Below are positions 1-64,000 of a DNA stretch of 64,000 bases, in pieces. Made by a program: the position numbers and the translations under genes. Position 1 is the first letter of the stretch. Each line of letters starts with the position of its first letter. Origin of the DNA: Candidatus Woesearchaeota archaeon (GTDB lineage: Archaea > Nanobdellota > Nanobdellia > Pacearchaeales > GW2011-AR1); contig CAZHOH010000001.1 in the NCBI GenBank assembly GCA_964534185.1, positions 19,669 through 83,668 of the forward strand, given 5' to 3'. The notes under the pieces are model-generated. The model had not been told where the DNA came from. It saw nothing but the letters and a program-made list of their open reading frames with translations, and searched no databases.

Positions 1-829
1 CGACGACGGAGAATATGATTGAGGTCTCGACTCCTTCCAGCCTTATCATCTTGTCCGCGATGACAGGCAGGCAGTCTCGCTTGGCCGCGGCGATGATCCC
101 GACGGTGCCCACGAACGTGGAGTCGCGCTGCTCCCAGTTCCCGTCCTTGTTTATCTCCTTCTCAAGCTCGAAGAAGTATCGCGGGTAGGGGTACCTCTCT
201 ATCTGACTGAGTTTGGCCCGGTCAATGAAGGCGCTCAGTTCCCTGGACGCCTCCCAGTCCCTGTCAGTGCAGGTGTCAGAGGTAAGGTCCTGCGTGTCGC
301 TGCGGATGCCAAAGAAAAGGGCGGTGGCGACCCTGGGGTCCAAGCTACTGGCGCTGGCGCTGGCGCCATCAGGCGTCTCATCCCCTTCTTCCTCGCGCCG
401 GATATGCCCGACTACCCCCTTGATCATCTCCCAGACGAGGGTGCTGGCCGAGCCAACCTGATCTATGATCGATATGCAATCCTTCTCCGACTCCTCAGAC
501 CTGTGATGGTCAATGACGAGTATGGGGTGGCCCTTCGGCTTGGAGTTAGCCGTCGTCGCGTCGACTATGACACATCCCTGATAGTTGTCGTTGTCATCCG
601 AGTCCTTTATCATCCCGACGTCGAGCGTGTTCAGCATGGTCTTGTTCTGCGGATGGGATATCTCGCCCGTATACAAGATCCTCGCCTTCCTGTCGAACGA
701 GAAGGAAAGCAGCCACTGCATCCCCATGGCCGCGCCGATGGCGTCGGGGTCCGGGGTTCCATGGGTGACGATAGCAACCGGAGAGTCATCAAGCGACCTC
801 AATCTGTCCTTGATCGCTTTTACGTCCAT
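1..829 (-). CDS. DHH-family phosphoesterase (NrnA/RecJ-like); C-terminus runs off the window
   Basis: Absent from the supplied ORF track because no stop lies inside the window. My own minus-strand translation from ATG 829-827 stays open to base 1: MDVKAIKDRLRSLDDSPVAIVTHGTPDPDAIGAAMG...CVIVDATT...ILVIDHHRSEE...VGSASTLVWE. These match DHH motifs I-IV. Plus-strand ORFs 404..850 and 585..857 are antisense shadows. Confidence 0.8.
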   Translation of the reverse strand, partial: MDVKAIKDRLRSLDDSPVAIVTHGTPDPDAIGAAMGMQWLLSFSFDRKARILYTGEISHPQNKTMLNTLDVGMIKDSDDNDNYQGCVIVDATTANSKPKGHPILVIDHHRSEESEKDCISIIDQVGSASTLVWEMIKGVVGHIRREEEGDETPDGASASASSLDPRVATALFFGIRSDTQDLTSDTCTDRDWEASRELSAFIDRAKLSQIERYPYPRYFFELEKEINKDGNWEQRDSTFVGTVGIIAAAKRDCLPVIADKMIRLEGVETSIIFSVV

Positions 830-886
830 GCCTGCCTCGCTTCCCTTTAACTGCTGACACCCTGGGGCAATTCGTCAGGCTACGAC

Positions 887-2461
887 CTAGGTCTCGAACT
901 CGACAAGGTAACGCAAAACGTTCTGGTCTTCTTGATAAACGATCCACTCGTTGTTCATCACATGGCTGTAATTCGCCTTGCCAAACACGCTGTGGCAACC
1001 CCCCGGGGGGGAGGTATACCCGCGCGGGCCTGGAGCCAGGAAGGGTTTCCCGAGGACGACGTCGCCGAGGAACATGAAGGCCTTGCGGCCTCGCACTGCG
1101 CCGCGCCCTCCGGACCAGAACGAGTTCTGTAGGCTACAGTATCCCGCGGCCTTCTTCCAGTCGTCGGCCCAGTACGTTCCAGGTCCGAACATGGCTCCTG
1201 TGATGGCTACGCCCACCAGCTTCTTCGGCATCATCAGGCTCTTGGACAAGATTCCGCTGACATTGACGGAGCGGGTGCCGTGGAACAGCAGGGCGGTTCT
1301 GGAGTCCCTATGGGCCGAGAGCGTCCCGTTCAGGTCGGGTCGCGAGCGAGGCGAGAACATAGGCTTCTCCCGGGAACTGGGCTTCTGCGCGGCAATCTGC
1401 GCCTGCTTGGCGTCGAACCGATGGCGGCAGGTCGGCTTGTTCGCCTCCCAGATGTTATGGACCTTCATTTGCCCAAGTCCCCTGTGGAGGTTTCGCGTCG
1501 CCCGGGGCAGGAAGTCCATGATCCACTTGCCTTCCCCCCGGGGGTCAAGCCAGCGCATCTCGAGGTCTATCCCATCCAGGGGATTGCGGGTCATGTCGTC
1601 GATGTCCTCGAGGCTGGTGGACAAGGCTTGCTCGAACGCGTCAAGGTCCTGTTGCCATGTCAGGATGTTCTTTTGCGACAGAACCCACGTGGACTCGTCC
1701 GCGCCGACGGGCTTGACCTTCGGGATGCGCGAGTAGAGCAGCCGACTGAATTCTCTCAGCCGCTTGTCCTTGACCTGACGGTCAGGGTCGTCGCCTACTT
1801 TCGACAGCCGCTTCAGGGCCTCCGTGAGGATGTGCCTACCTTCGTTGATGGCATCCTGGGTAGGGATGCTGTCGTCCGCCATCGAGTTGCGCGTGTAGTT
1901 GGCGGTCGCTACGTTTAGGTCGTGCATCAACTGCATGACCTTCGGATCCGGCAGGGAGTCCGCGCGCCTCGCCTTGCTCGACTTCTTGGTTTTCTTGGCG
2001 GGAGCGTCTCCCGTCTGAATCTTCTTCGCCCCGGGCAATCCGGTCGACCTGGTTGCCTGCGGGCGGACGAGGTAGCAGTCCTTGCCCTTTTTTGCCCGCA
2101 GGGCCTGTATCCCGGAGATCTTCGTCCATTCTCCGCGCTTGTCATTCTTGCTGTGCAGTTGCTTCTCGTATGCCTTCCGCGCCTCGTCCTCGCACATGGC
2201 CATGACGAACTGGAAGTCCGGACGGGAAGCGCCGGTGCGGCCCCACTCGAAATAGGCGTACCATTCCCCCGTCTGCTTGGATCTGACGACGGCCCCGTGG
2301 TAGAACTTGTTGGTGTCCCGTCCGTCCTGGGTGAAACATCCCAGGTCAGCGACCCCAGTGTCCTCGAACTCCCCATCCTTGACCGCAGGAGGGCCAAAGC
2401 ACTCGAAGTCATCGGGGCCATGGCAAGCAGGAAACTGACGTTTTGGTAGTTTGGTAGCCAT
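887..2461 (-). CDS. poly(ADP-ribose) polymerase-like protein (WGR domain + PARP catalytic domain)
   Basis: 524-aa ORF starting at ATG 2461. WGR motif GEWYAYFEWGRTGAS near the N-terminus. C-terminal PARP fold with an intact H-Y-E triad (LLFHGTRS, GPGTYWADD, NNEWIVYQ). Confidence 0.8.
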   Translation of the reverse strand: MATKLPKRQFPACHGPDDFECFGPPAVKDGEFEDTGVADLGCFTQDGRDTNKFYHGAVVRSKQTGEWYAYFEWGRTGASRPDFQFVMAMCEDEARKAYEKQLHSKNDKRGEWTKISGIQALRAKKGKDCYLVRPQATRSTGLPGAKKIQTGDAPAKKTKKSSKARRADSLPDPKVMQLMHDLNVATANYTRNSMADDSIPTQDAINEGRHILTEALKRLSKVGDDPDRQVKDKRLREFSRLLYSRIPKVKPVGADESTWVLSQKNILTWQQDLDAFEQALSTSLEDIDDMTRNPLDGIDLEMRWLDPRGEGKWIMDFLPRATRNLHRGLGQMKVHNIWEANKPTCRHRFDAKQAQIAAQKPSSREKPMFSPRSRPDLNGTLSAHRDSRTALLFHGTRSVNVSGILSKSLMMPKKLVGVAITGAMFGPGTYWADDWKKAAGYCSLQNSFWSGGRGAVRGRKAFMFLGDVVLGKPFLAPGPRGYTSPPGGCHSVFGKANYSHVMNNEWIVYQEDQNVLRYLVEFET

Positions 2462-2485
2462 TTCTTTCGTCTTCTTTTCCCAGGG

Positions 2486-3373
2486 TTACAATAGCCTGCT
2501 TCCTGTGAACTGCCAGTCCGTGAACAACTTCCCGTCCGGGAAGAAGATCAATTGCCGGATGACGTTCGTATCCGGCTCCAGCGTCAGGCAGTTCGACACA
2601 CAGACGTTTTGTCCCCGGAAGTCATAGACAGCGGCGCCGTGGGGCAGTGTGTAGAGCTTGGTCCCCTCCGTCTGAACATGCTCTTGAATAGCCAGACACG
2701 CGAGATCGCTGAGGCGATTCAAGTCGATCCACTTGTTGACCAACGGACTAGTGGTTGTCGCGTCCCACGCGGGTGTCACGGGCCTCCATGTCAGTTGCTC
2801 GACTTTGTTCTCCAAGCAGAAGTCCACGAGGCGCTCGAAGGCCTTCGGGCCATCAACGCCCCCCTTGATGCCGATCGTGGTATACCTTACGATCAGGCCC
2901 GCGTCATGGGCGCGCTTGATGGCGTCCTTCATGTCAAGGAGCTTCTTCCTCTTTGGCCAGTAGATCCTGTGGTTGAGGTCGGGATCCGATCCGACGTTGG
3001 ATATCATGATGGTAGTCATGCCCGCGCTGTACCAGTCGACAAGCATGTGCCCAACCCGATATCCTCTCCAAGTGGATTCCCCGAGGAACGCGCCGTTCGT
3101 TTGTAGTTCGACGAACGGGAATCGACCCTCGAGTTCCGCCAAGTAGGTGTATATCTGATTCGGATAGAGGGTAGGCTCCCCTTTCCCCGTTATGAGGACA
3201 TTGGTGATGCCGCATCTCTCGGCTATCTGCACCGCCTTGCGCAGGTTCCGTATGTTCAATTCGATCAGAACATCGCAGCCTTTGTTCGTCTCCGTCATGC
3301 GCGACACGCAAAACGGGCACTGCGCGTTGCAGGCCTTGGTCCCCGCGACAAGCGACATCGTCTGAAATTTCAT
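2486..3373 (-). CDS. radical SAM protein (subfamily unassigned)
   Basis: 295 aa. CxxxCxxC cluster motif CNAQCPFC near the N-terminus, followed by ITGKGEPTLYP. Confidence 0.7.
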   Translation of the reverse strand: MKFQTMSLVAGTKACNAQCPFCVSRMTETNKGCDVLIELNIRNLRKAVQIAERCGITNVLITGKGEPTLYPNQIYTYLAELEGRFPFVELQTNGAFLGESTWRGYRVGHMLVDWYSAGMTTIMISNVGSDPDLNHRIYWPKRKKLLDMKDAIKRAHDAGLIVRYTTIGIKGGVDGPKAFERLVDFCLENKVEQLTWRPVTPAWDATTTSPLVNKWIDLNRLSDLACLAIQEHVQTEGTKLYTLPHGAAVYDFRGQNVCVSNCLTLEPDTNVIRQLIFFPDGKLFTDWQFTGSRLL

Positions 3374-3466
3374 CTGACATTCTCCTTATGTTCAATCGTC
3401 GGATGGCGCGGACCCTGTACCCCCCCTACTCCGATCGACGGATACGTCTTCTTGTCCCCTCACGTT

Positions 3467-3673
3467 TTACGGGTCTGCCGCGTGGAGTTCGACGGGGGAA
3501 AGCGATTCGAGAGACACTGCCCCAGCCTTCCCGCGGAGCCACGCCACCTCGCCCCCCGACAACAGGTGGCCTATGTATCGAACCTCGTAGACATTATCGT
3601 CGTGCGGACCGCCGATGATCGGGTGGTAACGTACCTTCTGACCTACACGGCATTCTGACATTTTCACCCCCAT
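3467..3673 (-). CDS. small hypothetical protein (68 aa)
   Basis: ORF with ATG at 3673 and an alternative ATG at 3661. It overlaps the 3' end of the upstream ORF by 80 nt, so one of the two boundaries is uncertain. Confidence 0.4.
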   Translation of the reverse strand: MGVKMSECRVGQKVRYHPIIGGPHDDNVYEVRYIGHLLSGGEVAWLRGKAGAVSLESLSPVELHAADP

Positions 3674-4349
3674 GGTCTTTGGCCAAGTCGGAAACCTCTT
3701 TGGTGCGAGCGTCTTCTTTTCCTAGTTCCTGCTCGCAATAACGCGCGACCTTGACGATCCGTCTGGCAACGAAGTTCTTAAGCCAACTCCTCGTTGCAGG
3801 CAGCGCGTCTAGGTGGCCCATGACTTTGTTCGCATATTCCTGGCCTCCGATCAATACGATTGCGACGGCGGCGTTAGCAACAATGGCACTGAAATACGGG
3901 ATGTCAAGCAGCAGGTCGTTGGCATGAGATGCAAACACCTGAAAAAGAGTTTCCTCCAGGTTCGCATGAATATTGTCGGGGATAACGGTTGCCTTTCTCG
4001 CGACCATCTTGGTCGCCTCGCATACCAGAGCCTGGTTTTTCATGCTCATGAAACGAGCGATCACGTCACAGTCCAATGAACTACGGGAAGCCATCGCAAT
4101 GAAGAGCCTGACGCCTGCGGAGGTAAAAACATTCATGTATTCGTTGTCGCGATGCTTTTCCACGAAACTCACGACAGCATCCCTGAGCGGCTTCTCGCCG
4201 CGAGTCCACAAAGGAGCAAATGAATACATGTTGGCTAGGAACACCCCCTCGGCAGATAGAACCGCCCTGCCCTCCAAAGAGGGGTCAGTCATCTTGCCGT
4301 CAACAAACTGCTCGATTTCCCGCATCATCCGCTCGATTTTATCCGACAT
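3594..4349 (-). CDS. hypothetical protein (251 aa, helical)
   Basis: Long ORF with ATG at 4349, in the same orientation as its neighbours. No motif recognised. Confidence 0.6.
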   Translation of the reverse strand: MSDKIERMMREIEQFVDGKMTDPSLEGRAVLSAEGVFLANMYSFAPLWTRGEKPLRDAVVSFVEKHRDNEYMNVFTSAGVRLFIAMASRSSLDCDVIARFMSMKNQALVCEATKMVARKATVIPDNIHANLEETLFQVFASHANDLLLDIPYFSAIVANAAVAIVLIGGQEYANKVMGHLDALPATRSWLKNFVARRIVKVARYCEQELGKEDARTKEVSDLAKDHGGENVRMPCRSEGTLPPDHRRSARR

Positions 4350-4429
4350 CGTTATCTAGCCCCCGCCGATGAGCCAGAGGTACTCCGCTGGCCCCGGAGA
4401 GTCGTCGAACCGGGGCCAGCGGGACGTTG

Positions 4430-5317
4430 CTACTTGGCGGAAGCCAAATCTGCGGCCGGCTTGCGGACACGAAACATGCTTTCGTCGAACACCCGCGGGA
4501 AAGCCTCGCTCGTGGCGTAGCGGATCTGCTTCATGGGCTGCTCATTGGCCCAGGCGTTCATGGCCTTGACAAACAGCGCCAGCACGTAGTCTCGGAAGCC
4601 GCTGCCGTTGTGCCCCAGGCCCCTGTTGAGCCGAAGGATGGAACGGCGCAGTGCCAGCGACGGGCTGTCGGTCTCGAGGTTCACCCCCGTGGCCACCTCC
4701 TCGATGAAGGCGTCAGCTAGTTCCTCATCGTCCAGCGCGCGCATCAGGACGTACTTGCAGAACGCAGCCTGCGCGAGGCACCCCCCGATCTCGCGAAGGT
4801 ATTTGCCGGCGGGCAGGCGGACTGCGTCCCGGGCCTTCGGATGGCGCTCGAGCACGCTCATGATGTCGACGTTGCCCGCGCGGTTGCGGGCGATGTTCTG
4901 CGACGATCGGTTCTCGTAGCGCCAGATGTACTTCAGCAGCGCGGCCAGCGCGGTGGAGTTCGCCTCGCCCCGTATCTGCATGATGTGGGCCGCGGTCCTG
5001 CCCATGCCGCAGTCGATGGTGGCCTGCGCGTTGTCGTCCGTCACGCCGCGAACGACGATGGTCTCGATGCTCTGGCCTGACTCGATGATCGCTTGCAGAC
5101 GGTGCTGGCCGTCGATCAGATGCCCCTCCTCGTCAAAGGTGATAGTCTGGCCGTTGAAAGACCACTGGTTCATACGCATCTGATCCGCGTAGAACTCGAT
5201 GCGCCTCCGGGAAAGCTTGCGGTTCGCCTCCTGCGTTTCCAGCCACCGCTTGGCCTTGCGAGGTCCGACCTTCTCCCGGTTCGACTTGATGTACGTCCTT
5301 TTCTTGCTTTTGCCCAT
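4430..5317 (-). CDS. ParB/Srx-superfamily protein with DGQHR motif
   Basis: ORF 4430..5419 trimmed to ATG 5317, which has CAGGAG upstream. Motif LIDGQHRLQAI is typical of the ParB N-terminal domain and DGQHR (DndB-like) domains. Confidence 0.65.
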   Translation of the reverse strand: MGKSKKRTYIKSNREKVGPRKAKRWLETQEANRKLSRRRIEFYADQMRMNQWSFNGQTITFDEEGHLIDGQHRLQAIIESGQSIETIVVRGVTDDNAQATIDCGMGRTAAHIMQIRGEANSTALAALLKYIWRYENRSSQNIARNRAGNVDIMSVLERHPKARDAVRLPAGKYLREIGGCLAQAAFCKYVLMRALDDEELADAFIEEVATGVNLETDSPSLALRRSILRLNRGLGHNGSGFRDYVLALFVKAMNAWANEQPMKQIRYATSEAFPRVFDESMFRVRKPAADLASAK

Positions 5318-5414
5318 CTTCAGTCTCCTGTTTTCAAAAAGAAAAATACTATGCCCCAAGCGGGTTCCTCGAATGCGTCTATAATACACAAAATGCGGCG
5401 CACGCACAAGCGTC

Positions 5415-5459
5415 GGCAAAGAGGCCCCGGAGCAACCGGGGCCTCTTTGCCTTATTTTT
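5415..5459. terminator. strong stem-loop with T-tract (intrinsic-terminator-like)
   Basis: Perfect 16-bp stem GGCAAAGAGGCCCCGG / CCGGGGCCTCTTTGCC with a 5-nt loop. TTATTTTT follows it on the plus strand. On the minus strand, which is the sense of both flanking genes, only an A-rich run precedes it. Confidence 0.6.
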
Positions 5460-5492
5460 CAAACTCCTCAACGATAGCACCACCGCTATCGC

Positions 5493-5696
5493 TCAATGCT
5501 CGTTCTTCCGTTTCTCAAAGTAGCCCATCTCATCCGCCAGCGCCCCAATATAGCGCCCGTCCGCGTCAAAGCAGAAATGCGTCTGCGCCACGGAAATGCC
5601 ATGGTCTCCACGGTACACGCCATATTCGTTTCGCCATTCCTCAAGCCCTACTCCCATGCAGGTGAAGAAGGCAACGAATTCCTCGTAGTCCGTCAT
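5493..5696 (-). CDS. small hypothetical protein (67 aa)
   Basis: ORF 5493..5774 begins at a TTG. I trimmed it to ATG 5696 (MTDYEEF...), which has GGGAGC upstream. Confidence 0.4.
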   Translation of the reverse strand: MTDYEEFVAFFTCMGVGLEEWRNEYGVYRGDHGISVAQTHFCFDADGRYIGALADEMGYFEKRKNEH

Positions 5697-5770
5697 CGCT
5701 ATGCTCCCGATGCAACTCACAGTGGCCACCGTAGTGGAAAGCGGGTCACGCTGCCTCCACAGGGAGTGCC

Positions 5771-6562
5771 TCAACTACCGAACCCCCCCATGGCCGTCTG
5801 GCTGAAACTGGCGCCGCCCTGGGACGCGCGTACCGCGCTCTGGCTGAAGACCTGGAAGGCCTTCCTGACTTCGGTCTCGCTGTTGCCAGGGGTCAGGATC
5901 CACTCGTCCTGGACGCCCATCTGCTGGAAGATGCGCTTGAAGTCGGCCCCCGCGTCGTCCTTGATCCCCATGGCGGCAATGATGTGGCACTCCTGCCGCA
6001 ACATGTCCTCGACCAAGGGCTTGACGTCCAAGGCGCTGGATGAGGAGTGCTGGTCCGCTCCGTCGGTAACGATCAGGGTGATCGTCCGGGCCGGCACTCC
6101 AGAGTCCGCGAACTCGCGGTGCTTGGCCATGACCGTGCCCAGCAGGGCGATGGTCTGGTCGTACAGCGGCGTCCCCTTACGCGGGTCGTAGTTCTGCGGC
6201 GTCATGACCTCGGCGTCCTCCAGCTTCCGGTAGGGGAACAGCACGTCCCCGTTGAGATAGCGGGTGTGCGCCAGAACGGCGTCCGTCTGCTTCGATTTCT
6301 TCAGCGCATCCAGAACCAGGTTGTGCCCATCGATGACCGCCTGCTTGTTGCCTGCGAACTGGATCGACCCGCTGTCGTCCGGCATCATCGTCACCAGAAC
6401 GACCTCGCTGGCCTCCACGTCGTCGGCGGAGATGCCCAGACCGGCCTGAATCTGTGCCCCCAGGTCAATGGAGTTCAGGGCCTGCATCGACTGCAGGCTC
6501 AGATCCCCCTCGTCATGGGCTTGCTTGAATACCTCGCCCAAGTCTGCCACGTTGCTGCTCAT
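5771..6562 (-). CDS. von Willebrand factor A (vWA) domain protein, TerY-like
   Basis: Trimmed to ATG 6562, which has GAGGAG upstream. MIDAS motif DxSxS (MMPDDSGSI), plus GTPLY and a later TDGAD. Confidence 0.7.
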   Translation of the reverse strand: MSSNVADLGEVFKQAHDEGDLSLQSMQALNSIDLGAQIQAGLGISADDVEASEVVLVTMMPDDSGSIQFAGNKQAVIDGHNLVLDALKKSKQTDAVLAHTRYLNGDVLFPYRKLEDAEVMTPQNYDPRKGTPLYDQTIALLGTVMAKHREFADSGVPARTITLIVTDGADQHSSSSALDVKPLVEDMLRQECHIIAAMGIKDDAGADFKRIFQQMGVQDEWILTPGNSETEVRKAFQVFSQSAVRASQGGASFSQTAMGGFGS

Positions 6563-6584
6563 GATCGTCTCCTCGTTCGATGAA

Positions 6585-6668
6585 CCCCTCCCCCAACAAA
6601 CTCCGCTGGAACGGCTCGACACAAAAACAGTAAGCGTTGGCACGTTCGATTGGAGTCCGGGGGAGGGG
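6585..6668. other. 10-bp inverted repeat in the intergenic region upstream of the vWA gene
   Basis: CCCCTCCCCC (6585-6594) and GGGGGAGGGG (6659-6668) are separated by 64 nt. They lie in the 128-nt gap between the amidase stop and the vWA start. One arm abuts the vWA ribosome-binding site. Confidence 0.35.
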
Positions 6669-6690
6669 CTCGTATGTCGGTCAGCCTTAG

Positions 6691-7758
6691 CTACAGGCTG
6701 ATGCCATCCCATTCCTCGATGGGCTTGGTGGATCTGACGACATGCATGCCAGCGTCCTTGAATTTCTGGATCGCCGCTACGGCGTCGTCGGTAAAGTCCG
6801 CCACGAACCCTCCCTGGCCGTCAGGGATCGCGACCGAGCTCATGCAGTCCTCCATGATGTAGCACTTGCGCGCCAGGGACTCGTCCTGCGCGCGGATCTC
6901 GCTCAGCAGGTCGTCGATCGTGAACTTGACGCAGTGGCTCGCGGCCTGCCCCGCGATGATGACGGCGTCGCTGTCCAGCAGCGTGTTCAGAAACCGGGTG
7001 TTCTTCTGGCCCACCGGCTTGTGGTCCTGGGTTGCCAGAACCTCCGGGCGCAGGACGGAATAGTTCTCCGTCAGCAGGGCGCCCCCCTTGACCTCCAGAT
7101 CCCCCTTGGAGGACCGGGCGAAGGAATGGAAAGCCCGCGCCTCGGCGACTGTTCCCGCGAGCGCGTGTCCCTCAGAGCCGAGCAGGCAGTGGAAGGGCCA
7201 GAGGTAGAGCTGGTACTTGCCAGCCTTCTCCAGCTCCTGGCAGTAGTGCTTGACGTAGCTGACCAGCCACGTGTAGTTGCCGTTGCACAGCCACTTCGCC
7301 ATGGCGGGGTTGGGATTCAGCTTGCCTTCCGAGATGTCCTGGGTGGAGACGGTCGTGTGCGCGGCCGGGGCCTTGCCGTCCTCGCCGACCCAGAAGCTCG
7401 GGAAGAATACCTGGAACGGGAAGTGAGTGTCCATCGTGCAGGTCACGTCGGTGATGGCGGGGAGGTTCTTGTAGATGAACTCCGCTGTCCGCGCGGAGTC
7501 CTCGATCGCGCCGCGTCCGCCGCGGCCACCTACGTAGAGCGTCCCCTCGGGGAAGCAGAAGTCCTTCTGGGCGTCGATCAGCAGCAGGTGGACGCGGAAT
7601 TTGTCGGCGCCGGACGGAGCCACGCCATGCTTCTTAACCCACTCCTGCGCCTTCTCGAACAACATGGCCTCGTTCGGGCGGTAGCCCCACTTCTCGGCGG
7701 ACTTCGGGTCGTAGAAGTCAGGCAGGGGCAGTTGCTTGACTGGCGTCGCGGTGCTCAT
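6691..7758 (-). CDS. isochorismatase-family hydrolase, nicotinamidase-like
   Basis: Trimmed to ATG 7758, which has AAGGAG upstream. Motifs HLLLIDAQKDFCFPEGTLYV, MDTHFPF, and a catalytic-Cys context IIAGQAASHCVKFT. Confidence 0.65.
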   Translation of the reverse strand: MSTATPVKQLPLPDFYDPKSAEKWGYRPNEAMLFEKAQEWVKKHGVAPSGADKFRVHLLLIDAQKDFCFPEGTLYVGGRGGRGAIEDSARTAEFIYKNLPAITDVTCTMDTHFPFQVFFPSFWVGEDGKAPAAHTTVSTQDISEGKLNPNPAMAKWLCNGNYTWLVSYVKHYCQELEKAGKYQLYLWPFHCLLGSEGHALAGTVAEARAFHSFARSSKGDLEVKGGALLTENYSVLRPEVLATQDHKPVGQKNTRFLNTLLDSDAVIIAGQAASHCVKFTIDDLLSEIRAQDESLARKCYIMEDCMSSVAIPDGQGGFVADFTDDAVAAIQKFKDAGMHVVRSTKPIEEWDGISL

Positions 7759-7769
7759 CTTCTTCTCCT

Positions 7770-9614
7770 TCACTTCAAACTCAGGACGCCAACCTCCTGG
7801 CGCCCGGTGACGTACACGCCATTCTTCCCAGCGAAGAGATGGCAACCTTCATTCACGAACGGCTCCGTGTCGGGGAACTCCTTTTCCACCTCCAGTAAGC
7901 CGCCGTTGTTCCTGATCCGCCTCAAGCCCTCGTCAGAGGCGCTTAGCAGCATCTTGTCAAACGCCCACTTTCCCCTGATTCCGGATAGCCAGGGATGGTC
8001 GGCCTGGTCGGTCTGCTCCGTCGCCAGAACCTCGCCGTGGCGACTGACCACGTGGCATTCGTTGACCTTCCTCTTGCCCTGCTGCGTGCTCACGAAGAAC
8101 CAGCAGCAATGATCCCCGAAAAAGCAGGTCGAGTCTATCAGTTGGCCGCGAACCTTGACGTTGACGGAGTCGTTGATCTTTCCGTTGACGTCGAATACGA
8201 AGGCCACGCTCAACTGGCCGGCGCGATAGAAGCCCAGGCCGAACTCCGGGCCCACCCAGAAGAGGGTCTGGTTCCTCAGCACGTCGCCTATCCTCTTGTA
8301 TCCCAGTATATCATCACGATAGAGTACACCGTCCTGCAACCAGAACTTATCGCGCCCGTTGGCGTCGAATATGGGCAGGTTGCCGTAGAAGTCGACCGGC
8401 AACTGCTCCAACTTGCCATCCTTGTCCACGACCAGCGCCGGCTTCCCGGACATGCCAATGAGAGTCTGATTCCCGCAGATGCGAAAGCGCATCTGGTGAT
8501 GCGCGGACCCCTTGAGGACCTTTACTCCCCCTTCTCTCCAAAAATGTCCGTCTTCCCAATAGAGCCACCTCATCTGGCCATCCTGCATGGCGGCGAACAG
8601 GATGGTTCCCTTCGTGGAGAATATCTTCTTGTATTCCACGTTGCCCTTGACGACCTCCTTAACGAGCGGAACGACCTTCTGGCACTCCGGGCAGGACTTT
8701 CTCGCGTGCTCGAAGCCGCAGCCCGGGCAGACGCGCCACTGCGTGTTCAGCAACTGCAGCGGGAACGGACCCCGCGTGTCCTTCTCGAACACCTGGCGTA
8801 AGTAGTCCGCCAGGTCGTCCGGCAGGGACTTGAGGGGCCGCGCGGGCTTCGGGTACTTGACCTCCGAGTCAAATACCGTGATCCGGTGCAGGGGCCGCGC
8901 CGGGTGGGGCACCTTGCGCTTCTTGTCCTTGGGACGAAAAACCCCCCCGTATGGGTCAACGAACATCAGGGTCTGCATGACCATGACCGCGAAGGCGTAC
9001 CAGTCGGAGTCCTCGTTGTGGGGCCTGACCAGGACGGGCCTGTTCTGGCGCGCGTCGCACAGCAGGGGATCCACGAATCGCTCCGTGTAGACACGGCAGG
9101 GAAACGTCCTGAACTGCCAACTGTCAGCGTCGATGACGTAGGGCGTATCGCCTTTGACGAGGACGTTGAGGTCGTTGAAGTCACCAACCACCGCGTCCTT
9201 CTCGTGGATCGCCTCGACCACCTGGGCCAGTTTCTTCAGAATCCTGTTGACGACATTGTTGTTGACGCCATGCCGGAAGGACTTCTCTCCATAGCGGAGC
9301 AGAGGCTCTGCCCCCTCGACCATGTCCATCACGTAGCCAACGATCTTTCCTTTCCTGTCGGTCGCAACGTCCAGCGGGACGATGACGTTCGACGGCACCC
9401 CCCGGGGGAACTGGGTCAACTTCTGCTGGTGCTCCTCTATGCGAATCCTCGCGGCCTGGCGCTGGTCGACGGTCAGGTGGTCGGGATGGTTCTCTCCCTT
9501 GAAGACTTTGAGCGCGTGACCACCGGGGATCCGGTAGACGTCAGCTTCGCCGCCTTTGCCTATGCTATCGGTAGGAGCAACGCTTATGCGCTTGCTTCTG
9601 ACGTAGACTTGCAT
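7770..9614 (-). CDS. Ser/Thr protein kinase with Zn-ribbon and a repeat-rich C-terminal domain
   Basis: Motifs IGKGGEADVYRI...ALKVFK (Gly-loop and Lys), VVGDFNDLNVLV (catalytic loop) and VIDADSW (DFG-equivalent). These are followed by CPGCGFEHARKSCPEC and about 280 aa of beta-rich sequence. Confidence 0.75.
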   Translation of the reverse strand: MQVYVRSKRISVAPTDSIGKGGEADVYRIPGGHALKVFKGENHPDHLTVDQRQAARIRIEEHQQKLTQFPRGVPSNVIVPLDVATDRKGKIVGYVMDMVEGAEPLLRYGEKSFRHGVNNNVVNRILKKLAQVVEAIHEKDAVVGDFNDLNVLVKGDTPYVIDADSWQFRTFPCRVYTERFVDPLLCDARQNRPVLVRPHNEDSDWYAFAVMVMQTLMFVDPYGGVFRPKDKKRKVPHPARPLHRITVFDSEVKYPKPARPLKSLPDDLADYLRQVFEKDTRGPFPLQLLNTQWRVCPGCGFEHARKSCPECQKVVPLVKEVVKGNVEYKKIFSTKGTILFAAMQDGQMRWLYWEDGHFWREGGVKVLKGSAHHQMRFRICGNQTLIGMSGKPALVVDKDGKLEQLPVDFYGNLPIFDANGRDKFWLQDGVLYRDDILGYKRIGDVLRNQTLFWVGPEFGLGFYRAGQLSVAFVFDVNGKINDSVNVKVRGQLIDSTCFFGDHCCWFFVSTQQGKRKVNECHVVSRHGEVLATEQTDQADHPWLSGIRGKWAFDKMLLSASDEGLRRIRNNGGLLEVEKEFPDTEPFVNEGCHLFAGKNGVYVTGRQEVGVLSLK

Positions 9615-10408
9615 CTTCTCACCACCACTAGCGTCGTGTCGTCCGGCAGCAGGCCCTTCTGCTCTTCCAGAAGACGGTTCTCGTAATCCACCTTGCGCGA
9701 GTTCCTGTTGATCAGGCGCAGCCGTCGAGAGACGGCGAAGGAGTTCCTGAAGTAGCGGTCATCAGCCCAGAACTGGGAGAGAGCGCCAACCTCCTCGCTC
9801 TTCCCCGGGAGTCTCCGGCGCCTGAGTTCCGGGATGTTATCAACCCCGTCGGTCCCGACAAGAATGGACTCGATGTCCGCCGTCTTCCACTCCCAACGAT
9901 CGAAGGCGCTCCTGTCCCGCTGGTCCGGGTTCGTAACCGCGTATCCGATATAGGACGGCGCGTTGTTCTGGTCGATGGAATGAACGACGAGTCCCTCCGA
10001 CAAGGTGCAGCGGTTAATCAGGCCGTCCCCGCACGACAGCACGGTTGTCTTCTCGTCGTCCATGACCAGGACGATGGAGGTAAAGAGGAAGAAATCTGAG
10101 ACGGCACTCGAGAGGCTGTCACTGACCCATTCCGAGACCACGGACAACTTCGAGGCCACCTCCATGCGCAGCCTCTCCTGGTCGACGCGGCCCAGCCTCC
10201 TTTTCTGCGCCCATGCCGACATCACGAGCATGCGGGCCCCGAGCAGCGCGCCTGCCTCGCTATACCTCCCGCTGCCGCAGCCGTCGCACACGGCCGCGAC
10301 AATTAGGTTGTCGTCGGTCTTCCAGAAGTAGGAGTCTTGGTTGTTCCGGCCGGCCATCTCGTGATCGCGGCCCCTGACGCTCCCACCGGCAATTTGGAAT
10401 CCGTTCAC
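9584..10408 (-). CDS. PP2C-family protein phosphatase
   Basis: GTG start at 10408. Motifs RGRDHEMAGRNNQDSYF, AAVCDGCGSG, VGTDGV and DDTTLVVV. It overlaps the kinase start by 31 nt. Confidence 0.75.
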   Translation of the reverse strand: MNGFQIAGGSVRGRDHEMAGRNNQDSYFWKTDDNLIVAAVCDGCGSGRYSEAGALLGARMLVMSAWAQKRRLGRVDQERLRMEVASKLSVVSEWVSDSLSSAVSDFFLFTSIVLVMDDEKTTVLSCGDGLINRCTLSEGLVVHSIDQNNAPSYIGYAVTNPDQRDRSAFDRWEWKTADIESILVGTDGVDNIPELRRRRLPGKSEEVGALSQFWADDRYFRNSFAVSRRLRLINRNSRKVDYENRLLEEQKGLLPDDTTLVVVRRCKSTSEASA

Positions 10409-10504
10409 GGGTCAACTGCTTTCCTAAATGCGGCAACTCGTAGAAGTCACCAAGGATTGGGTTCTTGCCCGCAAGCGCACATGTACGTACGCTTTGACAA
10501 GAAC

Positions 10505-11506
10505 CTAAATGAACTCTACCCCCCGGGGGGACAGGCGAACGCGCCTTATCTTGATCGTCTCGCTCTCGTCAAGTTGCTCTTGCCAAGCATCCCGGGATAG
10601 GTCGATGGTTCTTTTGTCCTCGAAGAGGGCAGGCCCCGAAACCAACTCCAGAGGCACGTCTCCGATGAAGGCCCCCCAGGCCTCCAGCGGCTCGCTCTCC
10701 TCCATTAGTTGGAGCGCGCGGCGGAAGGCTGGCATCAGGCGGGCAATGTAAAACGCCCGGTGAACACCATGTTCGCTGTCGTCCGCAATCATATCCTGCC
10801 AACACACGTCCAGCGTATGTTTGTGTATGCGCAAGAGACAGTCATCCAGCTCTCCCTTGGGCAGGACAGCCGGGGTTGCAACGTTCTCCTGTTCCCGGAG
10901 AACCTTCCACTCCTTGATGATGCGGACGATGGGGTCGCTCGGGGGCTGCTTCTCAAGGTCTTCCTCCATCCACCCTTCATGCGTTGTGGCAAGGTGGTAG
11001 AACTCCTCCATGCTGCAGACGTCACATTCGGACGACTGACGGAGCGCGTCGAACAAGATGTCTCGCATGCGGCTGACGTTGGCGCAGCAGGCGGGCAGGA
11101 TCTTGCTCTCGCATCCGCAAATATCGACCCATGTTATGGCGGCAAGTTGGATGCTGACGGCCCTGAGTTGGCCCTCAAAGTCATGGTCATATATCGGTTT
11201 CAATACGGATTCGTGACGGCTCTCATCTACCTTCAATGCGACGCGCGCATCCATGTTGCGCATGGCCTCGTCGGTTTTGCGCTGCGCGGCCTGGACAGCC
11301 TGGTCTCCCATCTCCTCTACGGTGCGCCGCCCCTTGAAGGTCGCCCGGATCTCGTAGGTCACCCGAACCGCCTCGGCATAGCCGTGGTCCATCAGCCACT
11401 TCAGATCCTCCCACTCGGGATGGCTGCGCTCGGCATTTAACTGCTGCTCGTGAACCAGCCTCCGCAGGGTCGACAGACGTTGCTTCTTCTTCTCAACCAT
11501 GGACAT
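10505..11506 (-). CDS. hypothetical protein (333 aa)
   Basis: ATG at 11506 with AGGAGAA upstream. No motif recognised. Confidence 0.6.
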   Translation of the reverse strand: MSMVEKKKQRLSTLRRLVHEQQLNAERSHPEWEDLKWLMDHGYAEAVRVTYEIRATFKGRRTVEEMGDQAVQAAQRKTDEAMRNMDARVALKVDESRHESVLKPIYDHDFEGQLRAVSIQLAAITWVDICGCESKILPACCANVSRMRDILFDALRQSSECDVCSMEEFYHLATTHEGWMEEDLEKQPPSDPIVRIIKEWKVLREQENVATPAVLPKGELDDCLLRIHKHTLDVCWQDMIADDSEHGVHRAFYIARLMPAFRRALQLMEESEPLEAWGAFIGDVPLELVSGPALFEDKRTIDLSRDAWQEQLDESETIKIRRVRLSPRGVEFI

Positions 11507-11559
11507 TGCGGTTCTCCTAGGCCAACTGGGGCTGTCATGCCTCGCGCTTGACTGTGTTC

Positions 11560-11588
11560 AATATAGACCCCACGGAGATCAAAGGCAA
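11560..11588 (-). promoter_or_regulatory. candidate sigma70-type promoter (-35 TTGCCT, 17-nt spacer, -10 TATATT)
   Basis: Read on the minus strand: the -10 is at 11565-11560 and the -35 at 11588-11583. It sits about 55 nt upstream of ATG 11506. Confidence 0.35.
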
Positions 11589-11664
11589 GTTGGTCTGTAC
11601 AACGAGTCCATGAGGCGCCCTATGACAGCCCGCATTGTCCGCAATCCCAGCTTCAACGTACGAT

Positions 11665-12411
11665 TCACTCAAGGTTTTGATCATCCTGTTGCGGCAGCGG
11701 CAGTGGGCCAGGCGTATATTCAGCCTCGTCATGTTCTCGTCCGCAACAGGCGCACCAGTATGATCCATCGGCAGGGTCAAGATCGATCTGCCCACACTCA
11801 GGACAGCAAGTCGGGACACCACACCAGTCCGTCAGTTCCTCCAGTTCATATTCTCGGCCTATTTCGTCGTAGGCCCTGAATTTCTCGGGCACATGGCAGG
11901 TCCGCTTGACCCGTACAATCCCGTAGTGCCCTCGCCACAACGCGTGGCGCGCAGCATACAGCCCCTCGCATCGTGGCTGATGCTTCATGGGCTCCCATAT
12001 TTCGTCTGCTATCAAATTGCCTGCTTTCTCAAACTCGCCGTCTCGGTTTGCTTCAGCGTCTTGGTTGATTTCCTTGTCGAAAATCATTATGGCATCGACT
12101 TTCCCAGAGACGCATTGCGCCGAGCAGTTCAGGCCTATCCCCTGCGACAAGGCCACTCCCAGCATCGCGGTGTGTTGGCGTTCAGAGGTCTTGATGTGCT
12201 TCGCGGGGGCGTAAACGTATATACATACCTCACACTCAAGATCCTCGAAATTTACAAAGATCTTCTGTGGCCACAAGTTGTTAATGGCCCACTTGCGACA
12301 GACATCTCGCAAGACATTTAGTCTCCTCATCCACTTCCGATCAGCATCCTCATGCCTATGTCTCTTCTGGTACTCTTCCAGCAACTGCAAGATTTCGTTA
12401 GCGTCAGTCAT
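11665..12411 (-). CDS. hypothetical protein with C-terminal zinc ribbon
   Basis: 248 aa with ATG at 12411. It carries CPECGQ...CACCG near the C-terminus. Confidence 0.55.
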   Translation of the reverse strand: MTDANEILQLLEEYQKRHRHEDADRKWMRRLNVLRDVCRKWAINNLWPQKIFVNFEDLECEVCIYVYAPAKHIKTSERQHTAMLGVALSQGIGLNCSAQCVSGKVDAIMIFDKEINQDAEANRDGEFEKAGNLIADEIWEPMKHQPRCEGLYAARHALWRGHYGIVRVKRTCHVPEKFRAYDEIGREYELEELTDWCGVPTCCPECGQIDLDPADGSYWCACCGREHDEAEYTPGPLPLPQQDDQNLE

Positions 12412-12827
12412 TTATTGTCCTTGTAGAGCGGTATGCCATCGGAGCACGCCCCGTCATATTTCTCGGCACAAGACGAACAAACGTCTGCCTCGTAAACCGT
12501 GCCCCAGCAGTTCCAATCTATCCTGCGCTCGGCCACCGCTCCGCAGCAATGACACTTCAAGTCGAGATCCCACTTTCTCTTCGGTACGTAGGAGTGCCAC
12601 ATGAGTCCGTACCTGATGTCAAGGTAGGCCTTGTTCTCCTCTTCTTTCAGGTGCTCCTTGGTGGAACTGGCCGCCGAGAAGAAGTCTGTCGCCTCGACCT
12701 TCCCACGGGCACGACCCAACTTCCAAGCCGCCTCCAGGGCTCTCGCTATAGCCACGGACGAGTCGTCAAGGCCAAACCTCTTTAGCACCATCGGTATTTC
12801 GCGGAATTCCAAGCAATCTAGTTGCAT
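12408..12827 (-). CDS. hypothetical Cys-rich protein (139 aa)
   Basis: ATG at 12827 with AAGGAGG 8 nt upstream. ATGA overlap with the next gene. CHCCG...CSSC cluster. Confidence 0.55.
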   Translation of the reverse strand: MQLDCLEFREIPMVLKRFGLDDSSVAIARALEAAWKLGRARGKVEATDFFSAASSTKEHLKEEENKAYLDIRYGLMWHSYVPKRKWDLDLKCHCCGAVAERRIDWNCWGTVYEADVCSSCAEKYDGACSDGIPLYKDNK

Positions 12828-12927
12828 AATTCATGCCTCCTTACCTATATTATAGCGCGCCTTTTGAAAACAAGAAAGGGCCTCGAACGTTGTATAATTA
12901 AGACGGAGAGTATTAAGGAGTACAACA
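12828..12927. promoter_or_regulatory. divergent promoter region
   Basis: A 100-nt AT-richer gap between divergent gene blocks. TATAAT on the plus strand at 12893-12898. TATAAT on the minus strand at 12854-12849. The -35 elements are weak. Confidence 0.35.
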
Positions 12928-13188
12928 GTGAGTGACACGACGGACAAGAGTTTTCACGACGCGGGGCCGCTCATGCGGCCTCAGGTAAAGACCGACGGCG
13001 GCCCCTGGGCCACCCACAACATGCCCTGCTGCATTCATGCCGATTCGCACGCTGTATACGATCTTGGCACGGGCATATTCCACCCCTCCTGGAAGGCCCA
13101 GAAAGAGGGATGGGCCTTGGTGAAACTGCCCGGCTGGGCATGCTGGCTTCTCAAGAAGTACCGCATGCGGAACGGACCGCCTCGATAG
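12928..13188 (+). CDS. hypothetical protein (86 aa)
   Basis: GTG start at 12928 with AAGGAG 7 nt upstream. Confidence 0.45.
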   Translation: MSDTTDKSFHDAGPLMRPQVKTDGGPWATHNMPCCIHADSHAVYDLGTGIFHPSWKAQKEGWALVKLPGWACWLLKKYRMRNGPPR

Positions 13189-13288
13189 GGTCCGCGCGCC
13201 TTGGAAAGTTACTTGGGTCCGCGCCGGAGCACGGCGGCGTGACACTAAGTAAAAAAGACAGACTTTTGTCTTGACCAAGGAGCGCGCT

Positions 13289-13933
13289 ATGAGTAACCTG
13301 ACTTTCCGCTACCCCGACGACCCCGCACGGATGCCGGCGGACCAACTCCCCAGACTGGAGAGAATGAGTCCGGGTCTATGGTGGGGGTTTACAAAGGGTG
13401 ACGGATGGCGACGGCCTGCCTACTGCGAAGGGAGTGGAGTCTGGACGTTCCACTCGAAGCGCGGTGACGGAATCGAGGCCCGCAAGTCCCCTCCCAAGGG
13501 GCTAGTCGAACTTTTCTCCGCGATGGATTGGCCTGAAGGTATCGCCATCGACATGGAGTGGATGGGGCCCCGGCTACGGGAACATTTCCCAACCGAAGAC
13601 GACCACGAGTTCTGGATCTTCGACATGACCTACTGCGCGTGGAAATGGCAGGGAAAGACACCCTTTGCAAAAAGGTGGGTGCACCTGTCAGAAATCTTCC
13701 ACGACGCGGCCCGCGGCAAACCCGAGAACTTCCCCCGGGTGAGGCTGCTGGCGCCCTACAAGGAGAACCTGGCGCAGGCGTTCGAGCAGGAACAAGCAAA
13801 CCCCCTGTCCGAGGGCCTGGTTCTGCGGCACGTCCGAGGGCACCTCGTTGGCGACCTCAACGGACCCAGGAAGAATCCGGGCGCCATGAAGAAAGTAAAG
13901 TACCGGAACGCGAAAGAGAAGACTGCATTCTAA
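13289..13933 (+). CDS. minimal ATP-dependent ligase-like nucleotidyltransferase (no OB domain evident)
   Basis: Trimmed to ATG 13289, which has AAGGAG upstream. Covalent nucleotidyltransferase motifs: I TKGDGWR (KxDGxR), III IAIDMEWMG, IIIa FWIFDM, IV EGLVLRH, V AMKKVKYR. Confidence 0.55.
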   Translation: MSNLTFRYPDDPARMPADQLPRLERMSPGLWWGFTKGDGWRRPAYCEGSGVWTFHSKRGDGIEARKSPPKGLVELFSAMDWPEGIAIDMEWMGPRLREHFPTEDDHEFWIFDMTYCAWKWQGKTPFAKRWVHLSEIFHDAARGKPENFPRVRLLAPYKENLAQAFEQEQANPLSEGLVLRHVRGHLVGDLNGPRKNPGAMKKVKYRNAKEKTAF

Positions 13934-13949
13934 TTATGATTCCGAGTTG

Positions 13950-13970
13950 CTCCCGGGTTTTGCCCGGGAG
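13950..13970 (+). other. hairpin between the ligase-like and sigma genes
   Basis: CTCCCGGG-TTTTG-CCCGGGAG: an 8-bp stem and 5-nt loop. No T-tract follows, so its function is unknown. Confidence 0.3.
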
Positions 13971-13997
13971 ATGATTGAAAGAAAAAGGAGGATGACC

Positions 13998-14873
13998 ATG
14001 GGCAGAGGCAACGAGAAGGACGATATTCGCTTGTATCTCGAGCAAGCAGGGGAGTATGAATTGCTTACGCGCGATGAGGAGATGCGTCTCGCGAGGGCCT
14101 GGCGTGAGAACCATGACGAGACAGCACGAGAGAAACTTGGCTTGCATAACCTGCGTCTTGTCGTGAGCATCGCCGTCAAGTACACGTGCTCCTTCATGTC
14201 TCTCATGGACTTCATCCAGGAGGGCAACATCGGGCTGATGAAGGCGATCGACAAGTTCGACCCAGACAGGGGAAACAGGCTCTCCACCGTCGCTACTTGG
14301 TGGATATGGCAGTCGATCGGTCGCGCGGTAAGCGAGAAAGGCGGCAACGTAATCCGGCTCCCCGTCAATACGAGGAACATCCTGCACAAGTTCAGCAAGA
14401 CCAAGTCGGAACTCGCCCACAGTCTCATGCGCGACCCGGAAGACGAGGATGTCATCGAGGCGATGGACCTGTCGGAGCCCCAGGAGGCGTGCCTGAGGAA
14501 CGCTTTGGCTTCCAGGGTCGTCTCCGTGGAGGACGAAGAGAGTAGCTGCGGGATCGAGAACCTCTTCGGAGAGCTCGAGGAGAACATCTCTGAGTTCGAT
14601 GACTACCGGGTAAGGGACGCCATCAGCATTGCGCTTAACAGCAAGGAGCGCATGATCATCAGCCTCCGCTACGGGCTAGACGACGGCAAGCAACGCACGC
14701 TCGATACGGTGGGCCAAGAGCTCGAGCTGACGAGGGAGCGCGTCCGCCAGATCGAAAGCCAGGCCCTGGACAAATTGTCGCTCTTCCTGTCAGGGTCGCT
14801 TATTTATTTAAATCCACGCCACTCGGGCAAATCCGGCTTGCAGCAGGACTGCAAATCAGGAGTTGACTGCTGA
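13998..14873 (+). CDS. sigma-70 family RNA polymerase sigma factor
   Basis: Trimmed to ATG 13998, which has AAGGAGG upstream. Region 2 motifs NLRLVVSIAVKY and DFIQEGNIGLMKAIDKFDPDRGNRLSTVATWWIWQSI. Region 4 motif RTLDTVGQELELTRERVRQIESQAL. Confidence 0.85.
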   Translation: MGRGNEKDDIRLYLEQAGEYELLTRDEEMRLARAWRENHDETAREKLGLHNLRLVVSIAVKYTCSFMSLMDFIQEGNIGLMKAIDKFDPDRGNRLSTVATWWIWQSIGRAVSEKGGNVIRLPVNTRNILHKFSKTKSELAHSLMRDPEDEDVIEAMDLSEPQEACLRNALASRVVSVEDEESSCGIENLFGELEENISEFDDYRVRDAISIALNSKERMIISLRYGLDDGKQRTLDTVGQELELTRERVRQIESQALDKLSLFLSGSLIYLNPRHSGKSGLQQDCKSGVDC

Positions 14874-14874
14874 C

Positions 14875-15144
14875 CTAGCGGCCGCCCGCTAGCGACTGTA
14901 ACCAATTCTCCGTACCTATATTCACGCGACCACTCCAAAGGACCTCATCAAGGTCCTGATCAGCCACCTCTATATCCCAAGCTACCCGATCAGTCGATTG
15001 ATGGCCGGTGAGGACAATATTATCATCAGTCACCTGCCACATCTGCGGAATACCACTGCGATCCACTTCAAATGCAGTTGCCTTCCAAGGTCCACCAGAA
15101 GCCAACATCTGCACAACCGTAGGGCCGGTTGGATCCTCAGGCAA
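14875..15144 (-). CDS. hypothetical protein (89 aa)
   Basis: ORF with a TTG start at 15144. An internal ATG at 15108 is possible. It is convergent with the sigma gene. Confidence 0.35.
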   Translation of the reverse strand: MPEDPTGPTVVQMLASGGPWKATAFEVDRSGIPQMWQVTDDNIVLTGHQSTDRVAWDIEVADQDLDEVLWSGRVNIGTENWLQSLAGGR

Positions 15145-15169
15145 ATTATCAGCAATCCTATCGATTTCA

Positions 15170-15682
15170 TTAATCCGTCTTCGCCCCTTTAGGTACCCAT
15201 TCTACGAAGTCAGCGCAAATTTGATAAAATTCCTGACCCTCCTCATCAGGATGGTGGAACGACAATATCTGTATCCCCCGATACAGCCGTGTAGATTCTA
15301 CTGTGAGAAGCCTCCCCTTCAACTCCTCACCCCTTTTCCTGGCCCATTCCTTTTCTTCCTTCGTAGCCCTATCATCCCCTTTGGGCCAAGTCACTATCCT
15401 GAAGAAATCGCCCTTCTTGAATCTGTGAGACATCCTCAATCCTGCAGAGCCAATCTTGCCTCCTCCATGCCCCTTTTTTCCGGACTGCTTATCAAGATAC
15501 AACATCTTAGGAACAACCACCGAAGTATACTCACGTACAGTGTCCTCATCTGGCGAGAACTCACGATCATCTGGATCACAATAAACACGACAATAAGCCA
15601 AAAACCGCGCCTGCAGCTCATCATCAGTCTGCACATAATAAAAAGCGTCCTCACCACTATTCATCATAACCTGGATCAACAT
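15170..15682 (-). CDS. hypothetical protein (170 aa)
   Basis: Trimmed to ATG 15682, which has AAGGAG upstream. Confidence 0.55.
   Translation of the reverse strand: MLIQVMMNSGEDAFYYVQTDDELQARFLAYCRVYCDPDDREFSPDEDTVREYTSVVVPKMLYLDKQSGKKGHGGGKIGSAGLRMSHRFKKGDFFRIVTWPKGDDRATKEEKEWARKRGEELKGRLLTVESTRLYRGIQILSFHHPDEEGQEFYQICADFVEWVPKGAKTD
15455..15487. repeat. 33-bp direct repeat, copy 1 (inside the CDS)
   Basis: CTTGCCTCCTCCATGCCCCTTTTTTCCGGACTG. It matches 31 of 33 positions of copy 2 at 15708-15740. Confidence 0.8.
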
Positions 15683-15707
15683 AATTCTCTCCTTCCTTGC
15701 CCCTGGT

Positions 15708-15740
15708 CTTGCCTCCTCCACGCCCCTTTTTTCCGGGCTG
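15708..15740. repeat. 33-bp direct repeat, copy 2 (upstream of the same CDS)
   Basis: CTTGCCTCCTCCACGCCCCTTTTTTCCGGGCTG, located 26-58 nt upstream of ATG 15682. Confidence 0.8.
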
Positions 15741-15821
15741 GTGGGCGCAGTCCGGACTTAATAAAGACCTCCAAAGACCTCCTCCAAGACCTACCACCGG
15801 TTGCATATTAAAATGCATACT

Positions 15822-18065
15822 TCAGTTGTCAATTTCTTGATCCACGTCCACCCACTGGTTGGCCAAGGGGTAGATGACCTTCATGATCGCCTTGTCAATT
15901 CTATGGCTTTTCCCGTTGATCATGTGCCATATTACCCCCCTCAAAACGGCCGGGGCATCTTTCTGGGCGATTCCTAGCTTCTTCTTGGCCTGCGAGTCGC
16001 CCTTGTCGTAGTGCTTGGCCAGAAAGTCGTTGGCCATGGCCAAGATCCTAGACTTTGCCTCGTCGTACTGGGACTCGATCTTGTCCTTGTATTGCTCGGC
16101 CAGTTCGCGCATTTCCTCCGGAATCTCGGCCATTCGAGACTCCGAGACCTTGCCGTCCGACATCGCCTCCCACATCAAGATGGGCGAGAGGCCCATCATG
16201 ACCTTCGACATGTCCTTGTACCAGTCGGTCTTGACCTTTACCCTGCGGCCGTCCTGAAACCTTATGACGTACCCCTCGAAGTGCTTGGCTTTACTCGCCA
16301 CCTCCAGGCAGTCTTCCAGGCTCAGCGAGTCGTAGCGCCGAACGACATGCAAATCGGCCAGTCTGGCCCACTCCTCGACCAGGTCGCGCGGGTACTCCTC
16401 CCCGGTATGGCGGTTGAAGGCCGCCAGCACGTAGAGCCCCGTCTCGTCGTAGTCCAGGATGATCTTCTGGTCATGATTGATGATCTCGAAGACCAGCGTC
16501 GCCTCGTCCGGCAAGGCCGACAGGTTCTTGCGCGAGATGTACTGTGTGGCCCACTGCGACCCAGGGGAATGGAACGACCCCCGGCTGGCCACCTTGTACT
16601 CGCCCTGGTGGCGGTAGAGGACGCCAAGCCATCCATCCAGCTTCTCGTAGACCTCGTAGGGCTTGTCCCACGGGAGGTTCTCGCGAAGGGTCTCCTCGCG
16701 CTCCCCGAGGTTGAAGAACTTTGGAAACGCCCAGGCCACGCACTCCCCCGTCTCAAGATCATAGATGTGGCCACGGCAGTTCAGCGTCACGTCGTCCCAG
16801 GCGCGATCGAATACACACTGGTCGGTATAGGTGTAGATCGCCAGCCTGTCGTCGTCCGTCCTGTCCCCGCGCAGCAGGCCCGCCTCCATGTACGCCTCCC
16901 TGCGGGCGACGTGCTCGTGGGGGTTCTCCTTACACCCGGGGAAGGAGTTCGTCGCGTAGGCGCGCTTGGCCTGGACGTAGTGGGGCCGCTGGGTAGCGGA
17001 GTCCCAGAACTTCAGGTACCCGCCGAACACGCAGCCGCCGTCAAGGTGGGCGATGTTGTTATAGCATGGCCCCGCGGGGTCGGGGTTGTGCCCGAAGAAG
17101 ACCCTCGGGGCGTCGGACGGCCATAGACGGTTCCACAAGATCCCCGTCTGCGCGTCGAAGTAGGAGTCCCCTCCGTAGTAGCGCATGTAGAGGCAGTCGG
17201 ACCTGAACTGCTCGTCCGGGTCTCGCGTCGGGTCGAATCCCGCGTGGACAACGTAGCCATGGGGAACCCGGAGGATCAGTGGGCAGCCCTTGAGGAAGGA
17301 GACGAACTCATCCTTTACCTGCTCGCCGTCCTCGTCCTGCTGGAACGAGTCGATCGTTGCCTGCAGGCCATGGGCTAGCTTGACCGGGTTGCCCTTGGCC
17401 CAGCGCAGGAACTTGTCCTCGTGGTTTCCAAGGACCATGTGGAGGTTGAGGGACATGAGGTGTCGCACCACCCCCAAGGGGTCTGGCCCTCGGTCGATGA
17501 CGTCCCCTACCGAGACGAGCACGTCCTGCTCGGGACGAAACCCAAGCTCGACGAGGCCCTGCTGAAACTCGTCATAGCACCCGTGTATGTCGCCGACGAT
17601 GATGTAGCGGCGGCCCCCGATCTCATCGCGGACGTCCTTAACGAGGACGCTGCACGGGGCTTCGCCCTCTACTGTCAACTCGTCGGCCTCCCTCCTCGAT
17701 GGCGCCTGGAACTGCGAGAAGTACATGCCGAGGGCCTTTCCCGCGTTCTCCGGGCGCAGCGTGGGATGTTTGCCACGCGAGGCGATCCTCTCGCGGCACA
17801 CGTCGCAGTTCTCGTTCAGCCATACGATCTTAGTGTGATAACCGGCCTTCTTGGCGGGAGACAGGTACCGGCGCCGCTGCTGGCGATTGTGGTTGATGCG
17901 GTCGACGACGACGTTGTCCCCGCGCGCCACTGCCTCCTCGAACAGGCGCAGGTGATCCTTGCCCTGATCGTCCTGGGAAACCCGCACGTAGCCCTTGAGG
18001 TTCTTGTCGCAGTAAGTCGTCTTGCCCGACCCCTGCGGGCCAACCATCAGCACGAGATCGCTCAT
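15822..18065 (-). CDS. trifunctional RNA-repair-type enzyme: P-loop polynucleotide kinase + metallophosphatase + RNA ligase (Pnkp-like domain order)
   Basis: 747 aa with ATG at 18065 and AAGGAGG upstream. Walker A GPQGSGKTT. Calcineurin-like motifs GDIHGC, GDVIDRG and GNHE. C-terminal ligase motifs EKLDGW (KxDG), FEII, EGYVIR and KVKTDWY. Confidence 0.75.
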   Translation of the reverse strand: MSDLVLMVGPQGSGKTTYCDKNLKGYVRVSQDDQGKDHLRLFEEAVARGDNVVVDRINHNRQQRRRYLSPAKKAGYHTKIVWLNENCDVCRERIASRGKHPTLRPENAGKALGMYFSQFQAPSRREADELTVEGEAPCSVLVKDVRDEIGGRRYIIVGDIHGCYDEFQQGLVELGFRPEQDVLVSVGDVIDRGPDPLGVVRHLMSLNLHMVLGNHEDKFLRWAKGNPVKLAHGLQATIDSFQQDEDGEQVKDEFVSFLKGCPLILRVPHGYVVHAGFDPTRDPDEQFRSDCLYMRYYGGDSYFDAQTGILWNRLWPSDAPRVFFGHNPDPAGPCYNNIAHLDGGCVFGGYLKFWDSATQRPHYVQAKRAYATNSFPGCKENPHEHVARREAYMEAGLLRGDRTDDDRLAIYTYTDQCVFDRAWDDVTLNCRGHIYDLETGECVAWAFPKFFNLGEREETLRENLPWDKPYEVYEKLDGWLGVLYRHQGEYKVASRGSFHSPGSQWATQYISRKNLSALPDEATLVFEIINHDQKIILDYDETGLYVLAAFNRHTGEEYPRDLVEEWARLADLHVVRRYDSLSLEDCLEVASKAKHFEGYVIRFQDGRRVKVKTDWYKDMSKVMMGLSPILMWEAMSDGKVSESRMAEIPEEMRELAEQYKDKIESQYDEAKSRILAMANDFLAKHYDKGDSQAKKKLGIAQKDAPAVLRGVIWHMINGKSHRIDKAIMKVIYPLANQWVDVDQEIDN

Positions 18066-18083
18066 CTTGCCTCCTTGCCGGGT

Positions 18084-18112
18084 ATTCTACCAACGCACGA
18101 CAGGTTCGGCAA
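18084..18112 (-). promoter_or_regulatory. candidate sigma70-type promoter (-35 TTGCCG, 17-nt spacer, -10 TAGAAT)
   Basis: Read on the minus strand, immediately upstream of the ribosome-binding site of the kinase-phosphatase-ligase gene. Confidence 0.4.
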
Positions 18113-18122
18113 CAGCCGGAAA

Positions 18123-19112
18123 TCAATCGTCGATGCGGCTCAATAGGTCTGATTTGAGCGCGTCGGGCAATGCCTTCAAAATAAGCAGCCATTCCTCTGT
18201 GTTTTTGACGGGATGAAGAGTGAATATCTCGTTGGCCCTTGAAATGGCTTGATTTGCGACCCCGGGGCCTACGCGACCCTCAGCCACGTCGTAATGGAGC
18301 CTTTTCTCGTCCTCGTAATAGCAGACTCTCTCGGATAAAGGTTTGGTTTTTCGAGCCTCAAATCTAGCCTTTCTCAGATATATACCGAAGAACAACTCGC
18401 TGCTAGTAATCGTATTGTCACGCATGACGAGAGGGAATGTGTTGCCTGGGATCTCATTCAGGACGAGAGATACAGCCCTGCGTGATAGCCACCAGAAATG
18501 GCCCTGAAGAGAATGCAGGCAACCTATGTTAGGAACGTCTCTATGGTTCCTCTGCCATTGCTCCGATGCATTGTCGTACCTCTTTCTGATCAGTTTGGGC
18601 AGGTAGCGCACCAGTAAGCCTGACACGTCATACGGGGCAGCATCATGGCGCAAGATCAGGGTGTCCGGGTCTACGACGGCCAGAAAATCCGAGTCGCCCT
18701 GATTGATGAATTTACGAAAAATGTCCCTGTACGAGGAGAAGAGGTGATGCCTGTTGTCTCCGGCAAAGACGCTCAGCGGTAGTCCTACGTCGGGCAGTTT
18801 CCTTTCGCGACGCTGGCATATCCATACATTACCAACGTTTTGAAAGGCGGTAACGGCGAGCCTGAGGCATCTGTGGATGACCTCGTCCGGCTCGTCATAG
18901 ACCAAAGCAGCCACGTCTATCTTCATTTTTCTTCTAGGGGCGCCTCCCGTCGCAAGCACCGAACCGATCCCCTCGACCTCAACCTGCTTGGCCTTGGCCT
19001 TGGCCTTGGCCTTGGCTTTGGCCGGAGGATTGAGCGAGAAGCCCCAGCACCTCTCAGATCCGTAGGAGCAACCTCGTCCCCCGGGGGACGAGGTTTTTCT
19101 TTGTCGAGCCAT
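18123..19112 (-). CDS. leader-bearing protein, possible GT-A glycosyltransferase
   Basis: Starts with the shared leader MARQRKTSSPGGRGCSYGSERCWGFSLNPPA, then (AK)n. The body carries FLAVVDPDT (DxD-like). The functional assignment is weak. Confidence 0.6.
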   Translation of the reverse strand: MARQRKTSSPGGRGCSYGSERCWGFSLNPPAKAKAKAKAKAKQVEVEGIGSVLATGGAPRRKMKIDVAALVYDEPDEVIHRCLRLAVTAFQNVGNVWICQRRERKLPDVGLPLSVFAGDNRHHLFSSYRDIFRKFINQGDSDFLAVVDPDTLILRHDAAPYDVSGLLVRYLPKLIRKRYDNASEQWQRNHRDVPNIGCLHSLQGHFWWLSRRAVSLVLNEIPGNTFPLVMRDNTITSSELFFGIYLRKARFEARKTKPLSERVCYYEDEKRLHYDVAEGRVGPGVANQAISRANEIFTLHPVKNTEEWLLILKALPDALKSDLLSRIDD

Positions 19113-19159
19113 GTTGCCTCCTACCAGCCTGTTGGGATGCCGAGAGAAAAATCCCTTCC
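19021..19159 (-). repeat. conserved 5' UTR + leader cassette, copy A
   Basis: Covers about 45 nt upstream of the ATG (including GGTAGGAGGCAAC) plus about 31 codons. It contains the 26-nt perfect palindrome 19070-19095. A few mismatches separate it from copies B and C. Confidence 0.9.
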
Positions 19160-19167
19160 AGGAGATG

Positions 19168-19197
19168 TTACATTCAACTTCAAGTGGCCCGTATAAT
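19168..19197 (+). promoter_or_regulatory. candidate promoter giving a leaderless dcm transcript
   Basis: -35-like TTACAT at 19168-19173. -10 TATAAT at 19192-19197. Exactly 6 nt separate the -10 from ATG 19204, and there is no SD sequence. Confidence 0.35.
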
Positions 19198-19203
19198 TAC
19201 GGA

Positions 19204-20346
19204 ATGAACATCGTATCGCTGTTTACGGGAGCCATGGGGCTAGATCTGGGGCTAGAGGCCGCGGGCTTCCAGGCCGAGGTATGCGCCGACACCGACCGGT
19301 TCTGCCGCGAGACCATCGCCGCCAACAAGCCAGAGTCCAGGATCCTCGATGACGTCGCCAAGGTAACGATAGACACGGCGCCGCGAAACCCCTGCATAGT
19401 GGCAGGGGGGCCTCCCTGCCAGTCATGGTCGACGGCCGGCAGGCGCAAGGGGTTCGACGACCCCCGGGGGGAACAAGTCCTAGAGTTTGGGCGGGTGGTT
19501 GCCGACTTGCGGCCCCGCTTTTTCGTGATGGAGAACGTGCGCGGACTCACCTCCATGCTGACCGGCGACAACCGCTTGGCCATAAACGTCATAGAGGAAG
19601 AGTTCGAGTCCATCGGCTACAAGGTGGTCCGCGGCGTGCTGAACGCGGTCGACTATGGAACCCCACAGTTTCGGGACAGACTCATCATGATCGGATCCCG
19701 CGACGGCGAAGACATCTTCCTGCCATTGCCCACGCACTTCCAGAAACACCAGGAAGAAAGCATGAGGTGGGTGACTCTTGGCAAAGCCCTCCAGGGCATA
19801 GCCATAGATTCCCCGGGGGACTTCCAGGAATTCTCGCCCCGGCGCAAATCATGGCTGGAGAAGATCCCCCCGGGGGGGAATTGGAAGAGCCTGTCGGAGC
19901 AAGACCAGAGGAAGGCCATGGGAGAGGCCTACAACTCTGGGGGAGGCAAGACAGGCTTCTTCCGCCGGTTGTCCTACGACGAGCCCTCCCCGACGCTGGT
20001 GACCTCGCCGACGCAGAAATCCACGATTTTGTGCCACCCGGAGAAAACCCGCCCCCTAAGCACGCTGGAATACGCGCGGATACAGGACTTCCCCCGGGGG
20101 TGGAGCATACGGGGGAACACAACGGAAGTCTACAGGCAGATAGGGAACGCCGTCCCCGTCAGGCTTGGGCGCGCAATCGGGCAGGCGTTGCTCTCGACCA
20201 TGAGCAAAAGCCACGTGGTAAAGGCCTCCCGCGTGCGCAAAGACGCCAGCGAGGAAGAAAGGACGCCAGTCCGCCCGCGCAAGAGAGCGGAGGAAGAAGA
20301 GCTCACCAAAGCAGGCATGGAGGCCTGGGGGATGCAAGATGTTTGA
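19204..20346 (+). CDS. dcm: DNA (cytosine-5)-methyltransferase
   Basis: Trimmed to ATG 19204 (MNIVSLFTGAMGLDLGLE, motif I). Also GGPPCQSWS (motif IV), FVMENVRGL (VI), QFRDRLIMIG (VIII) and GNAVPV (X). Confidence 0.9.
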   Translation: MNIVSLFTGAMGLDLGLEAAGFQAEVCADTDRFCRETIAANKPESRILDDVAKVTIDTAPRNPCIVAGGPPCQSWSTAGRRKGFDDPRGEQVLEFGRVVADLRPRFFVMENVRGLTSMLTGDNRLAINVIEEEFESIGYKVVRGVLNAVDYGTPQFRDRLIMIGSRDGEDIFLPLPTHFQKHQEESMRWVTLGKALQGIAIDSPGDFQEFSPRRKSWLEKIPPGGNWKSLSEQDQRKAMGEAYNSGGGKTGFFRRLSYDEPSPTLVTSPTQKSTILCHPEKTRPLSTLEYARIQDFPRGWSIRGNTTEVYRQIGNAVPVRLGRAIGQALLSTMSKSHVVKASRVRKDASEEERTPVRPRKRAEEEELTKAGMEAWGMQDV

Positions 20347-21124
20347 CGATTTGAACGTAACCACCGAAGTAAAAAAGGCGTGGGTTAACCGATTCAAAGC
20401 ATTTGAACACGGAACTGCCTACCTTCTTCCATACAAGGTCAAACAGATCCGCAAAGTAGTTGTTCGCGCCGTGGAACCAGAATACGAACTTGAAATGTCA
20501 TCCGGTAACAAGGTTATAGCCGACCTAAAAAACCAACTGACGCCTTTCTTCTCGGTCAACAGCCAGCTAGACGCAATGCTCAGGCTTCCTGAGGAAACGT
20601 TGCGCGCAATCAAGGAGGCCGGACTGATCGGCAAGGGCATGGCCCGAAGGGACATGGTGCACCCTGGATTCTCGCGGCTGGAGGACGCCGTCTCCATCAA
20701 CGTCAAGACCATAGTCAAGTATCCCCGGGATACTGCCCTGATAATCGTGGTGTCCTGGAACAAGCCTTGGAAAGGCAGAATGGCCAATGATCCCGTCAAC
20801 TCAATCTACGCAACTACGGTCGGCAAGGTCAGGGACCTTGTTGCGGACCGGCCTCTTGTTCACTGTTACAAGAGACGTTTGCCCGTAAAGGACGGGGTCG
20901 AAGTATACCCGAGCACCGTGGAAGAGCTCTGTTACTCGCCGATCAATGACGAGAATGGAGAAAGAAACTCAGCGGCATCGGCCATTCTGGACATCAATGA
21001 CTTCAAAAGGATCGCGACCTTCGACCCCGATTGGCTTGAAGAAACAAAACGTGTTGGCGAACGCTTGCACGAACAAGCCCTTCAGGACAAGAAAAAAGAA
21101 CTAACCGACTTCCTGGGCTTCTGA
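20339..21124 (+). CDS. hypothetical protein (261 aa), translationally coupled to dcm
   Basis: ATG at 20339 overlaps the dcm stop by 8 nt. No motif recognised. Confidence 0.6.
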   Translation: MFDDLNVTTEVKKAWVNRFKAFEHGTAYLLPYKVKQIRKVVVRAVEPEYELEMSSGNKVIADLKNQLTPFFSVNSQLDAMLRLPEETLRAIKEAGLIGKGMARRDMVHPGFSRLEDAVSINVKTIVKYPRDTALIIVVSWNKPWKGRMANDPVNSIYATTVGKVRDLVADRPLVHCYKRRLPVKDGVEVYPSTVEELCYSPINDENGERNSAASAILDINDFKRIATFDPDWLEETKRVGERLHEQALQDKKKELTDFLGF

Positions 21125-21163
21125 TGTTAAAACGAGCCCCCTCCACGTCCCCCCGGGGCGCCA

Positions 21164-21327
21164 GGGAAGGAATTTTTCTCTCGGCATCCCAACAGGCTGG
21201 TAGGAGGCAACATGGCTCGACAAAGAAAAACCTCGTCCCCCGGGGGACGAGGTTGTTCCTACGGATCCAAGAGGTGCTGGGGCTTCTCGCTCAATCCTCC
21301 GGCCGCGGCCCCACGTCAGGCCAAGGT
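21164..21327 (+). repeat. conserved 5' UTR + leader cassette, copy B
   Basis: No mismatch noted by eye against copy C (reverse complement) over about 160 nt. It contains the palindrome 21229-21254. Confidence 0.9.
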
Positions 21328-23593
21328 CGAGGCCAAGGTCAAGGCCAAGGTCAAGGCCAAGAACAAGGAGGAAGAGACGGTCATCGAACTAGCCTCATTG
21401 AACCCGGACGTCGTCTACTCGACCCAAGGCGGCGGGTTCGGCGACCACTGGCTCCTCTGCGGCGCTCTCCTACAGGCAAGTGAACTGCATGGCAAGCCAT
21501 TCAGGCTGCGCCGGGGCAAGACGAGGGGTGAACCAAGGCCTTTCGCCGTGGACTACCAGGAGTACTTCGACACGCAAGGAGAGATCGTCGAGTCGGACAG
21601 CGAAGCCAAAGTCGTATTCTTCTCCAGGGATGGCGGCAAGAACGACCTCGAAAGGCTCATGAAAGACGGGTATGACAATCCTGTCCCGGAGCGCATCATC
21701 CCCTGGAACTACCTTTTCGAGGTTCCCCTTGCCAAGACAAGAAAAACACACCTTGGATTGCGCTCCAGGGTCATCGCCTATCAGTTCAGGGCCAGATCCA
21801 GAAAGGACATCAAGGAATGCGCCCCCGGGGAGGAGGATCGCTTCCTGGAGGAGGCGGCGCTCGCCGGCTATAGAACGATCGAGGTAGGGAAGCATGTCCC
21901 CTTGGATAGATGTTTGGAAGTTCTGTCATGGTGCGAGTTCTACGTCGGCATAGACACAGGACCTACCCACCTCGCGCTCAACGTCGGCGCGCCGACGTGG
22001 GTCGTCCGCAACGGCGCCGACCTTGACTTTACATACAAGCATAGGAACATCACCGCGCTTCCGCGCCTCGGGGACGCAGGCTCTCTCCTGACGGCCTGCC
22101 AGCCACAAAAGAAAGCCTCCTTCCTCGTCCCCTGCAAGAACCGCTTGGAGTTTGCCAAGCAGACTCTCCCTCTGCTGGATTTCTTCGTGGGACAGGGGCA
22201 CGAGGTCATATTCGTGGACTACGATTGCCCGCAACGATCAGGGGAGTGGGTCAAGAGCAACCATCCCGGCGTGACGGTCATCGAGGTAAAGGACAAGAAA
22301 AAGTATAACGCTGGAGAGGCTCGCAACCTAGCGGCCGCGGCGGCTAGGAACGACTGGCTTTGCTGGATGGACTGCGACATAAAAGTCCATCCGAACTTCC
22401 TGGCCGAGCTGTGCCGCCTGGAAAAAGGCCAGTTCCTGTTCTTCGCCAAGAACGACCTCGTCCCCCGCAGGGGGATGGGTGGCTTGATGGCATGCTCCCG
22501 AGACGCGTATTACGAAGCAGGAGGCTACAGCAGTTACTACGACGAGTACGGCGGCAAAGACATAGAGTTCAAGTACAGGCTCTTCCAGAACGGAGAGGAG
22601 CCGCTGCAAGTCAACCCGCTCTGCGTCGAGCACGTCCCGCACCCTGATCATCTAAGGGTTCAGTTCTACGACAAGAAGAACCGACGGCTCGCGATCAAGG
22701 ACAGCAACGCGGCGCTCAAGCAACGCATGCGGCACTTCGCAAAGAGAAACGAGCCACCCCCGTGGCAATTGAACTATGACAAGGCCGAGTACTCTCAGTT
22801 CTTCAACAAGGTCATCGTCAAACAACTTAGCCTTCATGTCACCGACCATTGCAACTTCAACTGCATCGGGTGCAACCACGCTTCCCCATACTACGAGCCG
22901 AACAATCTCGACCCGGTATGCTTCTCGGAGCCGCTCCAGAAACTGGGGGAATTCTGCTACGCCAAGGAAATACACCTAGTTGGAGGAGAACCCTTCCTGC
23001 ACCCTGACCTGTACGGATTCATCCGCTCCATCAAGGAGAGCAACAAGGTAAGCGACTTCATTCGCCTCTATACAAACGGCTTCTGGCTGTCAGAGCGCGG
23101 CCTGCTGCGTCACGCGCCAGTCCTCGACCAAATAGATGCGCTTCATGTCAGCATGCACCCCGAGTCCCCCGGGGGCGAGGTTGTTGAACAGATGCTGAGA
23201 ACGATCAAGAAGAAACATCACATAGTGGCCCAGAAACACCGTAACGACAGGTTTTACAAGGTCGGGTTTCGAGAATCCCCCGCTGGGAGAGGATCCTGTC
23301 CCGTCAAGAAGTGCATGCACCTGTTGCCTGACGGAAGACTGGTCAAATGTGCCGTCGCGGGCTACTACGCCCCGAAAAGCGAGGATGTTACGAAAGGCTT
23401 CATGGACCATTCCGGATCCGCTTTCTACGATGTGTCCCAGGGAAATTGCGAAAGCTTTGCCAAGTGGTATAATGGCATGGCTCAGTGCTGCAGGTTCTGT
23501 GGCTACGCGGAAGACTCCATACCATACGTGGGCAGAGTTGCAGGAGTTGGTCATGTCAAGAATCAGCGGAACAAAAGAGTGGGCGACGGATAG
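21212..23593 (+). CDS. leader-bearing multidomain protein: GT9-like (GT-B) + GT2-like (GT-A) + radical SAM domain
   Basis: 793 aa. Shared leader plus a K/V/A/E repeat linker. GIDTGPTHLALNVGAPTWVV is heptosyltransferase-like. FLVPCKN...IFVDYDCP...WMDCD is GT2/DxD. LHVTDHCNFNCIGCNH (CxxxCxxC, nt 22850-22873) with LVGGEPFLHP. Confidence 0.7.
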   Translation: MARQRKTSSPGGRGCSYGSKRCWGFSLNPPAAAPRQAKVEAKVKAKVKAKNKEEETVIELASLNPDVVYSTQGGGFGDHWLLCGALLQASELHGKPFRLRRGKTRGEPRPFAVDYQEYFDTQGEIVESDSEAKVVFFSRDGGKNDLERLMKDGYDNPVPERIIPWNYLFEVPLAKTRKTHLGLRSRVIAYQFRARSRKDIKECAPGEEDRFLEEAALAGYRTIEVGKHVPLDRCLEVLSWCEFYVGIDTGPTHLALNVGAPTWVVRNGADLDFTYKHRNITALPRLGDAGSLLTACQPQKKASFLVPCKNRLEFAKQTLPLLDFFVGQGHEVIFVDYDCPQRSGEWVKSNHPGVTVIEVKDKKKYNAGEARNLAAAAARNDWLCWMDCDIKVHPNFLAELCRLEKGQFLFFAKNDLVPRRGMGGLMACSRDAYYEAGGYSSYYDEYGGKDIEFKYRLFQNGEEPLQVNPLCVEHVPHPDHLRVQFYDKKNRRLAIKDSNAALKQRMRHFAKRNEPPPWQLNYDKAEYSQFFNKVIVKQLSLHVTDHCNFNCIGCNHASPYYEPNNLDPVCFSEPLQKLGEFCYAKEIHLVGGEPFLHPDLYGFIRSIKESNKVSDFIRLYTNGFWLSERGLLRHAPVLDQIDALHVSMHPESPGGEVVEQMLRTIKKKHHIVAQKHRNDRFYKVGFRESPAGRGSCPVKKCMHLLPDGRLVKCAVAGYYAPKSEDVTKGFMDHSGSAFYDVSQGNCESFAKWYNGMAQCCRFCGYAEDSIPYVGRVAGVGHVKNQRNKRVGDG

Positions 23594-24347
23594 CGTCAAC
23601 TGCTGCCTTGGCTGCAGCCACAACTGCAGGTACTGCTACGCCCGGGCCAACGCGATGCGCTTCGGCAAAATATCATCCCCCGGGGAATGGTCCGATGAAC
23701 AGGTCAATGACAAGGCCCTCGAGAAGAAGTTCGGGAAGAAGGCCGCGGGGCGACGGTTCATGTTCCCGACCACCCACGACATTACTCCCACGAACGTCGA
23801 CGCCTGTCTGAAACTGCTGAAGAACGTCCTCTCCCCCGGGAACGAGGTTCTGATCGTCAGCAAGCCCCACCTCGAGTGCATCTCGCGCCTGACCGACGAG
23901 CTGGTCCAGTTTAAGGGACAGTGCATGTTCCGGTTCACAATCGGGGCCTCTGACGACGACATCCTGTCGTTTTGGGAGCCAGGCGCCCCTGGATTCAAAG
24001 AGAGGTTGGATTCTCTGCGTCTCGCTCGCGACCGCGGGTGGCAGACCTCAGTCAGCGCAGAACCCATGCTTGACGCGGACAATGCCTACGATCTCTTCCA
24101 TGCCCTGGAGCCATGGGTCACCGACAGCATCTGGATTGGCAAGATGAACCGCATCACCCTTCGTGTCATCGACAATGATGACCCCCTGGTCTCGAGGCAC
24201 GTCGCGAAGATAGAGGCGGGCCAGACTGACGAGCGGGTGAGGCAGATTTACGAGATGCTGAGGAACGAGCCGAAGGTCAGGTGGAAGGAGTCGTACAAGA
24301 AGGTCACTGGGATCGAACTATCCCAAGAGGCCGGACTTGACATTTGA
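23553..24347 (+). CDS. radical SAM protein (COG1533/SplB-like by motif)
   Basis: Trimmed to ATG 23553, which has AGGAG upstream; it overlaps the previous stop. Motif NCCLGCSHNCRYCYA. Confidence 0.6.
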   Translation: MSRISGTKEWATDSVNCCLGCSHNCRYCYARANAMRFGKISSPGEWSDEQVNDKALEKKFGKKAAGRRFMFPTTHDITPTNVDACLKLLKNVLSPGNEVLIVSKPHLECISRLTDELVQFKGQCMFRFTIGASDDDILSFWEPGAPGFKERLDSLRLARDRGWQTSVSAEPMLDADNAYDLFHALEPWVTDSIWIGKMNRITLRVIDNDDPLVSRHVAKIEAGQTDERVRQIYEMLRNEPKVRWKESYKKVTGIELSQEAGLDI

Positions 24348-24599
24348 GCCAATCCTGTTGCATTTTGCAACCTCTCGCAAGGATTGTGCGTGAACTAGGT
24401 TGTGCGCCGCTCCCGTCGCTGGAGGCAAAACCTGTTCCATCGTTGTGACACAAACCGAGTAAACCATAGCCGGTTCCACGGGTGTAGGCACTACGTAGGG
24501 CGCAGGTTTCGTTGTCACGAAGTTAAGGATCTCGCGATTCCAGTTTTCAGTGAAGTTGGATAGATTCACACAGATATCAGGTGGCACGGTCTCTGGATG

Positions 24600-24938
24600 T
24601 TACGCAGCGCCCAAGTTCAGTTCTGACATGACGCTTGAAAGCTCATTTACTGAACCTGGCTTCTTGAGGGTATGGCCTGACCGACGGATGTCCGACCATA
24701 GAACAACGGTCGCGGAAATGCCATCAAGCTGTTGCTTGATCTCGTCTTCCTCCATGGAGACCGAGAGGTCGGCGAGAACCAATTGGTAGTCCTTCAGTTG
24801 TAGGCGCCTTCGTACCTCGTAGACATTTGACGCAGTGTCGATTACTGCGTTCAGGAGGTTCTCGGAAAGAATGCTTTGAATTTCCTTGGCATAAACCTTA
24901 TTTGTATCAACTACCAGAATCATGGTCGGTCTGCCCAT
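24600..24938 (-). CDS. stand-alone response-regulator receiver (REC/CheY-like) domain protein
   Basis: MILVVDTN..., LVLADLSV (phospho-acceptor Asp context), and a later KP motif (TLKKPGS). Confidence 0.5.
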   Translation of the reverse strand: MGRPTMILVVDTNKVYAKEIQSILSENLLNAVIDTASNVYEVRRRLQLKDYQLVLADLSVSMEEDEIKQQLDGISATVVLWSDIRRSGHTLKKPGSVNELSSVMSELNLGAA

Positions 24939-25506
24939 CACGGAAACTCCCTTCCCTCGACAGGATTCGCGTCTCTAAGGTATGCGCATTCGTCTCTGAT
25001 CTTTCTCTTCGGTCTTCCCTGTATTCTTTCCTTGTGAGGAAGTCCTTGCCAAATCCGACTAGGGTTTCTCGCGCATCGGCAAGATCCTCGCGCATCTTCT
25101 CCACTGTCTTGCCTATCGCGCACAGATCCCACTCTAGTCGCTCGATTACCTTGACGCTGACGGCCCCCTGCTCCTTGACCTTGGACAACTCGTCCTTCAG
25201 GCTGTTTATGGCATCGCTCAGGGAAGCACTGGTATGGTCTAGAACCTCCATTCTCTTCATGTAGACTTCGATTTCGATGACCTTATCGAAAACTCGCCCG
25301 AACTTCTGGGCCTTCTCCTCGATGATCGATACCTTCCCCTGTAGGCGCGGCAGTTCGCCGAGTTGCTTCTCCATGTTGCCCCAGCGTTTCTCGTCGCTGT
25401 TGCGAATGATCTTGATCAGCAACATGAACATGCCGCTGATGACGCCAACGGCGGCCAGAACCGTGGTCAGGTCCAGCGGGATTGTTACGTTCGCGTTTGC
25501 AAGCAT
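24907..25506 (-). CDS. membrane-anchored coiled-coil protein
   Basis: N-terminal hydrophobic helix TTVLAAVGVISGMFMLLI, followed by heptad-like charged sequence. Confidence 0.5.
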   Translation of the reverse strand: MLANANVTIPLDLTTVLAAVGVISGMFMLLIKIIRNSDEKRWGNMEKQLGELPRLQGKVSIIEEKAQKFGRVFDKVIEIEVYMKRMEVLDHTSASLSDAINSLKDELSKVKEQGAVSVKVIERLEWDLCAIGKTVEKMREDLADARETLVGFGKDFLTRKEYREDRRERSETNAHTLETRILSREGSFRDGQTDHDSGS

Positions 25507-25523
25507 TGGGTTCTCCCGGAGGT

Positions 25524-26159
25524 TCACCCGTATCTTCTATTCAAAGCAATGGTGTTCCTGTTGCCCTTACAATTCATCAATACCCATGAGCGAGCCGTCT
25601 CTACAATTCCAGCAATGTCCCTAATTCTTTTTAAGGCGTCGTCAAGTTCATCGTCGTCATCAATCCCGTTGAATGGGGAGACCTTGATCACCCTCTCCGC
25701 CGATACCCCGCTGGCCTCCATCTTGCGCTCTGTATTTGGGTGACCAACAGGAAGGTCGTCCACCAAGACGCCCTTCTCGAAGCGCGGAACAACGTCGTAC
25801 CTGTCCCGGCCAATGACGTCCTTGAACCAGCCATGGATTCCCATGGCTTCCATCGGATCTTTTTGGCCACTAGACGTTCCCATGGTCAGGCAATAGACGT
25901 CAGGGGTCATCGTCTTCACCGCCTCGACGAAAGCGGCGGCACCGGGGCGCATTGACACGAGGTGTCGGAATCCACCTCGCTCAAATATGGAAAAAGGAAC
26001 GTTGCAGTCCCTCTCCACCTCTCTTCTTAGTTCCTCTTCGTTCATGTTGAGGACATGCAGGCCCCCTAGGCCCGTCCTCCGGAACAACGGGTGAGACTTG
26101 CAGTATGACTGCAGTATCAGAGTATGGTCAAGATCTATGAACACACCTAAGTCAGACAT
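25524..26159 (-). CDS. HAD-superfamily phosphatase, FCP1/NIF (CTD-phosphatase)-like
   Basis: Trimmed to ATG 26159. DxDxT motif VFIDLDHTLI at the N-terminus, then VSMRPGAAAFV and VLVDDLP. Confidence 0.6.
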   Translation of the reverse strand: MSDLGVFIDLDHTLILQSYCKSHPLFRRTGLGGLHVLNMNEEELRREVERDCNVPFSIFERGGFRHLVSMRPGAAAFVEAVKTMTPDVYCLTMGTSSGQKDPMEAMGIHGWFKDVIGRDRYDVVPRFEKGVLVDDLPVGHPNTERKMEASGVSAERVIKVSPFNGIDDDDELDDALKRIRDIAGIVETARSWVLMNCKGNRNTIALNRRYG

Positions 26160-26290
26160 GGGATCGTTCCTGCTTTGATTCCTTCCGTAGCTTCTTTCCT
26201 TTTCTTTTGTTCCATAGCGCGCAGAAACAGTCCTTGAGGCCTCGAAAGGAACTGCCGACAAGTCAACGAACAGATATTTGAGGAGATGAT

Positions 26291-26998
26291 ATGCGATCCA
26301 TAGGCTGGATAGACAGAAACTGCCGCTTCGCGCAGATACTGGCCCCGGAGCAGGCCAAGCAAGTAGAAGAACAATTGCTCGCCCCCGGGGAGTCCCCTGC
26401 GATGATCGGGACTCCAGAGGTAAACATCATCGGTGACCATCCGGTCGACTTGAACGTCGGCGGCCACCAGATACACATCGACCTCACGATATCCAAGGTC
26501 TTCGAGGCTATAAAGTCGTACCTGCAGCAGATGCAATCCGCGCCCCTGACCGAACCGGATTTGGCCAGTCTGGCAGGAAAGATTGCCGACAAACTAGGCA
26601 GCATAACGACCGTGGTTGTAGGTGACTTCGGAGAAGGCGAGTTCGGACACGCTTCTTCCGCCACGCCTCATACAGTCTACATAAACTGGGATGGCATGAT
26701 ACGCCTCATACAAAACGCCTTGGACATGCAAGTGGGGCAACTGGCGGCCCAGATGAACGTCCCCCCCGAGGAGATCATCAAGGCTGACGGGGTCGAGGAC
26801 AAAGTGCGCATCAAGGTCGCTGAGCAACTTTTCGAGTGGGCCAAGAAAACGATCCCCCACGAGATGCAGCATGCCTCGGACTTCCAGGAAATTCTGCGGC
26901 AGATGATACTCTCCGGGGAGGGGGATCTGTCCCAGGCCTCAGAGGCGCGGGCCGAGCAACAAGAAGGAACCGCCGGAATAGCGACTGTCCCCATATAA
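26291..26998 (+). CDS. hypothetical protein with HExxH motif (possible Zn-metallopeptidase)
   Basis: GAGGAG ribosome-binding site. TIPHEMQHASDF motif. Confidence 0.5.
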   Translation: MRSIGWIDRNCRFAQILAPEQAKQVEEQLLAPGESPAMIGTPEVNIIGDHPVDLNVGGHQIHIDLTISKVFEAIKSYLQQMQSAPLTEPDLASLAGKIADKLGSITTVVVGDFGEGEFGHASSATPHTVYINWDGMIRLIQNALDMQVGQLAAQMNVPPEEIIKADGVEDKVRIKVAEQLFEWAKKTIPHEMQHASDFQEILRQMILSGEGDLSQASEARAEQQEGTAGIATVPI

Positions 26999-27051
26999 TC
27001 ATTGCATCGCGATTAGCCCACTTTTTCGCATCATTGACAGTGGAGAGAGAA

Positions 27052-27423
27052 ATGGAGACCAAGGACTGGATCAAGTCTAAGGTGGGAGACCGTGACGTGG
27101 TCGTCATGGAGCACCTGAGCAAGTTCATCGTGTGGCTCGGCGAGCACGAGCATTACTTCGCGGCGGGCCCAGAGGACAACCAGCCCGTGCCGATAGCATC
27201 CTCGCCCAAGAGCACTTCCGCCGAGGACATCAAGAAGTCCTTCCTGGGCCTGTGTCGAGAGAAACTGCTCGCGGAGATGCTCGTCTGGAACAAACTAGCG
27301 GAGAAAATGGCCGACGAGGCCGCGATCTCGGGGGACTGCCGGGTCACATACCAGGACATCCTGGATTTCCTTGGGAATCAGTATCAAGTAAGCCCGTACG
27401 AAGACAAGGAGGGTGACAAGTAG
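27052..27423 (+). CDS. hypothetical protein (123 aa)
   Basis: ATG at 27052 with GGAGAG upstream. Confidence 0.5.
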   Translation: METKDWIKSKVGDRDVVVMEHLSKFIVWLGEHEHYFAAGPEDNQPVPIASSPKSTSAEDIKKSFLGLCREKLLAEMLVWNKLAEKMADEAAISGDCRVTYQDILDFLGNQYQVSPYEDKEGDK

Positions 27424-27791
27424 TGGCTACTGCAACACTGTTTGTTAGGTTCAAGAGCGAGGAATTCGCCAATTCGCAATCTTTCGATCCAGACATCGTC
27501 TACCCCGTCTACGAGATTGACATCGAGGAAGACGAGCAAGGAGGGGCCTCAACGGTCTTCTTGCTCGCCAACAGATCCGGTGACTTCAAGTGGATAAAGA
27601 TGGATGACGTGCGAAGGGCATCTCCTCCCAGGCAAGGCGGCGGCAACAGTGGCTTCTTCAAGAAGGGCCAGCGCGACCGTCGACGGGATAATCAGGAAGA
27701 GAAGTCAGGCAACGTGAAGAATGACGCGAACCCATACGTGCGCCGCCACGGCAGCATCCTCGGGGGGCGAGACCCCGGTAGCCTGAGCTGA
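27423..27791 (+). CDS. hypothetical protein (122 aa, basic C-terminus)
   Basis: GTG start overlapping the previous stop. Confidence 0.45.
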   Translation: MATATLFVRFKSEEFANSQSFDPDIVYPVYEIDIEEDEQGGASTVFLLANRSGDFKWIKMDDVRRASPPRQGGGNSGFFKKGQRDRRRDNQEEKSGNVKNDANPYVRRHGSILGGRDPGSLS

Positions 27792-27843
27792 GAGGATGTT
27801 GTGCGTCGCTCCCCGAAGTAAAACGTAGCAAGGAGAGCGAGTC

Positions 27844-28221
27844 ATGAAACTTCCTAAGCCTGTGACAGTTCGTTACGCGCAAACAATCCCTGGGGTTCAG
27901 GGCATACCCGCGGCCCCTGCCGCGGAGCCGATGGTCGAGCTTGACCCAACCTTTATCGCCGAGGGCATCCAGAGCATGCCCGACGTGGCAAAGGACGTAA
28001 TCACTAACAACCCGGAACCCATGGTCGAGGTCATTAGCCGGCACCCCGAGGTGATTGCCAAAAACCCCGCCGTTATGGATTCGCTTATGCGTGACGCGAA
28101 CTTTCCTGTATACCTCTCGCACCAGCCCGCCTTCGTGAACATGATCGTGCAGAACCCGGCCTTCGCGCAGTGGCTGTCCACGCGCGCGGCCCAAGCAGCC
28201 CAAGCGGCAGGATATGCGTAA
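27844..28221 (+). CDS. hypothetical protein (125 aa)
   Basis: AAGGAGAG ribosome-binding site. Internal repeats NPEPMVEV / HPEVIAKNPAVM. Confidence 0.5.
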   Translation: MKLPKPVTVRYAQTIPGVQGIPAAPAAEPMVELDPTFIAEGIQSMPDVAKDVITNNPEPMVEVISRHPEVIAKNPAVMDSLMRDANFPVYLSHQPAFVNMIVQNPAFAQWLSTRAAQAAQAAGYA

Positions 28222-28225
28222 CCAC

Positions 28226-29638
28226 TCAGATAGTCCCGAACTTCTCCCCGGCGAGCGCCAAGACGTCAGGGTATAGAACCCCGAAGTTCGCCAGCCTCGC
28301 GTGGCTAAGGCCCCTCTCGAAGTGAATTATCGGGGGCTCGTTGCCCAGCGGATCAGAGATGATCCTGCTTGAGAAGTCGACCGTCGCGGGAACCGACGTC
28401 CAGAACCTGTTCATGGAGAAGTCGTCTTCGCCAACCTCGAACGACATCAGCAGGCTGACCTCGTCCATCGTCCTGTCAAGACTGATGTCCCCGGCTTCTA
28501 GGTGTCGCGACATTGCCTCGTACTTGTCAAGGATGCGCCCTGCCGGCCCGCCGTGAAGTCCTCCGTGCGGCATCCCTCCCACGGGGGCCGGGGACCCCGT
28601 CCGAGGGTCGGGCTCCGAGTATGCCGCCAGGACGCGGACGTACTTGTCCTGGAGGCCAGGCATCTTCTTCACGAATAGTTCCTGCCCGTGCCAGGACCCA
28701 AAAGCGCACCTCTCCCGGATGACAGGGAAAATGTCCGCCATGCTTGATTGCACCCAGGCGTCCGTGTCCATGAACAGCACGGGGGACTCCGGGGGGCATT
28801 GTCGAAGCAGGGGCCTGATGTCCAGGAACCTCTGAACCATCATCTTCCCCGGGGGAGGCCCCTTGGGACAGACCTCTACGCCAAGCCTGTCAAGGGCATC
28901 CGTTTGCCGCTGACCCAGGTCGCCATAGACGAGGTGCGCGATCCTGCCATGGTATCCTCCAAGCATCCTAAGGCTGACCGCTTGATCGATCGCCCATGGC
29001 CAGAAGTCGGGGGTATAGCAGCCAACCTGAAGGACATCCTCCCCGCCGTCCATGGGGCGCAGGTTGCCCCGGGACGGCCACTCGAGGCCGAGGGCGGAGA
29101 GCAACGCGCTACGGTGCCCCGGGCCAAGTCCGCCCTCCATCGACCCCAGCAACGCGGGGTCGACCACCCTCCCGGGGAAGTCACGCATCAGCTCGGCATG
29201 TCCATAGCCCGGGTCTCCATGTCCCATGTATGACTCGACGGGCAACAGGTATAGGTTGGGGAACTCGCGAAGGAGGTAGGATACGTACCTGGCGTATTTC
29301 TCTCCTAGGCCTCCCTCGTATTTGTTGTGAACCCTGCTCCTCTCGCTGACGTTCCTGTGGCCCGGCACGAAGTCACGGTCGCTCTCCACGGAGTCGCGAT
29401 ACAGGGTGGCGCCTACGCCGCAAGGCGGGAGCAAGTATACCACGAAGCGACAGTTGCGCGCGTTGCCGCGGAGCCACCTCAGGGCGATGTCGGCACATAC
29501 CGTGTAGGACTCGCCATGGGGACGGCCCGTCTTGCGCTCGCACCAGACCCAGTCTTGCCTGCCTGATCCAGACCGGGTCACCGCGCCAGCCAGCAGCGGA
29601 TCGATGTGCTCGCGAAGCCCAATGATGCCGTATCGCAT
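28226..29638 (-). CDS. hypothetical protein (470 aa), possible nucleotide-sugar transferase
   Basis: Long ORF with ATG at 29638. FMDTDAWV (DxD-like) is the only hint of function. Confidence 0.55.
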   Translation of the reverse strand: MRYGIIGLREHIDPLLAGAVTRSGSGRQDWVWCERKTGRPHGESYTVCADIALRWLRGNARNCRFVVYLLPPCGVGATLYRDSVESDRDFVPGHRNVSERSRVHNKYEGGLGEKYARYVSYLLREFPNLYLLPVESYMGHGDPGYGHAELMRDFPGRVVDPALLGSMEGGLGPGHRSALLSALGLEWPSRGNLRPMDGGEDVLQVGCYTPDFWPWAIDQAVSLRMLGGYHGRIAHLVYGDLGQRQTDALDRLGVEVCPKGPPPGKMMVQRFLDIRPLLRQCPPESPVLFMDTDAWVQSSMADIFPVIRERCAFGSWHGQELFVKKMPGLQDKYVRVLAAYSEPDPRTGSPAPVGGMPHGGLHGGPAGRILDKYEAMSRHLEAGDISLDRTMDEVSLLMSFEVGEDDFSMNRFWTSVPATVDFSSRIISDPLGNEPPIIHFERGLSHARLANFGVLYPDVLALAGEKFGTI

Positions 29639-29643
29639 GGGGG

Positions 29644-30600
29644 CTATTCCTGGGTCTCCCCCTTGTAGAGAGACGTGCCGAAGGAGTGCAGGTAGTCGGT
29701 GAATACAGACGTCGGGTCAGGATCGCTCCTGATGAGACGGGAGGTATACTCGCTCCTCGAGTCAATCATGTCTATGTAGTGCAGGGTCATCGCCTCGGTC
29801 GTCGCGGGGGCCACGGGCGACCCCCACTCGAGCTTGCCGTGGTGGCTCAGGATCATGTGCAGGACTAGCATCCTCAACTCCTGCGGGAACCCGTCGATGC
29901 CAGAGATGGCCTTGTCCACGTAGTTCGCCCCTAGGAATATGTGCCCGAGCATCACCACCGGGGGGGTTATCTCACGATCCAGGTAGTCCTTGTAGTTCCA
30001 TACCTTGCCAATGTCATGCAGCATCGCCCCCGCGACCAGGATGTCCTTGTCCAGCCTCGGGTTGGACTCGCAGAACGACGCCGCGGCGCGGGCCATCATG
30101 CAGGAGTGTTCCAGCAGACCCCCGCGGAAGCAGTGGTGGTTGTTGCGGGCGGCCGGGAGCTGGCTGAACTTCTGCCACAGTGGCAGCGACTCGAACACCT
30201 TCTTCAGGAGGGCCTTGAGGTGCTCGTTGCTAACCTCGTCGATGTAGTCGAGGAACTCGGTTCCAAGAGCGTCCAGGTCGAAGGAAGACGACATCACGAT
30301 GTCATTCATGTCGTACTCGGACTCCTCCGCGGGCCGCGCGTCCTTGATGGTCAAGCTGTTGATGTTCTTGTAGACGTCGACGTGCCCAGTCATCCGCACG
30401 ACGGTTCCGACGGGGAAGTTGCTTTTCAGGGTCTCCTGCGCCGCGTCCCACATCCGGCCCTCGATCTGGCCCGTCTTGTCGACGAGCGTGGCCTGGATGT
30501 ATTTCGACTGGTTCTTGGCCTTTCGCACGCGCGCCTGTGAGACGTAGAAGCAAGAATCGAATGCCTCCCCGCCGACGAGATCCTTGATCAATGTCTTCAT
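29644..30600 (-). CDS. OB-fold + HD-domain 3'-5' exoribonuclease, YhaM-like
   Basis: Trimmed to ATG 30600. GGLLEHSCMMARAA...AMLHDIGKV HD signature, with an N-terminal OB-like region. Confidence 0.65.
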   Translation of the reverse strand: MKTLIKDLVGGEAFDSCFYVSQARVRKAKNQSKYIQATLVDKTGQIEGRMWDAAQETLKSNFPVGTVVRMTGHVDVYKNINSLTIKDARPAEESEYDMNDIVMSSSFDLDALGTEFLDYIDEVSNEHLKALLKKVFESLPLWQKFSQLPAARNNHHCFRGGLLEHSCMMARAAASFCESNPRLDKDILVAGAMLHDIGKVWNYKDYLDREITPPVVMLGHIFLGANYVDKAISGIDGFPQELRMLVLHMILSHHGKLEWGSPVAPATTEAMTLHYIDMIDSRSEYTSRLIRSDPDPTSVFTDYLHSFGTSLYKGETQE

Positions 30601-30713
30601 AAGCTCCCTCAATTCCAGCGGAAAAGTCCGTTACCGATTCAGATTCTACTACAGGCCCACGCAAGAAGCAAGCCTTGCACGCGCCTTCGCGAATCCGCCA
30701 ACTTAAGGGGATG

Positions 30714-30989
30714 TCAAACTCCAGAAATGTACTGGCTTACTTTTGCCATGGAACTGAGGCGGTAGAGCATGCCGGAGCCGACGTGCTGCACGATTATGTC
30801 CTCGTCCTCCCTGACGGGACGAGGATCCCCGTGGAAGAAGTCGGGAAGTTCCCGGACCCGCTCGAGGCCAGGGGCGCGCGCCAGCGCGGCGTCAACCCTC
30901 TTTAGTTCCGCTCCTTCAACGCGGAATACCTCGAGTTGTCCAAGTTTGCCGGCCTCGATCTTTTCGTCGCTGAGAATGCCTGAGATCAT
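30714..30989 (-). CDS. hypothetical protein (91 aa)
   Basis: ATG at 30989 with AGGAGGAGG upstream. The longer ORF extending to 31136 overlaps the AKR gene. Confidence 0.45.
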   Translation of the reverse strand: MISGILSDEKIEAGKLGQLEVFRVEGAELKRVDAALARAPGLERVRELPDFFHGDPRPVREDEDIIVQHVGSGMLYRLSSMAKVSQYISGV

Positions 30990-31047
30990 GCTGAGTCCTC
31001 CTCCTGAAACACCCAACATTATATTCGAAGCACGTCTCACGCAACAC

Positions 31048-32214
31048 TCACTCGGGGAACGGCTCCCCGCCTTTCTTCTTCTTCTTGGGATGGCCATAGG
31101 GATGTATATACTTCTCGCCCTTCTGTGAAGGGGCATATCCCTCGGAGATGTCCGTTTCGAAGTCTGGGCCGCAGACCCGGCACTTCTTGCCGCGGTGCGT
31201 TGATCCCGGGGCGGGACTCATGCTGACCTGGCCCTGCTCCTCTTCTTTCTCCTTGGCGAACCGGCAACTGGCGAGCAGCCAGGCCTTCTCTAGCTCTTCT
31301 TTGGAGGAATATCCACCGAACTTGTCCCTGAAGAACGCGCCGCGCCGCGGGTAAGACTTGGCCAGTTCCTCGATCTCCTCTATCCGTTTGTTCTCCAGTT
31401 GCTCGAAGGACTTCGCTATGGCCACGTTCTCCTCGAGTTGGGCCACGGAGTCCACCCCGGCAATCACCGTGCTGACAGGCTGAGACAACGCATACGAGAG
31501 CGCTTCCCAGGGGGTGGTGACCCCGCCTTCGCGGAATATAAATCCTTGCGCAAAGACTTTCATCCCCACGACCCCCATGCGTCGCCGTCGCGCGGCCGGG
31601 ATCAACTCGTCGGAGAAGCTCGGCTTCACGTGGACGTCCGCCGGGTTTACCGGACACAGGACGACGTCGAAGGAATGGCGCCTCATGGCCTCTATCAGCA
31701 CCCCTGGGTTCTCGTGTCCGGTTATGCCCAAGAACCGCACCATGCCCTCCTCCTGGGCCTTGAGGAGCGCCTTCATGGCTCCGTCGTCGCCAAATATCTG
31801 ATCCAGTTCTTCGGGGGTGGCCAGGTGGTGCAACTGCCACAAGTCGATATGGTCGGTTCTCAGTCGCTTGAGCGATGATTCCAAGAGTCCCATGGACGCC
31901 GAGTAGGATCTGTTGTGCGTCTTGGACGCCAGGAAGACCTTGTCGCGGAACCCATCAAGGGCCTCCCCGTACGCCAGTTCCGAGGCATGGTGCTTGCCAT
32001 ATATCGGTGACGTGTCAAAATAATTGACGCCAAGTTCATACGCGCGACGTATAATGTCTATGTTGCATTTCGCCCCTGGGTTGGATTCTAGCGAGCCCTG
32101 GCCGCCAAGGGAGAAGATTCCGACCTGGTGCCCTGTCCTCCCCAAGGGGCGCTTGGGCATCCTTTTGGCCGCGGCGAAGCGGCAATTTTGCAGTACCCAG
32201 TTTGACGTGATCAT
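31048..32214 (-). CDS. aldo/keto reductase with Cys-containing basic C-terminal extension
   Basis: MPKRPLGRTGHQVGIFSLGG, ELAYGEAL and DHIDLWQLHH. I chose the start at ATG 32214 (AGGAGAGGAG upstream). ATG 32160 is also possible. Confidence 0.75.
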   Translation of the reverse strand: MITSNWVLQNCRFAAAKRMPKRPLGRTGHQVGIFSLGGQGSLESNPGAKCNIDIIRRAYELGVNYFDTSPIYGKHHASELAYGEALDGFRDKVFLASKTHNRSYSASMGLLESSLKRLRTDHIDLWQLHHLATPEELDQIFGDDGAMKALLKAQEEGMVRFLGITGHENPGVLIEAMRRHSFDVVLCPVNPADVHVKPSFSDELIPAARRRRMGVVGMKVFAQGFIFREGGVTTPWEALSYALSQPVSTVIAGVDSVAQLEENVAIAKSFEQLENKRIEEIEELAKSYPRRGAFFRDKFGGYSSKEELEKAWLLASCRFAKEKEEEQGQVSMSPAPGSTHRGKKCRVCGPDFETDISEGYAPSQKGEKYIHPYGHPKKKKKGGEPFPE

Positions 32215-32350
32215 GAATTCTCCTCTCCTTGAAGTTCGCAAGGAGCCGAAAGCAATCCTTGAGCCGCTAAAACTTGAGTGTGCATCGCATGATGTCATCA
32301 TGTACTAATGCCCCCTGGCAAAGAGGGCTGCTATGTGGTGATGCAATAGA

Positions 32351-32713
32351 ATGAAGGGTCAGCCATGCGAGAACCAGACAACGAAAGGAAATATCGTGGG
32401 GGACACAGAAGATACACAGGCGATCAATGAGGCGATCAATGAGGCCATCGAACTGAATATAATGGGACAGGTTGGAGATCGCGTTCCAGACTATTGTTCG
32501 TCGCTGGACGCCGTAGCGGAGGCAGAAGCCAAGGCAAGAGAGATGGGCCTATGGCACGAGTATGGAAGGGCGCTGAAGGATCTGCTCCTAGGCAACGCCG
32601 ACCTGCTTGTAATGAGCACCGAGCAGTTCATGACAGGAGCTGCGGCCACGGCCGAACAGAGATCCCGGGCCATCCTGTCCGCTGTTAAACAAGCAAGGAA
32701 AGGAAAGAAGTAA
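32351..32713 (+). CDS. hypothetical protein (120 aa)
   Basis: ATG at 32351. Its C-terminal tail SAVKQARKGKK is shared with the next gene product. Confidence 0.5.
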   Translation: MKGQPCENQTTKGNIVGDTEDTQAINEAINEAIELNIMGQVGDRVPDYCSSLDAVAEAEAKAREMGLWHEYGRALKDLLLGNADLLVMSTEQFMTGAAATAEQRSRAILSAVKQARKGKK

Positions 32714-32748
32714 TGGCCAGGAGATTCTTCTACGACACAGAGTTCATA
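32675..32748 (+). repeat. 74-bp direct repeat, copy 1 (gene junction)
   Basis: CTGTCCGCTGTTAAACAAGCAAGGAAAGGAAAGAAGTAATGGCCAGGAGATTCTTCTACGACACAGAGTTCATA. Confidence 0.9.
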
Positions 32749-33252
32749 GAATATCCACCCCTGTTGAAGGACGGTCGATCCCGGAAGGGAACGATCGACC
32801 TAATAAGCATTGGCATCGTGTCAGAGGAAGGGGAGACGTTCTACGCCATCAACAGCCACTTCGATCCGACCATGGCCAACCAGTGGGTGACCGACAACGT
32901 CCTCTCGAAGCTCCCCTCGAGGGAGTCGCCGGAATGGATGTCCCTGCCGGCCATGAAGAAGAGGGTGCTAGGCTTCCTGCGGCCATCGAATGATGACCCG
33001 GTCGAGTTATGGGCATACTACGGGGACTATGACCACGTGGCCCTCTGCTGGTTATTCGGATCCATGGTCGAATTGCCAGAGGGAATGCCAATGCTAACCA
33101 TGGATCTGAAGCAACTTGCCAAGCACCTCGGGGATCCTGACCTACCCGAGCAAGGGGAAGGAGAGCACGATGCCCTCGAGGACGCTAAATGGAACCTCGA
33201 GGTCTTCGAGTTTCTGTCCGCTATTAAACAAGCAAGGGAAGGAAAGAAGTAA
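32713..33252 (+). CDS. DEDDh-family 3'-5' exonuclease
   Basis: FFYDTEFIE (Exo I), YYGDYDHVAL (Exo II) and HDALEDAKW (Exo III, H-x4-D). Confidence 0.7.
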   Translation: MARRFFYDTEFIEYPPLLKDGRSRKGTIDLISIGIVSEEGETFYAINSHFDPTMANQWVTDNVLSKLPSRESPEWMSLPAMKKRVLGFLRPSNDDPVELWAYYGDYDHVALCWLFGSMVELPEGMPMLTMDLKQLAKHLGDPDLPEQGEGEHDALEDAKWNLEVFEFLSAIKQAREGKK

Positions 33253-33287
33253 TGGCCAGGAGATTCTTATACGACACAGAGTTCATA
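33214..33287 (+). repeat. 74-bp direct repeat, copy 2
   Basis: Same sequence as 32675-32748, with 2 substitutions and a 1-nt insertion. Confidence 0.9.
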
Positions 33288-33317
33288 ATAAGTTTGCCAA
33301 TGAGACCGTCGCCTTAA
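33252..33317 (+). pseudogene. truncated duplicate of the exonuclease 5' end
   Basis: MARRFLYDTEFI, then out-of-context residues and a stop after 21 codons. Confidence 0.6.
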
Positions 33318-33375
33318 GTCGACGGAGGAATCGGCACCTCCCTTGGTTTCTTGAATAAACACCTCGCGTTGTGCC

Positions 33376-33573
33376 CTACACGCTTAAAATTCCGCGCTCG
33401 ACCAAGCTGTTACAGACATCCAATGCTTGGAAATGCCCTATTTGCAAGTAATTGGATATGTCTTCGGCGTCTTTTCCGGGATTTGCCGTTAGGAAGCACA
33501 GAACGTCTTTTTCTGTACTGGTTAGCACATGTGATCGGTCGTAGTTTGTTCCGATGTTGCTTGTATAATTCAT
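33376..33573 (-). CDS. small winged-helix DNA-binding protein (65 aa)
   Basis: ATG at 33573 with GAGGAGA upstream. LTSTEKDVLCFLTANPGKDAEDISNYLQIGHFQALDVCNSLVERGIL is MarR/wHTH-like. Confidence 0.5.
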   Translation of the reverse strand: MNYTSNIGTNYDRSHVLTSTEKDVLCFLTANPGKDAEDISNYLQIGHFQALDVCNSLVERGILSV

Positions 33574-33596
33574 CACTCGTCTCCTCATCGTTAAGC

Positions 33597-35531
33597 CTAA
33601 AGCATCGCCTCGAACTCGTTCATTCCTATGATCTGTACGCCCAACTCGCGGGCCTTCTGAGCCTTGCTTTTCGTGCTGGACGTATCCTTGAGGACGAGGT
33701 AACTGAGTCCCTTGCTCACGCTCTTCTTTTCCTTGCCTCCCGCCGCTTCCAGACGTTGCCTCTGATCAGGATCCATTCGTACCCCAGAGAAGCAGAAGGT
33801 CTTCCCGTACAACTTGCCGTCGGACACCTCCTTCTTGAGCGGGGTCACCTTGATTATCCTGACCAGCCTCTCTATTAGATCCTTGCGGGACTGGATCGAC
33901 TCTGTAACCTCCTTGGCCGGCTCCTCGCCGAACGTTCCCTTCTCGCTGAATGGCTTTCCGACGAGATCCTTGGGTGCGAGGCCAAGATATTCCTCGACGG
34001 TATCGATGCCGATAAGGCGAGCGCGAGACCTGCCGAGCATCTTGATGGACAGCGATCCCATGAACATGTCGATCGGGAGTTCTCGCGTCTTGTCAATCTC
34101 TGACACGATCTTCTTGGCGTTGCTGCCGATGACCCCGTTGCCCACCGGGCACTTCGACACGCTGGCCTCGTCGAGCGAGTAAAGGTCATCTATGTCCTTG
34201 ACCAGACTCGCCTCGACCAGGGACCTGAGCGCCGTGGAGCCAAGTTGCTTGATGTCTAGCTTGTCAACCCAGTTCCTGATCCTCTGGAAGTAGAGGTCTG
34301 GGCAGGTGGGGTCGGTCACCAGCAGGCGCTTGCCCTCCCAGGACAGGTCGTATTCCTTGCCATCGGAGGCCTTCCATGCCCCCGGGGGAGGAAAGGGGCC
34401 GGCCGTGTTCTTCTTGGCCACCCTCGTTATGTGCGGGATGATGTCCCCTCCCTTCTCCACCTCGACGACGTCTCCGACGTTGATGTTCTTCTCGCTGACG
34501 TACTTGAAGTTGTTCAGCAAGCAGTGCGTAACGGTCGTCCCCGCTAGCCTCACAGGCTCGAACACGGCGGTGGGTATGATCGCCCCCGTTTGGCCGATGG
34601 TAAGCTCTATCGAGAGGATCTTGGACTCGGCCTTCTCCGTCTCGAACTTCCAAGCCACCTGCCCCCGGGGGCGGCTCCCCCCGTCGCTGTACCCCATGGA
34701 TTCCTGCTTCTCGAGGTCCTCGACCGCGACGACCATGCCGTCGATCTCGAACTCGAGTTCGACGCGGGAGTCCTCGTATCGCTTGCGGCACTTGACGAGG
34801 TCGTCCCAGGTCCGGCAACGGAACCACCGGATCGTCTCGAAGCCCATGGACTCGAGCGCCTTGAACTTGTGGCTCTGCTTCTTGAACGCAACCTCGGGGT
34901 GAACCAGGTCGAACGCCCGGAACGTGATGTGCTTGTTCGCGCTGGGGTCGCTCTTCGCCACGATGACGCCGTTGCCGCCGTTGCGGGGGTTTTCCTTGTC
35001 TGGGAGATGCTCCCTCCACGCGCTGACGGACAACTGGGCCTCACCCCGGACGATGACCTGAGCCTTGACGTCGATCTTCTCCGGCAACCCCTCCCACATG
35101 CGGGCGTTGCGGGTGATGTCCATGCCGATCTTGCCGTCGCCGCGGGTGGCAACGCGCCAGAGGCTGCCCCCGCGATAGACCGCCTCGGCGCTGGAGCCGT
35201 CAGCCTTGTCCGACACGATGACCTCGGGCTTGCCGGCCTTCTCGAACCATGCCAGGATGCCGGCCTCGTCCTTGGCCTTGTTCTGGCTTCCCATGTGCAT
35301 CAGAAGCCTGACCTCGTCCCGATGCCCGGAGACAGGGGCGCCGACCTCGCTGAAGAACGAGTGCCCCGGGGCCGCGCGCCGGAGCTCGTCGCGAAGCGCG
35401 TCGAACTCCGCGTCGGTCATCAGGGTCATGCCCGTATTGTAATAGGCCTCGCTGGCCGCCCTCAAGTCGGCAGCGATCTCGTCAGGGGACCTCCTGTCGC
35501 CTGGCCCAAAGTTGATTGCTGGATCTTTCAT
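33597..35531 (-). CDS. ligA: NAD-dependent DNA ligase
   Basis: YYNTGMTLMTDAEFDAL (domain Ia), adenylation Lys in SDKADGSS, OB motif GGDIIPHI, HhH region, and a C-terminal BRCT (GKTFCFSGVR). Start trimmed to ATG 35531. Confidence 0.85.
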   Translation of the reverse strand: MKDPAINFGPGDRRSPDEIAADLRAASEAYYNTGMTLMTDAEFDALRDELRRAAPGHSFFSEVGAPVSGHRDEVRLLMHMGSQNKAKDEAGILAWFEKAGKPEVIVSDKADGSSAEAVYRGGSLWRVATRGDGKIGMDITRNARMWEGLPEKIDVKAQVIVRGEAQLSVSAWREHLPDKENPRNGGNGVIVAKSDPSANKHITFRAFDLVHPEVAFKKQSHKFKALESMGFETIRWFRCRTWDDLVKCRKRYEDSRVELEFEIDGMVVAVEDLEKQESMGYSDGGSRPRGQVAWKFETEKAESKILSIELTIGQTGAIIPTAVFEPVRLAGTTVTHCLLNNFKYVSEKNINVGDVVEVEKGGDIIPHITRVAKKNTAGPFPPPGAWKASDGKEYDLSWEGKRLLVTDPTCPDLYFQRIRNWVDKLDIKQLGSTALRSLVEASLVKDIDDLYSLDEASVSKCPVGNGVIGSNAKKIVSEIDKTRELPIDMFMGSLSIKMLGRSRARLIGIDTVEEYLGLAPKDLVGKPFSEKGTFGEEPAKEVTESIQSRKDLIERLVRIIKVTPLKKEVSDGKLYGKTFCFSGVRMDPDQRQRLEAAGGKEKKSVSKGLSYLVLKDTSSTKSKAQKARELGVQIIGMNEFEAML

Positions 35532-35680
35532 GAAAAACTCTCCGAGGAGACCATCGCCTTCGGCGGCCAAACTCGTCGAGGACAAGGCCTCGACGATCGG
35601 TCCCCGGCGAAGCGCGAGCCGCCCCGGGGCCTAGCCCCGGGAATCCGCACCCTTCAGGGGGCGGAGGATGTCAAGTCTTG

Positions 35681-36670
35681 TTAGCTGCCGAAGCCTACGA
35701 TCGCGTTCTCGTCGCGATCGTCGATGGCGTCCTTCATACCCTTCAGGCGCTCCAAGGAGGCAGAATAGTCAGTCTGCCCCTGGATTACCACTGATATGAA
35801 TAGTTCCTTCAAGTGGGCAACGGACAGGCCGTCCGTATCCTCTGCCCACTGAACCAAGTCGTAGTCGTCGATGTTATCCACGTTACGAAACAGGTATTCC
35901 AGGTAAGACAGGCGATCATCCTCGCGAGGAAGCCCCACCTTGAGCCGACGGTCGAAGCGCGACGGCCTGTTGACGATGCGCGCGCCTAATTCACCCGGGT
36001 AATTGGTCGTGGCCAGGAAGACTATTTTGTGAACTTTGCCGACCCCGTCCAACAGGTTCAGGACCTCGCTCTCTTCGTGCTTATTCAGAATGGCCTCGAG
36101 GTCCTCCATCAGCACGACGACGGGGGTGTCCAGTTGAACGTCACGTATGACGCCCAGCACTTCCTTAACGATGCAAGGAGAAGCATCGAAGACCACGACG
36201 ATGCCTCCCATGCTTATGACCTGCTCGCATATGGCGCAGCACGCGGACGTCTTGCCGGATCCCGCGGGTCCCCACATGAGGATACCCCGCTTGTATGAAA
36301 GCCCATGCCGCCTGAAAACATCCTCCCTTTGCCAGAACGTCTGGATGTCTTCTATGATCTCGTCGGTCGGGGAGTCCTTGAACCGGATGACCTCCTCCTC
36401 CTTCATGGGCAGCCTCTCTAGGTAGACGCTATCAGGCAAACGTCTTGGCCCATAGACGCCCGGGGGCAACTTCGGGATCGTGTTACTTACGGGCAACAGG
36501 TTACGGCCGTTCTGCGTCCATTGCACGTAGGCGTTCGTATCTGCATCTGCATGCCTCGGTGTCTCGTATGCCTCGCATACCTCCTCTGTCTTTTGCCACT
36601 GTTTTGGATTTGGCGGGCAACTCACCGACAGGAGTTCTGTTAGCTCCGCTTCTTCTTGCTTTATGGACAT
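35681..36670 (-). CDS. AAA+ ATPase (classical AAA clade)
   Basis: Walker A GPAGSGKTS, Walker B VVVLMEDLE, and the second region of homology ATTNYPGELGARIVNRPSRFDRRL. Confidence 0.75.
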   Translation of the reverse strand: MSIKQEEAELTELLSVSCPPNPKQWQKTEEVCEAYETPRHADADTNAYVQWTQNGRNLLPVSNTIPKLPPGVYGPRRLPDSVYLERLPMKEEEVIRFKDSPTDEIIEDIQTFWQREDVFRRHGLSYKRGILMWGPAGSGKTSACCAICEQVISMGGIVVVFDASPCIVKEVLGVIRDVQLDTPVVVLMEDLEAILNKHEESEVLNLLDGVGKVHKIVFLATTNYPGELGARIVNRPSRFDRRLKVGLPREDDRLSYLEYLFRNVDNIDDYDLVQWAEDTDGLSVAHLKELFISVVIQGQTDYSASLERLKGMKDAIDDRDENAIVGFGS

Positions 36671-36679
36671 TTCTCCTCC

Positions 36680-36868
36680 CTACAACTGAATGCCCCGCTG
36701 CGCTTCCCAATCAGCTAGTTCCACGCGTTCTCGCTCAGCTCGTTCAAGGATATGGCGAGCAATTTGAAGGGCTTCTGCCCGGGAGATCGGGCGTCCAATC
36801 AAATGTTCAAACTGCTGACCGTCAATATGCACCTTGCCAGTTCCGTCTTGGTCAGTTGCTCCCATCAT
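36680..36868 (-). CDS. small hypothetical protein (62 aa)
   Basis: Tail of ORF 36680..37366, taken from MMGATDQ. It fills the gap between the Thg1-like and AAA genes. Confidence 0.3.
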   Translation of the reverse strand: MMGATDQDGTGKVHIDGQQFEHLIGRPISRAEALQIARHILERAERERVELADWEAQRGIQL

Positions 36869-37730
36869 CGTCAACTTCTCCCAGCAGCAGATCCGCGCGC
36901 TCCTCCCACGGAGAATCCGTCTCAGGCTCCGCGCCATAAAAAAGAACCTCCACCCTGTTCCTAACCTGTCGCAGCGGAGGAAGCACTGCCTCGTGATAGG
37001 CCCTCCTCTGGCAGACGACGGATGACGGCTCATCCCCAAGGGCGATCGCTCGCGTCTTGGTAACGGAAACTTCCCTGCGGATGAAGTACGTCCCCCGCTT
37101 GAAGAATCCAGGATAATCGTCCCAGTGGGCCCCTTCCTGCGAGAGCATGTCCCGTAACTGGTCGGAGTTCTTGTTGACGCACTGCTTGTGTGAGAAAACG
37201 GCGCGGGCGGCGCTCTGCACGCTGTTACGAGTCGCGTCCAACTCGCGCCATAGGATGCAGTTTGCTGCCTCTTCCAGCGACGGAACGTTCCATACGCGAC
37301 AGTCGAAGGAGGCGGTCTTGCCACAGAGCTCGGGAATGCCACCCTCCGCAGGCACGAAGCATCCATTCCTCTTGGTGTTTACCGCTTGGTTAAACTTGAC
37401 CGATGCCATGGCGGCGATGACGCTAACCATCTTCTGTATCTTGCCCCCGAAGAACAACTGTGACGCCGGGTGGTCCGCATGGAGTACGAGGCTGATCTCG
37501 TCGGACTGCGTATACGCGCACCTGGCCCCTGTTTCCTTGGCCAAGTATTTGGCCACCTTGGCCATGGCCACGGACATGCGCCTGTCGTATGGGCGCCCCA
37601 GCCCCCGGGTCATCCTGCTGAAACTGCGGCCATCGACTCGAATGCAAGCGGGCAGGCGAGGCATCAGCCTGCGGCCCGATTCCATCCGCTCGTATTCCTT
37701 CATCCTGTCGCCAATGTCAGTTTTGTCCAT
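36852..37730 (-). CDS. tRNA(His) guanylyltransferase Thg1-like protein (3'-5' polymerase family)
   Basis: GDRMKEYE, IRVDGRSFSRMT, RPYD and AYTQSDEISLVL. Start set at ATG 37730; the ORF track start at 37742 is a TTG. Confidence 0.75.
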   Translation of the reverse strand: MDKTDIGDRMKEYERMESGRRLMPRLPACIRVDGRSFSRMTRGLGRPYDRRMSVAMAKVAKYLAKETGARCAYTQSDEISLVLHADHPASQLFFGGKIQKMVSVIAAMASVKFNQAVNTKRNGCFVPAEGGIPELCGKTASFDCRVWNVPSLEEAANCILWRELDATRNSVQSAARAVFSHKQCVNKNSDQLRDMLSQEGAHWDDYPGFFKRGTYFIRREVSVTKTRAIALGDEPSSVVCQRRAYHEAVLPPLRQVRNRVEVLFYGAEPETDSPWEERADLLLGEVDDDGSN

Positions 37731-37803
37731 TTCCTGCTTCAATCCACCCCGGGGGAAACCTTACTTCGGAAGCCATTTTACCATCCCCCGGGGGCACGGC
37801 AAA

Positions 37804-38310
37804 TCAATAGACGTAGAAGAAGCTGGTTCTGTCGCCATAGTAACTGCGGATGGCAGTCTCGGCGTCGGGGAACGATCCCTTGCAGTTCTGGTTGGACATC
37901 ATCCACCACTTGTCTTCGTTGTCTCGCATGACGACGATGACGTGGCCCTTTCTTATGGAAACGTTGGTCTGTGCGCGTCTTACCTCGGGGTACTTGCCCT
38001 TGAGGACTTGCTCCGCCAACGCTGCCATGTCATCGCAGTCACCCGACTTGCGGGCGAAGGAGACCCATGGCCGGGAGGCATAGTCCAGGGCGCCGCCGAG
38101 GGGATCCCCCTTCCAGGCGAACCCTACCTCCTCGTACCAGTCCTCTAGGTCCCCAGCCGTGCGGCAGGACTCGCGAAGCCCCTCGAGCCCCTCTATCATC
38201 TTGGCCCGATCGTAGTACATCCTCAGGAACAGGGACTCAATCGCTGCAACGACGGAACTGAATATCGGCTTTGATATGTAGAACACGAGGAAACGGAGTA
38301 ATTTATTCAT
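37804..38310 (-). CDS. hypothetical protein, possible transglutaminase-like cysteine peptidase fold
   Basis: An N-terminal hydrophobic helix. SGDCDDMAAL (Cys), then a later GHVIVV (His). Confidence 0.4.
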   Translation of the reverse strand: MNKLLRFLVFYISKPIFSSVVAAIESLFLRMYYDRAKMIEGLEGLRESCRTAGDLEDWYEEVGFAWKGDPLGGALDYASRPWVSFARKSGDCDDMAALAEQVLKGKYPEVRRAQTNVSIRKGHVIVVMRDNEDKWWMMSNQNCKGSFPDAETAIRSYYGDRTSFFYVY

Positions 38311-38339
38311 TTTTTCCCCAGTAGGGTGGATGGGAATGC

Positions 38340-38939
38340 TCAACTCTTGCGGCGCTTTTTCTTTGGCCTTGGCCTTGGCATGCGCCTCGCTGGCCTCAAG
38401 TCCTCGCCTCTTAGCAATTTCAGGTGTTTCTCGATCATTCCTTTCTTGACGGGGCCGATTTTATCGACGAACAACACCCCGTCCAGATGGTCGATCTCAT
38501 GTTGTATCGCTTGAGACAATAGCCCCGTGGCGTTCATTCCCTGCTTGACGCCGGTCACGTCTTGGTATTCCACGGACACCTTCGAAGCCCGCCGAACGTG
38601 TCCCGTCACCTTCTGCAGGGGGAGGCTCAGGCAGGCCTCTTGCATGCTCTGCTCGCCAGACGACTCCACCACGACGGGGTTCACCATCGCGAAAACGCTC
38701 ATCTTCTCGCCATCGGGGACGCGAAGGACTATGATTCTCTTCGTCTCGCCAACCTGTGGCCCCGCGAGGCCAATGCCCCTCTCCAGCGACAGGGTATGAA
38801 GCATGTCGTGCGCGAGGAAGGCGACGGACTCGTCGAAGGACGTAACCTCCTTGGCCTCCCCCCGGAGGACGGGATCCGGATACGTGAGAATCTTCAGGGC
38901 GCTTGGCTGGCGCGAAGGCGCGGAAGAGGTATCGGCCAT
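38340..38939 (-). CDS. def: peptide deformylase with basic C-terminal tail
   Basis: GIGLAGPQVG, EACLSLP and HEIDHLDG. The tail is RRMPRPRPKKKRRKS. Confidence 0.9.
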   Translation of the reverse strand: MADTSSAPSRQPSALKILTYPDPVLRGEAKEVTSFDESVAFLAHDMLHTLSLERGIGLAGPQVGETKRIIVLRVPDGEKMSVFAMVNPVVVESSGEQSMQEACLSLPLQKVTGHVRRASKVSVEYQDVTGVKQGMNATGLLSQAIQHEIDHLDGVLFVDKIGPVKKGMIEKHLKLLRGEDLRPARRMPRPRPKKKRRKS

Positions 38940-38976
38940 GACTTCTCCGTTCTAGTCGAACATGTTAGGCGGCTCG

Positions 38977-41070
38977 TCACCACGTGGCGGCCAATCGAAA
39001 GGATAACACTCCGAAAGCGCACGCAGCAGCAACTGGGACGACGCCATTTCCCAGCAGGCGTAGCTGGTCTGTTCGACGCTCGTGGTCGAGTCTGTCCATC
39101 CCGGAGGCCACCCCATCAGCCATTCTACAAAGAGCGGGTTCAAGAAGCGGCTCGGCTTCAAGGACTTGCTCCCATTCCCTGAAGTCCCCTGGCCCCGGGG
39201 GCGCGAGGGGGAGGATTGTTCCAGATGGGCCTCGAAAACCTGCGACCACACCTTTGCCAGCGTCTCGACATGAACCTGATGGCTGCCGCTCTCCGACTGC
39301 CCCTTCCGAAGAACCTGCTCGACGCTCATAGCCCTGCCCCCGTTGGGCACGTTCGGCGTTGGCCAGAGACAGTTCCACACGTCGCTCCACATTTTCGCTA
39401 CGACCTGGAGGCTCGTCGGAGTCTTCCGGGGGCCTCCCTTCATGCGCCGCTTCATCGCCATGTGGGCCCCAGGGGTCTTGTTGTCGTCGTTCGCCACCGC
39501 CGTTGGCCACAGCGGCCCATTCTGCCGCCCGGAGGATGGCCTCTTCTCCCGGTCTCGCGCCGGCGATGAAGAGACGCTTTCGGACATGGCACAGTCCGAC
39601 TTCCGCCGCCGAGAATAGTCCTGCTTCAACGTCGTAGCCCAGGCCTTGTAGGTCTCTGGCGACCTCGTCGAAGCCGACGTTAACGTGGTTGGGTACGTTC
39701 TCGAAAAAGAGGACGCGGGGTTCTGCCTCCTGGACGATCCTCCTGACGCTGGGCCAGAGGTGGCGGGGATCCTCCTTGCCCTTGATTCTCCCGGCACAGG
39801 AGAACGGCTGGCAGTTGTGGACGACAGTTCCGTCTGCCACGTAAGACTCATCGTCTCGGACTGCGATGTTATAGACTGTGTCCTTGCCAACAGGGGCGTT
39901 TGAGCTGACGCGCTTCCATCCAAGACCTTGGTCGACGAAGGATGCACGATTGCGATCAGGGATGGACACGATCCATGACGGCCTTTGTCTGACGAGTCTG
40001 CCTTCGATGACCTTATCTTTTGCGCTTTGGCAGCATCGAACGGCAGCAATGACCCCAAATGCTCGCTGAGAGAGCAGAGCGACACTGAGAGCAAGGGCCT
40101 TGCTCGCGGACTGAACTCGACGAAATCCCCCCTTTCCAACAGGGTTCTTATGTGCTCCTCCGTCTCCAGACAAGCATCCCTCAAGCAAGGCCCTGGCCTT
40201 TCCCTCTCCGAGGGAAAGGTACTTTCCGGGGATACGCTTGCCGCGGGCATGTCGTCCGAATTGCTGCAAGAACTTGAAGAAACATGTTCTTGTAATGGCG
40301 AATCTGGTTGTTGTTCGCTCCTCGCTCCTGTAGGCGCTAAGCCCTGCTTCTTGTATTCGCCTTTCAAGTTCGTCTGCCTCTGGTCTGTTGCAACAGATGT
40401 TGACACGACCATTTCTGTGGGAAGGAGATTTTTGGAGCCAACCGTCAGCCAAGTACCTCCCGACGAGCCACCAGAATTCTTTTGATCGTTTGTCTGGGCG
40501 CACTGGAGGGAGAGCCTGAGCCACCCAATGCGCTCCGGTGAGTTCCTTTGCCTGCACCCAATCAGGGGAACCAAAAGATCGCTGTCTTCCCTTTTGTTTG
40601 CACCTAGCGAAGAAGGGGTGCTCTTCTGTGCATCTGATTCCCGGGGTTCCTTGCGCCTTGATTTCCCTGATTGGGGCACCGTCCTTGCGCATGACCGCTG
40701 TGACTGGCTTCCATCTGGCTCGGTGGGTAAGGACCAGATCTCCAACTCGAACGTCTTCGATGGGGACATATCCTCGCTTGCATAAGACGAGGGTTCCTGA
40801 GACGAAGCACGGGTACCCTCCAGTGACGCAATCCACGACGCCACGCCATCTTCTGCCGTCGAAGGTCTTGGCATCCGTCCAAATAGGCGCGTCGTCCAGC
40901 CGCCCTTCTTCCATGCGTGATGCCAGTACTTCGATGGCATATCCTTCCCTCTCCACGTAGCAGACGACGCGAGAGCCTCCGACCGCCATTCGGAGTCCGA
41001 GCTCGAGTCCGCCGCCGCCGGAGCAGAGAGACAGAACGTTGAAGGTACGTATGCCCACATCTTTGTTCAT
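38977..41070 (-). CDS. dcm: DNA (cytosine-5)-methyltransferase interrupted by an intein
   Basis: Exteins: VLSLCSGGGGLELGL (motif I), GGYP|...|CQPFSCAG (IV, split), LFFENVPNHV (VI), HVRKRLFIAG (VIII) and LLGNGVVP (X). The spliced product would be about 365 aa. Confidence 0.85.
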   Translation of the reverse strand: MNKDVGIRTFNVLSLCSGGGGLELGLRMAVGGSRVVCYVEREGYAIEVLASRMEEGRLDDAPIWTDAKTFDGRRWRGVVDCVTGGYPCFVSGTLVLCKRGYVPIEDVRVGDLVLTHRARWKPVTAVMRKDGAPIREIKAQGTPGIRCTEEHPFFARCKQKGRQRSFGSPDWVQAKELTGAHWVAQALPPVRPDKRSKEFWWLVGRYLADGWLQKSPSHRNGRVNICCNRPEADELERRIQEAGLSAYRSEERTTTRFAITRTCFFKFLQQFGRHARGKRIPGKYLSLGEGKARALLEGCLSGDGGAHKNPVGKGGFRRVQSASKALALSVALLSQRAFGVIAAVRCCQSAKDKVIEGRLVRQRPSWIVSIPDRNRASFVDQGLGWKRVSSNAPVGKDTVYNIAVRDDESYVADGTVVHNCQPFSCAGRIKGKEDPRHLWPSVRRIVQEAEPRVLFFENVPNHVNVGFDEVARDLQGLGYDVEAGLFSAAEVGLCHVRKRLFIAGARPGEEAILRAAEWAAVANGGGERRQQDPWGPHGDEAAHEGRPPEDSDEPPGRSENVERRVELSLANAERAQRGQGYERRAGSSEGAVGERQPSGSCRDAGKGVVAGFRGPSGTILPLAPPGPGDFREWEQVLEAEPLLEPALCRMADGVASGMDRLDHERRTDQLRLLGNGVVPVAAACAFGVLSFRLAATW
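39814..40809 (-). mobile_element. intein (332 aa) with LAGLIDADG homing-endonuclease domain
   Basis: Starts CFVSGTLVL (Cys1). Block B is CTEEHPF. LAGLIDADG-like motifs LVGRYLADGWL and LLEGCLSGDGG. Ends VVHN, followed by a +1 Cys. Confidence 0.8.
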
Positions 41071-41097
41071 TCCTGGCCCCTGTTGCCTGTAAATATT

Positions 41098-42120
41098 CTA
41101 CGGGGCCAGCCTCCTTTTGATTTCCTCGCGGACAAACACGCGCGTCGCGTCCAGTTTTTCCTGGAGAGTCATCTTATCCCGCTCCTTTCCCCAGTAGAGA
41201 ACGCTCACGTCGGGCCTGTCATGGAGCGGAAGCCATCCTGGCACGTATAGTCCCCAGAACTCGTCTACCGAGATCGCCGGCATACCAAAGGAAGGGGCAA
41301 GAAAGCCCCCGCCTCCCATGCTTAATGTAAACTCCGCCCCGCTCATTACCTCTAGCTGTCTCTGCAGGTACTCGGTTCGAACCGGCTTCTTCAGTGTCTC
41401 CAGAAACATAGTCTCGTTGCCAATCCTGTTACGGTCTACCCGATCCAGCCGATCTAGGCCCGTGTGTGGGGCCCAACCAACCCCGATGACTTCGTAGCCG
41501 TAGTGGTTGACCAACTCCTTTAATTCCAGCCATTCTAGGAAAGGCAGGCTCCTGCCTCCCGCCGTGCCACCAAACTCGTCTCCTTTCAGCCACCTTTCGG
41601 ACAAGCAGGGTATGAAGCACACGTACTTGCGAGGATCCTTCTTGACCCAGGACCAGTCCATCTTCGCATTGACCAGTTCCCTCGGGAAGTCCCTCCGCAT
41701 CTTGGAAAATAACTTCAGAACGGCGCTCTTTCCCGTCCCCTCCTTGGCCGGGAAATGATATGAATCGCTGAACTGGCTCCAAACCTCTTCCTTCAGGTCG
41801 TCAAGCCACTCGGAATGTATATTGACCTCGTCTCCGAGCCACCGCTTCAACAGGAAAGCTGGCCATATGCGGGTGACGCATACCTCGCCGAACTCACCGC
41901 CGTGAATGATGTTCCTAAGATCCAGATCTATCTTCTCCCTGGGACGGCGCAGAGGGGAGGCCTCAACCTCCTCCTCAACCTTGGCCTCAACCTCCTCCTC
42001 CTCAACCTTGGCCTGACGTGGGGCCGCGGCCGGAGGATTGAGCGAGAAGCCCCAGCACCTCTTGGATCCGTAGGAACAACCTCGTCCCCCGGGGGACGAG
42101 GTTTTTCTTTGTCGAGCCAT
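41098..42120 (-). CDS. leader-bearing GT9-like (GT-B) glycosyltransferase-like protein
   Basis: Trimmed to ATG 42120 (AGGAGG upstream). Shared leader MARQRKTSSPGGRGCSYGSKRCWGFSLNPPAAAPRQAKV, then an E/V/K/A repeat. MGGGGFLAPSFGMPAISV near the C-terminus. Confidence 0.6.
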   Translation of the reverse strand: MARQRKTSSPGGRGCSYGSKRCWGFSLNPPAAAPRQAKVEEEEVEAKVEEEVEASPLRRPREKIDLDLRNIIHGGEFGEVCVTRIWPAFLLKRWLGDEVNIHSEWLDDLKEEVWSQFSDSYHFPAKEGTGKSAVLKLFSKMRRDFPRELVNAKMDWSWVKKDPRKYVCFIPCLSERWLKGDEFGGTAGGRSLPFLEWLELKELVNHYGYEVIGVGWAPHTGLDRLDRVDRNRIGNETMFLETLKKPVRTEYLQRQLEVMSGAEFTLSMGGGGFLAPSFGMPAISVDEFWGLYVPGWLPLHDRPDVSVLYWGKERDKMTLQEKLDATRVFVREEIKRRLAP

Positions 42121-42168
42121 GTTGCCTCCTACCAGCCTGTTGGGATGCCGAGAGAAAAATTCCTTCCC
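42005..42168 (-). repeat. conserved 5' UTR + leader cassette, copy C
   Basis: Reverse complement matches copy B over about 160 nt. It contains the palindrome 42078-42103. Confidence 0.9.
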
Positions 42169-42372
42169 CCGGGGGGCGCGGGAGGGCGTCCATGGCATCG
42201 CCGAGGAGGCCAAGCCCTATGCGCTCCTGTTGGCAGTGACGCGAGACTCGGGTGCGTCGGCATTCGTCAACCTAGTTCAGGATCGGTATGACCTTCACGT
42301 ACCCGCGACGAGAGGGCCACAGCATGCACCATCCAAACATGATAGCCTCTGGCCTGTCGTACGAGATCTCGG

Positions 42373-43107
42373 TCACTCCGTATGCGGTGATTCTTGGGTG
42401 CATGACACTATCCTGTTGGCTGTGACATAGGACTCGGGGGTGCCAGCGTCGGTCCACTCCCCATCCAGGCAGGCGATCCGCAGCTTGCCCTCCCGAACGA
42501 ACTCCATGTTCAGATCAGTGACCTCTAACTCGCCGCGGTTGCTAGGCTGCAGCCTAGGCAACAAAGAGAAGGCATGCGGCGGGTAAAAATAGATGCCCGT
42601 CTGTGCCAGATTCGACCTTGGCTCCCGGGGCTTCTCCTCGATCGCGACGACGCGATCCTCGCTTACCTCGACCACCCCGTACCTGCGGGGATCCTCGACT
42701 TCCTTGACGAGAATCATGGCGTGGTCGTCGGGCAGCGCGTCGTAGGACTGAACGAAAGGAAGCAGCGGATCCGAGAATATATTGTCGCCAAGGAGCACGC
42801 AGAACCGATCCCTGCCGACGAAGTCGTCGCACAACATAAGCGCTTGCGCTATTCCGCCCGCCTCGTCCTGGATGCGGTAGGTCAGCTCGCACCCCAGTTT
42901 CCTTCCGGAGCCGAGGAGCGCCATGAAGTCCCCGGAATGCTCGGGTCCGCAAATGACCATGATCTTTCGGATGCCGCCCTCGATGAGTTTGGCCAAGGGC
43001 CACATGATCATCGGCTTCATGCCGACGGGCAACAAGTGCTTGTTTGTCACCTGCGTCAGGGGGTGCAGCCTAGTGCCCGTGCCGCCGGCAAGGATGATTC
43101 CTTTCAT
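42373..43107 (-). CDS. sugar-1-phosphate nucleotidyltransferase (RmlA-like, short form)
   Basis: Trimmed to ATG 43107. MKGIILAGGTGTRLHPLT, then LGDNIF. Confidence 0.75.
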   Translation of the reverse strand: MKGIILAGGTGTRLHPLTQVTNKHLLPVGMKPMIMWPLAKLIEGGIRKIMVICGPEHSGDFMALLGSGRKLGCELTYRIQDEAGGIAQALMLCDDFVGRDRFCVLLGDNIFSDPLLPFVQSYDALPDDHAMILVKEVEDPRRYGVVEVSEDRVVAIEEKPREPRSNLAQTGIYFYPPHAFSLLPRLQPSNRGELEVTDLNMEFVREGKLRIACLDGEWTDAGTPESYVTANRIVSCTQESPHTE

Positions 43108-43113
43108 GATGTC

Positions 43114-43119
43114 ATTATA
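43114..43119 (-). promoter_or_regulatory. -10 box TATAAT placed 6 nt before the ATG (leaderless arrangement)
   Basis: The minus strand reads CGTATAAT-GACATC-ATG. The spacing and CG prefix match those upstream of dcm at 19190-19206. No SD sequence is present. Confidence 0.3.
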
Positions 43120-43342
43120 CGTTGAAGGTTGGGAAATAGGCGCTGCGGTTGGACGAGCGCGCGGCGGAAGGCATGAGGCCACGGCAGTCGAGCGTGTGCC
43201 GGCATCCGCCTGCTACGCTGAACTGTTTGGCGCCGGGACTGATTTTTGTTCCCTAGGTTGGGCCGTTCTTTTCACTGCCGGCACGACGTATTTTCTTTTC
43301 AACAGTACTCCGCAGGGGGCGTTATTGGTCTAGCGGCCTTCG

Positions 43343-44059
43343 CTACCTTTGCCGGGTCGAGCATCCCAGGGCCTGATGGACGTATTCCTCCAGTGACTTC
43401 TGCGGCAACCTAGAGAGATCTAATCTCTTGGTGCATGTCGCTTTCAGCCCAATGGCCTCGAACTGCCGGAGGAGCCCCTCCCATGGAAGATAAAATATTA
43501 CGTTGCCCCCGTGGGAGACAATCAGGTTCCTAAGGTCGAGGAAGTCCGGGTTAATCCTCGTACAGAACACTTCTACGTGTGCGTAGCGAGCCAAGGGCCT
43601 GACGACGTCAATAAGACTGCGGTTAGACAGGCCCCTGATGTCAAACATTAGAGAGTACGGGACGTCGTCCGTGGGCACGTTCTTCGGGAGGCAAAAGGAA
43701 TCCACGAAGGCCACGTCGTCGCGGAAGACGACCAAGTGAGTCGCCCAGCGTCCATGAGGCAGCTTTCCCCCGAGGCATTCCTTTATAAGGGAAGAATCCT
43801 CTATTGCCAGGATGCGGATGGGCCGCCCGCCGGGGATATTCCGCTCAAGAAGGAAAAGGTAAGCGATTGGCCAGCCCAGCAGGACCGCGAGAAAGACGAG
43901 GAAAGGCTCCCAGTGCACCCCCGCGGGCCTCTTTCCATCGATGAACACTTGCTGAGCCCTGTACAACAGGACATCCCGGCACCGGCATGACGCGATCCAC
44001 GTCCCTAGCGCCAAGTAGGGCAACGACAGGGCGATCAGGACATACCACCCGTAATGCAT
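43343..44059 (-). CDS. membrane protein (238 aa)
   Basis: Two N-terminal hydrophobic helices. Its start overlaps the upstream stop (TGATG). Confidence 0.55.
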   Translation of the reverse strand: MHYGWYVLIALSLPYLALGTWIASCRCRDVLLYRAQQVFIDGKRPAGVHWEPFLVFLAVLLGWPIAYLFLLERNIPGGRPIRILAIEDSSLIKECLGGKLPHGRWATHLVVFRDDVAFVDSFCLPKNVPTDDVPYSLMFDIRGLSNRSLIDVVRPLARYAHVEVFCTRINPDFLDLRNLIVSHGGNVIFYLPWEGLLRQFEAIGLKATCTKRLDLSRLPQKSLEEYVHQALGCSTRQR

Positions 44060-44493
44060 CAATCTATCCTCAGGGCTTCAATCGCGAGGTCACGGAACAC
44101 GCTCTTGAACAAGTCGACCGAGACCTCCTTCTGTAGCTCCTTGGGAAGGTCGCACTCCTTGAACTCGGAAAGGATGACGTCGATCGCGTCCAGCGCCTCG
44201 GCGACCCTGGCCCTGAGGGCCTCCTTCAAGTCGTCGCTCATCCCGGCATCCCGCCGCGGCCTCCCCCGGGGAGGAGCTGACTTGGCGTCCTCTTCCGAGG
44301 CCTCCTCCAGGTCAGAGATGACGGGGTCCTCGTGGTTCAGGACCGTCTTGAATTCCTCCCCGTCCTTGGCGATGGCGTTGAGGTAGAGTCCTTCCTCCCG
44401 CAGTTGCTGGGTGGCCGCCTCCACGTCGCTCGCCTCTATCGACCCGGCCTTGGTTGCGCCGTCCTTGGTGAATCCCTCGTAGTTGAACTTCAT
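44059..44493 (-). CDS. acidic hypothetical protein (144 aa)
   Basis: ATG at 44493 with GGGAGA upstream. Confidence 0.5.
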   Translation of the reverse strand: MKFNYEGFTKDGATKAGSIEASDVEAATQQLREEGLYLNAIAKDGEEFKTVLNHEDPVISDLEEASEEDAKSAPPRGRPRRDAGMSDDLKEALRARVAEALDAIDVILSEFKECDLPKELQKEVSVDLFKSVFRDLAIEALRID

Positions 44494-44557
44494 TTCTCAA
44501 TCATCTCCCGGTCAAAACCATGGCCAACGATGCCATCGCCACTTGGCGGCAGCCAAT

Positions 44558-44965
44558 TCAGTTCCCTTCAGTTTTCCACTGGAGGCCCCACTGTATGTTG
44601 CGCGCATCGGCGTAGATGCCGAGCCTTTCCAGTTCCCCGAGCAGCGTGCCGTCCAGCATCAAGACCTCCCTCGGGTTCATCGGATCTGCCATCGTGATGC
44701 CGGCATGGGGCTCGTGCGCATGCTTGACCTCGAACCTTACCGCCTCGACGCCGACCGTGACGAAAGGACTCGTCATTGCCGTGGGCTTCGAGGGCCAGAT
44801 GAACCTGACCTTCGGGTTAAGAAGCCCGAACTTCTCCTGGATGCACTCCTTTATTTCCGCCCCCGTGGCGTCCCGACCTAGTTTGTCGGACTTCTTGTTC
44901 GCGGCCGCGAGGAAGTACTCTATGTTTACCTTGATCATCCGCATCAGAACCACGTCCGCCTTCAT
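44558..44965 (-). CDS. hypothetical protein (135 aa)
   Basis: ATGA overlap with the upstream gene. Confidence 0.5.
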   Translation of the reverse strand: MKADVVLMRMIKVNIEYFLAAANKKSDKLGRDATGAEIKECIQEKFGLLNPKVRFIWPSKPTAMTSPFVTVGVEAVRFEVKHAHEPHAGITMADPMNPREVLMLDGTLLGELERLGIYADARNIQWGLQWKTEGN

Positions 44966-46029
44966 TCTTGCTCCCCTATGGATACGCCGTACCTCTCCTC
45001 GGCCAGTCGCCGGTAGATGGCGGCTATTGCCTTGTAGTCCGGCTTCTTCCTCAGTCTGGTGGTCTTGGCCGCCTCCTCGATCCTCTCGTTGAGAGAATCG
45101 ACGTGGACCATCAGGTCATCATACGTCCAGCCACCGTCGCGAATGTGAAGCAACTCGGCCGCGTCCGGCCTGTACACGTTGACCTGGCAAGACTCGAGGA
45201 TCTCTAGCGCCATCCTGAGTAGCCTGACCAAGTGCATCGCATGCTTCGAGTCGTAGCCCGCCTTGGCCTCCAGCTCGCGCCTCTTCGGGTTGCGCTCACG
45301 GGCCCACCTCGCGTAGGCCTTCCAGTCACCCGCGGCCTCCTGGTACGCCTTCTCCCTGCGGACGGAGTCCCTGTACTCGGGCTGCACATACTCGTCTGGT
45401 ACCGAGAGGATGGCGCCCCGGTACTGCTGCGGCACGGTGGTCTCCTCGGGGAGGCCAAAGGCTTTCCGAGAGGGCTTTTCCTTCGGAGGGTTGAGCAGAT
45501 ACCGACGGTGGTTCTGGATGCGCCTCAACTGCGCGGTGGCGTAGCCCGCGAATGTAGAGCGCGCCTTCTGCGACAGGAACAGCCCCCTCGCGTCACGGAT
45601 GAGCCCCCATTCCTCGGTCTCGTGAAGGATGTTGCGGTCGACGTAGAGGAACTCAATGATGTTGGGGTTGCACTGCGCCGCCAGTTTTATGAACTTGCGC
45701 AGCTCCTGCATCTCCTCGTCCGCACCTGGCCTCCGAACCGTTCCCGCGGACCAGTTCATGTCTCCCTGGTCGACCTGCAGCGCGTGGCCTAGATGCCCCA
45801 TCGCGGAGTCCGGCAACCCCGCCTCCACGGCCTCCAGCGCCCCAACGATGTGATCATGCAGGGATCCCTGCCCGACGAACGACGTGTGGAATAGGTCGAA
45901 TGCGAGGCTAAGGGGAGCCATGAAGACGCCCCTGATGTCCTCGTCGGACTCGGGGGTGCTGGTTCCGTAGGCGCGGCTCCCGGATATGAAGCGGAATATG
46001 CAGTTGCGCGCGGCTTGCTCGTAGTTCAT
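44962..46029 (-). CDS. Pol-beta-superfamily nucleotidyltransferase, RlaP-like (RNA-ligase-associated family)
   Basis: ISGSRAYGTSTPESDEDIRGVF matches the GS-x10-DxD signature of the family I recall as PF10127. Confidence 0.6.
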   Translation of the reverse strand: MNYEQAARNCIFRFISGSRAYGTSTPESDEDIRGVFMAPLSLAFDLFHTSFVGQGSLHDHIVGALEAVEAGLPDSAMGHLGHALQVDQGDMNWSAGTVRRPGADEEMQELRKFIKLAAQCNPNIIEFLYVDRNILHETEEWGLIRDARGLFLSQKARSTFAGYATAQLRRIQNHRRYLLNPPKEKPSRKAFGLPEETTVPQQYRGAILSVPDEYVQPEYRDSVRREKAYQEAAGDWKAYARWARERNPKRRELEAKAGYDSKHAMHLVRLLRMALEILESCQVNVYRPDAAELLHIRDGGWTYDDLMVHVDSLNERIEEAAKTTRLRKKPDYKAIAAIYRRLAEERYGVSIGEQE

Positions 46030-46087
46030 CACGGATCCTCGCTAGATCGCCTAAAGGAAGGATATCCGCACGCGGCGTCCGTTGCAA

Positions 46088-46429
46088 CTACTTGCTCTTC
46101 CTGCCAAAGCCCCTGACCTGGGGAAGGCCCCCCACCCCCGGGAGACCGGGGATGCCGGGCTGCGGGGCAACCCTGCCCCGCAGCACCTTAGGGTCCGAGG
46201 ACGGCTGCTCCTCACGGGGAGTCCTTGACGCTGCGGCGAGCTTGTCGATTTTCTCGCAGACCTTGCCCTTCATCGACTCGACGTCGACGCCCGTGTCCAC
46301 GTCGCAGATCGCGGCGGGGACGAGGGTGACGGTGCGGTTCCGGGTCTCGAGCCGCACCGGCTGCTTGCCTTCCTGAAGCAGGCTCTCCTCCGGCACGGCG
46401 GCCATGAAAACGACGATCTTATAGGACAT
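46088..46429 (-). CDS. hypothetical protein (113 aa, Gly/Pro-rich tail)
   Basis: Only the last 113 codons of ORF 46088..47065 are used. ATG at 46429 with AGGAAGGAAG upstream. Confidence 0.45.
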   Translation of the reverse strand: MSYKIVVFMAAVPEESLLQEGKQPVRLETRNRTVTLVPAAICDVDTGVDVESMKGKVCEKIDKLAAASRTPREEQPSSDPKVLRGRVAPQPGIPGLPGVGGLPQVRGFGRKSK

Positions 46430-46458
46430 GCCTGTCTTCCTTCCTGCGAGCAGTCTAC

Positions 46459-47820
46459 CTACTCGCGCTTGAAATCGAGGTTGATCTTGTAGTTCCACGT
46501 CTTGCCGTGCTCCGGGTGCACCCCGAAAACGGACTGGGTTGGCCGCGACGCCTTGCGGAGCTGGTGCATCGAGTAGATGTCTCCCCCCACGAAACTGCCG
46601 TTGACCATGATCTCGCCGCGCGTCGTCTGCAGGTCGCTGAAGGAGTGAAAGTGCCCGAGGCAAAGGTAGTCGAAGGGCTTTCGCGTCGCTCCCGACACCA
46701 GGTTCTGCAGGCTCAGCTCCTCCTTGTAGATGGAGTTGATGTTCTGGGAGATGTAGTCGCCGTGAACAAGCAGGAACTCCCAGTCGTTGATGGTCTTCGT
46801 TTGCCACCATGCCTGTGAATAGTTGACGTTGATGTTCGGCCTGTTCTGCAGGAGGGCCTGCAGTAACTTGTACGATATGAGGTCCCAGTTGGCCGACACC
46901 TTGTCGGAGCTCTTCGAGACCCCCGCGCGCCCATGGTTGCCAAGAACTCCGTCGAACTCGACCCGCTCGAAGTAGGCGCTCCAGGCGTCCAGCATCTCGG
47001 AGACCACCTGCGCGGCCATGATGGCCTGCTGAGTGATGTCTAGCGTCGTGTAGGCCGGCCCCCACTCCCCCGCGAGGTTGGCCCCCTGGACAAAGTCGCC
47101 CAGGCCCATAACGTGCAGCACGGGCACCTGCCTGACCTCGCTGTGCAGGGACAGTATCTCGAGCACGGCGCTGCGAAGGTTGCTGGCCCTCTCCTTGAAC
47201 ACCTCGACGTCGTAGCCGCCGAGGCCACCCGTGTCCTGCGGGGAGAACTCCTGTCCCACGTGCAGGTCGGACAGCATGAGCACCATGTGCTCGTCGGAAT
47301 GCTTCTTATTTTTCGCCCTGTTGAGCGTCAGCTTTGGCAGGGCCTGGCGGGGCAGCGGGGTGGCGCTCCGCTCGATCGCCTCCTGGAGTTCGCGCAGGAA
47401 GGCCTTGTTGCTGACTTCCTTTCTCCGCACCTTGACGACATTCTTCGCGGCCTCCCTGTCCCGGACCGACTCGGCCTCCAGGTGCAGGACGTCGTCGTAG
47501 GTCATGTCGCACAACTCGGCCAGCACCTCGGCGAACCTATCCCAGTCGACGCTATTGACCTTCCTCGTGATCGTGGAGCGCTCGTAGCCGAGGGCGTCGG
47601 CCATCGCGGCATGGGACAGCTTGGAATTACTGGACACCAGCTCGTATAGGGCGACCATCTTTGGGGCGTCCCACGCGGCTGTCACGCCGGGCAGGCACGA
47701 GAACCGCAGCGGATCCTCCCCGTGCTTCTCCATGAACGCACTGACGGCGTCCACCCTCCGAGTTGACTTTCTCTTCGCCAGCCTCTTCCGAATGGCGTCG
47801 GCACGATCCTTCCTGTTCAT
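46459..47820 (-). CDS. calcineurin-like metallophosphoesterase with N-terminal HTH-like region
   Basis: MLSDLHVG, GLGDFVQG, GNHGR, VHGDY and LGHFHS. Start trimmed to ATG 47820. Confidence 0.65.
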   Translation of the reverse strand: MNRKDRADAIRKRLAKRKSTRRVDAVSAFMEKHGEDPLRFSCLPGVTAAWDAPKMVALYELVSSNSKLSHAAMADALGYERSTITRKVNSVDWDRFAEVLAELCDMTYDDVLHLEAESVRDREAAKNVVKVRRKEVSNKAFLRELQEAIERSATPLPRQALPKLTLNRAKNKKHSDEHMVLMLSDLHVGQEFSPQDTGGLGGYDVEVFKERASNLRSAVLEILSLHSEVRQVPVLHVMGLGDFVQGANLAGEWGPAYTTLDITQQAIMAAQVVSEMLDAWSAYFERVEFDGVLGNHGRAGVSKSSDKVSANWDLISYKLLQALLQNRPNINVNYSQAWWQTKTINDWEFLLVHGDYISQNINSIYKEELSLQNLVSGATRKPFDYLCLGHFHSFSDLQTTRGEIMVNGSFVGGDIYSMHQLRKASRPTQSVFGVHPEHGKTWNYKINLDFKRE

Positions 47821-48992
47821 TAAGATCTCCCTGGCAGGACTGATACGGGTAAAACGTCGCTCGCCCGGAACCATAAGTCTCGCCGAGCCTCGTCAAGGGG
47901 CAGGCTCTCGTCCAAGCCTCCCACTTTTTCCAGCACTGTTCTCCTCGCGACGAAACTATCGGGCGCGCCAGCGGCGAATATGTGGCCGGGGCCCTCCAGT
48001 GCCTTTAGTTGGGCCGCCAGCCGACGCGGTTCCTGCCTGTCGGCCAGCCAGACGTACTTGGTACGGGTCATCAAGAGGCCCAGGTTGAAGGCTCCCGTGT
48101 TGGATGCCCCCGGGGGTGGGACTACGGCCCTGACTCCCTCTGGCGCCGGCCCGTCGGATACGAGTGTGACCTCGAAGTCATGAAGGCCGCTTCCGCTCAG
48201 TTCCCTTGTGACCTTGGACAAGTCGTTCATACTGCCTATTATTACGATTCCCAATGTTGGGACCCGAAATTTGTCCACGTATTGGGAGGACAAGGAAAAT
48301 TCCCCGGCCTCCCCCATCTTCCTGAGGCGCGCCTCCACGACGTCCCTTAGCATGCAGGCCATGGAGTACGAGAACGGGCTGCCGCTTCCGCGCGAGGGCC
48401 CGCCTCCCCTATGGATGACGTTTGTCACGGCGTCGGCTTTGCCCGGCGCTCCGCACGCGATGTACATGCGCCCCCAGAAGTCCCAGTCCTCCATTTTTTG
48501 CAGGCTTTCGTCCCATCCCCCTACGAGCTCGAACGCCTTTCTCGTGTGGATGAACGATGAGACGGGCGCGATGTTCTGCGACAGGAGCGCGTCGGGGTCG
48601 TAATAGCGCTTCGGCCCGGGGTTGTTTGGCTCGGGGTCGGTGGTCTCGAAGCCGTCGGCATAGCGGAACAACGCCCGGGAGAAGGAGAACTCGTGGCTCC
48701 CTATGGCGCGGAGTTGTTCTCCCACGTAGTTCGGCAGCAGCTCGTCGTCGTCGTCGAGATAGCAGATGTAGTCCGCGGAAGACATCTTGACGCCGAAGTT
48801 GCGGGCGTAGGCAGGGCCCCTTCCCCCGGGGGTGGACAGGAGCCTGGTTCCAGGAACAGGATTCGGGGCACGGGGACCGTCGTTGACGACAATAATATCC
48901 ATCACCTTGACTGTTTGGTTCAATGCGGATTTGACAGCACGCCCAAGCAAATCCGGCCTGCTGTATGTCGGGATTATAATGGCTATATTCAT
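47820..48992 (-). CDS. family 2 glycosyltransferase (possibly two-domain)
   Basis: Trimmed to ATG 48992. MNIAIIIPTYSRPDLLGRAVKSALNQT, then YLDDDDELLPNY. Confidence 0.75.
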   Translation of the reverse strand: MNIAIIIPTYSRPDLLGRAVKSALNQTVKVMDIIVVNDGPRAPNPVPGTRLLSTPGGRGPAYARNFGVKMSSADYICYLDDDDELLPNYVGEQLRAIGSHEFSFSRALFRYADGFETTDPEPNNPGPKRYYDPDALLSQNIAPVSSFIHTRKAFELVGGWDESLQKMEDWDFWGRMYIACGAPGKADAVTNVIHRGGGPSRGSGSPFSYSMACMLRDVVEARLRKMGEAGEFSLSSQYVDKFRVPTLGIVIIGSMNDLSKVTRELSGSGLHDFEVTLVSDGPAPEGVRAVVPPPGASNTGAFNLGLLMTRTKYVWLADRQEPRRLAAQLKALEGPGHIFAAGAPDSFVARRTVLEKVGGLDESLPLDEARRDLWFRASDVLPVSVLPGRS

Positions 48993-49579
48993 TGTTTCCG
49001 AAAAGCCCGAAGAGCTTCTGTCCCTTCGAGACTTTCTTGAAGAACATTTATTCTGTCTGAGACTTCTGGCGATACCCACCAGTCCTCAAACGGGTACCCA
49101 TCGTTTCGGATGTCAGGCGCCGCCAAAACGTAACCACGCGCAAGAAAGATGCCGCGGGACGCGCCACGAAGATCATCCCCGAGCCTGTAAGAATCGTGCT
49201 CGAATGTTACGACGGAGAATTTATAGTCATCGAGTACGTCCGCCTCGATCTTCTTCAACGTAGACAACGAAGCGTCGTCTACATCAAGACTCAGGTAGTC
49301 TATCTGCGCGGGAAAGGATAGCCTACGAAAAAGCGACCCATAGTCTATGGATGTAGAGTCCCGCATAACTGCCTCGGAGCGCGGACGTTTCTTCTCGTAC
49401 GAGGCTCTTCTGCTCGCGTCCATGTCTACAAGGCATCCGCGCCAGCCATACCGGGTCTCCAGCGCGTATGTATTACTGATCTGAATGGGGTCTCCCGCTC
49501 CGATATCAACAAACGTTCCTTCCCTTTTGGCGTTGAGGCAAAAGACTACGAATTCGTCCTGTAACGCTTGACTTTGCAT
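48989..49579 (-). CDS. FkbM-type SAM-dependent methyltransferase
   Basis: TFVDIGAGDPIQISNTYALE...GWRGCLVD. Confidence 0.55.
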   Translation of the reverse strand: MQSQALQDEFVVFCLNAKREGTFVDIGAGDPIQISNTYALETRYGWRGCLVDMDASRRASYEKKRPRSEAVMRDSTSIDYGSLFRRLSFPAQIDYLSLDVDDASLSTLKKIEADVLDDYKFSVVTFEHDSYRLGDDLRGASRGIFLARGYVLAAPDIRNDGYPFEDWWVSPEVSDRINVLQESLEGTEALRAFRKQ

Positions 49580-50652
49580 TAGAAACCCAATACTTTGTTG
49601 GATACGACCTGGCTAACGTTATCGACCGCGTATTCCGGGGGTATCAACCACTTGGAATCATTGTCCCTTATAATACGAACGCAGCGCATGATGTCCTCTG
49701 GTAGGACACCGGATAAAATGTTACTGCCACACTCGATGGTTTCCGGGCGCTCTGTGGAATCGCGAATCGTAATATTGGGGATGCCCATGATGCAGCACTC
49801 TTCCTGAACGGTACCGCTGTCAGTTAGAACGAAGCAAGCCTGCTGCTCGAGTTTTACGAAGTCAAATAGCCCGAACGGCTGCAAGAAGTGTATTTTGTTG
49901 TCTACGAGGTCCTTGTCCATCTCCTCCAAGCGATTTCTAGTTCGGGGATGAACACTGCATACGACAGGGAGTTCGTAATCCCTTCGGATGCTTCCAAGGG
50001 AGTCCAGCAGATGTCTCAATCGAAGTTTGTCGTCGACATTCTCCTGACGGTGCATAGTAACCAAGCAATAGGATTCATAAAGTCCTAGGTCATCAAGAAT
50101 GCGTGACTCTGAGATTTTGTTTGCGTAGTATCGAAGTACCTCGGCGATGGGATTTCCCGTTACGAATATCCGATTACCTTCTATACCTTCGCGCAGGAGG
50201 TTACTTCTGCTTCTTTCTGTATAAGGCATCAGCACATCGCTCGAATGGTCTATGATACGTCTGTTTACTTCTTCGGGCACGCGGTCATCGAAGCACCTAT
50301 TGCCAGCTTCCATGTGGTAGACCGGGATGCCGAGCCTCTTGGCAACAATAGCCGACAATGCGCTGTTGGTATCCCCCAGCAAGAGGACGCGATCGGGGAG
50401 CTCCTCCTCCATTACCTCTTCGGACAAGGCAAGGATGCGGCCAATTTGTGCACCGAAAGTAGACTCTCGTATTCCAAGGAGACGATCCGGAGTACGAACC
50501 CCCAGCTCATCAAAAAATACGTCATTCAGTTTGGCGTCATAGTTCTGACCCGTATGAACTAGGACATGATCACACAACGCGTCTAACTTGGGGATTATCC
50601 GGCTCAACCTGATTATCTCAGGCCTGGTTCCGAGTAGTGTTAGAACCTTCAT
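49579..50652 (-). CDS. UDP-N-acetylglucosamine 2-epimerase family (FnlC/WbvD/Cap5G-like)
   Basis: MKVLTLLGTRPEIIRLSRIIPKLD, with length and motifs typical of WecB-fold epimerases. Confidence 0.8.
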   Translation of the reverse strand: MKVLTLLGTRPEIIRLSRIIPKLDALCDHVLVHTGQNYDAKLNDVFFDELGVRTPDRLLGIRESTFGAQIGRILALSEEVMEEELPDRVLLLGDTNSALSAIVAKRLGIPVYHMEAGNRCFDDRVPEEVNRRIIDHSSDVLMPYTERSRSNLLREGIEGNRIFVTGNPIAEVLRYYANKISESRILDDLGLYESYCLVTMHRQENVDDKLRLRHLLDSLGSIRRDYELPVVCSVHPRTRNRLEEMDKDLVDNKIHFLQPFGLFDFVKLEQQACFVLTDSGTVQEECCIMGIPNITIRDSTERPETIECGSNILSGVLPEDIMRCVRIIRDNDSKWLIPPEYAVDNVSQVVSNKVLGF

Positions 50653-51563
50653 CGGTTTCCTCCGTAAATCTTCCCCCTAGTTTTGATGCCAGGAAAATCT
50701 ACCCATTCATCCCCAAAATGCGCATAATCTTTTTCCGTCGTAATTCGAATCTCATGAACACACCCTGATTTCTTCAACTTTATGAATGATAACTTCTTAT
50801 AACTCTTGCGATCCAAAACCCAGATGCCACCATCAGAATGATTCCTCGCAGCACGGCTCCCATCCCATACTGACTGGCCCATGAGAATGAGATCTCGCGA
50901 AATAGCCAACCCACGAGTAAGGACTCTTTTCTCGGCTTGACAAAGAATTTCCCCTGACGAAGCCTCAATCAATTGTCCCCTGTTGGTAGCGCATACTAGG
51001 GTCTGGCCTTGCACGCGGCATACATTATGCGCCCACAAAGAAGCCTCCATCGAGATGTATTTCTCAATGACTTTTGTAGTTAAATCTACTATGAATATCT
51101 TGGAAGGGCGCTCCCAATTATGCGCACATACGTACAGTTTACCCCCCTTGACATAGACAGAGTTGAAATGGTTTCCGGTACCTTTTGGGCCTAGTCGATC
51201 CCATTTCTTATCATTGATCCAGAAGTTCTCATATTCTAGAGTTTGCGTATCAAGGATACCTATGGCATTCCGCCCCGTATTAGTACATATTACTTTGCCA
51301 TTATTGCAAACAATCTGGTGGGGCTGAGAAAGAAACGCGGCGGACGTTCTTCGAGCTACGGATACTGTTCCCTTTATTGAGTTTCTATATGATTCTTCCG
51401 TTCCGAGAGAAGCATTGTCTATGTTGCTATGCGAGAAGCACAGCCCCTCTCTTGTCCAAGAAATGCCATAGTATTCAGTACGACCGCTCTCGACTACTTC
51501 GTAGCGTCCCGTCTCAATATCAACCCAGAGGATATTCTTCGGACATGCAACCAATACTTCCAC
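50649..51563 (-). CDS. hypothetical protein (304 aa, beta-rich)
   Basis: GTG start with AGGAGAA upstream. Overlaps the next gene. Confidence 0.5.
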   Translation of the reverse strand: MEVLVACPKNILWVDIETGRYEVVESGRTEYYGISWTREGLCFSHSNIDNASLGTEESYRNSIKGTVSVARRTSAAFLSQPHQIVCNNGKVICTNTGRNAIGILDTQTLEYENFWINDKKWDRLGPKGTGNHFNSVYVKGGKLYVCAHNWERPSKIFIVDLTTKVIEKYISMEASLWAHNVCRVQGQTLVCATNRGQLIEASSGEILCQAEKRVLTRGLAISRDLILMGQSVWDGSRAARNHSDGGIWVLDRKSYKKLSFIKLKKSGCVHEIRITTEKDYAHFGDEWVDFPGIKTRGKIYGGNR

Positions 51564-51572
51564 TTTCTTCTC

Positions 51573-52262
51573 CTATGACAACGTCTTGATGTAGGCCTCA
51601 GCGAACCTTCTGCCCAGCATCCCCATCCCTTGGAAAGTATGGTGAAGTGCGTCATCCTTGAGAGGAATGTCATCCGTATTCAAACAGATTACTCTGTCCA
51701 GAACAGACGCTGCCTTATCTTGAGCGTCCCTTACATTGGGCCGAAACGGGAATCTCCCAACAGGAGGATTAACGCGACCCAAGAACAATGGTACGTCTGA
51801 GATATCCTTCCTCAACCGGGATACCAAGAGACGAAAGTTGTCCAAGTAAGTCATGGCTGCTGGCTTATACTTGCAGTCTCTTTCTCCTTGCATCCAGAAA
51901 ATGGCTCGTACACCATCCCCCTTCCGGTAAATACGACCAAACTCGCTGACGAGTTTTTGGTACATCGGGCCATCGGAAACGTTTTGGGTAATCGCAGCTC
52001 TTTTCTCGGTCCACTCGGGTGCCCATGCCAAGAGAGAAGTACCGTTCGCGGCGCACTTGAGTATCTTGACAGGTTCCTTTACCCGTTTTCGTATGTGTGA
52101 CGCAAATTCATACTCAGGGCCCGCAAAAGGAAGTTCACAAAAACCTTTTTTTTTGCCGTCCCAGTAAACTTCGACGCCATCTATTGAGTTGGACACCGTC
52201 CGGCTAGAAGAGCACGTACCTACCATGTTGGACTGTCCGGCAAGAATAAAAATATGAGCCAT
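51573..52262 (-). CDS. SASA/DUF303-type carbohydrate esterase (sialate O-acetylesterase-like)
   Basis: IFILAGQSNMVG at the N-terminus. Confidence 0.6.
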   Translation of the reverse strand: MAHIFILAGQSNMVGTCSSSRTVSNSIDGVEVYWDGKKKGFCELPFAGPEYEFASHIRKRVKEPVKILKCAANGTSLLAWAPEWTEKRAAITQNVSDGPMYQKLVSEFGRIYRKGDGVRAIFWMQGERDCKYKPAAMTYLDNFRLLVSRLRKDISDVPLFLGRVNPPVGRFPFRPNVRDAQDKAASVLDRVICLNTDDIPLKDDALHHTFQGMGMLGRRFAEAYIKTLS

Positions 52263-52265
52263 CGA

Positions 52266-53117
52266 CTATCTCCTGTTTGTCATGATATTGGAAGGAAGTT
52301 CATCTGTAGGCACAAAACCTAAATCAGCGAGTTCCTTGGTTTCTTTCGTCGCGACGGCAAACCAAAATGGCTCTTTTAGCCATGGTCTAGGCTCGCCTTC
52401 TGCAATGCCAATCTCATAGCCCGCCTCCTGGAGCGCCCTCAGGCCTTTCATGCGATACTCGAACATGCAATGGGACGATGACTTCATCGCCAAACAGAAT
52501 ATAGCCCCTTTGGCTATGACCATACTAGCACCCTGAATCGCATCCGTCTCCGCTCCATTGATCGTCAAGTTGACAAAATCAAATTCATATTTCTTGTACA
52601 AAGCATCAAGCGTTGTTGTCTCTACAGAAATTTTCGTACCGATTGCAAACTGGTCAACGAGGCTGCTACCGTTTCTAAGATTCTCGGTAACATTGAAGAT
52701 TTTCTCTCCAATGTTGCTCCATACAGCCGCTTCTACGACTTCCATGTTTTCTATCGAGTAGTCACGAATGTACTTCCTGACTACAACTACGTTTACGGGG
52801 TCTGGCTCTACTACAACTACATGACCAGTATGGCCAACAACCGCAGAAAATGCCATCGGCTGCGACATGCCTGCCTTGATTAAGCCCATCCAGGCCCCGC
52901 AACATACGACAGTATTACCTGGCACTACAAACTGATAGGGATGGAGCCGGGACAACCAGGAAGTAGATGATAGATAGTCCGCCCTATAGGATCCCGGCTC
53001 GCCACTCGACCTTAGTATTCTGGCCCTATTTTGAGGAGAAGGAGGAGGTCTCCCTCCCTCCCACATCTTCAAGTACGATCGCTGTACCCTTGTTTTTCTC
53101 TGAACATGGAATCCCAT
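52266..53117 (-). CDS. FkbM-like methyltransferase
   Basis: GNTVVCCGAWMG...VVVVEPDPVNV. ATG at 53117 directly abuts the upstream stop. Confidence 0.45.
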   Translation of the reverse strand: MGFHVQRKTRVQRSYLKMWEGGRPPPSPQNRARILRSSGEPGSYRADYLSSTSWLSRLHPYQFVVPGNTVVCCGAWMGLIKAGMSQPMAFSAVVGHTGHVVVVEPDPVNVVVVRKYIRDYSIENMEVVEAAVWSNIGEKIFNVTENLRNGSSLVDQFAIGTKISVETTTLDALYKKYEFDFVNLTINGAETDAIQGASMVIAKGAIFCLAMKSSSHCMFEYRMKGLRALQEAGYEIGIAEGEPRPWLKEPFWFAVATKETKELADLGFVPTDELPSNIMTNRR

Positions 53118-53867
53118 CTATAGAGTTCCTTTATAGCGACCAAGCCACTCGAACTGTTGAATATACCCATTTATTGTTTCCAGCATCCCGGGTTCCCACT
53201 TATTGTCATACCGGGTACAATTAGGTTTATTGAATACTACGGCAGTACACTTTTTTACATAGTCATCATGGGTTTCAAGCCCGAGGTACTGCAGTATGTT
53301 CTGGATCTCTCTCTCCGGGGCAACAATTAAGTCCTCCAAATAGACGTCCAAAACGTCGTACTCAGACTTGATACTACTTACCGTTTGGCTCGCCATCCGA
53401 AAAAGGTCACGCGCTGATGCTGCGCCAATCAATTTGGACCATGTTGCCAACGTATCGTATGGATTTCTGATTACATGTATCAACCGCAGGTCAAAACCCG
53501 TTTTTCGGGAGAACCGCCCCAAGAAGCCAGGATGCGCGTTGATGAATTCTGTAGAACTGAATCCCCTCTTGTCCCCTAGGAGAACCGGATTAGGCGATAC
53601 TATACCTTGATATAGGCCAGGTATCTGGTAACTGTAACCCAAAACGGGTTTACCCTCTGCTGATATCTTTTGGCCCTTCTTTCCAGCCCTCGCATGTGTT
53701 ACAGAGTTTTCCTTTATGGCCCGTACCATTTCATCCCTACCCACGGTCGAATAAAGAGAAATCGCATTGAGTTCATGGGATACTACGGCATCCTTGTGGG
53801 CGTCTATAATTGCCCCAACAAGGCTATGGCCCGTACGGGGGTTACCTATAAAGATCAGGAACTTCAT
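53118..53867 (-). CDS. sulfotransferase
   Basis: FIGNPRTGHSLVG resembles the 5'-PSB PAPS-binding loop. The length is typical. Confidence 0.55.
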   Translation of the reverse strand: MKFLIFIGNPRTGHSLVGAIIDAHKDAVVSHELNAISLYSTVGRDEMVRAIKENSVTHARAGKKGQKISAEGKPVLGYSYQIPGLYQGIVSPNPVLLGDKRGFSSTEFINAHPGFLGRFSRKTGFDLRLIHVIRNPYDTLATWSKLIGAASARDLFRMASQTVSSIKSEYDVLDVYLEDLIVAPEREIQNILQYLGLETHDDYVKKCTAVVFNKPNCTRYDNKWEPGMLETINGYIQQFEWLGRYKGTL

Positions 53868-53868
53868 A

Positions 53869-54969
53869 TTATGCTCCTTTCAACGTCTTGACGTAGCTGC
53901 GTATCTTATCACATATGAACCAAATATCTTTCGTTGGCAATTCGGGGTAGCTGGGGAACATAACAACCTCGCGAGATAGCAGGTGAGCAATCGATTCATC
54001 CGACGGTGCCAAATGCCTTAGGTACGGATGTTTGGATATGGGGACGAACATGGGCCTCGTATCAATGGAAAACTGAGTGAAATAGTCTTTGGCTCTTTCG
54101 TAAGACGGGTTGCCGACGAATTTGGCAGCGAATATCCAGTTGGCATGAGAGGTTCCCGGTTCAACCTCTTGCACCTGAATACCCTCCTCTGAATCAAGCC
54201 CCTCCTTATAGGCGTCGAATACCCTCGCCTTCTCTTCCTTTATCTGGTTCATGCTTTCCAGTTGCCCTAATAGAATCGCCGCTTGAACGTTCGTCATCCT
54301 GTAATTGGATCCCAAAATCTCATGGTGGTATAACTTGCTACCTTGGCCCTGTCCTCGAACCTTGCGAGCAAAATCAGCGACATCCTTGTCATTGGTAATA
54401 AAAGCCCCACCCTCGCCACTTGTTATGCTCTTGTTAGCGAAAAAACTCATGGCAGAACAAAAAGAGGCGCTCCCGGCCGGATAACCTTCGTAGTTGCCAA
54501 AAAACGCTTCACAGGCGTCCTCAACAAAAACCAGTTTTGGAAAGTTCTTCTTTAGCCTTGGAACGTTCATGACATTCCCGACGTTATGCACGATTAGTAT
54601 GGCATCGGCGTCTGCATCGGGCGGTAGATCGGCGTTCCATGTCCTCGGGTCTACGCCCATGACGCACATGTCATAGTGTTCGCGAACAAAGGAATTCCAT
54701 GCCGCAACAAAGACGCTATTCGGAACAAGAATTCTTTTGGCTCCCTTAAAATGGCGCAAGCAACGGGCTACAAGATTCATAGCCATCGTTCCACTGGAAG
54801 TCAAAAGGACATACTCTGCCCCCAAAATCTCAGACAGTTTCTTTTCGACGACAGGCGCATACTTGCCTCGCCACGAAATCCACCCCGATTGGATGGCCTC
54901 CGTAGCGTACTGGCGGCTCAGGGCCGGGACAAAGGGCCTATATACTGGAAACACGATGATTCCAATCAA
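53869..54969 (-). CDS. DegT/DnrJ/EryC1-family sugar aminotransferase
   Basis: SGTMAMNLV, VFVEDACEAFFG and SFFANKSITSGEGGAF (PLP lysine). The start appears to be a TTG coupled to the upstream stop. Confidence 0.8.
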   Translation of the reverse strand: MIGIIVFPVYRPFVPALSRQYATEAIQSGWISWRGKYAPVVEKKLSEILGAEYVLLTSSGTMAMNLVARCLRHFKGAKRILVPNSVFVAAWNSFVREHYDMCVMGVDPRTWNADLPPDADADAILIVHNVGNVMNVPRLKKNFPKLVFVEDACEAFFGNYEGYPAGSASFCSAMSFFANKSITSGEGGAFITNDKDVADFARKVRGQGQGSKLYHHEILGSNYRMTNVQAAILLGQLESMNQIKEEKARVFDAYKEGLDSEEGIQVQEVEPGTSHANWIFAAKFVGNPSYERAKDYFTQFSIDTRPMFVPISKHPYLRHLAPSDESIAHLLSREVVMFPSYPELPTKDIWFICDKIRSYVKTLKGA

Positions 54970-55274
54970 TAGGTCTTGTGTTTACGCTGTATATTTCTTC
55001 CATCATCAAGTTGCTCCCCCCGGGAACTGGCCTCAAGCAGTTGTACAAGATTTTCGTCTATCTCATCCATTAGTTGGTTGCGCTGAACATTGAGATCGCA
55101 TGCCTTCTTCAGACATGCCCAAAGCCTTTGTGCCCCATCTTCCGTATTCCAGTACTTGTCCTTGAATTCCTTGAAAGACATCCGCCGGATCTCGTAGAGG
55201 AGTTCCTGGTTATCCCACATCTTGAGGTCAACGGTAATCAACTTATCTATCAATCCACCAAACGTATCTGCCAT
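54966..55274 (-). CDS. hypothetical protein (102 aa)
   Basis: AAGGAG ribosome-binding site. LIDKLITVDLKMWDNQE resembles a small family seen in sugar clusters, possibly DUF4254. That is from memory only. Confidence 0.5.
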   Translation of the reverse strand: MADTFGGLIDKLITVDLKMWDNQELLYEIRRMSFKEFKDKYWNTEDGAQRLWACLKKACDLNVQRNQLMDEIDENLVQLLEASSRGEQLDDGRNIQRKHKTY

Positions 55275-55277
55275 ACC

Positions 55278-56474
55278 TTAGCTCCTTATATAGAAGCAGA
55301 TATTGTCTTTCTGCTTCATTCTCTCAAAACCAAGACTTTCGTATAACCTACACGCTCTCATGTTGTCTGCGTCTACACTTAAATGTATAGTACGAATACC
55401 TTTGGCTCGCGCATGCCTCAAAAGAGCCAGCATCATGGCGCGACCATACCCCCTTCCCTGTGCGCTTGGAATAATACATATACCCAACCAGGTTTTTCCG
55501 TCCTCCGGGTCTAAGTGCCCATAGGCAACGGGAGCATCGCCCTCGCGACACAGAAGCGTTACTTCATGACTGCGGATAATTGATGCTGGTCTCTTGTTAA
55601 AATATCTGAACGTTGACAGAGAATCCCCTGCAATGTCGAGGAATTTATGTACTTCGGGTTCTGTAGCTGACGTTATCTTGGTGGCAAATTTGACATCTTG
55701 CTTGAAGTCTTGCATGGTACAGGAATGTGCCAAACGATGGCCAAACATTCTAGGCAGCAACGAGTCAAAAACTGTATTCTTGAACCACGGTTCAGATACG
55801 ATACACGTCATCCTGCCTACTGCTGCTCCCAGTATTAGTCCGCCCCCTACCCCTATGCTTATGGAATATAGTGCGCGGCTCATGATGTATGTATCCTTCA
55901 TGAGTTTTTCCAAATTCGGAGCCGTCACCCCAAGACGCGGAACGGTCAGGTCAACAACATTACTGAGTCCCTTCAAATAATCATATGCGGAACTAAAATA
56001 TTCTCTGTACCTCAAATATTCTTGGTTTAGCTCAACGTCACGCTCTCCAAGCAAAACTACCTTGCATCCTTGTTTATCCAACAAGGGTACAAGTTCTTTA
56101 CATATTTGCCGGACGGTATCCTTGTGTATTTCCCGAACTTTCGTATTGATGCAGATATAGTCCCCTTCCGGTATCTTGGTCTTCTTAGTTAACCTGTCTA
56201 CAAAATCTATTGGTACTACCCTCTTTCTTGGCCCGTATTGATGCCAGTTCATCGCAGGGCCATCTTGTGCCCTTACGCTACAGTCAAAACAATCCTCTCG
56301 ATAGATAAGAGGCATAAACCCTTCCAAAAACTTGCTGTATTCCGAACCCCTGAAAGCCAAATATGCTACGTGGGGGAATACCAATATCTCTTCCTCGCTT
56401 GCCGCCATGGCGCGCAAAATGCTCCATTGACAAATCAGGTCACCGATCCCGACTCGTAGTCCGAATCTCTTCAT
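55278..56474 (-). CDS. GT9-like domain fused to C-terminal GNAT acetyltransferase
   Basis: Start set at ATG 56474 (ATGA overlap; MKRFGLRVGIGDLI). GNAT motif QGRGYGRAMMLALL near the C-terminus. Confidence 0.65.
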   Translation of the reverse strand: MKRFGLRVGIGDLICQWSILRAMAASEEEILVFPHVAYLAFRGSEYSKFLEGFMPLIYREDCFDCSVRAQDGPAMNWHQYGPRKRVVPIDFVDRLTKKTKIPEGDYICINTKVREIHKDTVRQICKELVPLLDKQGCKVVLLGERDVELNQEYLRYREYFSSAYDYLKGLSNVVDLTVPRLGVTAPNLEKLMKDTYIMSRALYSISIGVGGGLILGAAVGRMTCIVSEPWFKNTVFDSLLPRMFGHRLAHSCTMQDFKQDVKFATKITSATEPEVHKFLDIAGDSLSTFRYFNKRPASIIRSHEVTLLCREGDAPVAYGHLDPEDGKTWLGICIIPSAQGRGYGRAMMLALLRHARAKGIRTIHLSVDADNMRACRLYESLGFERMKQKDNICFYIRS

Positions 56475-57304
56475 CTTATTTCTCTTTTGACCTCGACAAC
56501 CGCAGTACGAAGTAACTGGAAAAACTTGCTTTTGTTGGTAGACATACTCCATGGGCCTCTCGCCATGTAGGCCGAAGAAGAAAATCTCCTGTGATAGACA
56601 TACTCAACTCGTCTTACGTCTGGTAACGCTTGCCATGCGCAAGTAGCAACAGACAAACCGCTCGAGATTCCGATAAACAAATGACACCTATTAAAAACGG
56701 GAATAATCTGCCTAATAGTAAAGTCATCACCACAATAAAAAACATCTTTCTTGTCAAGGCCTGTAATCGGATGCCTCGACTTGGCAAACCCTGCTTTGCT
56801 AGCAAAGAGGAAGTTGCATGCCCCTCCCTCTTTGCGACATATATTCATGACTACTCTGGTATCATTCTGAGTCCAGTTGCTTTGGCCTGACTTACAGAAA
56901 GTTTCCATCATTACATTTAGTCGACCTTCGGGAAGACCCGACATAAAACGGTCTGCGTTTTCGTCTTCCTGTTCTGTAAAGCAAAGATAAGGATGCCATT
57001 CGTCTATTGTCGGCGCGCCTACCGTATGCTTGGGAATGAATGCCAGCGGTATATTCTGCTTGACAAGTTTGTTGCCATAGGGGGTCGTTGAAAACTTGAG
57101 TATACCATCCGATGATTGAGAAGATGGTTTTCCTAACCTTACCTCGTCGATCTTGTCATTGTGAGCCAACATGTCCTGACAATGAGGATGAACAAACCAT
57201 ATCAGTTTGTGGTGTGGCCACAACTTGTCCTTATAGGGTAAAAGGCATGTTGAACATCCAACATCCCCGTTCCCCGCTGGAGCGACAATCCATACCTCCT
57301 TCAT
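56471..57304 (-). CDS. GT9-like paralog (277 aa)
   Basis: MKEVWIVAPAGNGDVG and FIGISSGLSVATCAWQ. Paralogous to the next gene. Confidence 0.55.
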   Translation of the reverse strand: MKEVWIVAPAGNGDVGCSTCLLPYKDKLWPHHKLIWFVHPHCQDMLAHNDKIDEVRLGKPSSQSSDGILKFSTTPYGNKLVKQNIPLAFIPKHTVGAPTIDEWHPYLCFTEQEDENADRFMSGLPEGRLNVMMETFCKSGQSNWTQNDTRVVMNICRKEGGACNFLFASKAGFAKSRHPITGLDKKDVFYCGDDFTIRQIIPVFNRCHLFIGISSGLSVATCAWQALPDVRRVEYVYHRRFSSSAYMARGPWSMSTNKSKFFQLLRTAVVEVKREIR

Positions 57305-58221
57305 CGGCGCATTGCCTCCCGGATTCTACTGATCAAATCCGCCTCGCTCGCAACGGTATAAGTCTGGCTCATTGAGATCGGCGACGTAGTTATCATTGGA
57401 TTGTTCGTATATTCTATTCTCTTTACCTTCGGATTAGCCTGCCACGCAGAGGTAATGACCGCTATGCCACTAGCTGTGCTTACAAATATGTCGCATTGGT
57501 TGTAAACCGTGACACACTGACGTACAGTAAAAGAGGAACAATCAGTTACACCGGGGCCAGCAAAGTTCTTATGCGATCCAGGGCTGGCAAAGATAAAGTT
57601 GCAGTTACCTGCGACTTGGCAACAAACACGCATTACTTGGACAGTCGTATCATCGTTCCAATTGCTTTGGTTTGATCCGCACTTTGTCTCCAGCATTACA
57701 GTCGTTTTGTACGGAAGGTTGGCTACAAACTTGCGCCCCCTCTCCCTCTCCTCCCGGGAGAAGCCGATGAACGGGTGAATTTGCATGCCGGATAAATAAG
57801 GGATGGCAGCACGCTGCGCAAGCACAAAGGGCGCGTTTAATTTATCGCAGTTGGCCCAAGGAGCGGGAAAATAACACAGATCTAAATCATCCAATATTTG
57901 GAACTTCTTTCGTTTCTTGTTAAGTTGCCCCAGCAAGGATCGGTCGGCGACGGAAAACGGGTGCCCCTCCTTGTTTTGACGATGACCCATTCTGGTATCC
58001 AGAATAGCCCTAGGATCACAATCTATTGTCCTTATGTCCAAGGTAACTGGATTATGAGCGACTATATCCGAACTCGCCGCATGTATGGATCCCGCTCGCT
58101 CTCTTGGGAGAACAAACCAAACAATCTTTGAGCCTGGCCACAACGCTTCCTTGTATTTGAGGCAGGCAGTAGCACCAGCCATGTCGCCGGAGGCCCATGG
58201 TGCGTAAATTCCTATCTTCAT
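57301..58221 (-). CDS. GT9-like paralog (306 aa)
   Basis: MKIGIYAPWASGDMAG and FVSTASGIAVITSAWQ. Confidence 0.55.
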   Translation of the reverse strand: MKIGIYAPWASGDMAGATACLKYKEALWPGSKIVWFVLPRERAGSIHAASSDIVAHNPVTLDIRTIDCDPRAILDTRMGHRQNKEGHPFSVADRSLLGQLNKKRKKFQILDDLDLCYFPAPWANCDKLNAPFVLAQRAAIPYLSGMQIHPFIGFSREERERGRKFVANLPYKTTVMLETKCGSNQSNWNDDTTVQVMRVCCQVAGNCNFIFASPGSHKNFAGPGVTDCSSFTVRQCVTVYNQCDIFVSTASGIAVITSAWQANPKVKRIEYTNNPMITTSPISMSQTYTVASEADLISRIREAMRR

Positions 58222-58231
58222 TTTGCCCCCC

Positions 58232-59083
58232 CTAGTATGGAGTTGGATCCACCGTCATTTCCTCGATCATTTGTTTCCAAGAGGGAGGGACATAGCCCGT
58301 CATATCCCTGAAGTATCGTGAATTCAGACTACGATCGCAGACTAATTCGTCATCACGGTCTACCTGTATGCCCAAGGACATGGCTTCGTTTACCATATAC
58401 AAAAGAGAATACTTATCTATAGGGTCTGAAGATACATGGTATAGCCCCGGGGGGACATCTTTCTCGATTACCATTCGGATAACACGCGCCATCTCTAACG
58501 TAGTAAGGCCCGTATATATGGCCCGAGAAAAGCCATTTACTTGCCCTCCCCTCTGGGATATGAACCACTCAAACAAACCGCTTGACGACCTCAGTTCCCG
58601 TCCTACAATTGATGTTCGCAGGGTTACGCAGGGAGCAATCTTGACTTCCCCCATTGCCTTGGTTTTACCATAAAGATCAACAGGATCGGTAGGACAATCC
58701 TCCGTATAGAATCCATTGTTACCACTAAAAACGCAATCCGTACTGATATGTACCATTCGGCACCCCGCCTCGAGACACCCTTTGGAGAGCACATGGGGCC
58801 ATAAAGCATTTATGCCAATCGACGGAATATACTCATTTGCCTCAGCTAATTGCTTTATGATGCCAATACAGTTAACTACGACATCTGGCTTAATCGCCAT
58901 TATTTCCTTAATAGCACTGGAAAATTGATCAGGATAAACTGACATCTTCATCATTTGAGTACCGCCCAGTATGGCCGGAGCCTCCTTTCTGACGGTTCCC
59001 CATACCTCGTAGTCCTCTCTCAGCAACTGGATGACCTTATGACCGAGCATTCCTGTCGCGCCTAAGATTGCAATTCTTTTCAT
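58232..59083 (-). CDS. RmlD-like NAD(P)-dependent sugar 4-reductase (SDR)
   Basis: MKRIAILGATGMLGHKV, and YGKTK (YxxxK). Confidence 0.75.
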   Translation of the reverse strand: MKRIAILGATGMLGHKVIQLLREDYEVWGTVRKEAPAILGGTQMMKMSVYPDQFSSAIKEIMAIKPDVVVNCIGIIKQLAEANEYIPSIGINALWPHVLSKGCLEAGCRMVHISTDCVFSGNNGFYTEDCPTDPVDLYGKTKAMGEVKIAPCVTLRTSIVGRELRSSSGLFEWFISQRGGQVNGFSRAIYTGLTTLEMARVIRMVIEKDVPPGLYHVSSDPIDKYSLLYMVNEAMSLGIQVDRDDELVCDRSLNSRYFRDMTGYVPPSWKQMIEEMTVDPTPY

Positions 59084-59155
59084 TCTGTTCCCTCGTTTAG
59101 CCCTACGTATCTGAATTGTACAGGTTCTTGGAAGTACGTTTTTCTCTTGTATAGT

Positions 59156-60100
59156 TTATATGCTTTTGTACTTTTCAACGGCGTCATTCACTTCAGGAAG
59201 GGAAAACTCCATGCGCCACTCCCTCTCAGAAATTACTGAGTTTGTTCTAGTCTCTCTGTTATTCTTCGCCTCATCCTTCAGTCTGGCGATCAACTCGTCA
59301 TCAAGTCCACCGACAGCGATTCTGGAACGTAAATCAAGATAGGCTGATCCCAGCCGATCCCCTACGTCAGTCATATGATCCTCGGCATAACCATAAACAA
59401 GATGGTATACGAGATCCTCGATGAACATCCCGTAAACCCCATCCTTGGAGGTCGCCCCCGAATACCTCGACATACTGAGACCAAGCTTTGACACAAGCTT
59501 CTTTCGATCAATGTACCAGTTGGCAACAACCCCTACGTCGGCGTAATCATTATCGAAGGGGGGAGGACTGGAACAGAATTCCTCGAACTCTCTGTTTTTG
59601 GGTTTGAATCCGGCTCGCGCTCTGATCTGAGGCCGCATGAAACCTACTTGCTGCGATACCTCCCGTATTAAACTCGTATGTGATACCCTGTAGTAGTTGT
59701 TGAGTTCAAAAAACTTCCCTTTGTGGGGATACGAAATGTCGAGTCCAGTTCTGTGCCCAACCATGCCAAAACCATGGTTCTCGATCATCTTTATCGGTAC
59801 CATCAACCAGTTGTCATGGATAGGAAAAGCATCACAATCAAGAGAACAAAGATACTTTCCTTTCGCATGATAACACCCAAAGTCTATTGGGTACCCTGCG
59901 TCAATCTTGGGCGCATGTATAAACCGAACTTTTGGAGAAAACTCGCAGGTCAATTCTTTGAAGACTTCTGATGTACTTTGGTCAACAACAAGAATATCAT
60001 GGTCTATTTTCGGGTGCATGTGCTTCTTGACCTGAGACAAGCATACGCGCAGCAACTTGGGCGTATCTGCGTGAGATATGAGCACCGTACAAGAAGTCAT
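59156..60100 (-). CDS. GT-A (GT2-like) glycosyltransferase, paralog 1
   Basis: CTVLISHADTP...ILVVDQS...LDCDAFP. Tandem paralog of 60097..61050. Confidence 0.6.
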   Translation of the reverse strand: MTSCTVLISHADTPKLLRVCLSQVKKHMHPKIDHDILVVDQSTSEVFKELTCEFSPKVRFIHAPKIDAGYPIDFGCYHAKGKYLCSLDCDAFPIHDNWLMVPIKMIENHGFGMVGHRTGLDISYPHKGKFFELNNYYRVSHTSLIREVSQQVGFMRPQIRARAGFKPKNREFEEFCSSPPPFDNDYADVGVVANWYIDRKKLVSKLGLSMSRYSGATSKDGVYGMFIEDLVYHLVYGYAEDHMTDVGDRLGSAYLDLRSRIAVGGLDDELIARLKDEAKNNRETRTNSVISEREWRMEFSLPEVNDAVEKYKSI

Positions 60101-61050
60101 TTTCTGCTCTCCTTCATCTTAGCAATCTTCAGGCCTATGGCATCCGGAGCATCAATAATCTTCCAAGGATTAAATCGAGTCATCTGACGAGGCTCGTTTT
60201 CCAGACGGCATGATTCCAGAAGTTTTCGAACGGCCACGTATCCGTCCTTAGATATGGCTCTTCTAACCTCGAACAAGCGCGTCTCAAGCCTTGACAGTTC
60301 TACCGGGGGCATGTGATCCTCAGCGTACCCAAAACCAAGGTGAAATACTAGGTCGTCGATGACCATGCCAAAAACCCCGTCGAAATAACGAGGGCACCTG
60401 CCCAATGATCGCGTCAGGCGCAGAGAAAGTTTTGTTCCTTTGCGTTGGCGGTCAAACAGCCAATTGGCTATGACTCCAGTATCCGCATATTGAGGATCAA
60501 AAGGGGGCTTTCCAGCGGATACAAATCGCTCGTAGTCTGTATTCTTCGGAACAAAACCTGCCTTGTCTCTTGCCCCTGGCCTCATAAAGCCTACCTGGTC
60601 GGATAGGAAGGATACATCAACGGTCTTGCATACCCTGTAGTAGTTGTTAAGTTCGAAGAACTCCCCCTTGTGGGGATATGCCCGATGGAGCCCGGTCGTA
60701 TGGCCAACCATCGAAAAGCCATTTTCTTGGATCAACCTGATCGGCAGAAGAAGCCATGACGTGTGGACGGGAAAGGCGTCACAATCAAGTGTACATAGGT
60801 ATTGCCCATTGGCCCGTTTGATACCGAAATCAATGGGATACCCAGCATCTACCTTTTTGCAACGCAATAGACTGACGTCGGAATTCTTGTGTTCGGAACG
60901 AACTTGATCCCATACGCGATCATCGCTTTGGTCAATGACAAGTACTTCCGTCTCAACATCCGGTGACTGACTTACTCGGATTCCCTCCAGACATGCCCGC
61001 AAGAGGCCAGGAGTATTTATATGCGATACTATGATAGTACAGGTAACCAT
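60097..61050 (-). CDS. GT-A (GT2-like) glycosyltransferase, paralog 2
   Basis: CTIIVSHINTP...VLVIDQS...LDCDAFP. ATGA overlap with paralog 1. Confidence 0.6.
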   Translation of the reverse strand: MVTCTIIVSHINTPGLLRACLEGIRVSQSPDVETEVLVIDQSDDRVWDQVRSEHKNSDVSLLRCKKVDAGYPIDFGIKRANGQYLCTLDCDAFPVHTSWLLLPIRLIQENGFSMVGHTTGLHRAYPHKGEFFELNNYYRVCKTVDVSFLSDQVGFMRPGARDKAGFVPKNTDYERFVSAGKPPFDPQYADTGVIANWLFDRQRKGTKLSLRLTRSLGRCPRYFDGVFGMVIDDLVFHLGFGYAEDHMPPVELSRLETRLFEVRRAISKDGYVAVRKLLESCRLENEPRQMTRFNPWKIIDAPDAIGLKIAKMKESRK

Positions 61051-61052
61051 GC

Positions 61053-62123
61053 CTACCTCAAAAGTTCCTCGGCTGTAGTTTGTGGCACCAAAAGGTCATT
61101 GGCAACCAGCATATTCTTCAGGGCTAACGGTTCGAGCAAATGATCTGCGGACGAAAAATGACGGTCAAGACGATCACCGGGACGATCAACCGCCAGTTCT
61201 GGAAGCGCAGAAGATATGGCCCAGTAGTTACCCAACCGCGCGGTTCTCGGGGCCTCCTCGTCCGAAACCAAGATCTCATGAACCTTCTCCCCGGGACGGA
61301 TGCCGACGACCCTCGTTTCAATGTCCAGATCTCCGATCAGGGCATCTACCAAGTTCGTTATTCGTGCCGAGGGGGCTACCGGTATTATCGTTTCCCCCGG
61401 CTTGGCATATTCCAGCGCGGCCATGACCGTCCGAACGGCATCGTCCAGCGTAAGCAAGAATCGAGTCATGTCCCGCGTCGTAATCGTTACGGGGCCTCCT
61501 TTGCTTATCTGTTCGTGGAAGAGGGGTATGACTGACCCCCGCGAAGATAATACGTTTCCATACCTTACGCAAACCATTCTGGTATCAACATGAATGTTTG
61601 CACTGATAATGGCCTTCTCTTGAAGGGCCTTGGTCATGCCCATGACATTGACTGGCTTACATGCCTTGTCTGTAGATACCGCTACAACAGTTTCTATGGG
61701 CAATCGAAAGTTCCTGATGGCATCAACTATGTTACATGGTCCCATGACGTTTGTAAGGACGGCTTCCTCAACGAAGTACTCGCAAGACGGTACTTGTTTC
61801 AGGGCCGCGGCGTTTACTACAATGTCTACGTCCTGCAAGGCGTTAGCAATCGACTTAAAATTGCGCACGTCACCGATTCGAAACTCAACAATGCGCTTAA
61901 AGTTGGAATAGATAACCTCATCTGTCGTTACTTTCTTATTGAGGTAAGCCATTCTCATAAAATGCTGCTTTGCCTCGTCCCTCGAAAAAACCACAATTTT
62001 CTCAGGAGTTCCATAACTACCAGACAGCAGGTGTCTAACTAGAACCTTTCCCAGGGATCCTGTTCCTCCGGTTATTAGTATTCTTTTTCCGTGTATAAGT
62101 TGTGGGTTTGTAACTGAATTCAT
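61053..62123 (-). CDS. UDP-GlcNAc 4,6-dehydratase/epimerase of the CapE/WbjB/FnlA/WbvB type
   Basis: KRILITGGTGSLGK. The usual SDR YxxxK is replaced by MxxxK (STDKACKPVNVMGMTK). GAGGAGG ribosome-binding site. Confidence 0.75.
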   Translation of the reverse strand: MNSVTNPQLIHGKRILITGGTGSLGKVLVRHLLSGSYGTPEKIVVFSRDEAKQHFMRMAYLNKKVTTDEVIYSNFKRIVEFRIGDVRNFKSIANALQDVDIVVNAAALKQVPSCEYFVEEAVLTNVMGPCNIVDAIRNFRLPIETVVAVSTDKACKPVNVMGMTKALQEKAIISANIHVDTRMVCVRYGNVLSSRGSVIPLFHEQISKGGPVTITTRDMTRFLLTLDDAVRTVMAALEYAKPGETIIPVAPSARITNLVDALIGDLDIETRVVGIRPGEKVHEILVSDEEAPRTARLGNYWAISSALPELAVDRPGDRLDRHFSSADHLLEPLALKNMLVANDLLVPQTTAEELLR

Positions 62124-62280
62124 GAAGCCTCCTCTACAAATATCCTTATACCGCAGAAATTACATTTGCACCTTACGGACAATTCTGTCTGGCCGCAGTA
62201 GTCGCACGCAGTTATATCGCCATGTACTACCGCTGCGCCACATCCCCGCGCATACGATTAGCGAGACGTCCTCTACCATC

Positions 62281-62973
62281 TCAACCCCTTACCTTGTCAT
62301 GGTCCTTCTTGAGGGCAACAAGCCTCCGGGGGAAGGGCATGTCCAGTTCTTCCTGGTAGCAGTAGGACGTGTCCAGTTCCACCGTGGGAGGGTTGCCGGT
62401 CAGATACTTGTTCAGGTGTGATTCGTCATGCCAGGCGGCAATGATGCCATTTTCCAGATCCTTGTCAATCCACCCTCGAATCTCCCGGGCCATTTGCAGC
62501 CACCTTTCCCTGCGACCGCCATTGAAGCCTCCCGCGTAGTAGTGCTTGCCATGCATACCCGGGGGCATATAGGCGCATGAGCGAGGATTCTTCTCGTAGG
62601 ACTGAGAAAAGAACTCCGGCTGCTTGTCCCAGAAGCCAGGGTGTATAGTAGCGACGAGATCGCCTAGGATCTCCTCTCCCACGTCCCCCTCGAACCTCAT
62701 GTCCGCGTCGCAGTAAAAAACATAGTCCATGTCTTGCAGACATGACTCGTTGTCTGTGAAGGCATGGTACCGAAGAAGCGTCGGGTAGGGCCATGGCCTG
62801 TGCCTATGAGGTACCTTCAGCGTTCCTTTTGGAACCGCATCGGCGTCCGTAAAGACAAACATGTGGGGATCATGGCCTGTTCCTGCCATGAAATGCTTCT
62901 TCGCTGACTCCCACAATGGCTCTACAAACTGGATGTACTTGTTGGTCGCGATGACCAGCAGACCTACGTTCAT
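62281..62973 (-). CDS. family 6 glycosyltransferase (ABO / alpha-1,3-Gal(NAc) transferase-like)
   Basis: Trimmed to ATG 62973 (AGGAGG upstream). LLVIATNKYIQFVEPLWESAKKHFM, FYCDADMRF (DxD), TIHPGF and AAWHDESHLNKYL. These closely parallel my memory of the vertebrate ABO transferase sequence. Confidence 0.8.
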   Translation of the reverse strand: MNVGLLVIATNKYIQFVEPLWESAKKHFMAGTGHDPHMFVFTDADAVPKGTLKVPHRHRPWPYPTLLRYHAFTDNESCLQDMDYVFYCDADMRFEGDVGEEILGDLVATIHPGFWDKQPEFFSQSYEKNPRSCAYMPPGMHGKHYYAGGFNGGRRERWLQMAREIRGWIDKDLENGIIAAWHDESHLNKYLTGNPPTVELDTSYCYQEELDMPFPRRLVALKKDHDKVRG

Positions 62974-62986
62974 GGCTCCTCCTGCT

Positions 62987-63679
62987 TCAATTTCCACGCC
63001 GTAATACTTCGTAGTGTTCGTGCTTCCGAATCTTGGCCCTTTCCTCGATTCGCGCCTGAAATGCCTCTCGCTTTTCCTCTGAGACCATCGCCCAAGCATG
63101 GTCAGCAGTTACTATGGCCCGACCATGATGTCTCGCCGCCTCGTCCACCGCACTTTTTACCCCTTGCCACCTACCTCCATAGTCATCGCCCGCGATCCTA
63201 CACTCGGGCCACGCGGAGATAACTTCCCGGATGTCTCTTTGCGCCTCCTCGTACGAGTGGCATGCGTCGACGTAGGCGAAGTCAGGGACTATCCCCATGG
63301 AAGAGGCCTCATGAATGCCGTCGATGGTGCCCGACCTCACCGGGATGATCCTCTGCCTGTAGGGCCAGCAATTGGCCAGAAACTGTTCGTAGAGCAAGGG
63401 CAACTTATTGATTGCGTCCTTGTCGTTGCTTGATCGTATGGAATCGTCTCCTTGCCAGTGATCAATCGCTATTACCGTTGACCTCACCGCCTTGCTCGCC
63501 AAGAAACGGGTTGATTTGCCTAGCCAGGAACCCAGTTCAACGATTATAGAAACATCTTCCGACAGAACAACGTCCAGCAGAGCTTTGTGGCACCAGCCGA
63601 ACCAGCCGTGGTCGTCAAAAGTCCGTTGAGGCTTACGCTCAGGCCACGCGTATTTCTCTCTAAGCCTATCTAGTGTCAT
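62987..63679 (-). CDS. class I SAM-dependent methyltransferase
   Basis: IVELGSWLGKSTRFLA...VIAIDHW. Confidence 0.6.
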   Translation of the reverse strand: MTLDRLREKYAWPERKPQRTFDDHGWFGWCHKALLDVVLSEDVSIIVELGSWLGKSTRFLASKAVRSTVIAIDHWQGDDSIRSSNDKDAINKLPLLYEQFLANCWPYRQRIIPVRSGTIDGIHEASSMGIVPDFAYVDACHSYEEAQRDIREVISAWPECRIAGDDYGGRWQGVKSAVDEAARHHGRAIVTADHAWAMVSEEKREAFQARIEERAKIRKHEHYEVLRRGN

Positions 63680-64000
63680 TACAGGGTGCTCCGTGCTTTT
63701 TGCATGATCTTTGGAACGGCAATGGCCTGTTCTTGGGAATAAAGACTTCCAATTTTCTGGTCATGAACCCTATGAAAGTAAAGCGGCGGTTCCGGCAAGT
63801 TCGCAAGGTCATGTTTTGCCGCGAGGCGTACCCATAGTTCGTAATCTTCTACATGGCGATGCTCGGGATTCGCAGAATACCCTCCTTCCGACAGTATGAC
63901 GTCCCGATTGTACATGACGCTTCCGTGGGCTATGGCGCAGGTATGTTTTAGTGCCGCCCGAACCTCAATCGGGGAGCAAGGCCAGTTCTCTCTTCTGTCG
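63679..64000 (-). CDS. glycosyltransferase family 2, C-terminal part (N-terminus beyond the window)
   Basis: The reading frame stays open from 63915 to base 64000 (...AIAHGSVMYNRDVIL...). EDYELWVRLA motif. Confidence 0.6.
   Translation of the reverse strand, partial: DRRENWPCSPIEVRAALKHTCAIAHGSVMYNRDVILSEGGYSANPEHRHVEDYELWVRLAAKHDLANLPEPPLYFHRVHDQKIGSLYSQEQAIAVPKIMQKARSTL

Follow-up and report, generated by a model that had tools for sequence, protein, structure and literature searches.

A proposed portable gene head shared by three sugar-enzyme genes in a large phage-like genome

Introduction

Why should three genes with unrelated enzyme bodies begin with almost the same nucleotides, from the untranslated region through the start codon and on into the protein? 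This question is raised by a 64-kb stretch of DNA (hereafter the window) from a large phage-like genome of an uncultivated source, in which the genes referred to here as A, B and C (Table 1) each open with a near-identical cassette. A preliminary description of the window proposed a discrete module of 5' UTR, ribosome-binding site and translated leader heading three otherwise unrelated genes, and this proposal is supported by the analysis given below. We conclude that the cassette is a portable gene head of 140-169 bases, in all probability grafted recently onto three different sugar-enzyme genes, so that these genes have indeed come by a common start, which is unusual.

Results and discussion

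Architecture of the cassette

Alignment placed the three copies where they had first been noticed, with identities of 97-99%. Copies B and C, originally thought to be free of mismatches over about 160 nt, are 99% identical over 169 nt and differ at a single position at the 3' edge (GTC/GTT). Copy A, rightly said to differ at a few positions, departs from B by 4 substitutions over 140 nt (97% identity): one in the UTR, two synonymous (TGC/TGT and TCT/TCC) and one exchanging E and K (GAG/AAG). Each copy consists of a 48-nt 5' UTR with AGGAGG-N4-ATG, 31 codons, a copy-specific in-frame tandem repeat and a different enzyme body; the upstream part had been put at about 45 nt, a little short by count. 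The common leader, MARQRKTSSPGGRGCSYGS(K/E)RCWGFSLNPPA, is in frame with the long open reading frames (ORFs), and the UTR and coding part are conserved to an equal degree. The Shine-Dalgarno sequence (SD) and its spacing (AGGAGG-CAAC-ATG) are typical of the genome, as in the Pnkp gene (AGGAGG-CAAG-ATG).

A 31-nt core of the cassette had 3 matches in the window versus 0 in 100 shuffles, and neither tblastn nor blastn detected further or diverged copies within the 64 kb. Searches for the cassette outside this genome gave no match for the exact 41-mer, the 26-nt hairpin described below or a codon-degenerate leader pattern in IMG/VR, for the same leader pattern in GTDB genomes or JGI metagenomes, or for the cassette by blastn against GenBank phages. 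A 40-aa leader query against an index of 5.8 billion proteins also returned no match, a negative that is uninformative since the index records P0001 and P0014, the window's own proteins, were likewise missed. In scans of the whole window, no Rfam family attained its gathering score and no tRNA was found.

Table 1. Positions of the cassette copies, their parts and the neighbouring genes within the window.
Feature	Position	Strand	Remarks
Cassette copy A	19020-19159	-	140 nt; ATG 19112-19110; UTR, ATG and 31 codons as in B
Cassette copy B	21164-21332	+	169 nt; 5' UTR 21164-21211; AGGAGG 21202-21207; ATG 21212
Leader codons 1-31, copy B	21212-21304	+	
Leader extension, copy B	21305-21332	+	AAPRQAKV; in B and C only
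Cassette copy C	42000-42168	-	169 nt; ATG 42120-42118
Hairpin, copy A	19070-19095	-	terminator-like on the + strand, antisense to gene A
Hairpin, copy B	21229-21254	+	codons 6-15; AACCTCGTCCC-CCGG-GGGACGAGGTT
Hairpin, copy C	42078-42103	-	26-nt sequence as in A and B
Tandem repeat, linker A	18987-19023	-	6 nt x 6.2; (GCCAAG)n = KAKAKAKAKAK; in frame
Tandem repeat, linker B	21318-21368	+	12 nt x 3.7; AKVE/AKVK units; in frame
Tandem repeat, linker C	41961-42000	-	12 nt x 3.3; VEEE/VEAK units; in frame
Gene A	18123-19112	-	329 aa; body from about residue 62
Gene B	21212-23593	+	793 aa; weak GT9-like N-domain, GT2, radical SAM
Gene C	41098-42120	-	340 aa; no family match
dcm-ORF261 operon	19204-21124	+	dcm 19204-20346; ORF261 20339-21124; between inverted copies A and B
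Extra segment at B	21127-21381	+	255 nt versus 5 nt in L003; net +250 nt, not a multiple of 3
Extra segment at C	41908-42409	-	502 nt versus 30 nt in L001; window +472 nt

Repeats of this size can mislead short-read assemblers as to which flank is joined to which body, and the preliminary description asked for an artefact of this kind to be checked. Such an artefact is extremely improbable here. Flanking sequence is unique to each copy, each carries variants of its own, the ORFs run on in frame, and leader-bearing B and C proteins are on record on two contigs. Furthermore, an independent Logan assembly of SRR7048225 (contig L005) is 100% identical to window positions 19123-21193, reproduces the inner junctions of A and B, and ends on both sides 30 nt past the last copy-specific base, as a k=31 graph does at a true repeat. 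Since this assembly breaks exactly where the copies become identical, the repeat is real.

Relatives without the cassette

The nearest relatives were short metagenome contigs from SRR10018916/7, SRR12689834 and JGI 3300037504, with 79-84% nucleotide identity in the flanking genes, and the module is missing from both orthologous junctions that could be compared, at B (L003) and at C (L001 and L002). In the relatives, dcm, ORF261 and B form one translationally coupled operon: the L003 orthologue of B opens directly with the enzyme body (MAAIELSSLSPDVIY, aligned at about residue 56 of B), and its start ATG overlaps the ORF261 stop (TAATG). In the window, the ATG at 21124-21126 survives as a relic that overlaps the ORF261 stop (TGATG), but its reading frame no longer matches that of B. 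Likewise, the C orthologue P0002 (280 aa, 78% identity) opens with the body (MIHLENCIHGGEFGEV, aligned at about residue 63 of C), and its start ATG in L001 and L002 overlaps the stop of an NTP-transferase gene; the extra segment in the window comprises, besides cassette C and its linker, a small ORF of 43 codons and a degenerate second copy of the NTP-transferase 3' end (about 42224-42268). The codon of C that aligns with the relative's start is AAG, and the old start thus appears to have been mutated. In B and C, no other ATG or GTG with an SD was found between leader and body, and the public protein records for both begin at the module ATG.

With the former B start out of frame and its C counterpart apparently mutated, the module ATG would have to be used, and on sequence grounds it is the only usable in-frame start for both genes. 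With the coupling broken and a single usable start, the leader would be translated as an N-terminal tail of 55-60 residues. The comparison with these outgroups shows genes of a compact phage operon freed from translational coupling by a ready-made start region, and a module that can carry coding sequence in this way could produce N-terminally tagged protein families in one step. No relatives of the B and C loci were found in IMG/VR, and none of the A body in metagenomes; a search with an alignment of ORF261 found none in GTDB or IMG/VR, and C had no tblastn match among phages.

The identity among the copies exceeds that of the flanking genes to their relatives, and the module is missing from those relatives, which supports recent spread or gene conversion as the probable source of the near-identity; recent gene conversion was one of the two origins first suggested for it. 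We infer that the module was gained in the lineage of the window rather than lost in the relatives. The best explanation, to which we would give about an even chance, is that the cassette is a recently spread, translated gene head grafted by recombination, in which a hairpin is likely to be the selected element and the peptide largely a passenger. The portable unit would run from the 5' UTR, strong SD and start codon through a disordered 31-codon leader to an in-frame repeat linker that can expand. In this lineage, recombination would have placed this unit at the heads of three sugar-enzyme genes, turning each recipient into an independent cistron with a common translation-initiation region, and the copies would have stayed near-identical through their recent spread or through gene conversion in a recombination-proficient genome.

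The absence of the module from relatives, and a leader that is disordered and matches nothing, would also suit a selfish or neutral repeat of the MITE or RPE type, surviving only where an ORF and a start happen to be restored. In-frame translated repeat insertions are known for RPEs (PMC10969869), and a module that brings its own SD and ATG would be tolerated when inserted between coupled genes. As in RPEs and the Correia-type promoter-bearing MITEs (PMC10969869), a short palindrome-bearing repeat lies within host proteins and can alter the expression of the adjacent gene; the ORF of the module runs into the enzyme body in all three copies, from which we infer translation. Nevertheless, this origin is unlikely. 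An inverted-repeat search over 21110-21400 returned only the central hairpin and pairings between C and G runs, none of which joins the ends, and the flanks of the three copies have no common duplication; the MITE reading was rejected on these two grounds. The cassette accordingly differs from RPE and Correia elements in lacking terminal inverted repeats and target-site duplications, and its palindrome covers 22 of about 150 nt. It differs also in that the copies, three rather than dozens in 64 kb, stand exactly at gene starts, in frame, supplying SD and ATG to sugar-pathway genes, with none found in intergenic or mid-gene positions of the window. Moreover, the different repeat linker at each junction indicates that each graft was a separate in-frame event, and that all were fixed within a short time.

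Recipient genes and their neighbourhood

The enzyme body of A has a GT-A-type fold with VDPDT (DxD) and HPVK motifs, in line with its first reading as a possible GT-A protein, and all nine of its distant homologues begin at residues 55-73 of A, that is, at the body. Gene B had been read as a fusion of GT9-like, GT2 and radical SAM domains; the latter two were recovered, whereas the GT9 match of the N-domain is weak and below threshold. The GT9-like label given to C was dropped, as it rests on one 34-residue motif and hhalign against the N-domain of B returned a probability of 2.5%; the AF2 model of C was unusable (pLDDT 33).

The domains of B bear on the suggestion that the leader is a common acceptor or substrate peptide, either for glycogenin-like self-priming or as the RiPP-like fused precursor of a radical SAM enzyme. 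Ser, Thr, Tyr and Cys are abundant in the leader, and B unites GT2 and radical SAM domains with weak matches to peptide-maturase families. However, these matches are generic and fall far short of the family cut-offs, neither A nor C has a radical SAM domain, the enzymes of relatives and homologues function with no such leader, and the palindrome within its codons speaks against the peptide as the selected feature, making such a role very improbable.

The operon between copies A and B carries a promoter-like site (TTACAT-18-TATAAT) directly upstream of dcm. Scanning 17500-24500 against the promoter consensus gave no promoter-like site within cassettes A and B or next to them, and copy A has no recognisable promoter; copy C has the same 48-nt UTR, in which no TAnnnT element was seen by inspection. 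The product of ORF261 was considered as a Vsr protein, a restriction enzyme or an invertase, and these assignments were rejected for want of any family or PDB match. No recombinase domain was found in dcm or ORF261 (Pfam, PHROGs and NCBIfam), or among the other scanned ORFs of the window.

This arrangement could suggest that the copies serve programmed or frequent rearrangement of the DNA. Copies A and B are inverted repeats (140 nt, 97%) that lie 2005 nt apart, B and C are inverted repeats (169 nt, 99%) separated by 20667 nt, and A and C are direct repeats. An A/B inversion would turn round the dcm-ORF261 segment with its promoter, which would then read into A rather than B; recombination between B and C would invert 20.7 kb, and that between A and C would release a circle of 23 kb. 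Between A and B, the only promoter-like site is that of dcm, which faces B, and A has none of its own; an SbcD/gp47-like exonuclease encoded in the window provides a recombination nuclease, and in T4-type phages repeats longer than 50 bp recombine readily and form mini-circles (PMC2839356). Rearrangement as the function of the copies is nonetheless quite unlikely, since no invertase or recombinase adjoins the repeats, which are far longer than known site-specific inversion sites, the orientation at both the B and the C locus is that of the relatives, and deletion between A and C would lose genes such as that for DNA ligase. The early idea of inversion thus keeps its inverted repeats, but neither a recombinase nor evidence of a second orientation was found, and the same separates the cassette from the Hin, Gin, Cin and shufflon segments, with which it shares inverted repeats but in which a dedicated recombinase is expected. 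The repeats do predict genome isomers, including inversions and the 23-kb circle, which matters for the assembly and interpretation of large phage genomes.

Variable surface-protein genes of the Mycoplasma vlp and vsa type have in common a 5' UTR and N-terminal block of identical nucleotides, after which come in-frame tandem repeats and divergent C-terminal parts, much as in the cassette-bearing genes, and the inverted copies of the invertible tail-fibre segments of Mu (G) and P1 (C), like those described here, could exchange expression context. Unlike in these systems, the block in the cassette does not encode a signal peptide, the enzyme bodies are of cytoplasmic type, a site-specific recombinase was not found and every copy has a complete start.

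Leader peptide and linkers

Leader residues 1-29 are predicted to be disordered, with pLDDT below 50 and no secondary structure in the AF2 model of A, and the leader has no match in Pfam or PDB. A Sec, Tat or lipoprotein signal peptide was rejected by inspection (no hydrophobic stretch, lipobox or S/T-R-R-x-F-L-K motif), and an encapsulation peptide of the microcompartment or encapsulin type was rejected on the AF2 model (no amphipathic helix, and no secondary structure over the same residues). The linkers had been described as different low-complexity sequences; they do differ in each copy, and they are more precisely tandem repeats, the three strongest in the whole window. All three contain V-E motifs (QVEVE, AKVE and EVE).

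To place a conserved 31-residue peptide ahead of a variable linker of low complexity and unrelated enzymes is the classic layout of targeting, and it is possible, if tentative, that the leader is a functional N-terminal targeting or docking peptide that gathers three sugar enzymes at one place. Candidate places are the inside of the prohead (for packaging and ejection), a phage compartment, a scaffold and the DNA, and the repeat linker would be a flexible tether that may include protease sites. There is precedent in T4, where a 10-residue N-terminal peptide suffices to package foreign proteins and the propeptides of IPII and IPIII are identical (PMC9026906). The V-E motifs of the linkers recall Glu-specific prohead protease sites, and the recipients are sugar-pathway genes rather than random ones. 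Two of the three coding substitutions are synonymous, a count that is weakly compatible with constraint on the peptide and not significant.

Other observations weigh against targeting. Codons 6-14 are fixed by a perfect DNA palindrome, the UTR is conserved as well as the coding part, and the lone amino-acid change (K/E) reverses charge; the leader is predicted to be disordered and has no amphipathic helix. No head, protease or scaffold genes were found among the scanned ORFs of the window, the V-E motifs differ from the T4 L/I-x-E consensus, and an oxygen-sensitive radical SAM enzyme would be odd cargo for a virion. The T4 capsid-targeting sequences and propeptides (IPI-III and Alt; PMC9026906) and the cassette leader are alike in being short N-terminal peptides on unrelated phage proteins, portable to foreign proteins and situated at evolutionarily plastic loci. 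The T4 peptides have about 10 residues, an L/I-x-E cleavage site and virion biochemistry behind them, whereas the cassette has 31 residues plus a linker, lacks a matching cleavage consensus and has no head or protease genes in view, and a DNA palindrome dictates part of its peptide.

A combined version would make the leader a portable address tag, carried on a recombination-spread module, that directs a set of glycosyltransferase-type enzymes to a single site (inside the capsid for ejection, in a phage compartment, or at the DNA or glycan substrate), with the hairpin doubling as a translational operator. We regard this version as doubtful. If true, it would amount to a targeting signal of a kind not described before and a means of recruiting new cargo genes, and would offer a natural portable tag for loading proteins into the virion or compartment of an uncultivated phage.

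A hairpin as the proposed selected element

The hairpin within the leader codons, which the preliminary description did not mention, is perfect, with 11 bp, a 4-nt loop and a predicted stability of -20.5 kcal/mol, and forms a 22-nt palindrome with C5/G5 tracts that starts 17 nt past the AUG, inside the ORF. Folding of the whole cassette RNA was not better than that of shuffles (z = -0.8 to -1.7), and the hairpin alone stands out. As codons 6-14 are dictated by this palindrome, the constraint points to nucleic acid rather than peptide; the hairpin is the strongest hint of such selection and argues for a role as translational operator, attenuator or insulator. On the opposite strand, the copy B hairpin is followed by TTTTTCTTTG and scores as an intrinsic terminator, and in a scan of copies A and B the terminator signature (AACCTCGTCCCCCGGGGGACGAGGTT and TTTCTTTGTC) was found on the antisense strand only; the tail on the sense strand, UUGUUCC, is a weak U-tract.

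Under the gene-head explanation, the element under selection would be this hairpin, most likely acting as RNA or DNA. Read in the sense direction, it could serve as a common operator or attenuator that coordinates the three genes, and in the antisense direction as a strong terminator or insulator; the peptide would be largely a passenger that the repeat linker holds away from the enzyme. If the hairpin is an operator, the three genes would constitute a small post-transcriptional regulon for sugar-modifying enzymes. Against this explanation, a purely regulatory module would not need 31 codons and a linker of 25-30 residues, and the weak sense U-tract and the lack of a promoter-like site in or just upstream of the cassette weigh on the same side.

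The closest analogues of the module are the PeSL cassettes of T4 and the T4 capsid-targeting leaders, and it is a member of neither group. PeSLs (promoter-early stem-loops) are repeats of about 100 bp with G/C-tract stem-loops, SD and ATG that drive shuffling in T4-type phages (Arbiol et al. 2010, PMC2839356). The gene head resembles them (PMC2839356; PMC4122927) as a repeated module, at least about 100 bp long, that heads genes of a large phage genome, with a G/C-tract stem-loop and an SD plus start codon at the end of the module. Insertion or deletion differences between close relatives, seen here as absence from both compared junctions, and homology for recombination, including inversion and circle formation, are further points in common. 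Unlike PeSLs, the cassette has no sigma-70-like promoter, its stem-loop lies after the ATG within the ORF rather than between genes, it extends through 31 translated codons and the repeat linker, thereby creating protein fusions, and only three copies were seen.

Other pairings are predicted in the cassette RNA, namely an SD-sequestering GUAGGA/UCCUAC helix and an alternative between the UTR and the left arm of the hairpin, among three copies too alike for covariation analysis. The CCCCCGGGGG sequence is strongly over-represented across the window. Among its 17 sites, the cassette hairpin is the only one with a palindrome that reaches into the flanks.

Structure of the cassette

Comparison of the window with itself confirmed three cassette copies (Table), each consisting of a repeated 5' UTR, SD, ATG and leader, and heading genes A, B and C in frame. 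Copies B and C, which the preliminary description took to be free of mismatches over about 160 nt, were 99% identical over 169 nt; copy A matched them over 140 nt at 97% identity, and its few differences, already reported there, proved on alignment to be four substitutions: a single UTR change, the synonymous pairs TGC/TGT and TCT/TCC, and a K to E replacement. The conserved block starts with GGAAGG(A/G)ATTTTTCTCTCGGCATCCCAACAGGCTGGTAGGAGGCAAC-ATG and its shared UTR measures 48 nt instead of about 45; the leader has 31 codons, MARQRKTSSPGGRGCSYGS(K/E)RCWGFSLNPPA, beyond which B and C have another 28 nt in common (AAPRQAKV). A 31-nt core occurred three times in the window and in none of 100 shuffles. 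Within these 64 kb of the 107.7-kb contig, tblastn and blastn with small words found no further or diverged copies, and exact or codon-degenerate patterns of the cassette were absent from IMG/VR, GTDB representatives and JGI metagenomes; a protein search with the 40-aa leader was uninformative because it missed even the window's own proteins.

An assembly artefact, the objection that the preliminary description had itself raised, is hardly credible: an independent Logan contig of run SRR7048225 (L005; 2071 nt), identical to window positions 19123-21193, covers the stretch between cassettes A and B, and its ends, 30 nt past the copy-specific variant of A and 29 nt into cassette B, fall where a k=31 graph would be expected to break at a genuine repeat.

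Coordinates of the cassettes, the genes they head and other features of the window
Feature	Position	Strand	Description
Cassette A	19020-19159	-	
Cassette B	21164-21332	+	
Cassette C	42000-42168	-	
ORF A	18123-19112	-	329 aa
ORF B	21212-23593	+	793 aa
ORF C	41098-42120	-	340 aa
Linker repeat A	18987-19023		6 nt x 6.2
Linker repeat B	21318-21368		12 nt x 3.7
Linker repeat C	41961-42000		12 nt x 3.3
PARP catalytic + WGR protein	887-2461	-	
Kinase-phosphatase-RNA ligase (Pnkp/Rnl-like) fusion	15822-18065	-	three domains, 747 aa
Second radical SAM gene	23349-24347	+	downstream of B, same strand
Second gene-head repeat	32675-32748; 33214-33287	+	74 nt, 96% identity
Peptide deformylase gene, 3' end	38354-38386	-	KA repeat
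702-aa gene	38952-41060	-	downstream of C
Sugar-biosynthesis cluster	49579-63099	-	

The low-complexity linkers described earlier were present, and are the three top-scoring tandem repeats of the whole window; the periods of all three are divisible by three, and all contain V-E motifs. The 3' end of the peptide deformylase gene is a (GCCAAG)-type repeat similar to linker A, so such repeats arise elsewhere in the genome.

A promoter scan detected no sigma-70-like promoter in or adjoining the cassette. Same-strand genes lie upstream of B and C, and A stands opposite the divergent dcm across a 44-nt gap mostly filled by dcm's own TTACAT-18-TATAAT site.

Relatives without the cassette

Each of two homologue searches returned a single close relative, represented by short metagenome contigs (1.3-1.5 kb fragments). 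At locus C (L001 from JGI, L002 from Logan), the orthologue has 280 aa, is 78% identical to C and has the N-terminus MIHLENCIHGGEFGEV, level with residue ~63 of C in the alignment; the start ATG and the NTP-transferase stop overlap, and blastn placed 30 nt in the relative against 502 nt in the window (41908-42409). At locus B (L003, L004), an ORF261 orthologue with 83% identity is directly followed by a gene whose N-terminus, MAAIELSSLSPDVIYSTQGGGFGDHWLL, lines up with residue ~56 of B and whose ATG overlaps the ORF261 stop (TAATG), the gap being 5 nt against 255 nt in the window (21127-21381; blastn). No close relative was found for locus A, and all nine distant A homologues from a 1.8-billion representative library start at A residues 55-73.

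These comparisons support a probable gain of the cassette in the window's lineage, as opposed to loss in the relatives, since the picture at two independent loci is matched by the wider A family, the compact coupled arrangement is the one seen in the relatives, and a relic ATG (21124-21126) persists over the ORF261 stop, out of frame with B because of the net insertion of 250 nt. In C, the codon aligned to the relative's ATG is AAG (KIDLD vs MIHLE). A stretch of 241 nt (42169-42409, minus strand) separates cassette C from the NTP-transferase gene and has no counterpart in the relative. It includes a 43-codon small ORF, whose ATG at 42403 seems to be the ancestral start of C, and a second, degenerate NTP-transferase 3' end (about 42224-42268). 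Identity between window and relatives is 79-84% in the flanking DNA, whereas the copies are 97-99% identical among themselves, which indicates that the cassette spread, or was last homogenized, well after the split.

We infer on good grounds that the leader is translated. The cassette ATG has a strong SD that, with its 4-nt spacing, is normal for this genome (AGGAGG-CAAG-ATG in the Pnkp/RNA-ligase gene); no other in-frame ATG or GTG with an SD precedes the B and C bodies; the ancestral start no longer has the right frame in B and seems to be mutated in C; the frame is kept at three junctions despite linkers of unequal length; and public protein records of B and C start at the cassette ATG. A retains an internal ATG (M62) that may serve as an alternative start.

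Possible functions of the cassette

The preliminary description overlooked that leader codons 6-14 form a perfect palindrome, AACCTCGTCCC-CCGG-GGGACGAGGTT, a hairpin of -20.5 kcal/mol whose 11-bp stem closes a 4-nt loop and which starts 17 nt past the AUG. On the antisense strand, where TTTTTCTTTG comes next, the hairpin has the score of a canonical intrinsic terminator; on the sense strand an A-run precedes it and UUGUUCC follows. Our best explanation, to which we give an even chance overall, is that the cassette is a portable translated gene head with a function at the nucleic-acid level. Its structural and evolutionary part is very probably right, and its functional part is tentative, somewhat short of even. 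Function at this level is suggested by the perfect 22-nt palindrome, which selection on the peptide cannot have produced incidentally; by its standing alone among the 17 CCCCCGGGGG sites of the window in having a palindrome that reaches into the flanks; by UTR conservation equal to that of the coding part; by a peptide predicted to be disordered (residues 1-29, pLDDT <50) with no family or structure match; and by a sole amino-acid change that reverses charge. Of the two causes proposed earlier, recent gene conversion or selection on the DNA or RNA, recent spread or homogenization stands, and nucleic-acid-level selection is favored with the reserve just given. Spread of the gene head would have released translationally coupled genes as cistrons, each with its own initiation region of the shared type, and added an N-terminal tail of 55-60 residues; the hairpin could be a site for a common regulator or an attenuator of sense transcription, and its antisense strand, as a strong predicted terminator, could insulate upstream genes from antisense read-through. 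Against this reading, there is no promoter, the copies are not amenable to covariation analysis, the fold of the cassette as a whole shows no significant gain over shuffles, and 31 codons plus a long linker are not obviously needed for regulation.

A shared targeting or docking peptide, a doubtful alternative, would fit the peptide-linker-enzyme layout and the linker V-E motifs, but would leave the palindrome unexplained, and head or protease genes were not seen among the window ORFs scanned. The T4 capsid targeting sequence (PMC9026906) is likewise a common N-terminus on unrelated proteins. That the leader is a self-acceptor or RiPP-like peptide is highly improbable. A functionless repeat of the MITE or Rickettsia palindromic element (PMC10969869) kind is improbable, as terminal repeats and target duplications were sought and not found, and grafting in frame onto sugar-pathway genes, three separate times, would be unexplained. 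A recombination or inversion switch would suit the repeat geometry and the lack of an own promoter in A; it is quite improbable, given that no recombinase was found among the window ORFs scanned and that the window has the same orientation as the relatives. These roles are not mutually exclusive, and where a gp47-like nuclease is encoded, repeats of 140-169 bp would be expected to recombine whatever their primary role, as do the promoter-early stem-loop cassettes (PeSLs) of T4-type phages (PMC2839356; PMC4122927). By analogy, PeSLs appear the system most like the cassette in its working: both are repeated modules with a G/C-tract stem-loop, SD and ATG that mark indels between relatives. However, the promoter that defines PeSLs is not in the cassette, whose stem-loop is intragenic and which makes protein fusions; we class the cassette with neither the PeSLs nor the capsid targeting sequences.

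Enzyme bodies and genomic context

The GT-A-type fold proposed for A was upheld by modeling: the predicted body (AF2 pLDDT ~85) matched GT6, mannosylglycerate synthase and chondroitin synthase in Foldseek (E to ~1e-6), with conserved DxD and HPVK motifs. For B, the GT2 and radical SAM domains were recovered, and the GT9 match of the N-domain was sub-threshold. C, also called GT9-like, matched no family, its likeness to the B N-domain being a single motif; its AF2 model was unusable. C is flanked by a sugar nucleotidyltransferase and, on the other side, a second C5-methylase-like gene, whose counterpart in the relative has an intein-like insert. The 702-aa gene matches a phage DNA-methyltransferase family in its C-terminal part only; its orthologue in L001 (1179-1508) reads ...GGYPC and then FVAGTLILCKRGYIPIEE directly after methylase motif IV, and looks like a C5 methylase with an inserted intein.

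The window resembles a section of a large, uncultivated phage genome. Its genes include PARP/WGR, radical SAM proteins, PP2C, a sigma-70 factor, a Pnkp-phosphatase-RNA ligase fusion, C5 DNA methylase, an NAD-dependent ligase (<30% identity to that of any GenBank phage), peptide deformylase, AAA ATPase, an SbcD/gp47-like exonuclease, phrog_5931 and a nonulosonic-acid-type sugar cluster (49-63 kb); Rfam families and tRNAs had no match in the window. The sugar cluster (including UDP-GlcNAc 2-epimerase, DegT aminotransferase, PseB/CapD-like dehydratase, GNAT, sulfotransferase-like protein, FkbM methyltransferase, SASA esterase and GT2 paralogues) has a GC3 of ~0.5 against ~0.8 in the rest of the window, a composition that suggests recent acquisition.

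Iterated palindrome and second gene-head repeat

The 17 occurrences of CCCCCGGGGG compare with 0.14 predicted by dinucleotide shuffles; CCCCGGGG is the top over-represented 8-mer (30 vs 3.1 under a third-order Markov model), and GGGGCCCC occurs once. The over-represented sequence, which looks like a HIP1-like iterated palindrome, lies for example at 1000, 1535, 9399, 10520, 19461, 19867, 20091, 23166, 34379, 34662, 37785, 48107 and 48823, within genes in each of the three codon frames, with only 1 of 30 sites in the low-GC3 sugar cluster past 49.5 kb. The cassette hairpin is centered on one site, and cassettes B (21151) and C (42167) each have another one ahead of them. CCCCGGGG was not found in the relatives (5.8 kb in total). 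Three dcm sites (19811, 19867, 20091) are perfect C4-7G5-7 in the window and imperfect in L004/L003 (TCTCCGGGGGA, CCCTCCCGGGGGAAA, TTCCCCGGGAA), suggesting that a drive specific to this lineage makes the palindrome perfect; it may be a bias resembling very-short-patch repair and tied to C5 methylases. ORF261 begins before the dcm stop, with an 8-nt overlap, and vsr in E. coli likewise overlaps the dcm stop; as a candidate Vsr, ORF261 was rejected, having no Vsr or other family match.

A second, unrelated gene-head repeat, comprising 38 nt of UTR, ATG and 11 codons (MARRF[FL]YDTEFI, an exonuclease-like N-terminus), heads tandem paralogues, its second copy seemingly on a truncated ORF.

Follow-up and report, generated by a model that had tools for sequence, protein, structure and literature searches.

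We found that a 64,000-nt stretch of DNA (hereafter the window), probably derived from a large phage, encodes a single 793-residue polypeptide (21212..23593, + strand) in which a leader and linker are followed by a GT9-like domain, a GT2 domain, and a twitch-type radical SAM domain. With a probability of roughly 0.55, we consider this fusion to build a glycan and to use its radical SAM domain to oxidize or epimerize a sugar carbon, the candidate acceptor being a virion protein, another protein, or a host envelope glycan; we infer the chemistry, the order of the steps, and the acceptor. No virion structural genes were found in the window.

To our knowledge, the known sugar-acting radical SAM enzymes all belong to natural-product pathways for antibiotics and nucleosides, and we know of none with an established role in cell-surface or viral glycan synthesis. 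The fusion physically ties a radical SAM domain of the sugar-acting type to two glycosyltransferases, which narrows its likely substrate to compounds that these two domains produce or consume. If our reading is correct, keto or epimerized sugars made by radical chemistry would join the phage glycosylation repertoire, and large phages of low-oxygen habitats may place unusual sugars on their virions or on the surfaces of their hosts. The fusion would also offer a tractable single-polypeptide system for the coupling of glycosyltransferases with radical SAM chemistry.

Authenticity and rarity of the fusion

The initial annotation had described one 793-residue polypeptide; the open reading frame is indeed uninterrupted and stop-free, and the claimed motifs all lie at the correct positions, as exemplified by CNFNCIGC at nt 22850-22873. 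A strong ribosome-binding site (AGGAGG, 21202-21207) lies 4 nt ahead of the ATG at 21212, and the protein contains no transmembrane segments. We regard it as a genuine soluble protein carrying three enzymes on one chain.

Given a nearly unique architecture recovered from a metagenome assembly, a frameshift introduced by assembly or sequencing might be suspected of having joined separate glycosyltransferase and radical SAM genes. However, a 718-aa homolog (P0005) from an unrelated low-GC metagenome (GC 0.39 versus 0.57 here) carries the three domains in identical order, is continuous on two contigs (L086 and L087), and aligns with residues 58-769 of the fusion as a single stretch with 53% identity. 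The two proteins share GGGFGD, DTGPTH, VDYxCP, DxD, CxxxCxxC, GGEP, and every C-terminal cysteine, and the interdomain linkers, including the one between the GT2 and radical SAM domains, are also conserved. Furthermore, a contig (L091) from a separate Logan assembly of run SRR7048225 matches 13,050 nt of the window at 100% identity, a span that includes residues 30-793 of the fusion, and GC3 is even along the domains (0.70-0.77). Because P0005 has the same domain order and the Logan contig is identical, the fusion is not a frameshift artifact; together with the linkers and GC3, these findings effectively rule that explanation out, and its likelihood is negligible. Judging from its conservation, the fusion is genuine and maintained by selection. 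The exception is the C-terminal 25-residue tail, which is not conserved in P0005 and is modeled by AF2 with low confidence.

The full GT9-like-GT2-radical SAM architecture was found in just one other protein, P0005, among 1.84 billion representatives, and was not found in IMG/VR, JGI metagenomes, or BFVD, where no protein spans both the glycosyltransferase and radical SAM parts (TMq <=0.28). Thus, the architecture is very rare, with two known examples. The earlier remark that no such architecture was known is to be qualified, since covalent radical SAM-GT2 links as such exist elsewhere; our literature search found no paper on any of these. Three metagenomic proteins of ~540 aa (P0082, P0103, and P0128) carry a GT2 domain of the same subfamily as the fusion, and one metagenomic locus (L215) encodes a 1511-aa Cupin-rSAM-SPASM-GT2x3 protein. 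As in the fusion, a radical SAM domain with a predicted auxiliary cluster is covalently joined to GT2 in all four. In contrast to the fusion, the radical SAM domain comes first, reversing the order; it belongs to a different, SPASM-like subfamily that matches in the N-terminal core only, and the GT9-like domain is missing.

The two glycosyltransferase domains

The GT2 domain (GT-A fold; residues 298-515, 22103..22756, + strand) was correctly recognized in the initial annotation. It matches Pfam Glycos_transf_2 (PF00535) over residues 303-400 with a score of 37.8 bits (cut-off, 23.3), and its C-terminal part resembles Glyco_transf_7C (residues 422-462). The DxD motif, D387-C-D389, is conserved in homologs, and the AF2 model shows a GT-A fold with a pLDDT of ~90. 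The domain represents a "VDYxCP" subfamily with hundreds of stand-alone relatives. The top glycosyltransferase matches in Foldseek were K4CP, ppGalNAc-T, and b4GalT7. The fusion GT2 thus shares its fold and DxD with the multi-domain chondroitin polymerase K4CP (2Z86), and the top BFVD matches to the fusion are giant-virus multi-GT proteins; unlike the fusion, neither these nor K4CP and other multi-domain GT2 enzymes have a radical SAM domain.

The compact GT9-like domain (residues 56-297, 21377..22102, + strand), which carries GGGFGD at residue 73 and DTGPTH at residue 248, is the weakest of our domain assignments. The initial annotation took it for a heptosyltransferase-like GT-B domain. A profile built from five sequences (A5), the basis of our GT9 assignment, matches WaaC (E 1.5e-5) and TibC (E 5.5e-4) over 58 residues of the donor-binding half only. 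In contrast, the Pfam Glyco_transf_9 match (PF01075, residues 227-262) stays below its cut-off with 15.4 bits versus 22 (E 0.012), and that of P0005 is likewise weak. The AF2 model consists of alternating beta-alpha elements from a shallow alignment, mostly with a pLDDT below 60, so of the three expected folds two are modeled with confidence (GT2 and radical SAM) but the N-terminal one is not. The domain resembles the nucleotide-sugar-binding half of the GT9 enzymes WaaC (PDB 2GT1/6DFE) and TibC (4RAP), with which it shares a GD motif near the N terminus and a D(T/S)G..HL motif; it is, however, shorter than GT9 heptosyltransferases (~245 versus ~330-400 aa), and its model is unreliable. Stand-alone and permuted homologs exist (P0061 and P0014), the latter combining the domain with a fusion-type GT2. 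The window showed no genes for making ADP-heptose.

The radical SAM domain and its predicted chemistry

The compact radical SAM domain (residues 535-775, 22814..23536, + strand) matches Pfam Radical_SAM (PF04055) over residues 543-669 with 36.1 bits against a cut-off of 29.5. Its cluster motif, CNFNCIGC (residues 547-554), is invariant across 16 family members and in P0005. The other invariant columns of the family alignment are GGE (G591-G592-E593) and five C-terminal cysteines (696, 701, 713, 760, and 763; nt 23297-23500), which at the level of sequence are presumed to form an auxiliary-cluster (twitch) module. AF2 predicts a partial TIM barrel with a pLDDT of ~90, for which Foldseek retrieved SpeY (E 2.6e-15, TMt 0.64, 253 columns), BtrN (TMt 0.56), and viperin. 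When we searched the PDB with the family profile, SpeY (7wzv) ranked first with an E value of 4.6e-23, followed by YydG (E 2.4e-14), MoaA, SkfB, BlsE, and BtrN. Every NCBIfam match was far below its cut-off; N_Twi_rSAM (NF033640) scored 30.3 bits against 170 and covered residues 583-630 only, and therefore the domain is a relative, not a member, of this curated family.

By profile and model, the domain is predicted to be of the twitch sugar-oxidizing or epimerizing type, closest to SpeY, the twitch dehydrogenase of the spectinomycin pathway (PDB 7WZV/7WZX/7X0B), and BtrN (4M7T). It shares with both a compact core, CxxxCxxC, GGE, and a Cys-rich C-terminal module, and both families are found in pathways where a glycosyltransferase supplies the glycoside. 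It differs from SpeY in identity (only ~22%), in its size of ~240 aa and its position behind two glycosyltransferase domains, and in its setting, a predicted phage glycan system rather than an actinomycete aminoglycoside cluster. The spacing of the invariant C-terminal cysteines other than Cys701 resembles what we take to be that of the BtrN auxiliary-cluster ligands, and SpeY has no equivalent of Cys701 in the alignment. HygY and NeoN, cited in PMC10991966 as radical SAM epimerases of aminoglycoside sugars, invite comparison, as they act on a sugar carbinol carbon by chemistry of the kind proposed here and the fusion family has an extra invariant cysteine. The title of the HygY study given there presents HygY as a twitch enzyme in which a single cysteine decides between epimerase and dehydrogenase. 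By analogy, we hypothesize that Cys701 could be equivalent to the H-donor cysteine of HygY and NeoN.

In every locus read except one, the stand-alone relatives of the domain have glycosyltransferases or sugar enzymes next to them or close by. Their neighbors include GT25 and GT9-like genes (L081), carbamoyltransferase, GT2, and GT4 (L082/L217), and Bac_transf, an ABC transporter, and RfbT/FkbM-GT4 together with the Cupin-containing protein described above (L215). In L216, a UDP-galactopyranose mutase gene (GLF) abuts the start of the radical SAM gene, and in L218 a GT2 gene overlaps its stop. Thus, the radical SAM family and the GT2 subfamily are recurrently linked, both genomically and covalently, with sugar enzymes. 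The fusion also defines a compact radical SAM family of ~240 aa, found repeatedly next to glycosyltransferases in viruses and bacteria that have not been cultivated.

These relatives also bear on whether the radical SAM domain might instead modify a protein acceptor by YydG/SkfB-type epimerization or thioether formation, preparing a site for glycosylation. YydG comes second among the PDB relatives found with the profile, SkfB is also matched, and the second-best structural relatives in general act on peptides (YydG and SkfB) or nucleotides (MoaA and viperin). On the glycosyltransferase side, the GT9-like profile matches the protein heptosyltransferase TibC, and the GT2 domain is similar to the peptide-modifying ppGalNAc-transferases. 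However, the profile E value of SpeY is lower than that of YydG by nine orders of magnitude, and the SpeY match extends to where the C-terminal cysteine region begins (profile positions 10-187 versus 7-145 for YydG). Moreover, we noticed no precursor-peptide gene or RRE-like domain, and the stand-alone relatives neighbor nucleotide-sugar enzymes such as GLF and carbamoyltransferase. We therefore regard a protein substrate for the radical step as unlikely.

The sugar-directed reading agrees with the broader proposal of a glycan carrying a radical modification, which the kinship with SpeY and BtrN and the sugar-gene contexts support but narrow to oxidation or epimerization. C-methylation, one of the initial suggestions, is unlikely because no B12-binding or methyltransferase family is among the Pfam hits to the fusion; C-C or thioether linkage is not favored, as the closest characterized relatives oxidize or epimerize a carbinol carbon instead. 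We propose that the GT9-like and GT2 modules would add sugars to a common acceptor. In the radical SAM domain, CxxxCxxC would hold a single SAM-cleaving [4Fe-4S] cluster, and the C-terminal cysteines probably a single auxiliary one. The 5'-deoxyadenosyl radical would take a hydrogen from a sugar carbinol carbon, either on the growing glycan or on a nucleotide-sugar donor, and the product would be a keto-sugar, as for SpeY and BtrN, or an epimer, as for HygY and NeoN. We lean slightly toward epimerization because, beside the four BtrN-spaced cysteines, Cys701 is left free as a possible H-atom donor.

The leader repeat and neighboring genes

Residues 1-55 of the fusion consist of a leader and linker that are specific to this genome; the leader is not present in P0005. 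It is strongly basic, starts MARQRKTSSPGGRGCSYGSKRCWGFSLNPPA..., and is encoded by the second copy of a repeat (21164..21332, + strand) that comprises a conserved 48-nt 5' region with the Shine-Dalgarno sequence, the ATG, and the first 40 codons. The shared leader noted earlier is real: the repeat occurs in three copies of 140-169 nt with 97-99% identity. The leader is also borne by a 329-aa protein (18123..19112, - strand) with a conserved DPDT motif, which has no match in Pfam or the PDB and is possibly GT-A-like. Its ortholog is encoded directly upstream of P0005 in L086/L087, and as a conserved neighbor it is proposed to be the partner of the fusion in the pathway. The third leader-bearing gene (41098..42120, - strand, 340 aa) encodes a paralog of the GT9-like domain and adjoins an RmlA-like nucleotidyltransferase gene (42373-43182). 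The window is rich in nucleotide-sugar and glycosyltransferase genes; these and the leader-tagged paralog probably also belong to the pathway.

The gene following the fusion (23553..24347, + strand, 264 aa) starts at an ATG at 23553 with AGGAG ahead of it and, as claimed, overlaps the fusion by 41 nt and encodes a different, stand-alone radical SAM protein with CSHNCRYC (residues 21-28). Its sole PDB relative by profile is spore photoproduct lyase (SPL; E 1.6e-4), which is also the best Foldseek match (TMq 0.58, E 1.8e-6). The scores lie under the curated SPL cut-offs (PF20903, 17.3 versus 27; TIGR04070, 12.9 versus 400). Like SPL (4FHC-4FHG) and the COG1533 "DNA repair photolyase" group, it has CxxxCxxC near the N terminus, but it is shorter (264 versus 340 aa) and belongs to a separate, highly conserved, very large phage family with >5,360 relatives, labeled "DNA repair photolyase" by JGI. 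Judged by its sequence, the product is SPL-like without being an SPL.

The 41-nt overlap on the same strand could mean that the two genes form a translationally coupled radical SAM pair with a common substrate, as the original description implied, and one SPL-like homolog indeed lies two genes from Rhamno_transf and near another radical SAM gene. However, in 32 IMG/VR loci that carry the SPL-like gene, relatives of the fusion domains are missing throughout within 10 kb, and the SPL-like gene is absent beside P0005, the one ortholog of the fusion, where the following gene in L087 is unrelated and on the opposite strand. The overlap itself is due to the nonconserved tail of the fusion, and the second gene is preceded, at a distance of 80 nt, by a 10/12 promoter-like site that has an extended -10. 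Such a pair is thus highly unlikely. Because no linkage is found elsewhere, the adjacency is probably incidental and the second gene outside the pathway of the fusion.

The same strand also carries a C5-cytosine methyltransferase gene (Pfam domain from residue 32, ~19204-20346), followed in order by orf261, the fusion, and the SPL-like gene, an arrangement that raises the question of DNA hypermodification. The methyltransferase would make 5mC, the fused radical SAM domain or the SPL-like neighbor would replace a TET/5mYOX dioxygenase in an oxygen-free activation of the methyl group, and the glycosyltransferases would glycosylate the base. SPL chemistry acts on the thymine methyl bridge in DNA, and the leader is basic. 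Phage GT-A and GT-B enzymes adjoining C5-methyltransferases are known to glycosylate DNA (bioRxiv 10.1101/2023.12.21.572611). Nevertheless, no 5mYOX, TET, or hydroxymethylase family was among the Pfam hits when ~50 ORFs of the window were scanned, orf261 has no detectable relative, no relative of the window methyltransferase was found in the 4.7 kb upstream of P0005, and the genes flanking P0005 have no Pfam hit. Neither T4 beta-GT nor JGT is among the 50 PDB matches that Foldseek listed, where TarP comes only 42nd, the SPL-like gene is unlinked to the fusion elsewhere, and the stand-alone radical SAM relatives occur in polysaccharide-type loci (Bac_transf, ABC transporter, and GLF). We consider DNA a very unlikely substrate. 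More remote still is the elaborate version, in which the whole block from the methyltransferase to the SPL-like gene would be an oxygen-independent pathway, with radical SAM chemistry replacing TET/5mYOX on 5mC, a radical-modified disaccharide built on the base by the fused glycosyltransferases, and the basic leader as a DNA tether of three GT-like enzymes.

Apart from the glycan reading of the fusion, the leader cassette shared by three glycan enzymes offers a separate lead on the co-regulation or co-location of a phage pathway. The copy at the fusion contains a perfect 22-nt palindrome (21231-21252), and its hairpin, read on the antisense strand, scores as a terminator-like site.

One gene for two glycosyltransferase domains and a radical SAM domain

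The fusion gene (21212..23593, + strand) reads through 793 codons with no interruption, and a strong Shine-Dalgarno sequence (AGGAGG, 21202-21207) lies 4 nt 5' of its ATG. The initial annotation had described a product that combines two glycosyltransferase (GT) domains with a radical SAM (rSAM) domain, followed by a second radical SAM gene. All of its details were correct, namely the CNFNCIGC motif (residues 547-554, nt 22850-22873), the DxD motif (D387-C-D389), the 41-nt overlap of the two genes, and the CSHNCRYC motif of the second one. The observation was thus confirmed, and its interpretation, the synthesis of a glycan with a radical-chemistry modification, was supported in part. The concern that a sequencing frameshift had fused separate genes was not borne out. 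P0005, a 718-aa metagenomic orthologue, is 53% identical to the fusion in one continuous alignment (query residues 58-769) and is encoded on two Logan contigs of metagenomic origin, whose GC content is 0.39 as compared to 0.57 for the window. Pairwise alignment showed that all diagnostic motifs of the three domains are kept between the two proteins, as is the linker RNxPPPWxLNYDxAEYxQF that connects the GT2 and rSAM domains. A further Logan assembly (L091, run SRR7048225) matched 13,050 nt of the window at 100% identity, a stretch that covers fusion residues 30-793. Because P0005 has the same architecture and the L091 assembly is identical, a frameshift or chimera as the origin of the fusion is, for practical purposes, excluded. 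GC3 is even (0.70-0.77) across the four parts of the gene.

Residues 1-55, which have no counterpart in P0005, consist of a repeat-encoded leader of 31-40 residues and a K/E/A/V-rich linker. Residues 56-297 belong to a small family that also includes P0061, which stands alone, the N terminus of P0005, a central part of P0014, and the 340-aa product of another window gene (41098-42120). The Pfam Glyco_transf_9 match in this region is weak (residues 227-262, 15.4 bits versus a cut-off of 22). A profile built from the five sequences matched two heptosyltransferases, WaaC (heptosyltransferase I, E 1.5e-5) and the protein-modifying TibC (E 5.5e-4), with the similarity confined to the nucleotide-sugar-binding half, and the AF2 model of the region was poor. 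On these profile matches, "GT9-like" is a reasonable label, short of a demonstrated full GT-B fold. Residues 298-515 form a GT-A domain with a confident model, nearest to K4CP (chondroitin polymerase), ppGalNAc-transferases, and b4GalT7; they match Pfam Glycos_transf_2 (residues 303-400, 37.8 bits versus a cut-off of 23.3) and Glyco_transf_7C (residues 422-462). A hydrophobic segment is absent from the fusion (maximum Kyte-Doolittle 19-residue mean of 0.87), and the lack of a transmembrane segment led us to reject a synthase embedded in the membrane.

When the full protein served as query in a word-index search, only the fusion itself and one weak GT2 match came back, probably because the low-complexity linker swamped the search; thus, an exhaustive HMMER search was needed. 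Among 1.84 billion representative proteins, it recovered P0005 as the single full-length relative. The best 150 HMMER matches were rescanned with purpose-made domain HMMs. Of these, 124 carried GT2 alone and 14 rSAM alone, while five were GT2-GT2 and three rSAM-GT2; the architectures found once each were three GT2 domains, GT2 then GT9-like (P0014), GT9-like alone (P0061), and the complete GT9-like, GT2, rSAM order (P0005). No further full-length homologues were present in IMG/VR or JGI metagenomes, no viral model in BFVD covers the GT and rSAM parts together, and megablast and tblastn found no close relatives among cultured phages. The rSAM profile detected nothing but distant generic radical SAM genes in IMG/VR and GTDB, and literature searches for rSAM-GT fusions were unproductive. 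The full architecture has one other example in the databases searched. The fusion links two kinds of enzyme already known, a multi-GT protein and a probable sugar-directed radical SAM enzyme of the twitch type, and it is plausibly the first point of entry to sugars modified by radical SAM chemistry in the glycan pathway of a phage.

The radical SAM domain and its glycosyltransferase company

Pfam Radical_SAM matches residues 543-669 of the fusion (36.1 bits versus a cut-off of 29.5), and residues 535-775 define a compact family whose members are mostly stand-alone proteins of 240-270 aa. The cluster cysteines, whose conservation the initial annotation had left to be checked, are kept in homologues: the three of them are invariant in 16 family members, together with a GGE motif and five C-terminal cysteines (696, 701, 713, 760, and 763). 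Searched against the PDB, the family profile ranked the twitch radical SAM dehydrogenase SpeY (7wzv) first (E 4.6e-23), with YydG (2.4e-14), MoaA, SkfB, BlsE, BtrN, and viperin far behind. A reaction on a peptide, as catalysed by YydG or SkfB, is a less likely alternative that agrees less well with this ranking. Foldseek aligned the domain with SpeY over 253 columns (E 2.6e-15, TM 0.64 on target) and with the dehydrogenase BtrN at TM 0.56. NCBIfam matches were all far under their cut-offs; therefore, the domain is related to the twitch sugar enzymes but belongs to no curated family. C-methylation, one of the options proposed at the outset, is unlikely, since no cobalamin domain was found among the Pfam matches of the fusion.

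The auxiliary cluster of BtrN is ligated by Cys169, 188, 232, and 235. The similar spacing of Cys696, 713, 760, and 763 in the fusion leaves Cys701 free, and by profile alignment SpeY has no cysteine at the position of this invariant residue. This makes an epimerase slightly more attractive as a hypothesis for the rSAM domain.

In the proposed mechanism, the two GT modules would put sugars on one acceptor, while the rSAM domain would cleave SAM and abstract a hydrogen from a sugar carbinol carbon, either before transfer, on the nucleotide-sugar donor, or after it. The substrate radical could then give an electron to the predicted auxiliary cluster and form a ketone, like that of SpeY and BtrN, or take a hydrogen from the opposite face and form an epimer, like that of HygY and NeoN (as cited in PMC10991966).

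The genomic company of the rSAM family supports sugar-directed chemistry. Among its stand-alone members, the one in L081 neighbours a GT25, a GT9-domain protein that also matches our GT9-like HMM, and a DXD-type GT; in L082 and L217, the neighbours are a SpoU methylase, a carbamoyltransferase, GT2, and GT4. A UDP-galactopyranose mutase gene abuts the start codon of the L216 relative, and a GT2 gene overlaps the stop codon of the L218 relative. L085 was the sole locus among those read where no recognisable GT was found nearby. The L215 relative lies in an ABC-transporter-type polysaccharide locus with Bac_transf, an ABC transporter, an RfbT/FkbM-GT4 fusion, and several GT2s; directly 3' of this stand-alone family member, a gene at 8029-12564 (+) of the contig encodes a 1511-aa protein in which Cupin_2, Radical_SAM, and SPASM domains are combined with three GT2 domains. 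Three metagenomic proteins of about 540 aa from short contigs (P0082, P0103, and P0128) join an N-terminal SPASM-like rSAM domain to a GT2 of the fusion's "VDYxxP" subfamily, in the opposite domain order to the fusion. Thus, radical SAM enzymes have become coupled to these GTs several times, both covalently and by gene neighbourhood, which by a Rosetta-stone argument suggests that they share a pathway.

The downstream radical SAM gene and a DNA-directed alternative

The second radical SAM gene (23553..24347, + strand) starts at an ATG behind AGGAG, and its 264-aa product carries CSHNCRYC at residues 21-28. The product has more than 5,360 relatives of equal length, typically 50-58% identical, many of them on viral contigs of 80-527 kb and labelled "DNA repair photolyase" by JGI. 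Spore photoproduct lyase (SPL) is its sole PDB relative by profile (E 1.6e-4) and the best structural match to its confident model (pLDDT 92, TMq 0.58); the product scores under the curated SPL cut-offs.

Several results speak against a functional pair of this gene and the fusion. In 32 IMG/VR loci with the second-gene family, no relative of any fusion domain was found within 10 kb, and the recurrent neighbours include ORFs that by eye, from sequence, may be portal-like or terminase-like. The gene after P0005 is unrelated and on the other strand. The 41-nt overlap arises from a non-conserved, low-confidence C-terminal tail of the fusion, and a sigma-70-like promoter match (23446-23473, +; TTGCGA, 16 nt, TATAAT, with an upstream TG; 10/12) lies inside the fusion 3' end, 80 nt before the second gene. 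The partnership implied by the initial annotation is thus not upheld, and the adjacency is best treated as incidental.

The flanking genes also raise a less likely reading, a role of the region in DNA hypermodification, as the fusion sits between a C5-methyltransferase and the SPL-like gene, and phage DNA glycosyltransferases are known (bioRxiv 10.1101/2023.12.21.572611). Three results count against it: no oxidase or hydroxymethylase was found among the window ORFs scanned, no relative of the window methyltransferase was found in the 4.7 kb upstream of P0005, and the fusion's rSAM family sits in polysaccharide-type contexts. The 329-aa gene of the window (18123-19112, −) has a homologue (25% identity, E 8e-15) immediately upstream of P0005, so that its partnership with the fusion is conserved as well. 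Neither the 329-aa protein nor orf261, encoded between the methyltransferase and the fusion, has a Pfam, PHROG, NCBIfam, or PDB match.

The leader repeat and the surrounding window

The leader is encoded by a repeat present in three copies of 140-169 nt with 97-99% identity, which head the 329-aa gene (19020-19159, −), the fusion (21164-21332, +), and the 340-aa gene 41098-42120 (−) (42000-42168, −). Each copy comprises a 48-nt 5' region, the Shine-Dalgarno sequence, the ATG, and the opening 31-40 codons. The frame of the leader continues, through a K/E/A/V-rich linker that differs from gene to gene, into three different GT-like enzymes; this and the strong Shine-Dalgarno sequence speak for its translation. 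Candidate roles are an operator of translation shared by the three genes, a tag for targeting or tethering, or simply a cassette that spread recently. The repeat contains a perfect 22-nt palindrome, which on the antisense strand outscores all other terminator-like sites in the region; an exact-match search of IMG/VR with the hairpin found nothing, the stability of the entire leader RNA is unremarkable (z -1.2), and the orthologues in L086 lack the leader. The first C5-methyltransferase ORF has its listed start (19111) inside the repeat, back to back with the leader-gene ATG at 19112. Because its Pfam methylase domain starts at residue 32, translation probably begins at the ATG near 19204 (+).

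The other genes of the window resemble those of a large phage and encode a sigma-70-type factor, an NAD-dependent DNA ligase, a Pnkp-phosphatase-RNA-ligase fusion, a PARP-WGR protein, PP2C, an intein-bearing C5-methylase, and PHROG-only families. tRNA and Rfam scans of the window were empty, no cellular housekeeping genes were found among the ORFs scanned, and the window contains no virion structural genes. Its glycan genes encode an RmlA-like nucleotidyltransferase, an FnlA/PseB-type dehydratase, a WecB-type 2-epimerase, an RmlD-like reductase, a LegC/PseC-type aminotransferase, GNAT, an FkbM methyltransferase, a sulfotransferase, and SASA, in addition to four more GT2s and a GT6 (62281-63099). 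A low-GC island at about 49500-62200 (−; GC 0.46-0.50 versus 0.55-0.62 elsewhere) holds the 2-epimerase, SASA esterase, FkbM methyltransferase, sulfotransferase, aminotransferase, GNAT, RmlD-like reductase, two tandem GT2 paralogues, and the PseB/FnlA-type dehydratase, and it looks horizontally acquired. The GT6 gene follows this island.

A third radical SAM gene (2486-3373, −; 295 aa), whose N-terminal half resembles MoaA and viperin, adjoins a gene for a protein with a PARP catalytic domain and WGR (887-2461, −). The second C5-cytosine DNA methyltransferase (38977-41070, −) contains an intein, with Hint_2 and Intein_splicing matches between its methylase motifs. A 747-aa protein (15822-18065, −) combines a P-loop kinase, a calcineurin-like phosphatase, and a T4-type RNA ligase; its kinase domain is AAA_33, with a weak polynucleotide-kinase PHROG match. 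Together with a separate RlaP-family nucleotidyltransferase gene (44962-46032, −), it looks like an RNA-repair toolkit. Finally, a 74-nt direct repeat of 96% identity (32675-32748 and 33214-33287) spans the ribosome-binding site and first codons of two adjacent + strand genes and represents another duplicated expression-start cassette.
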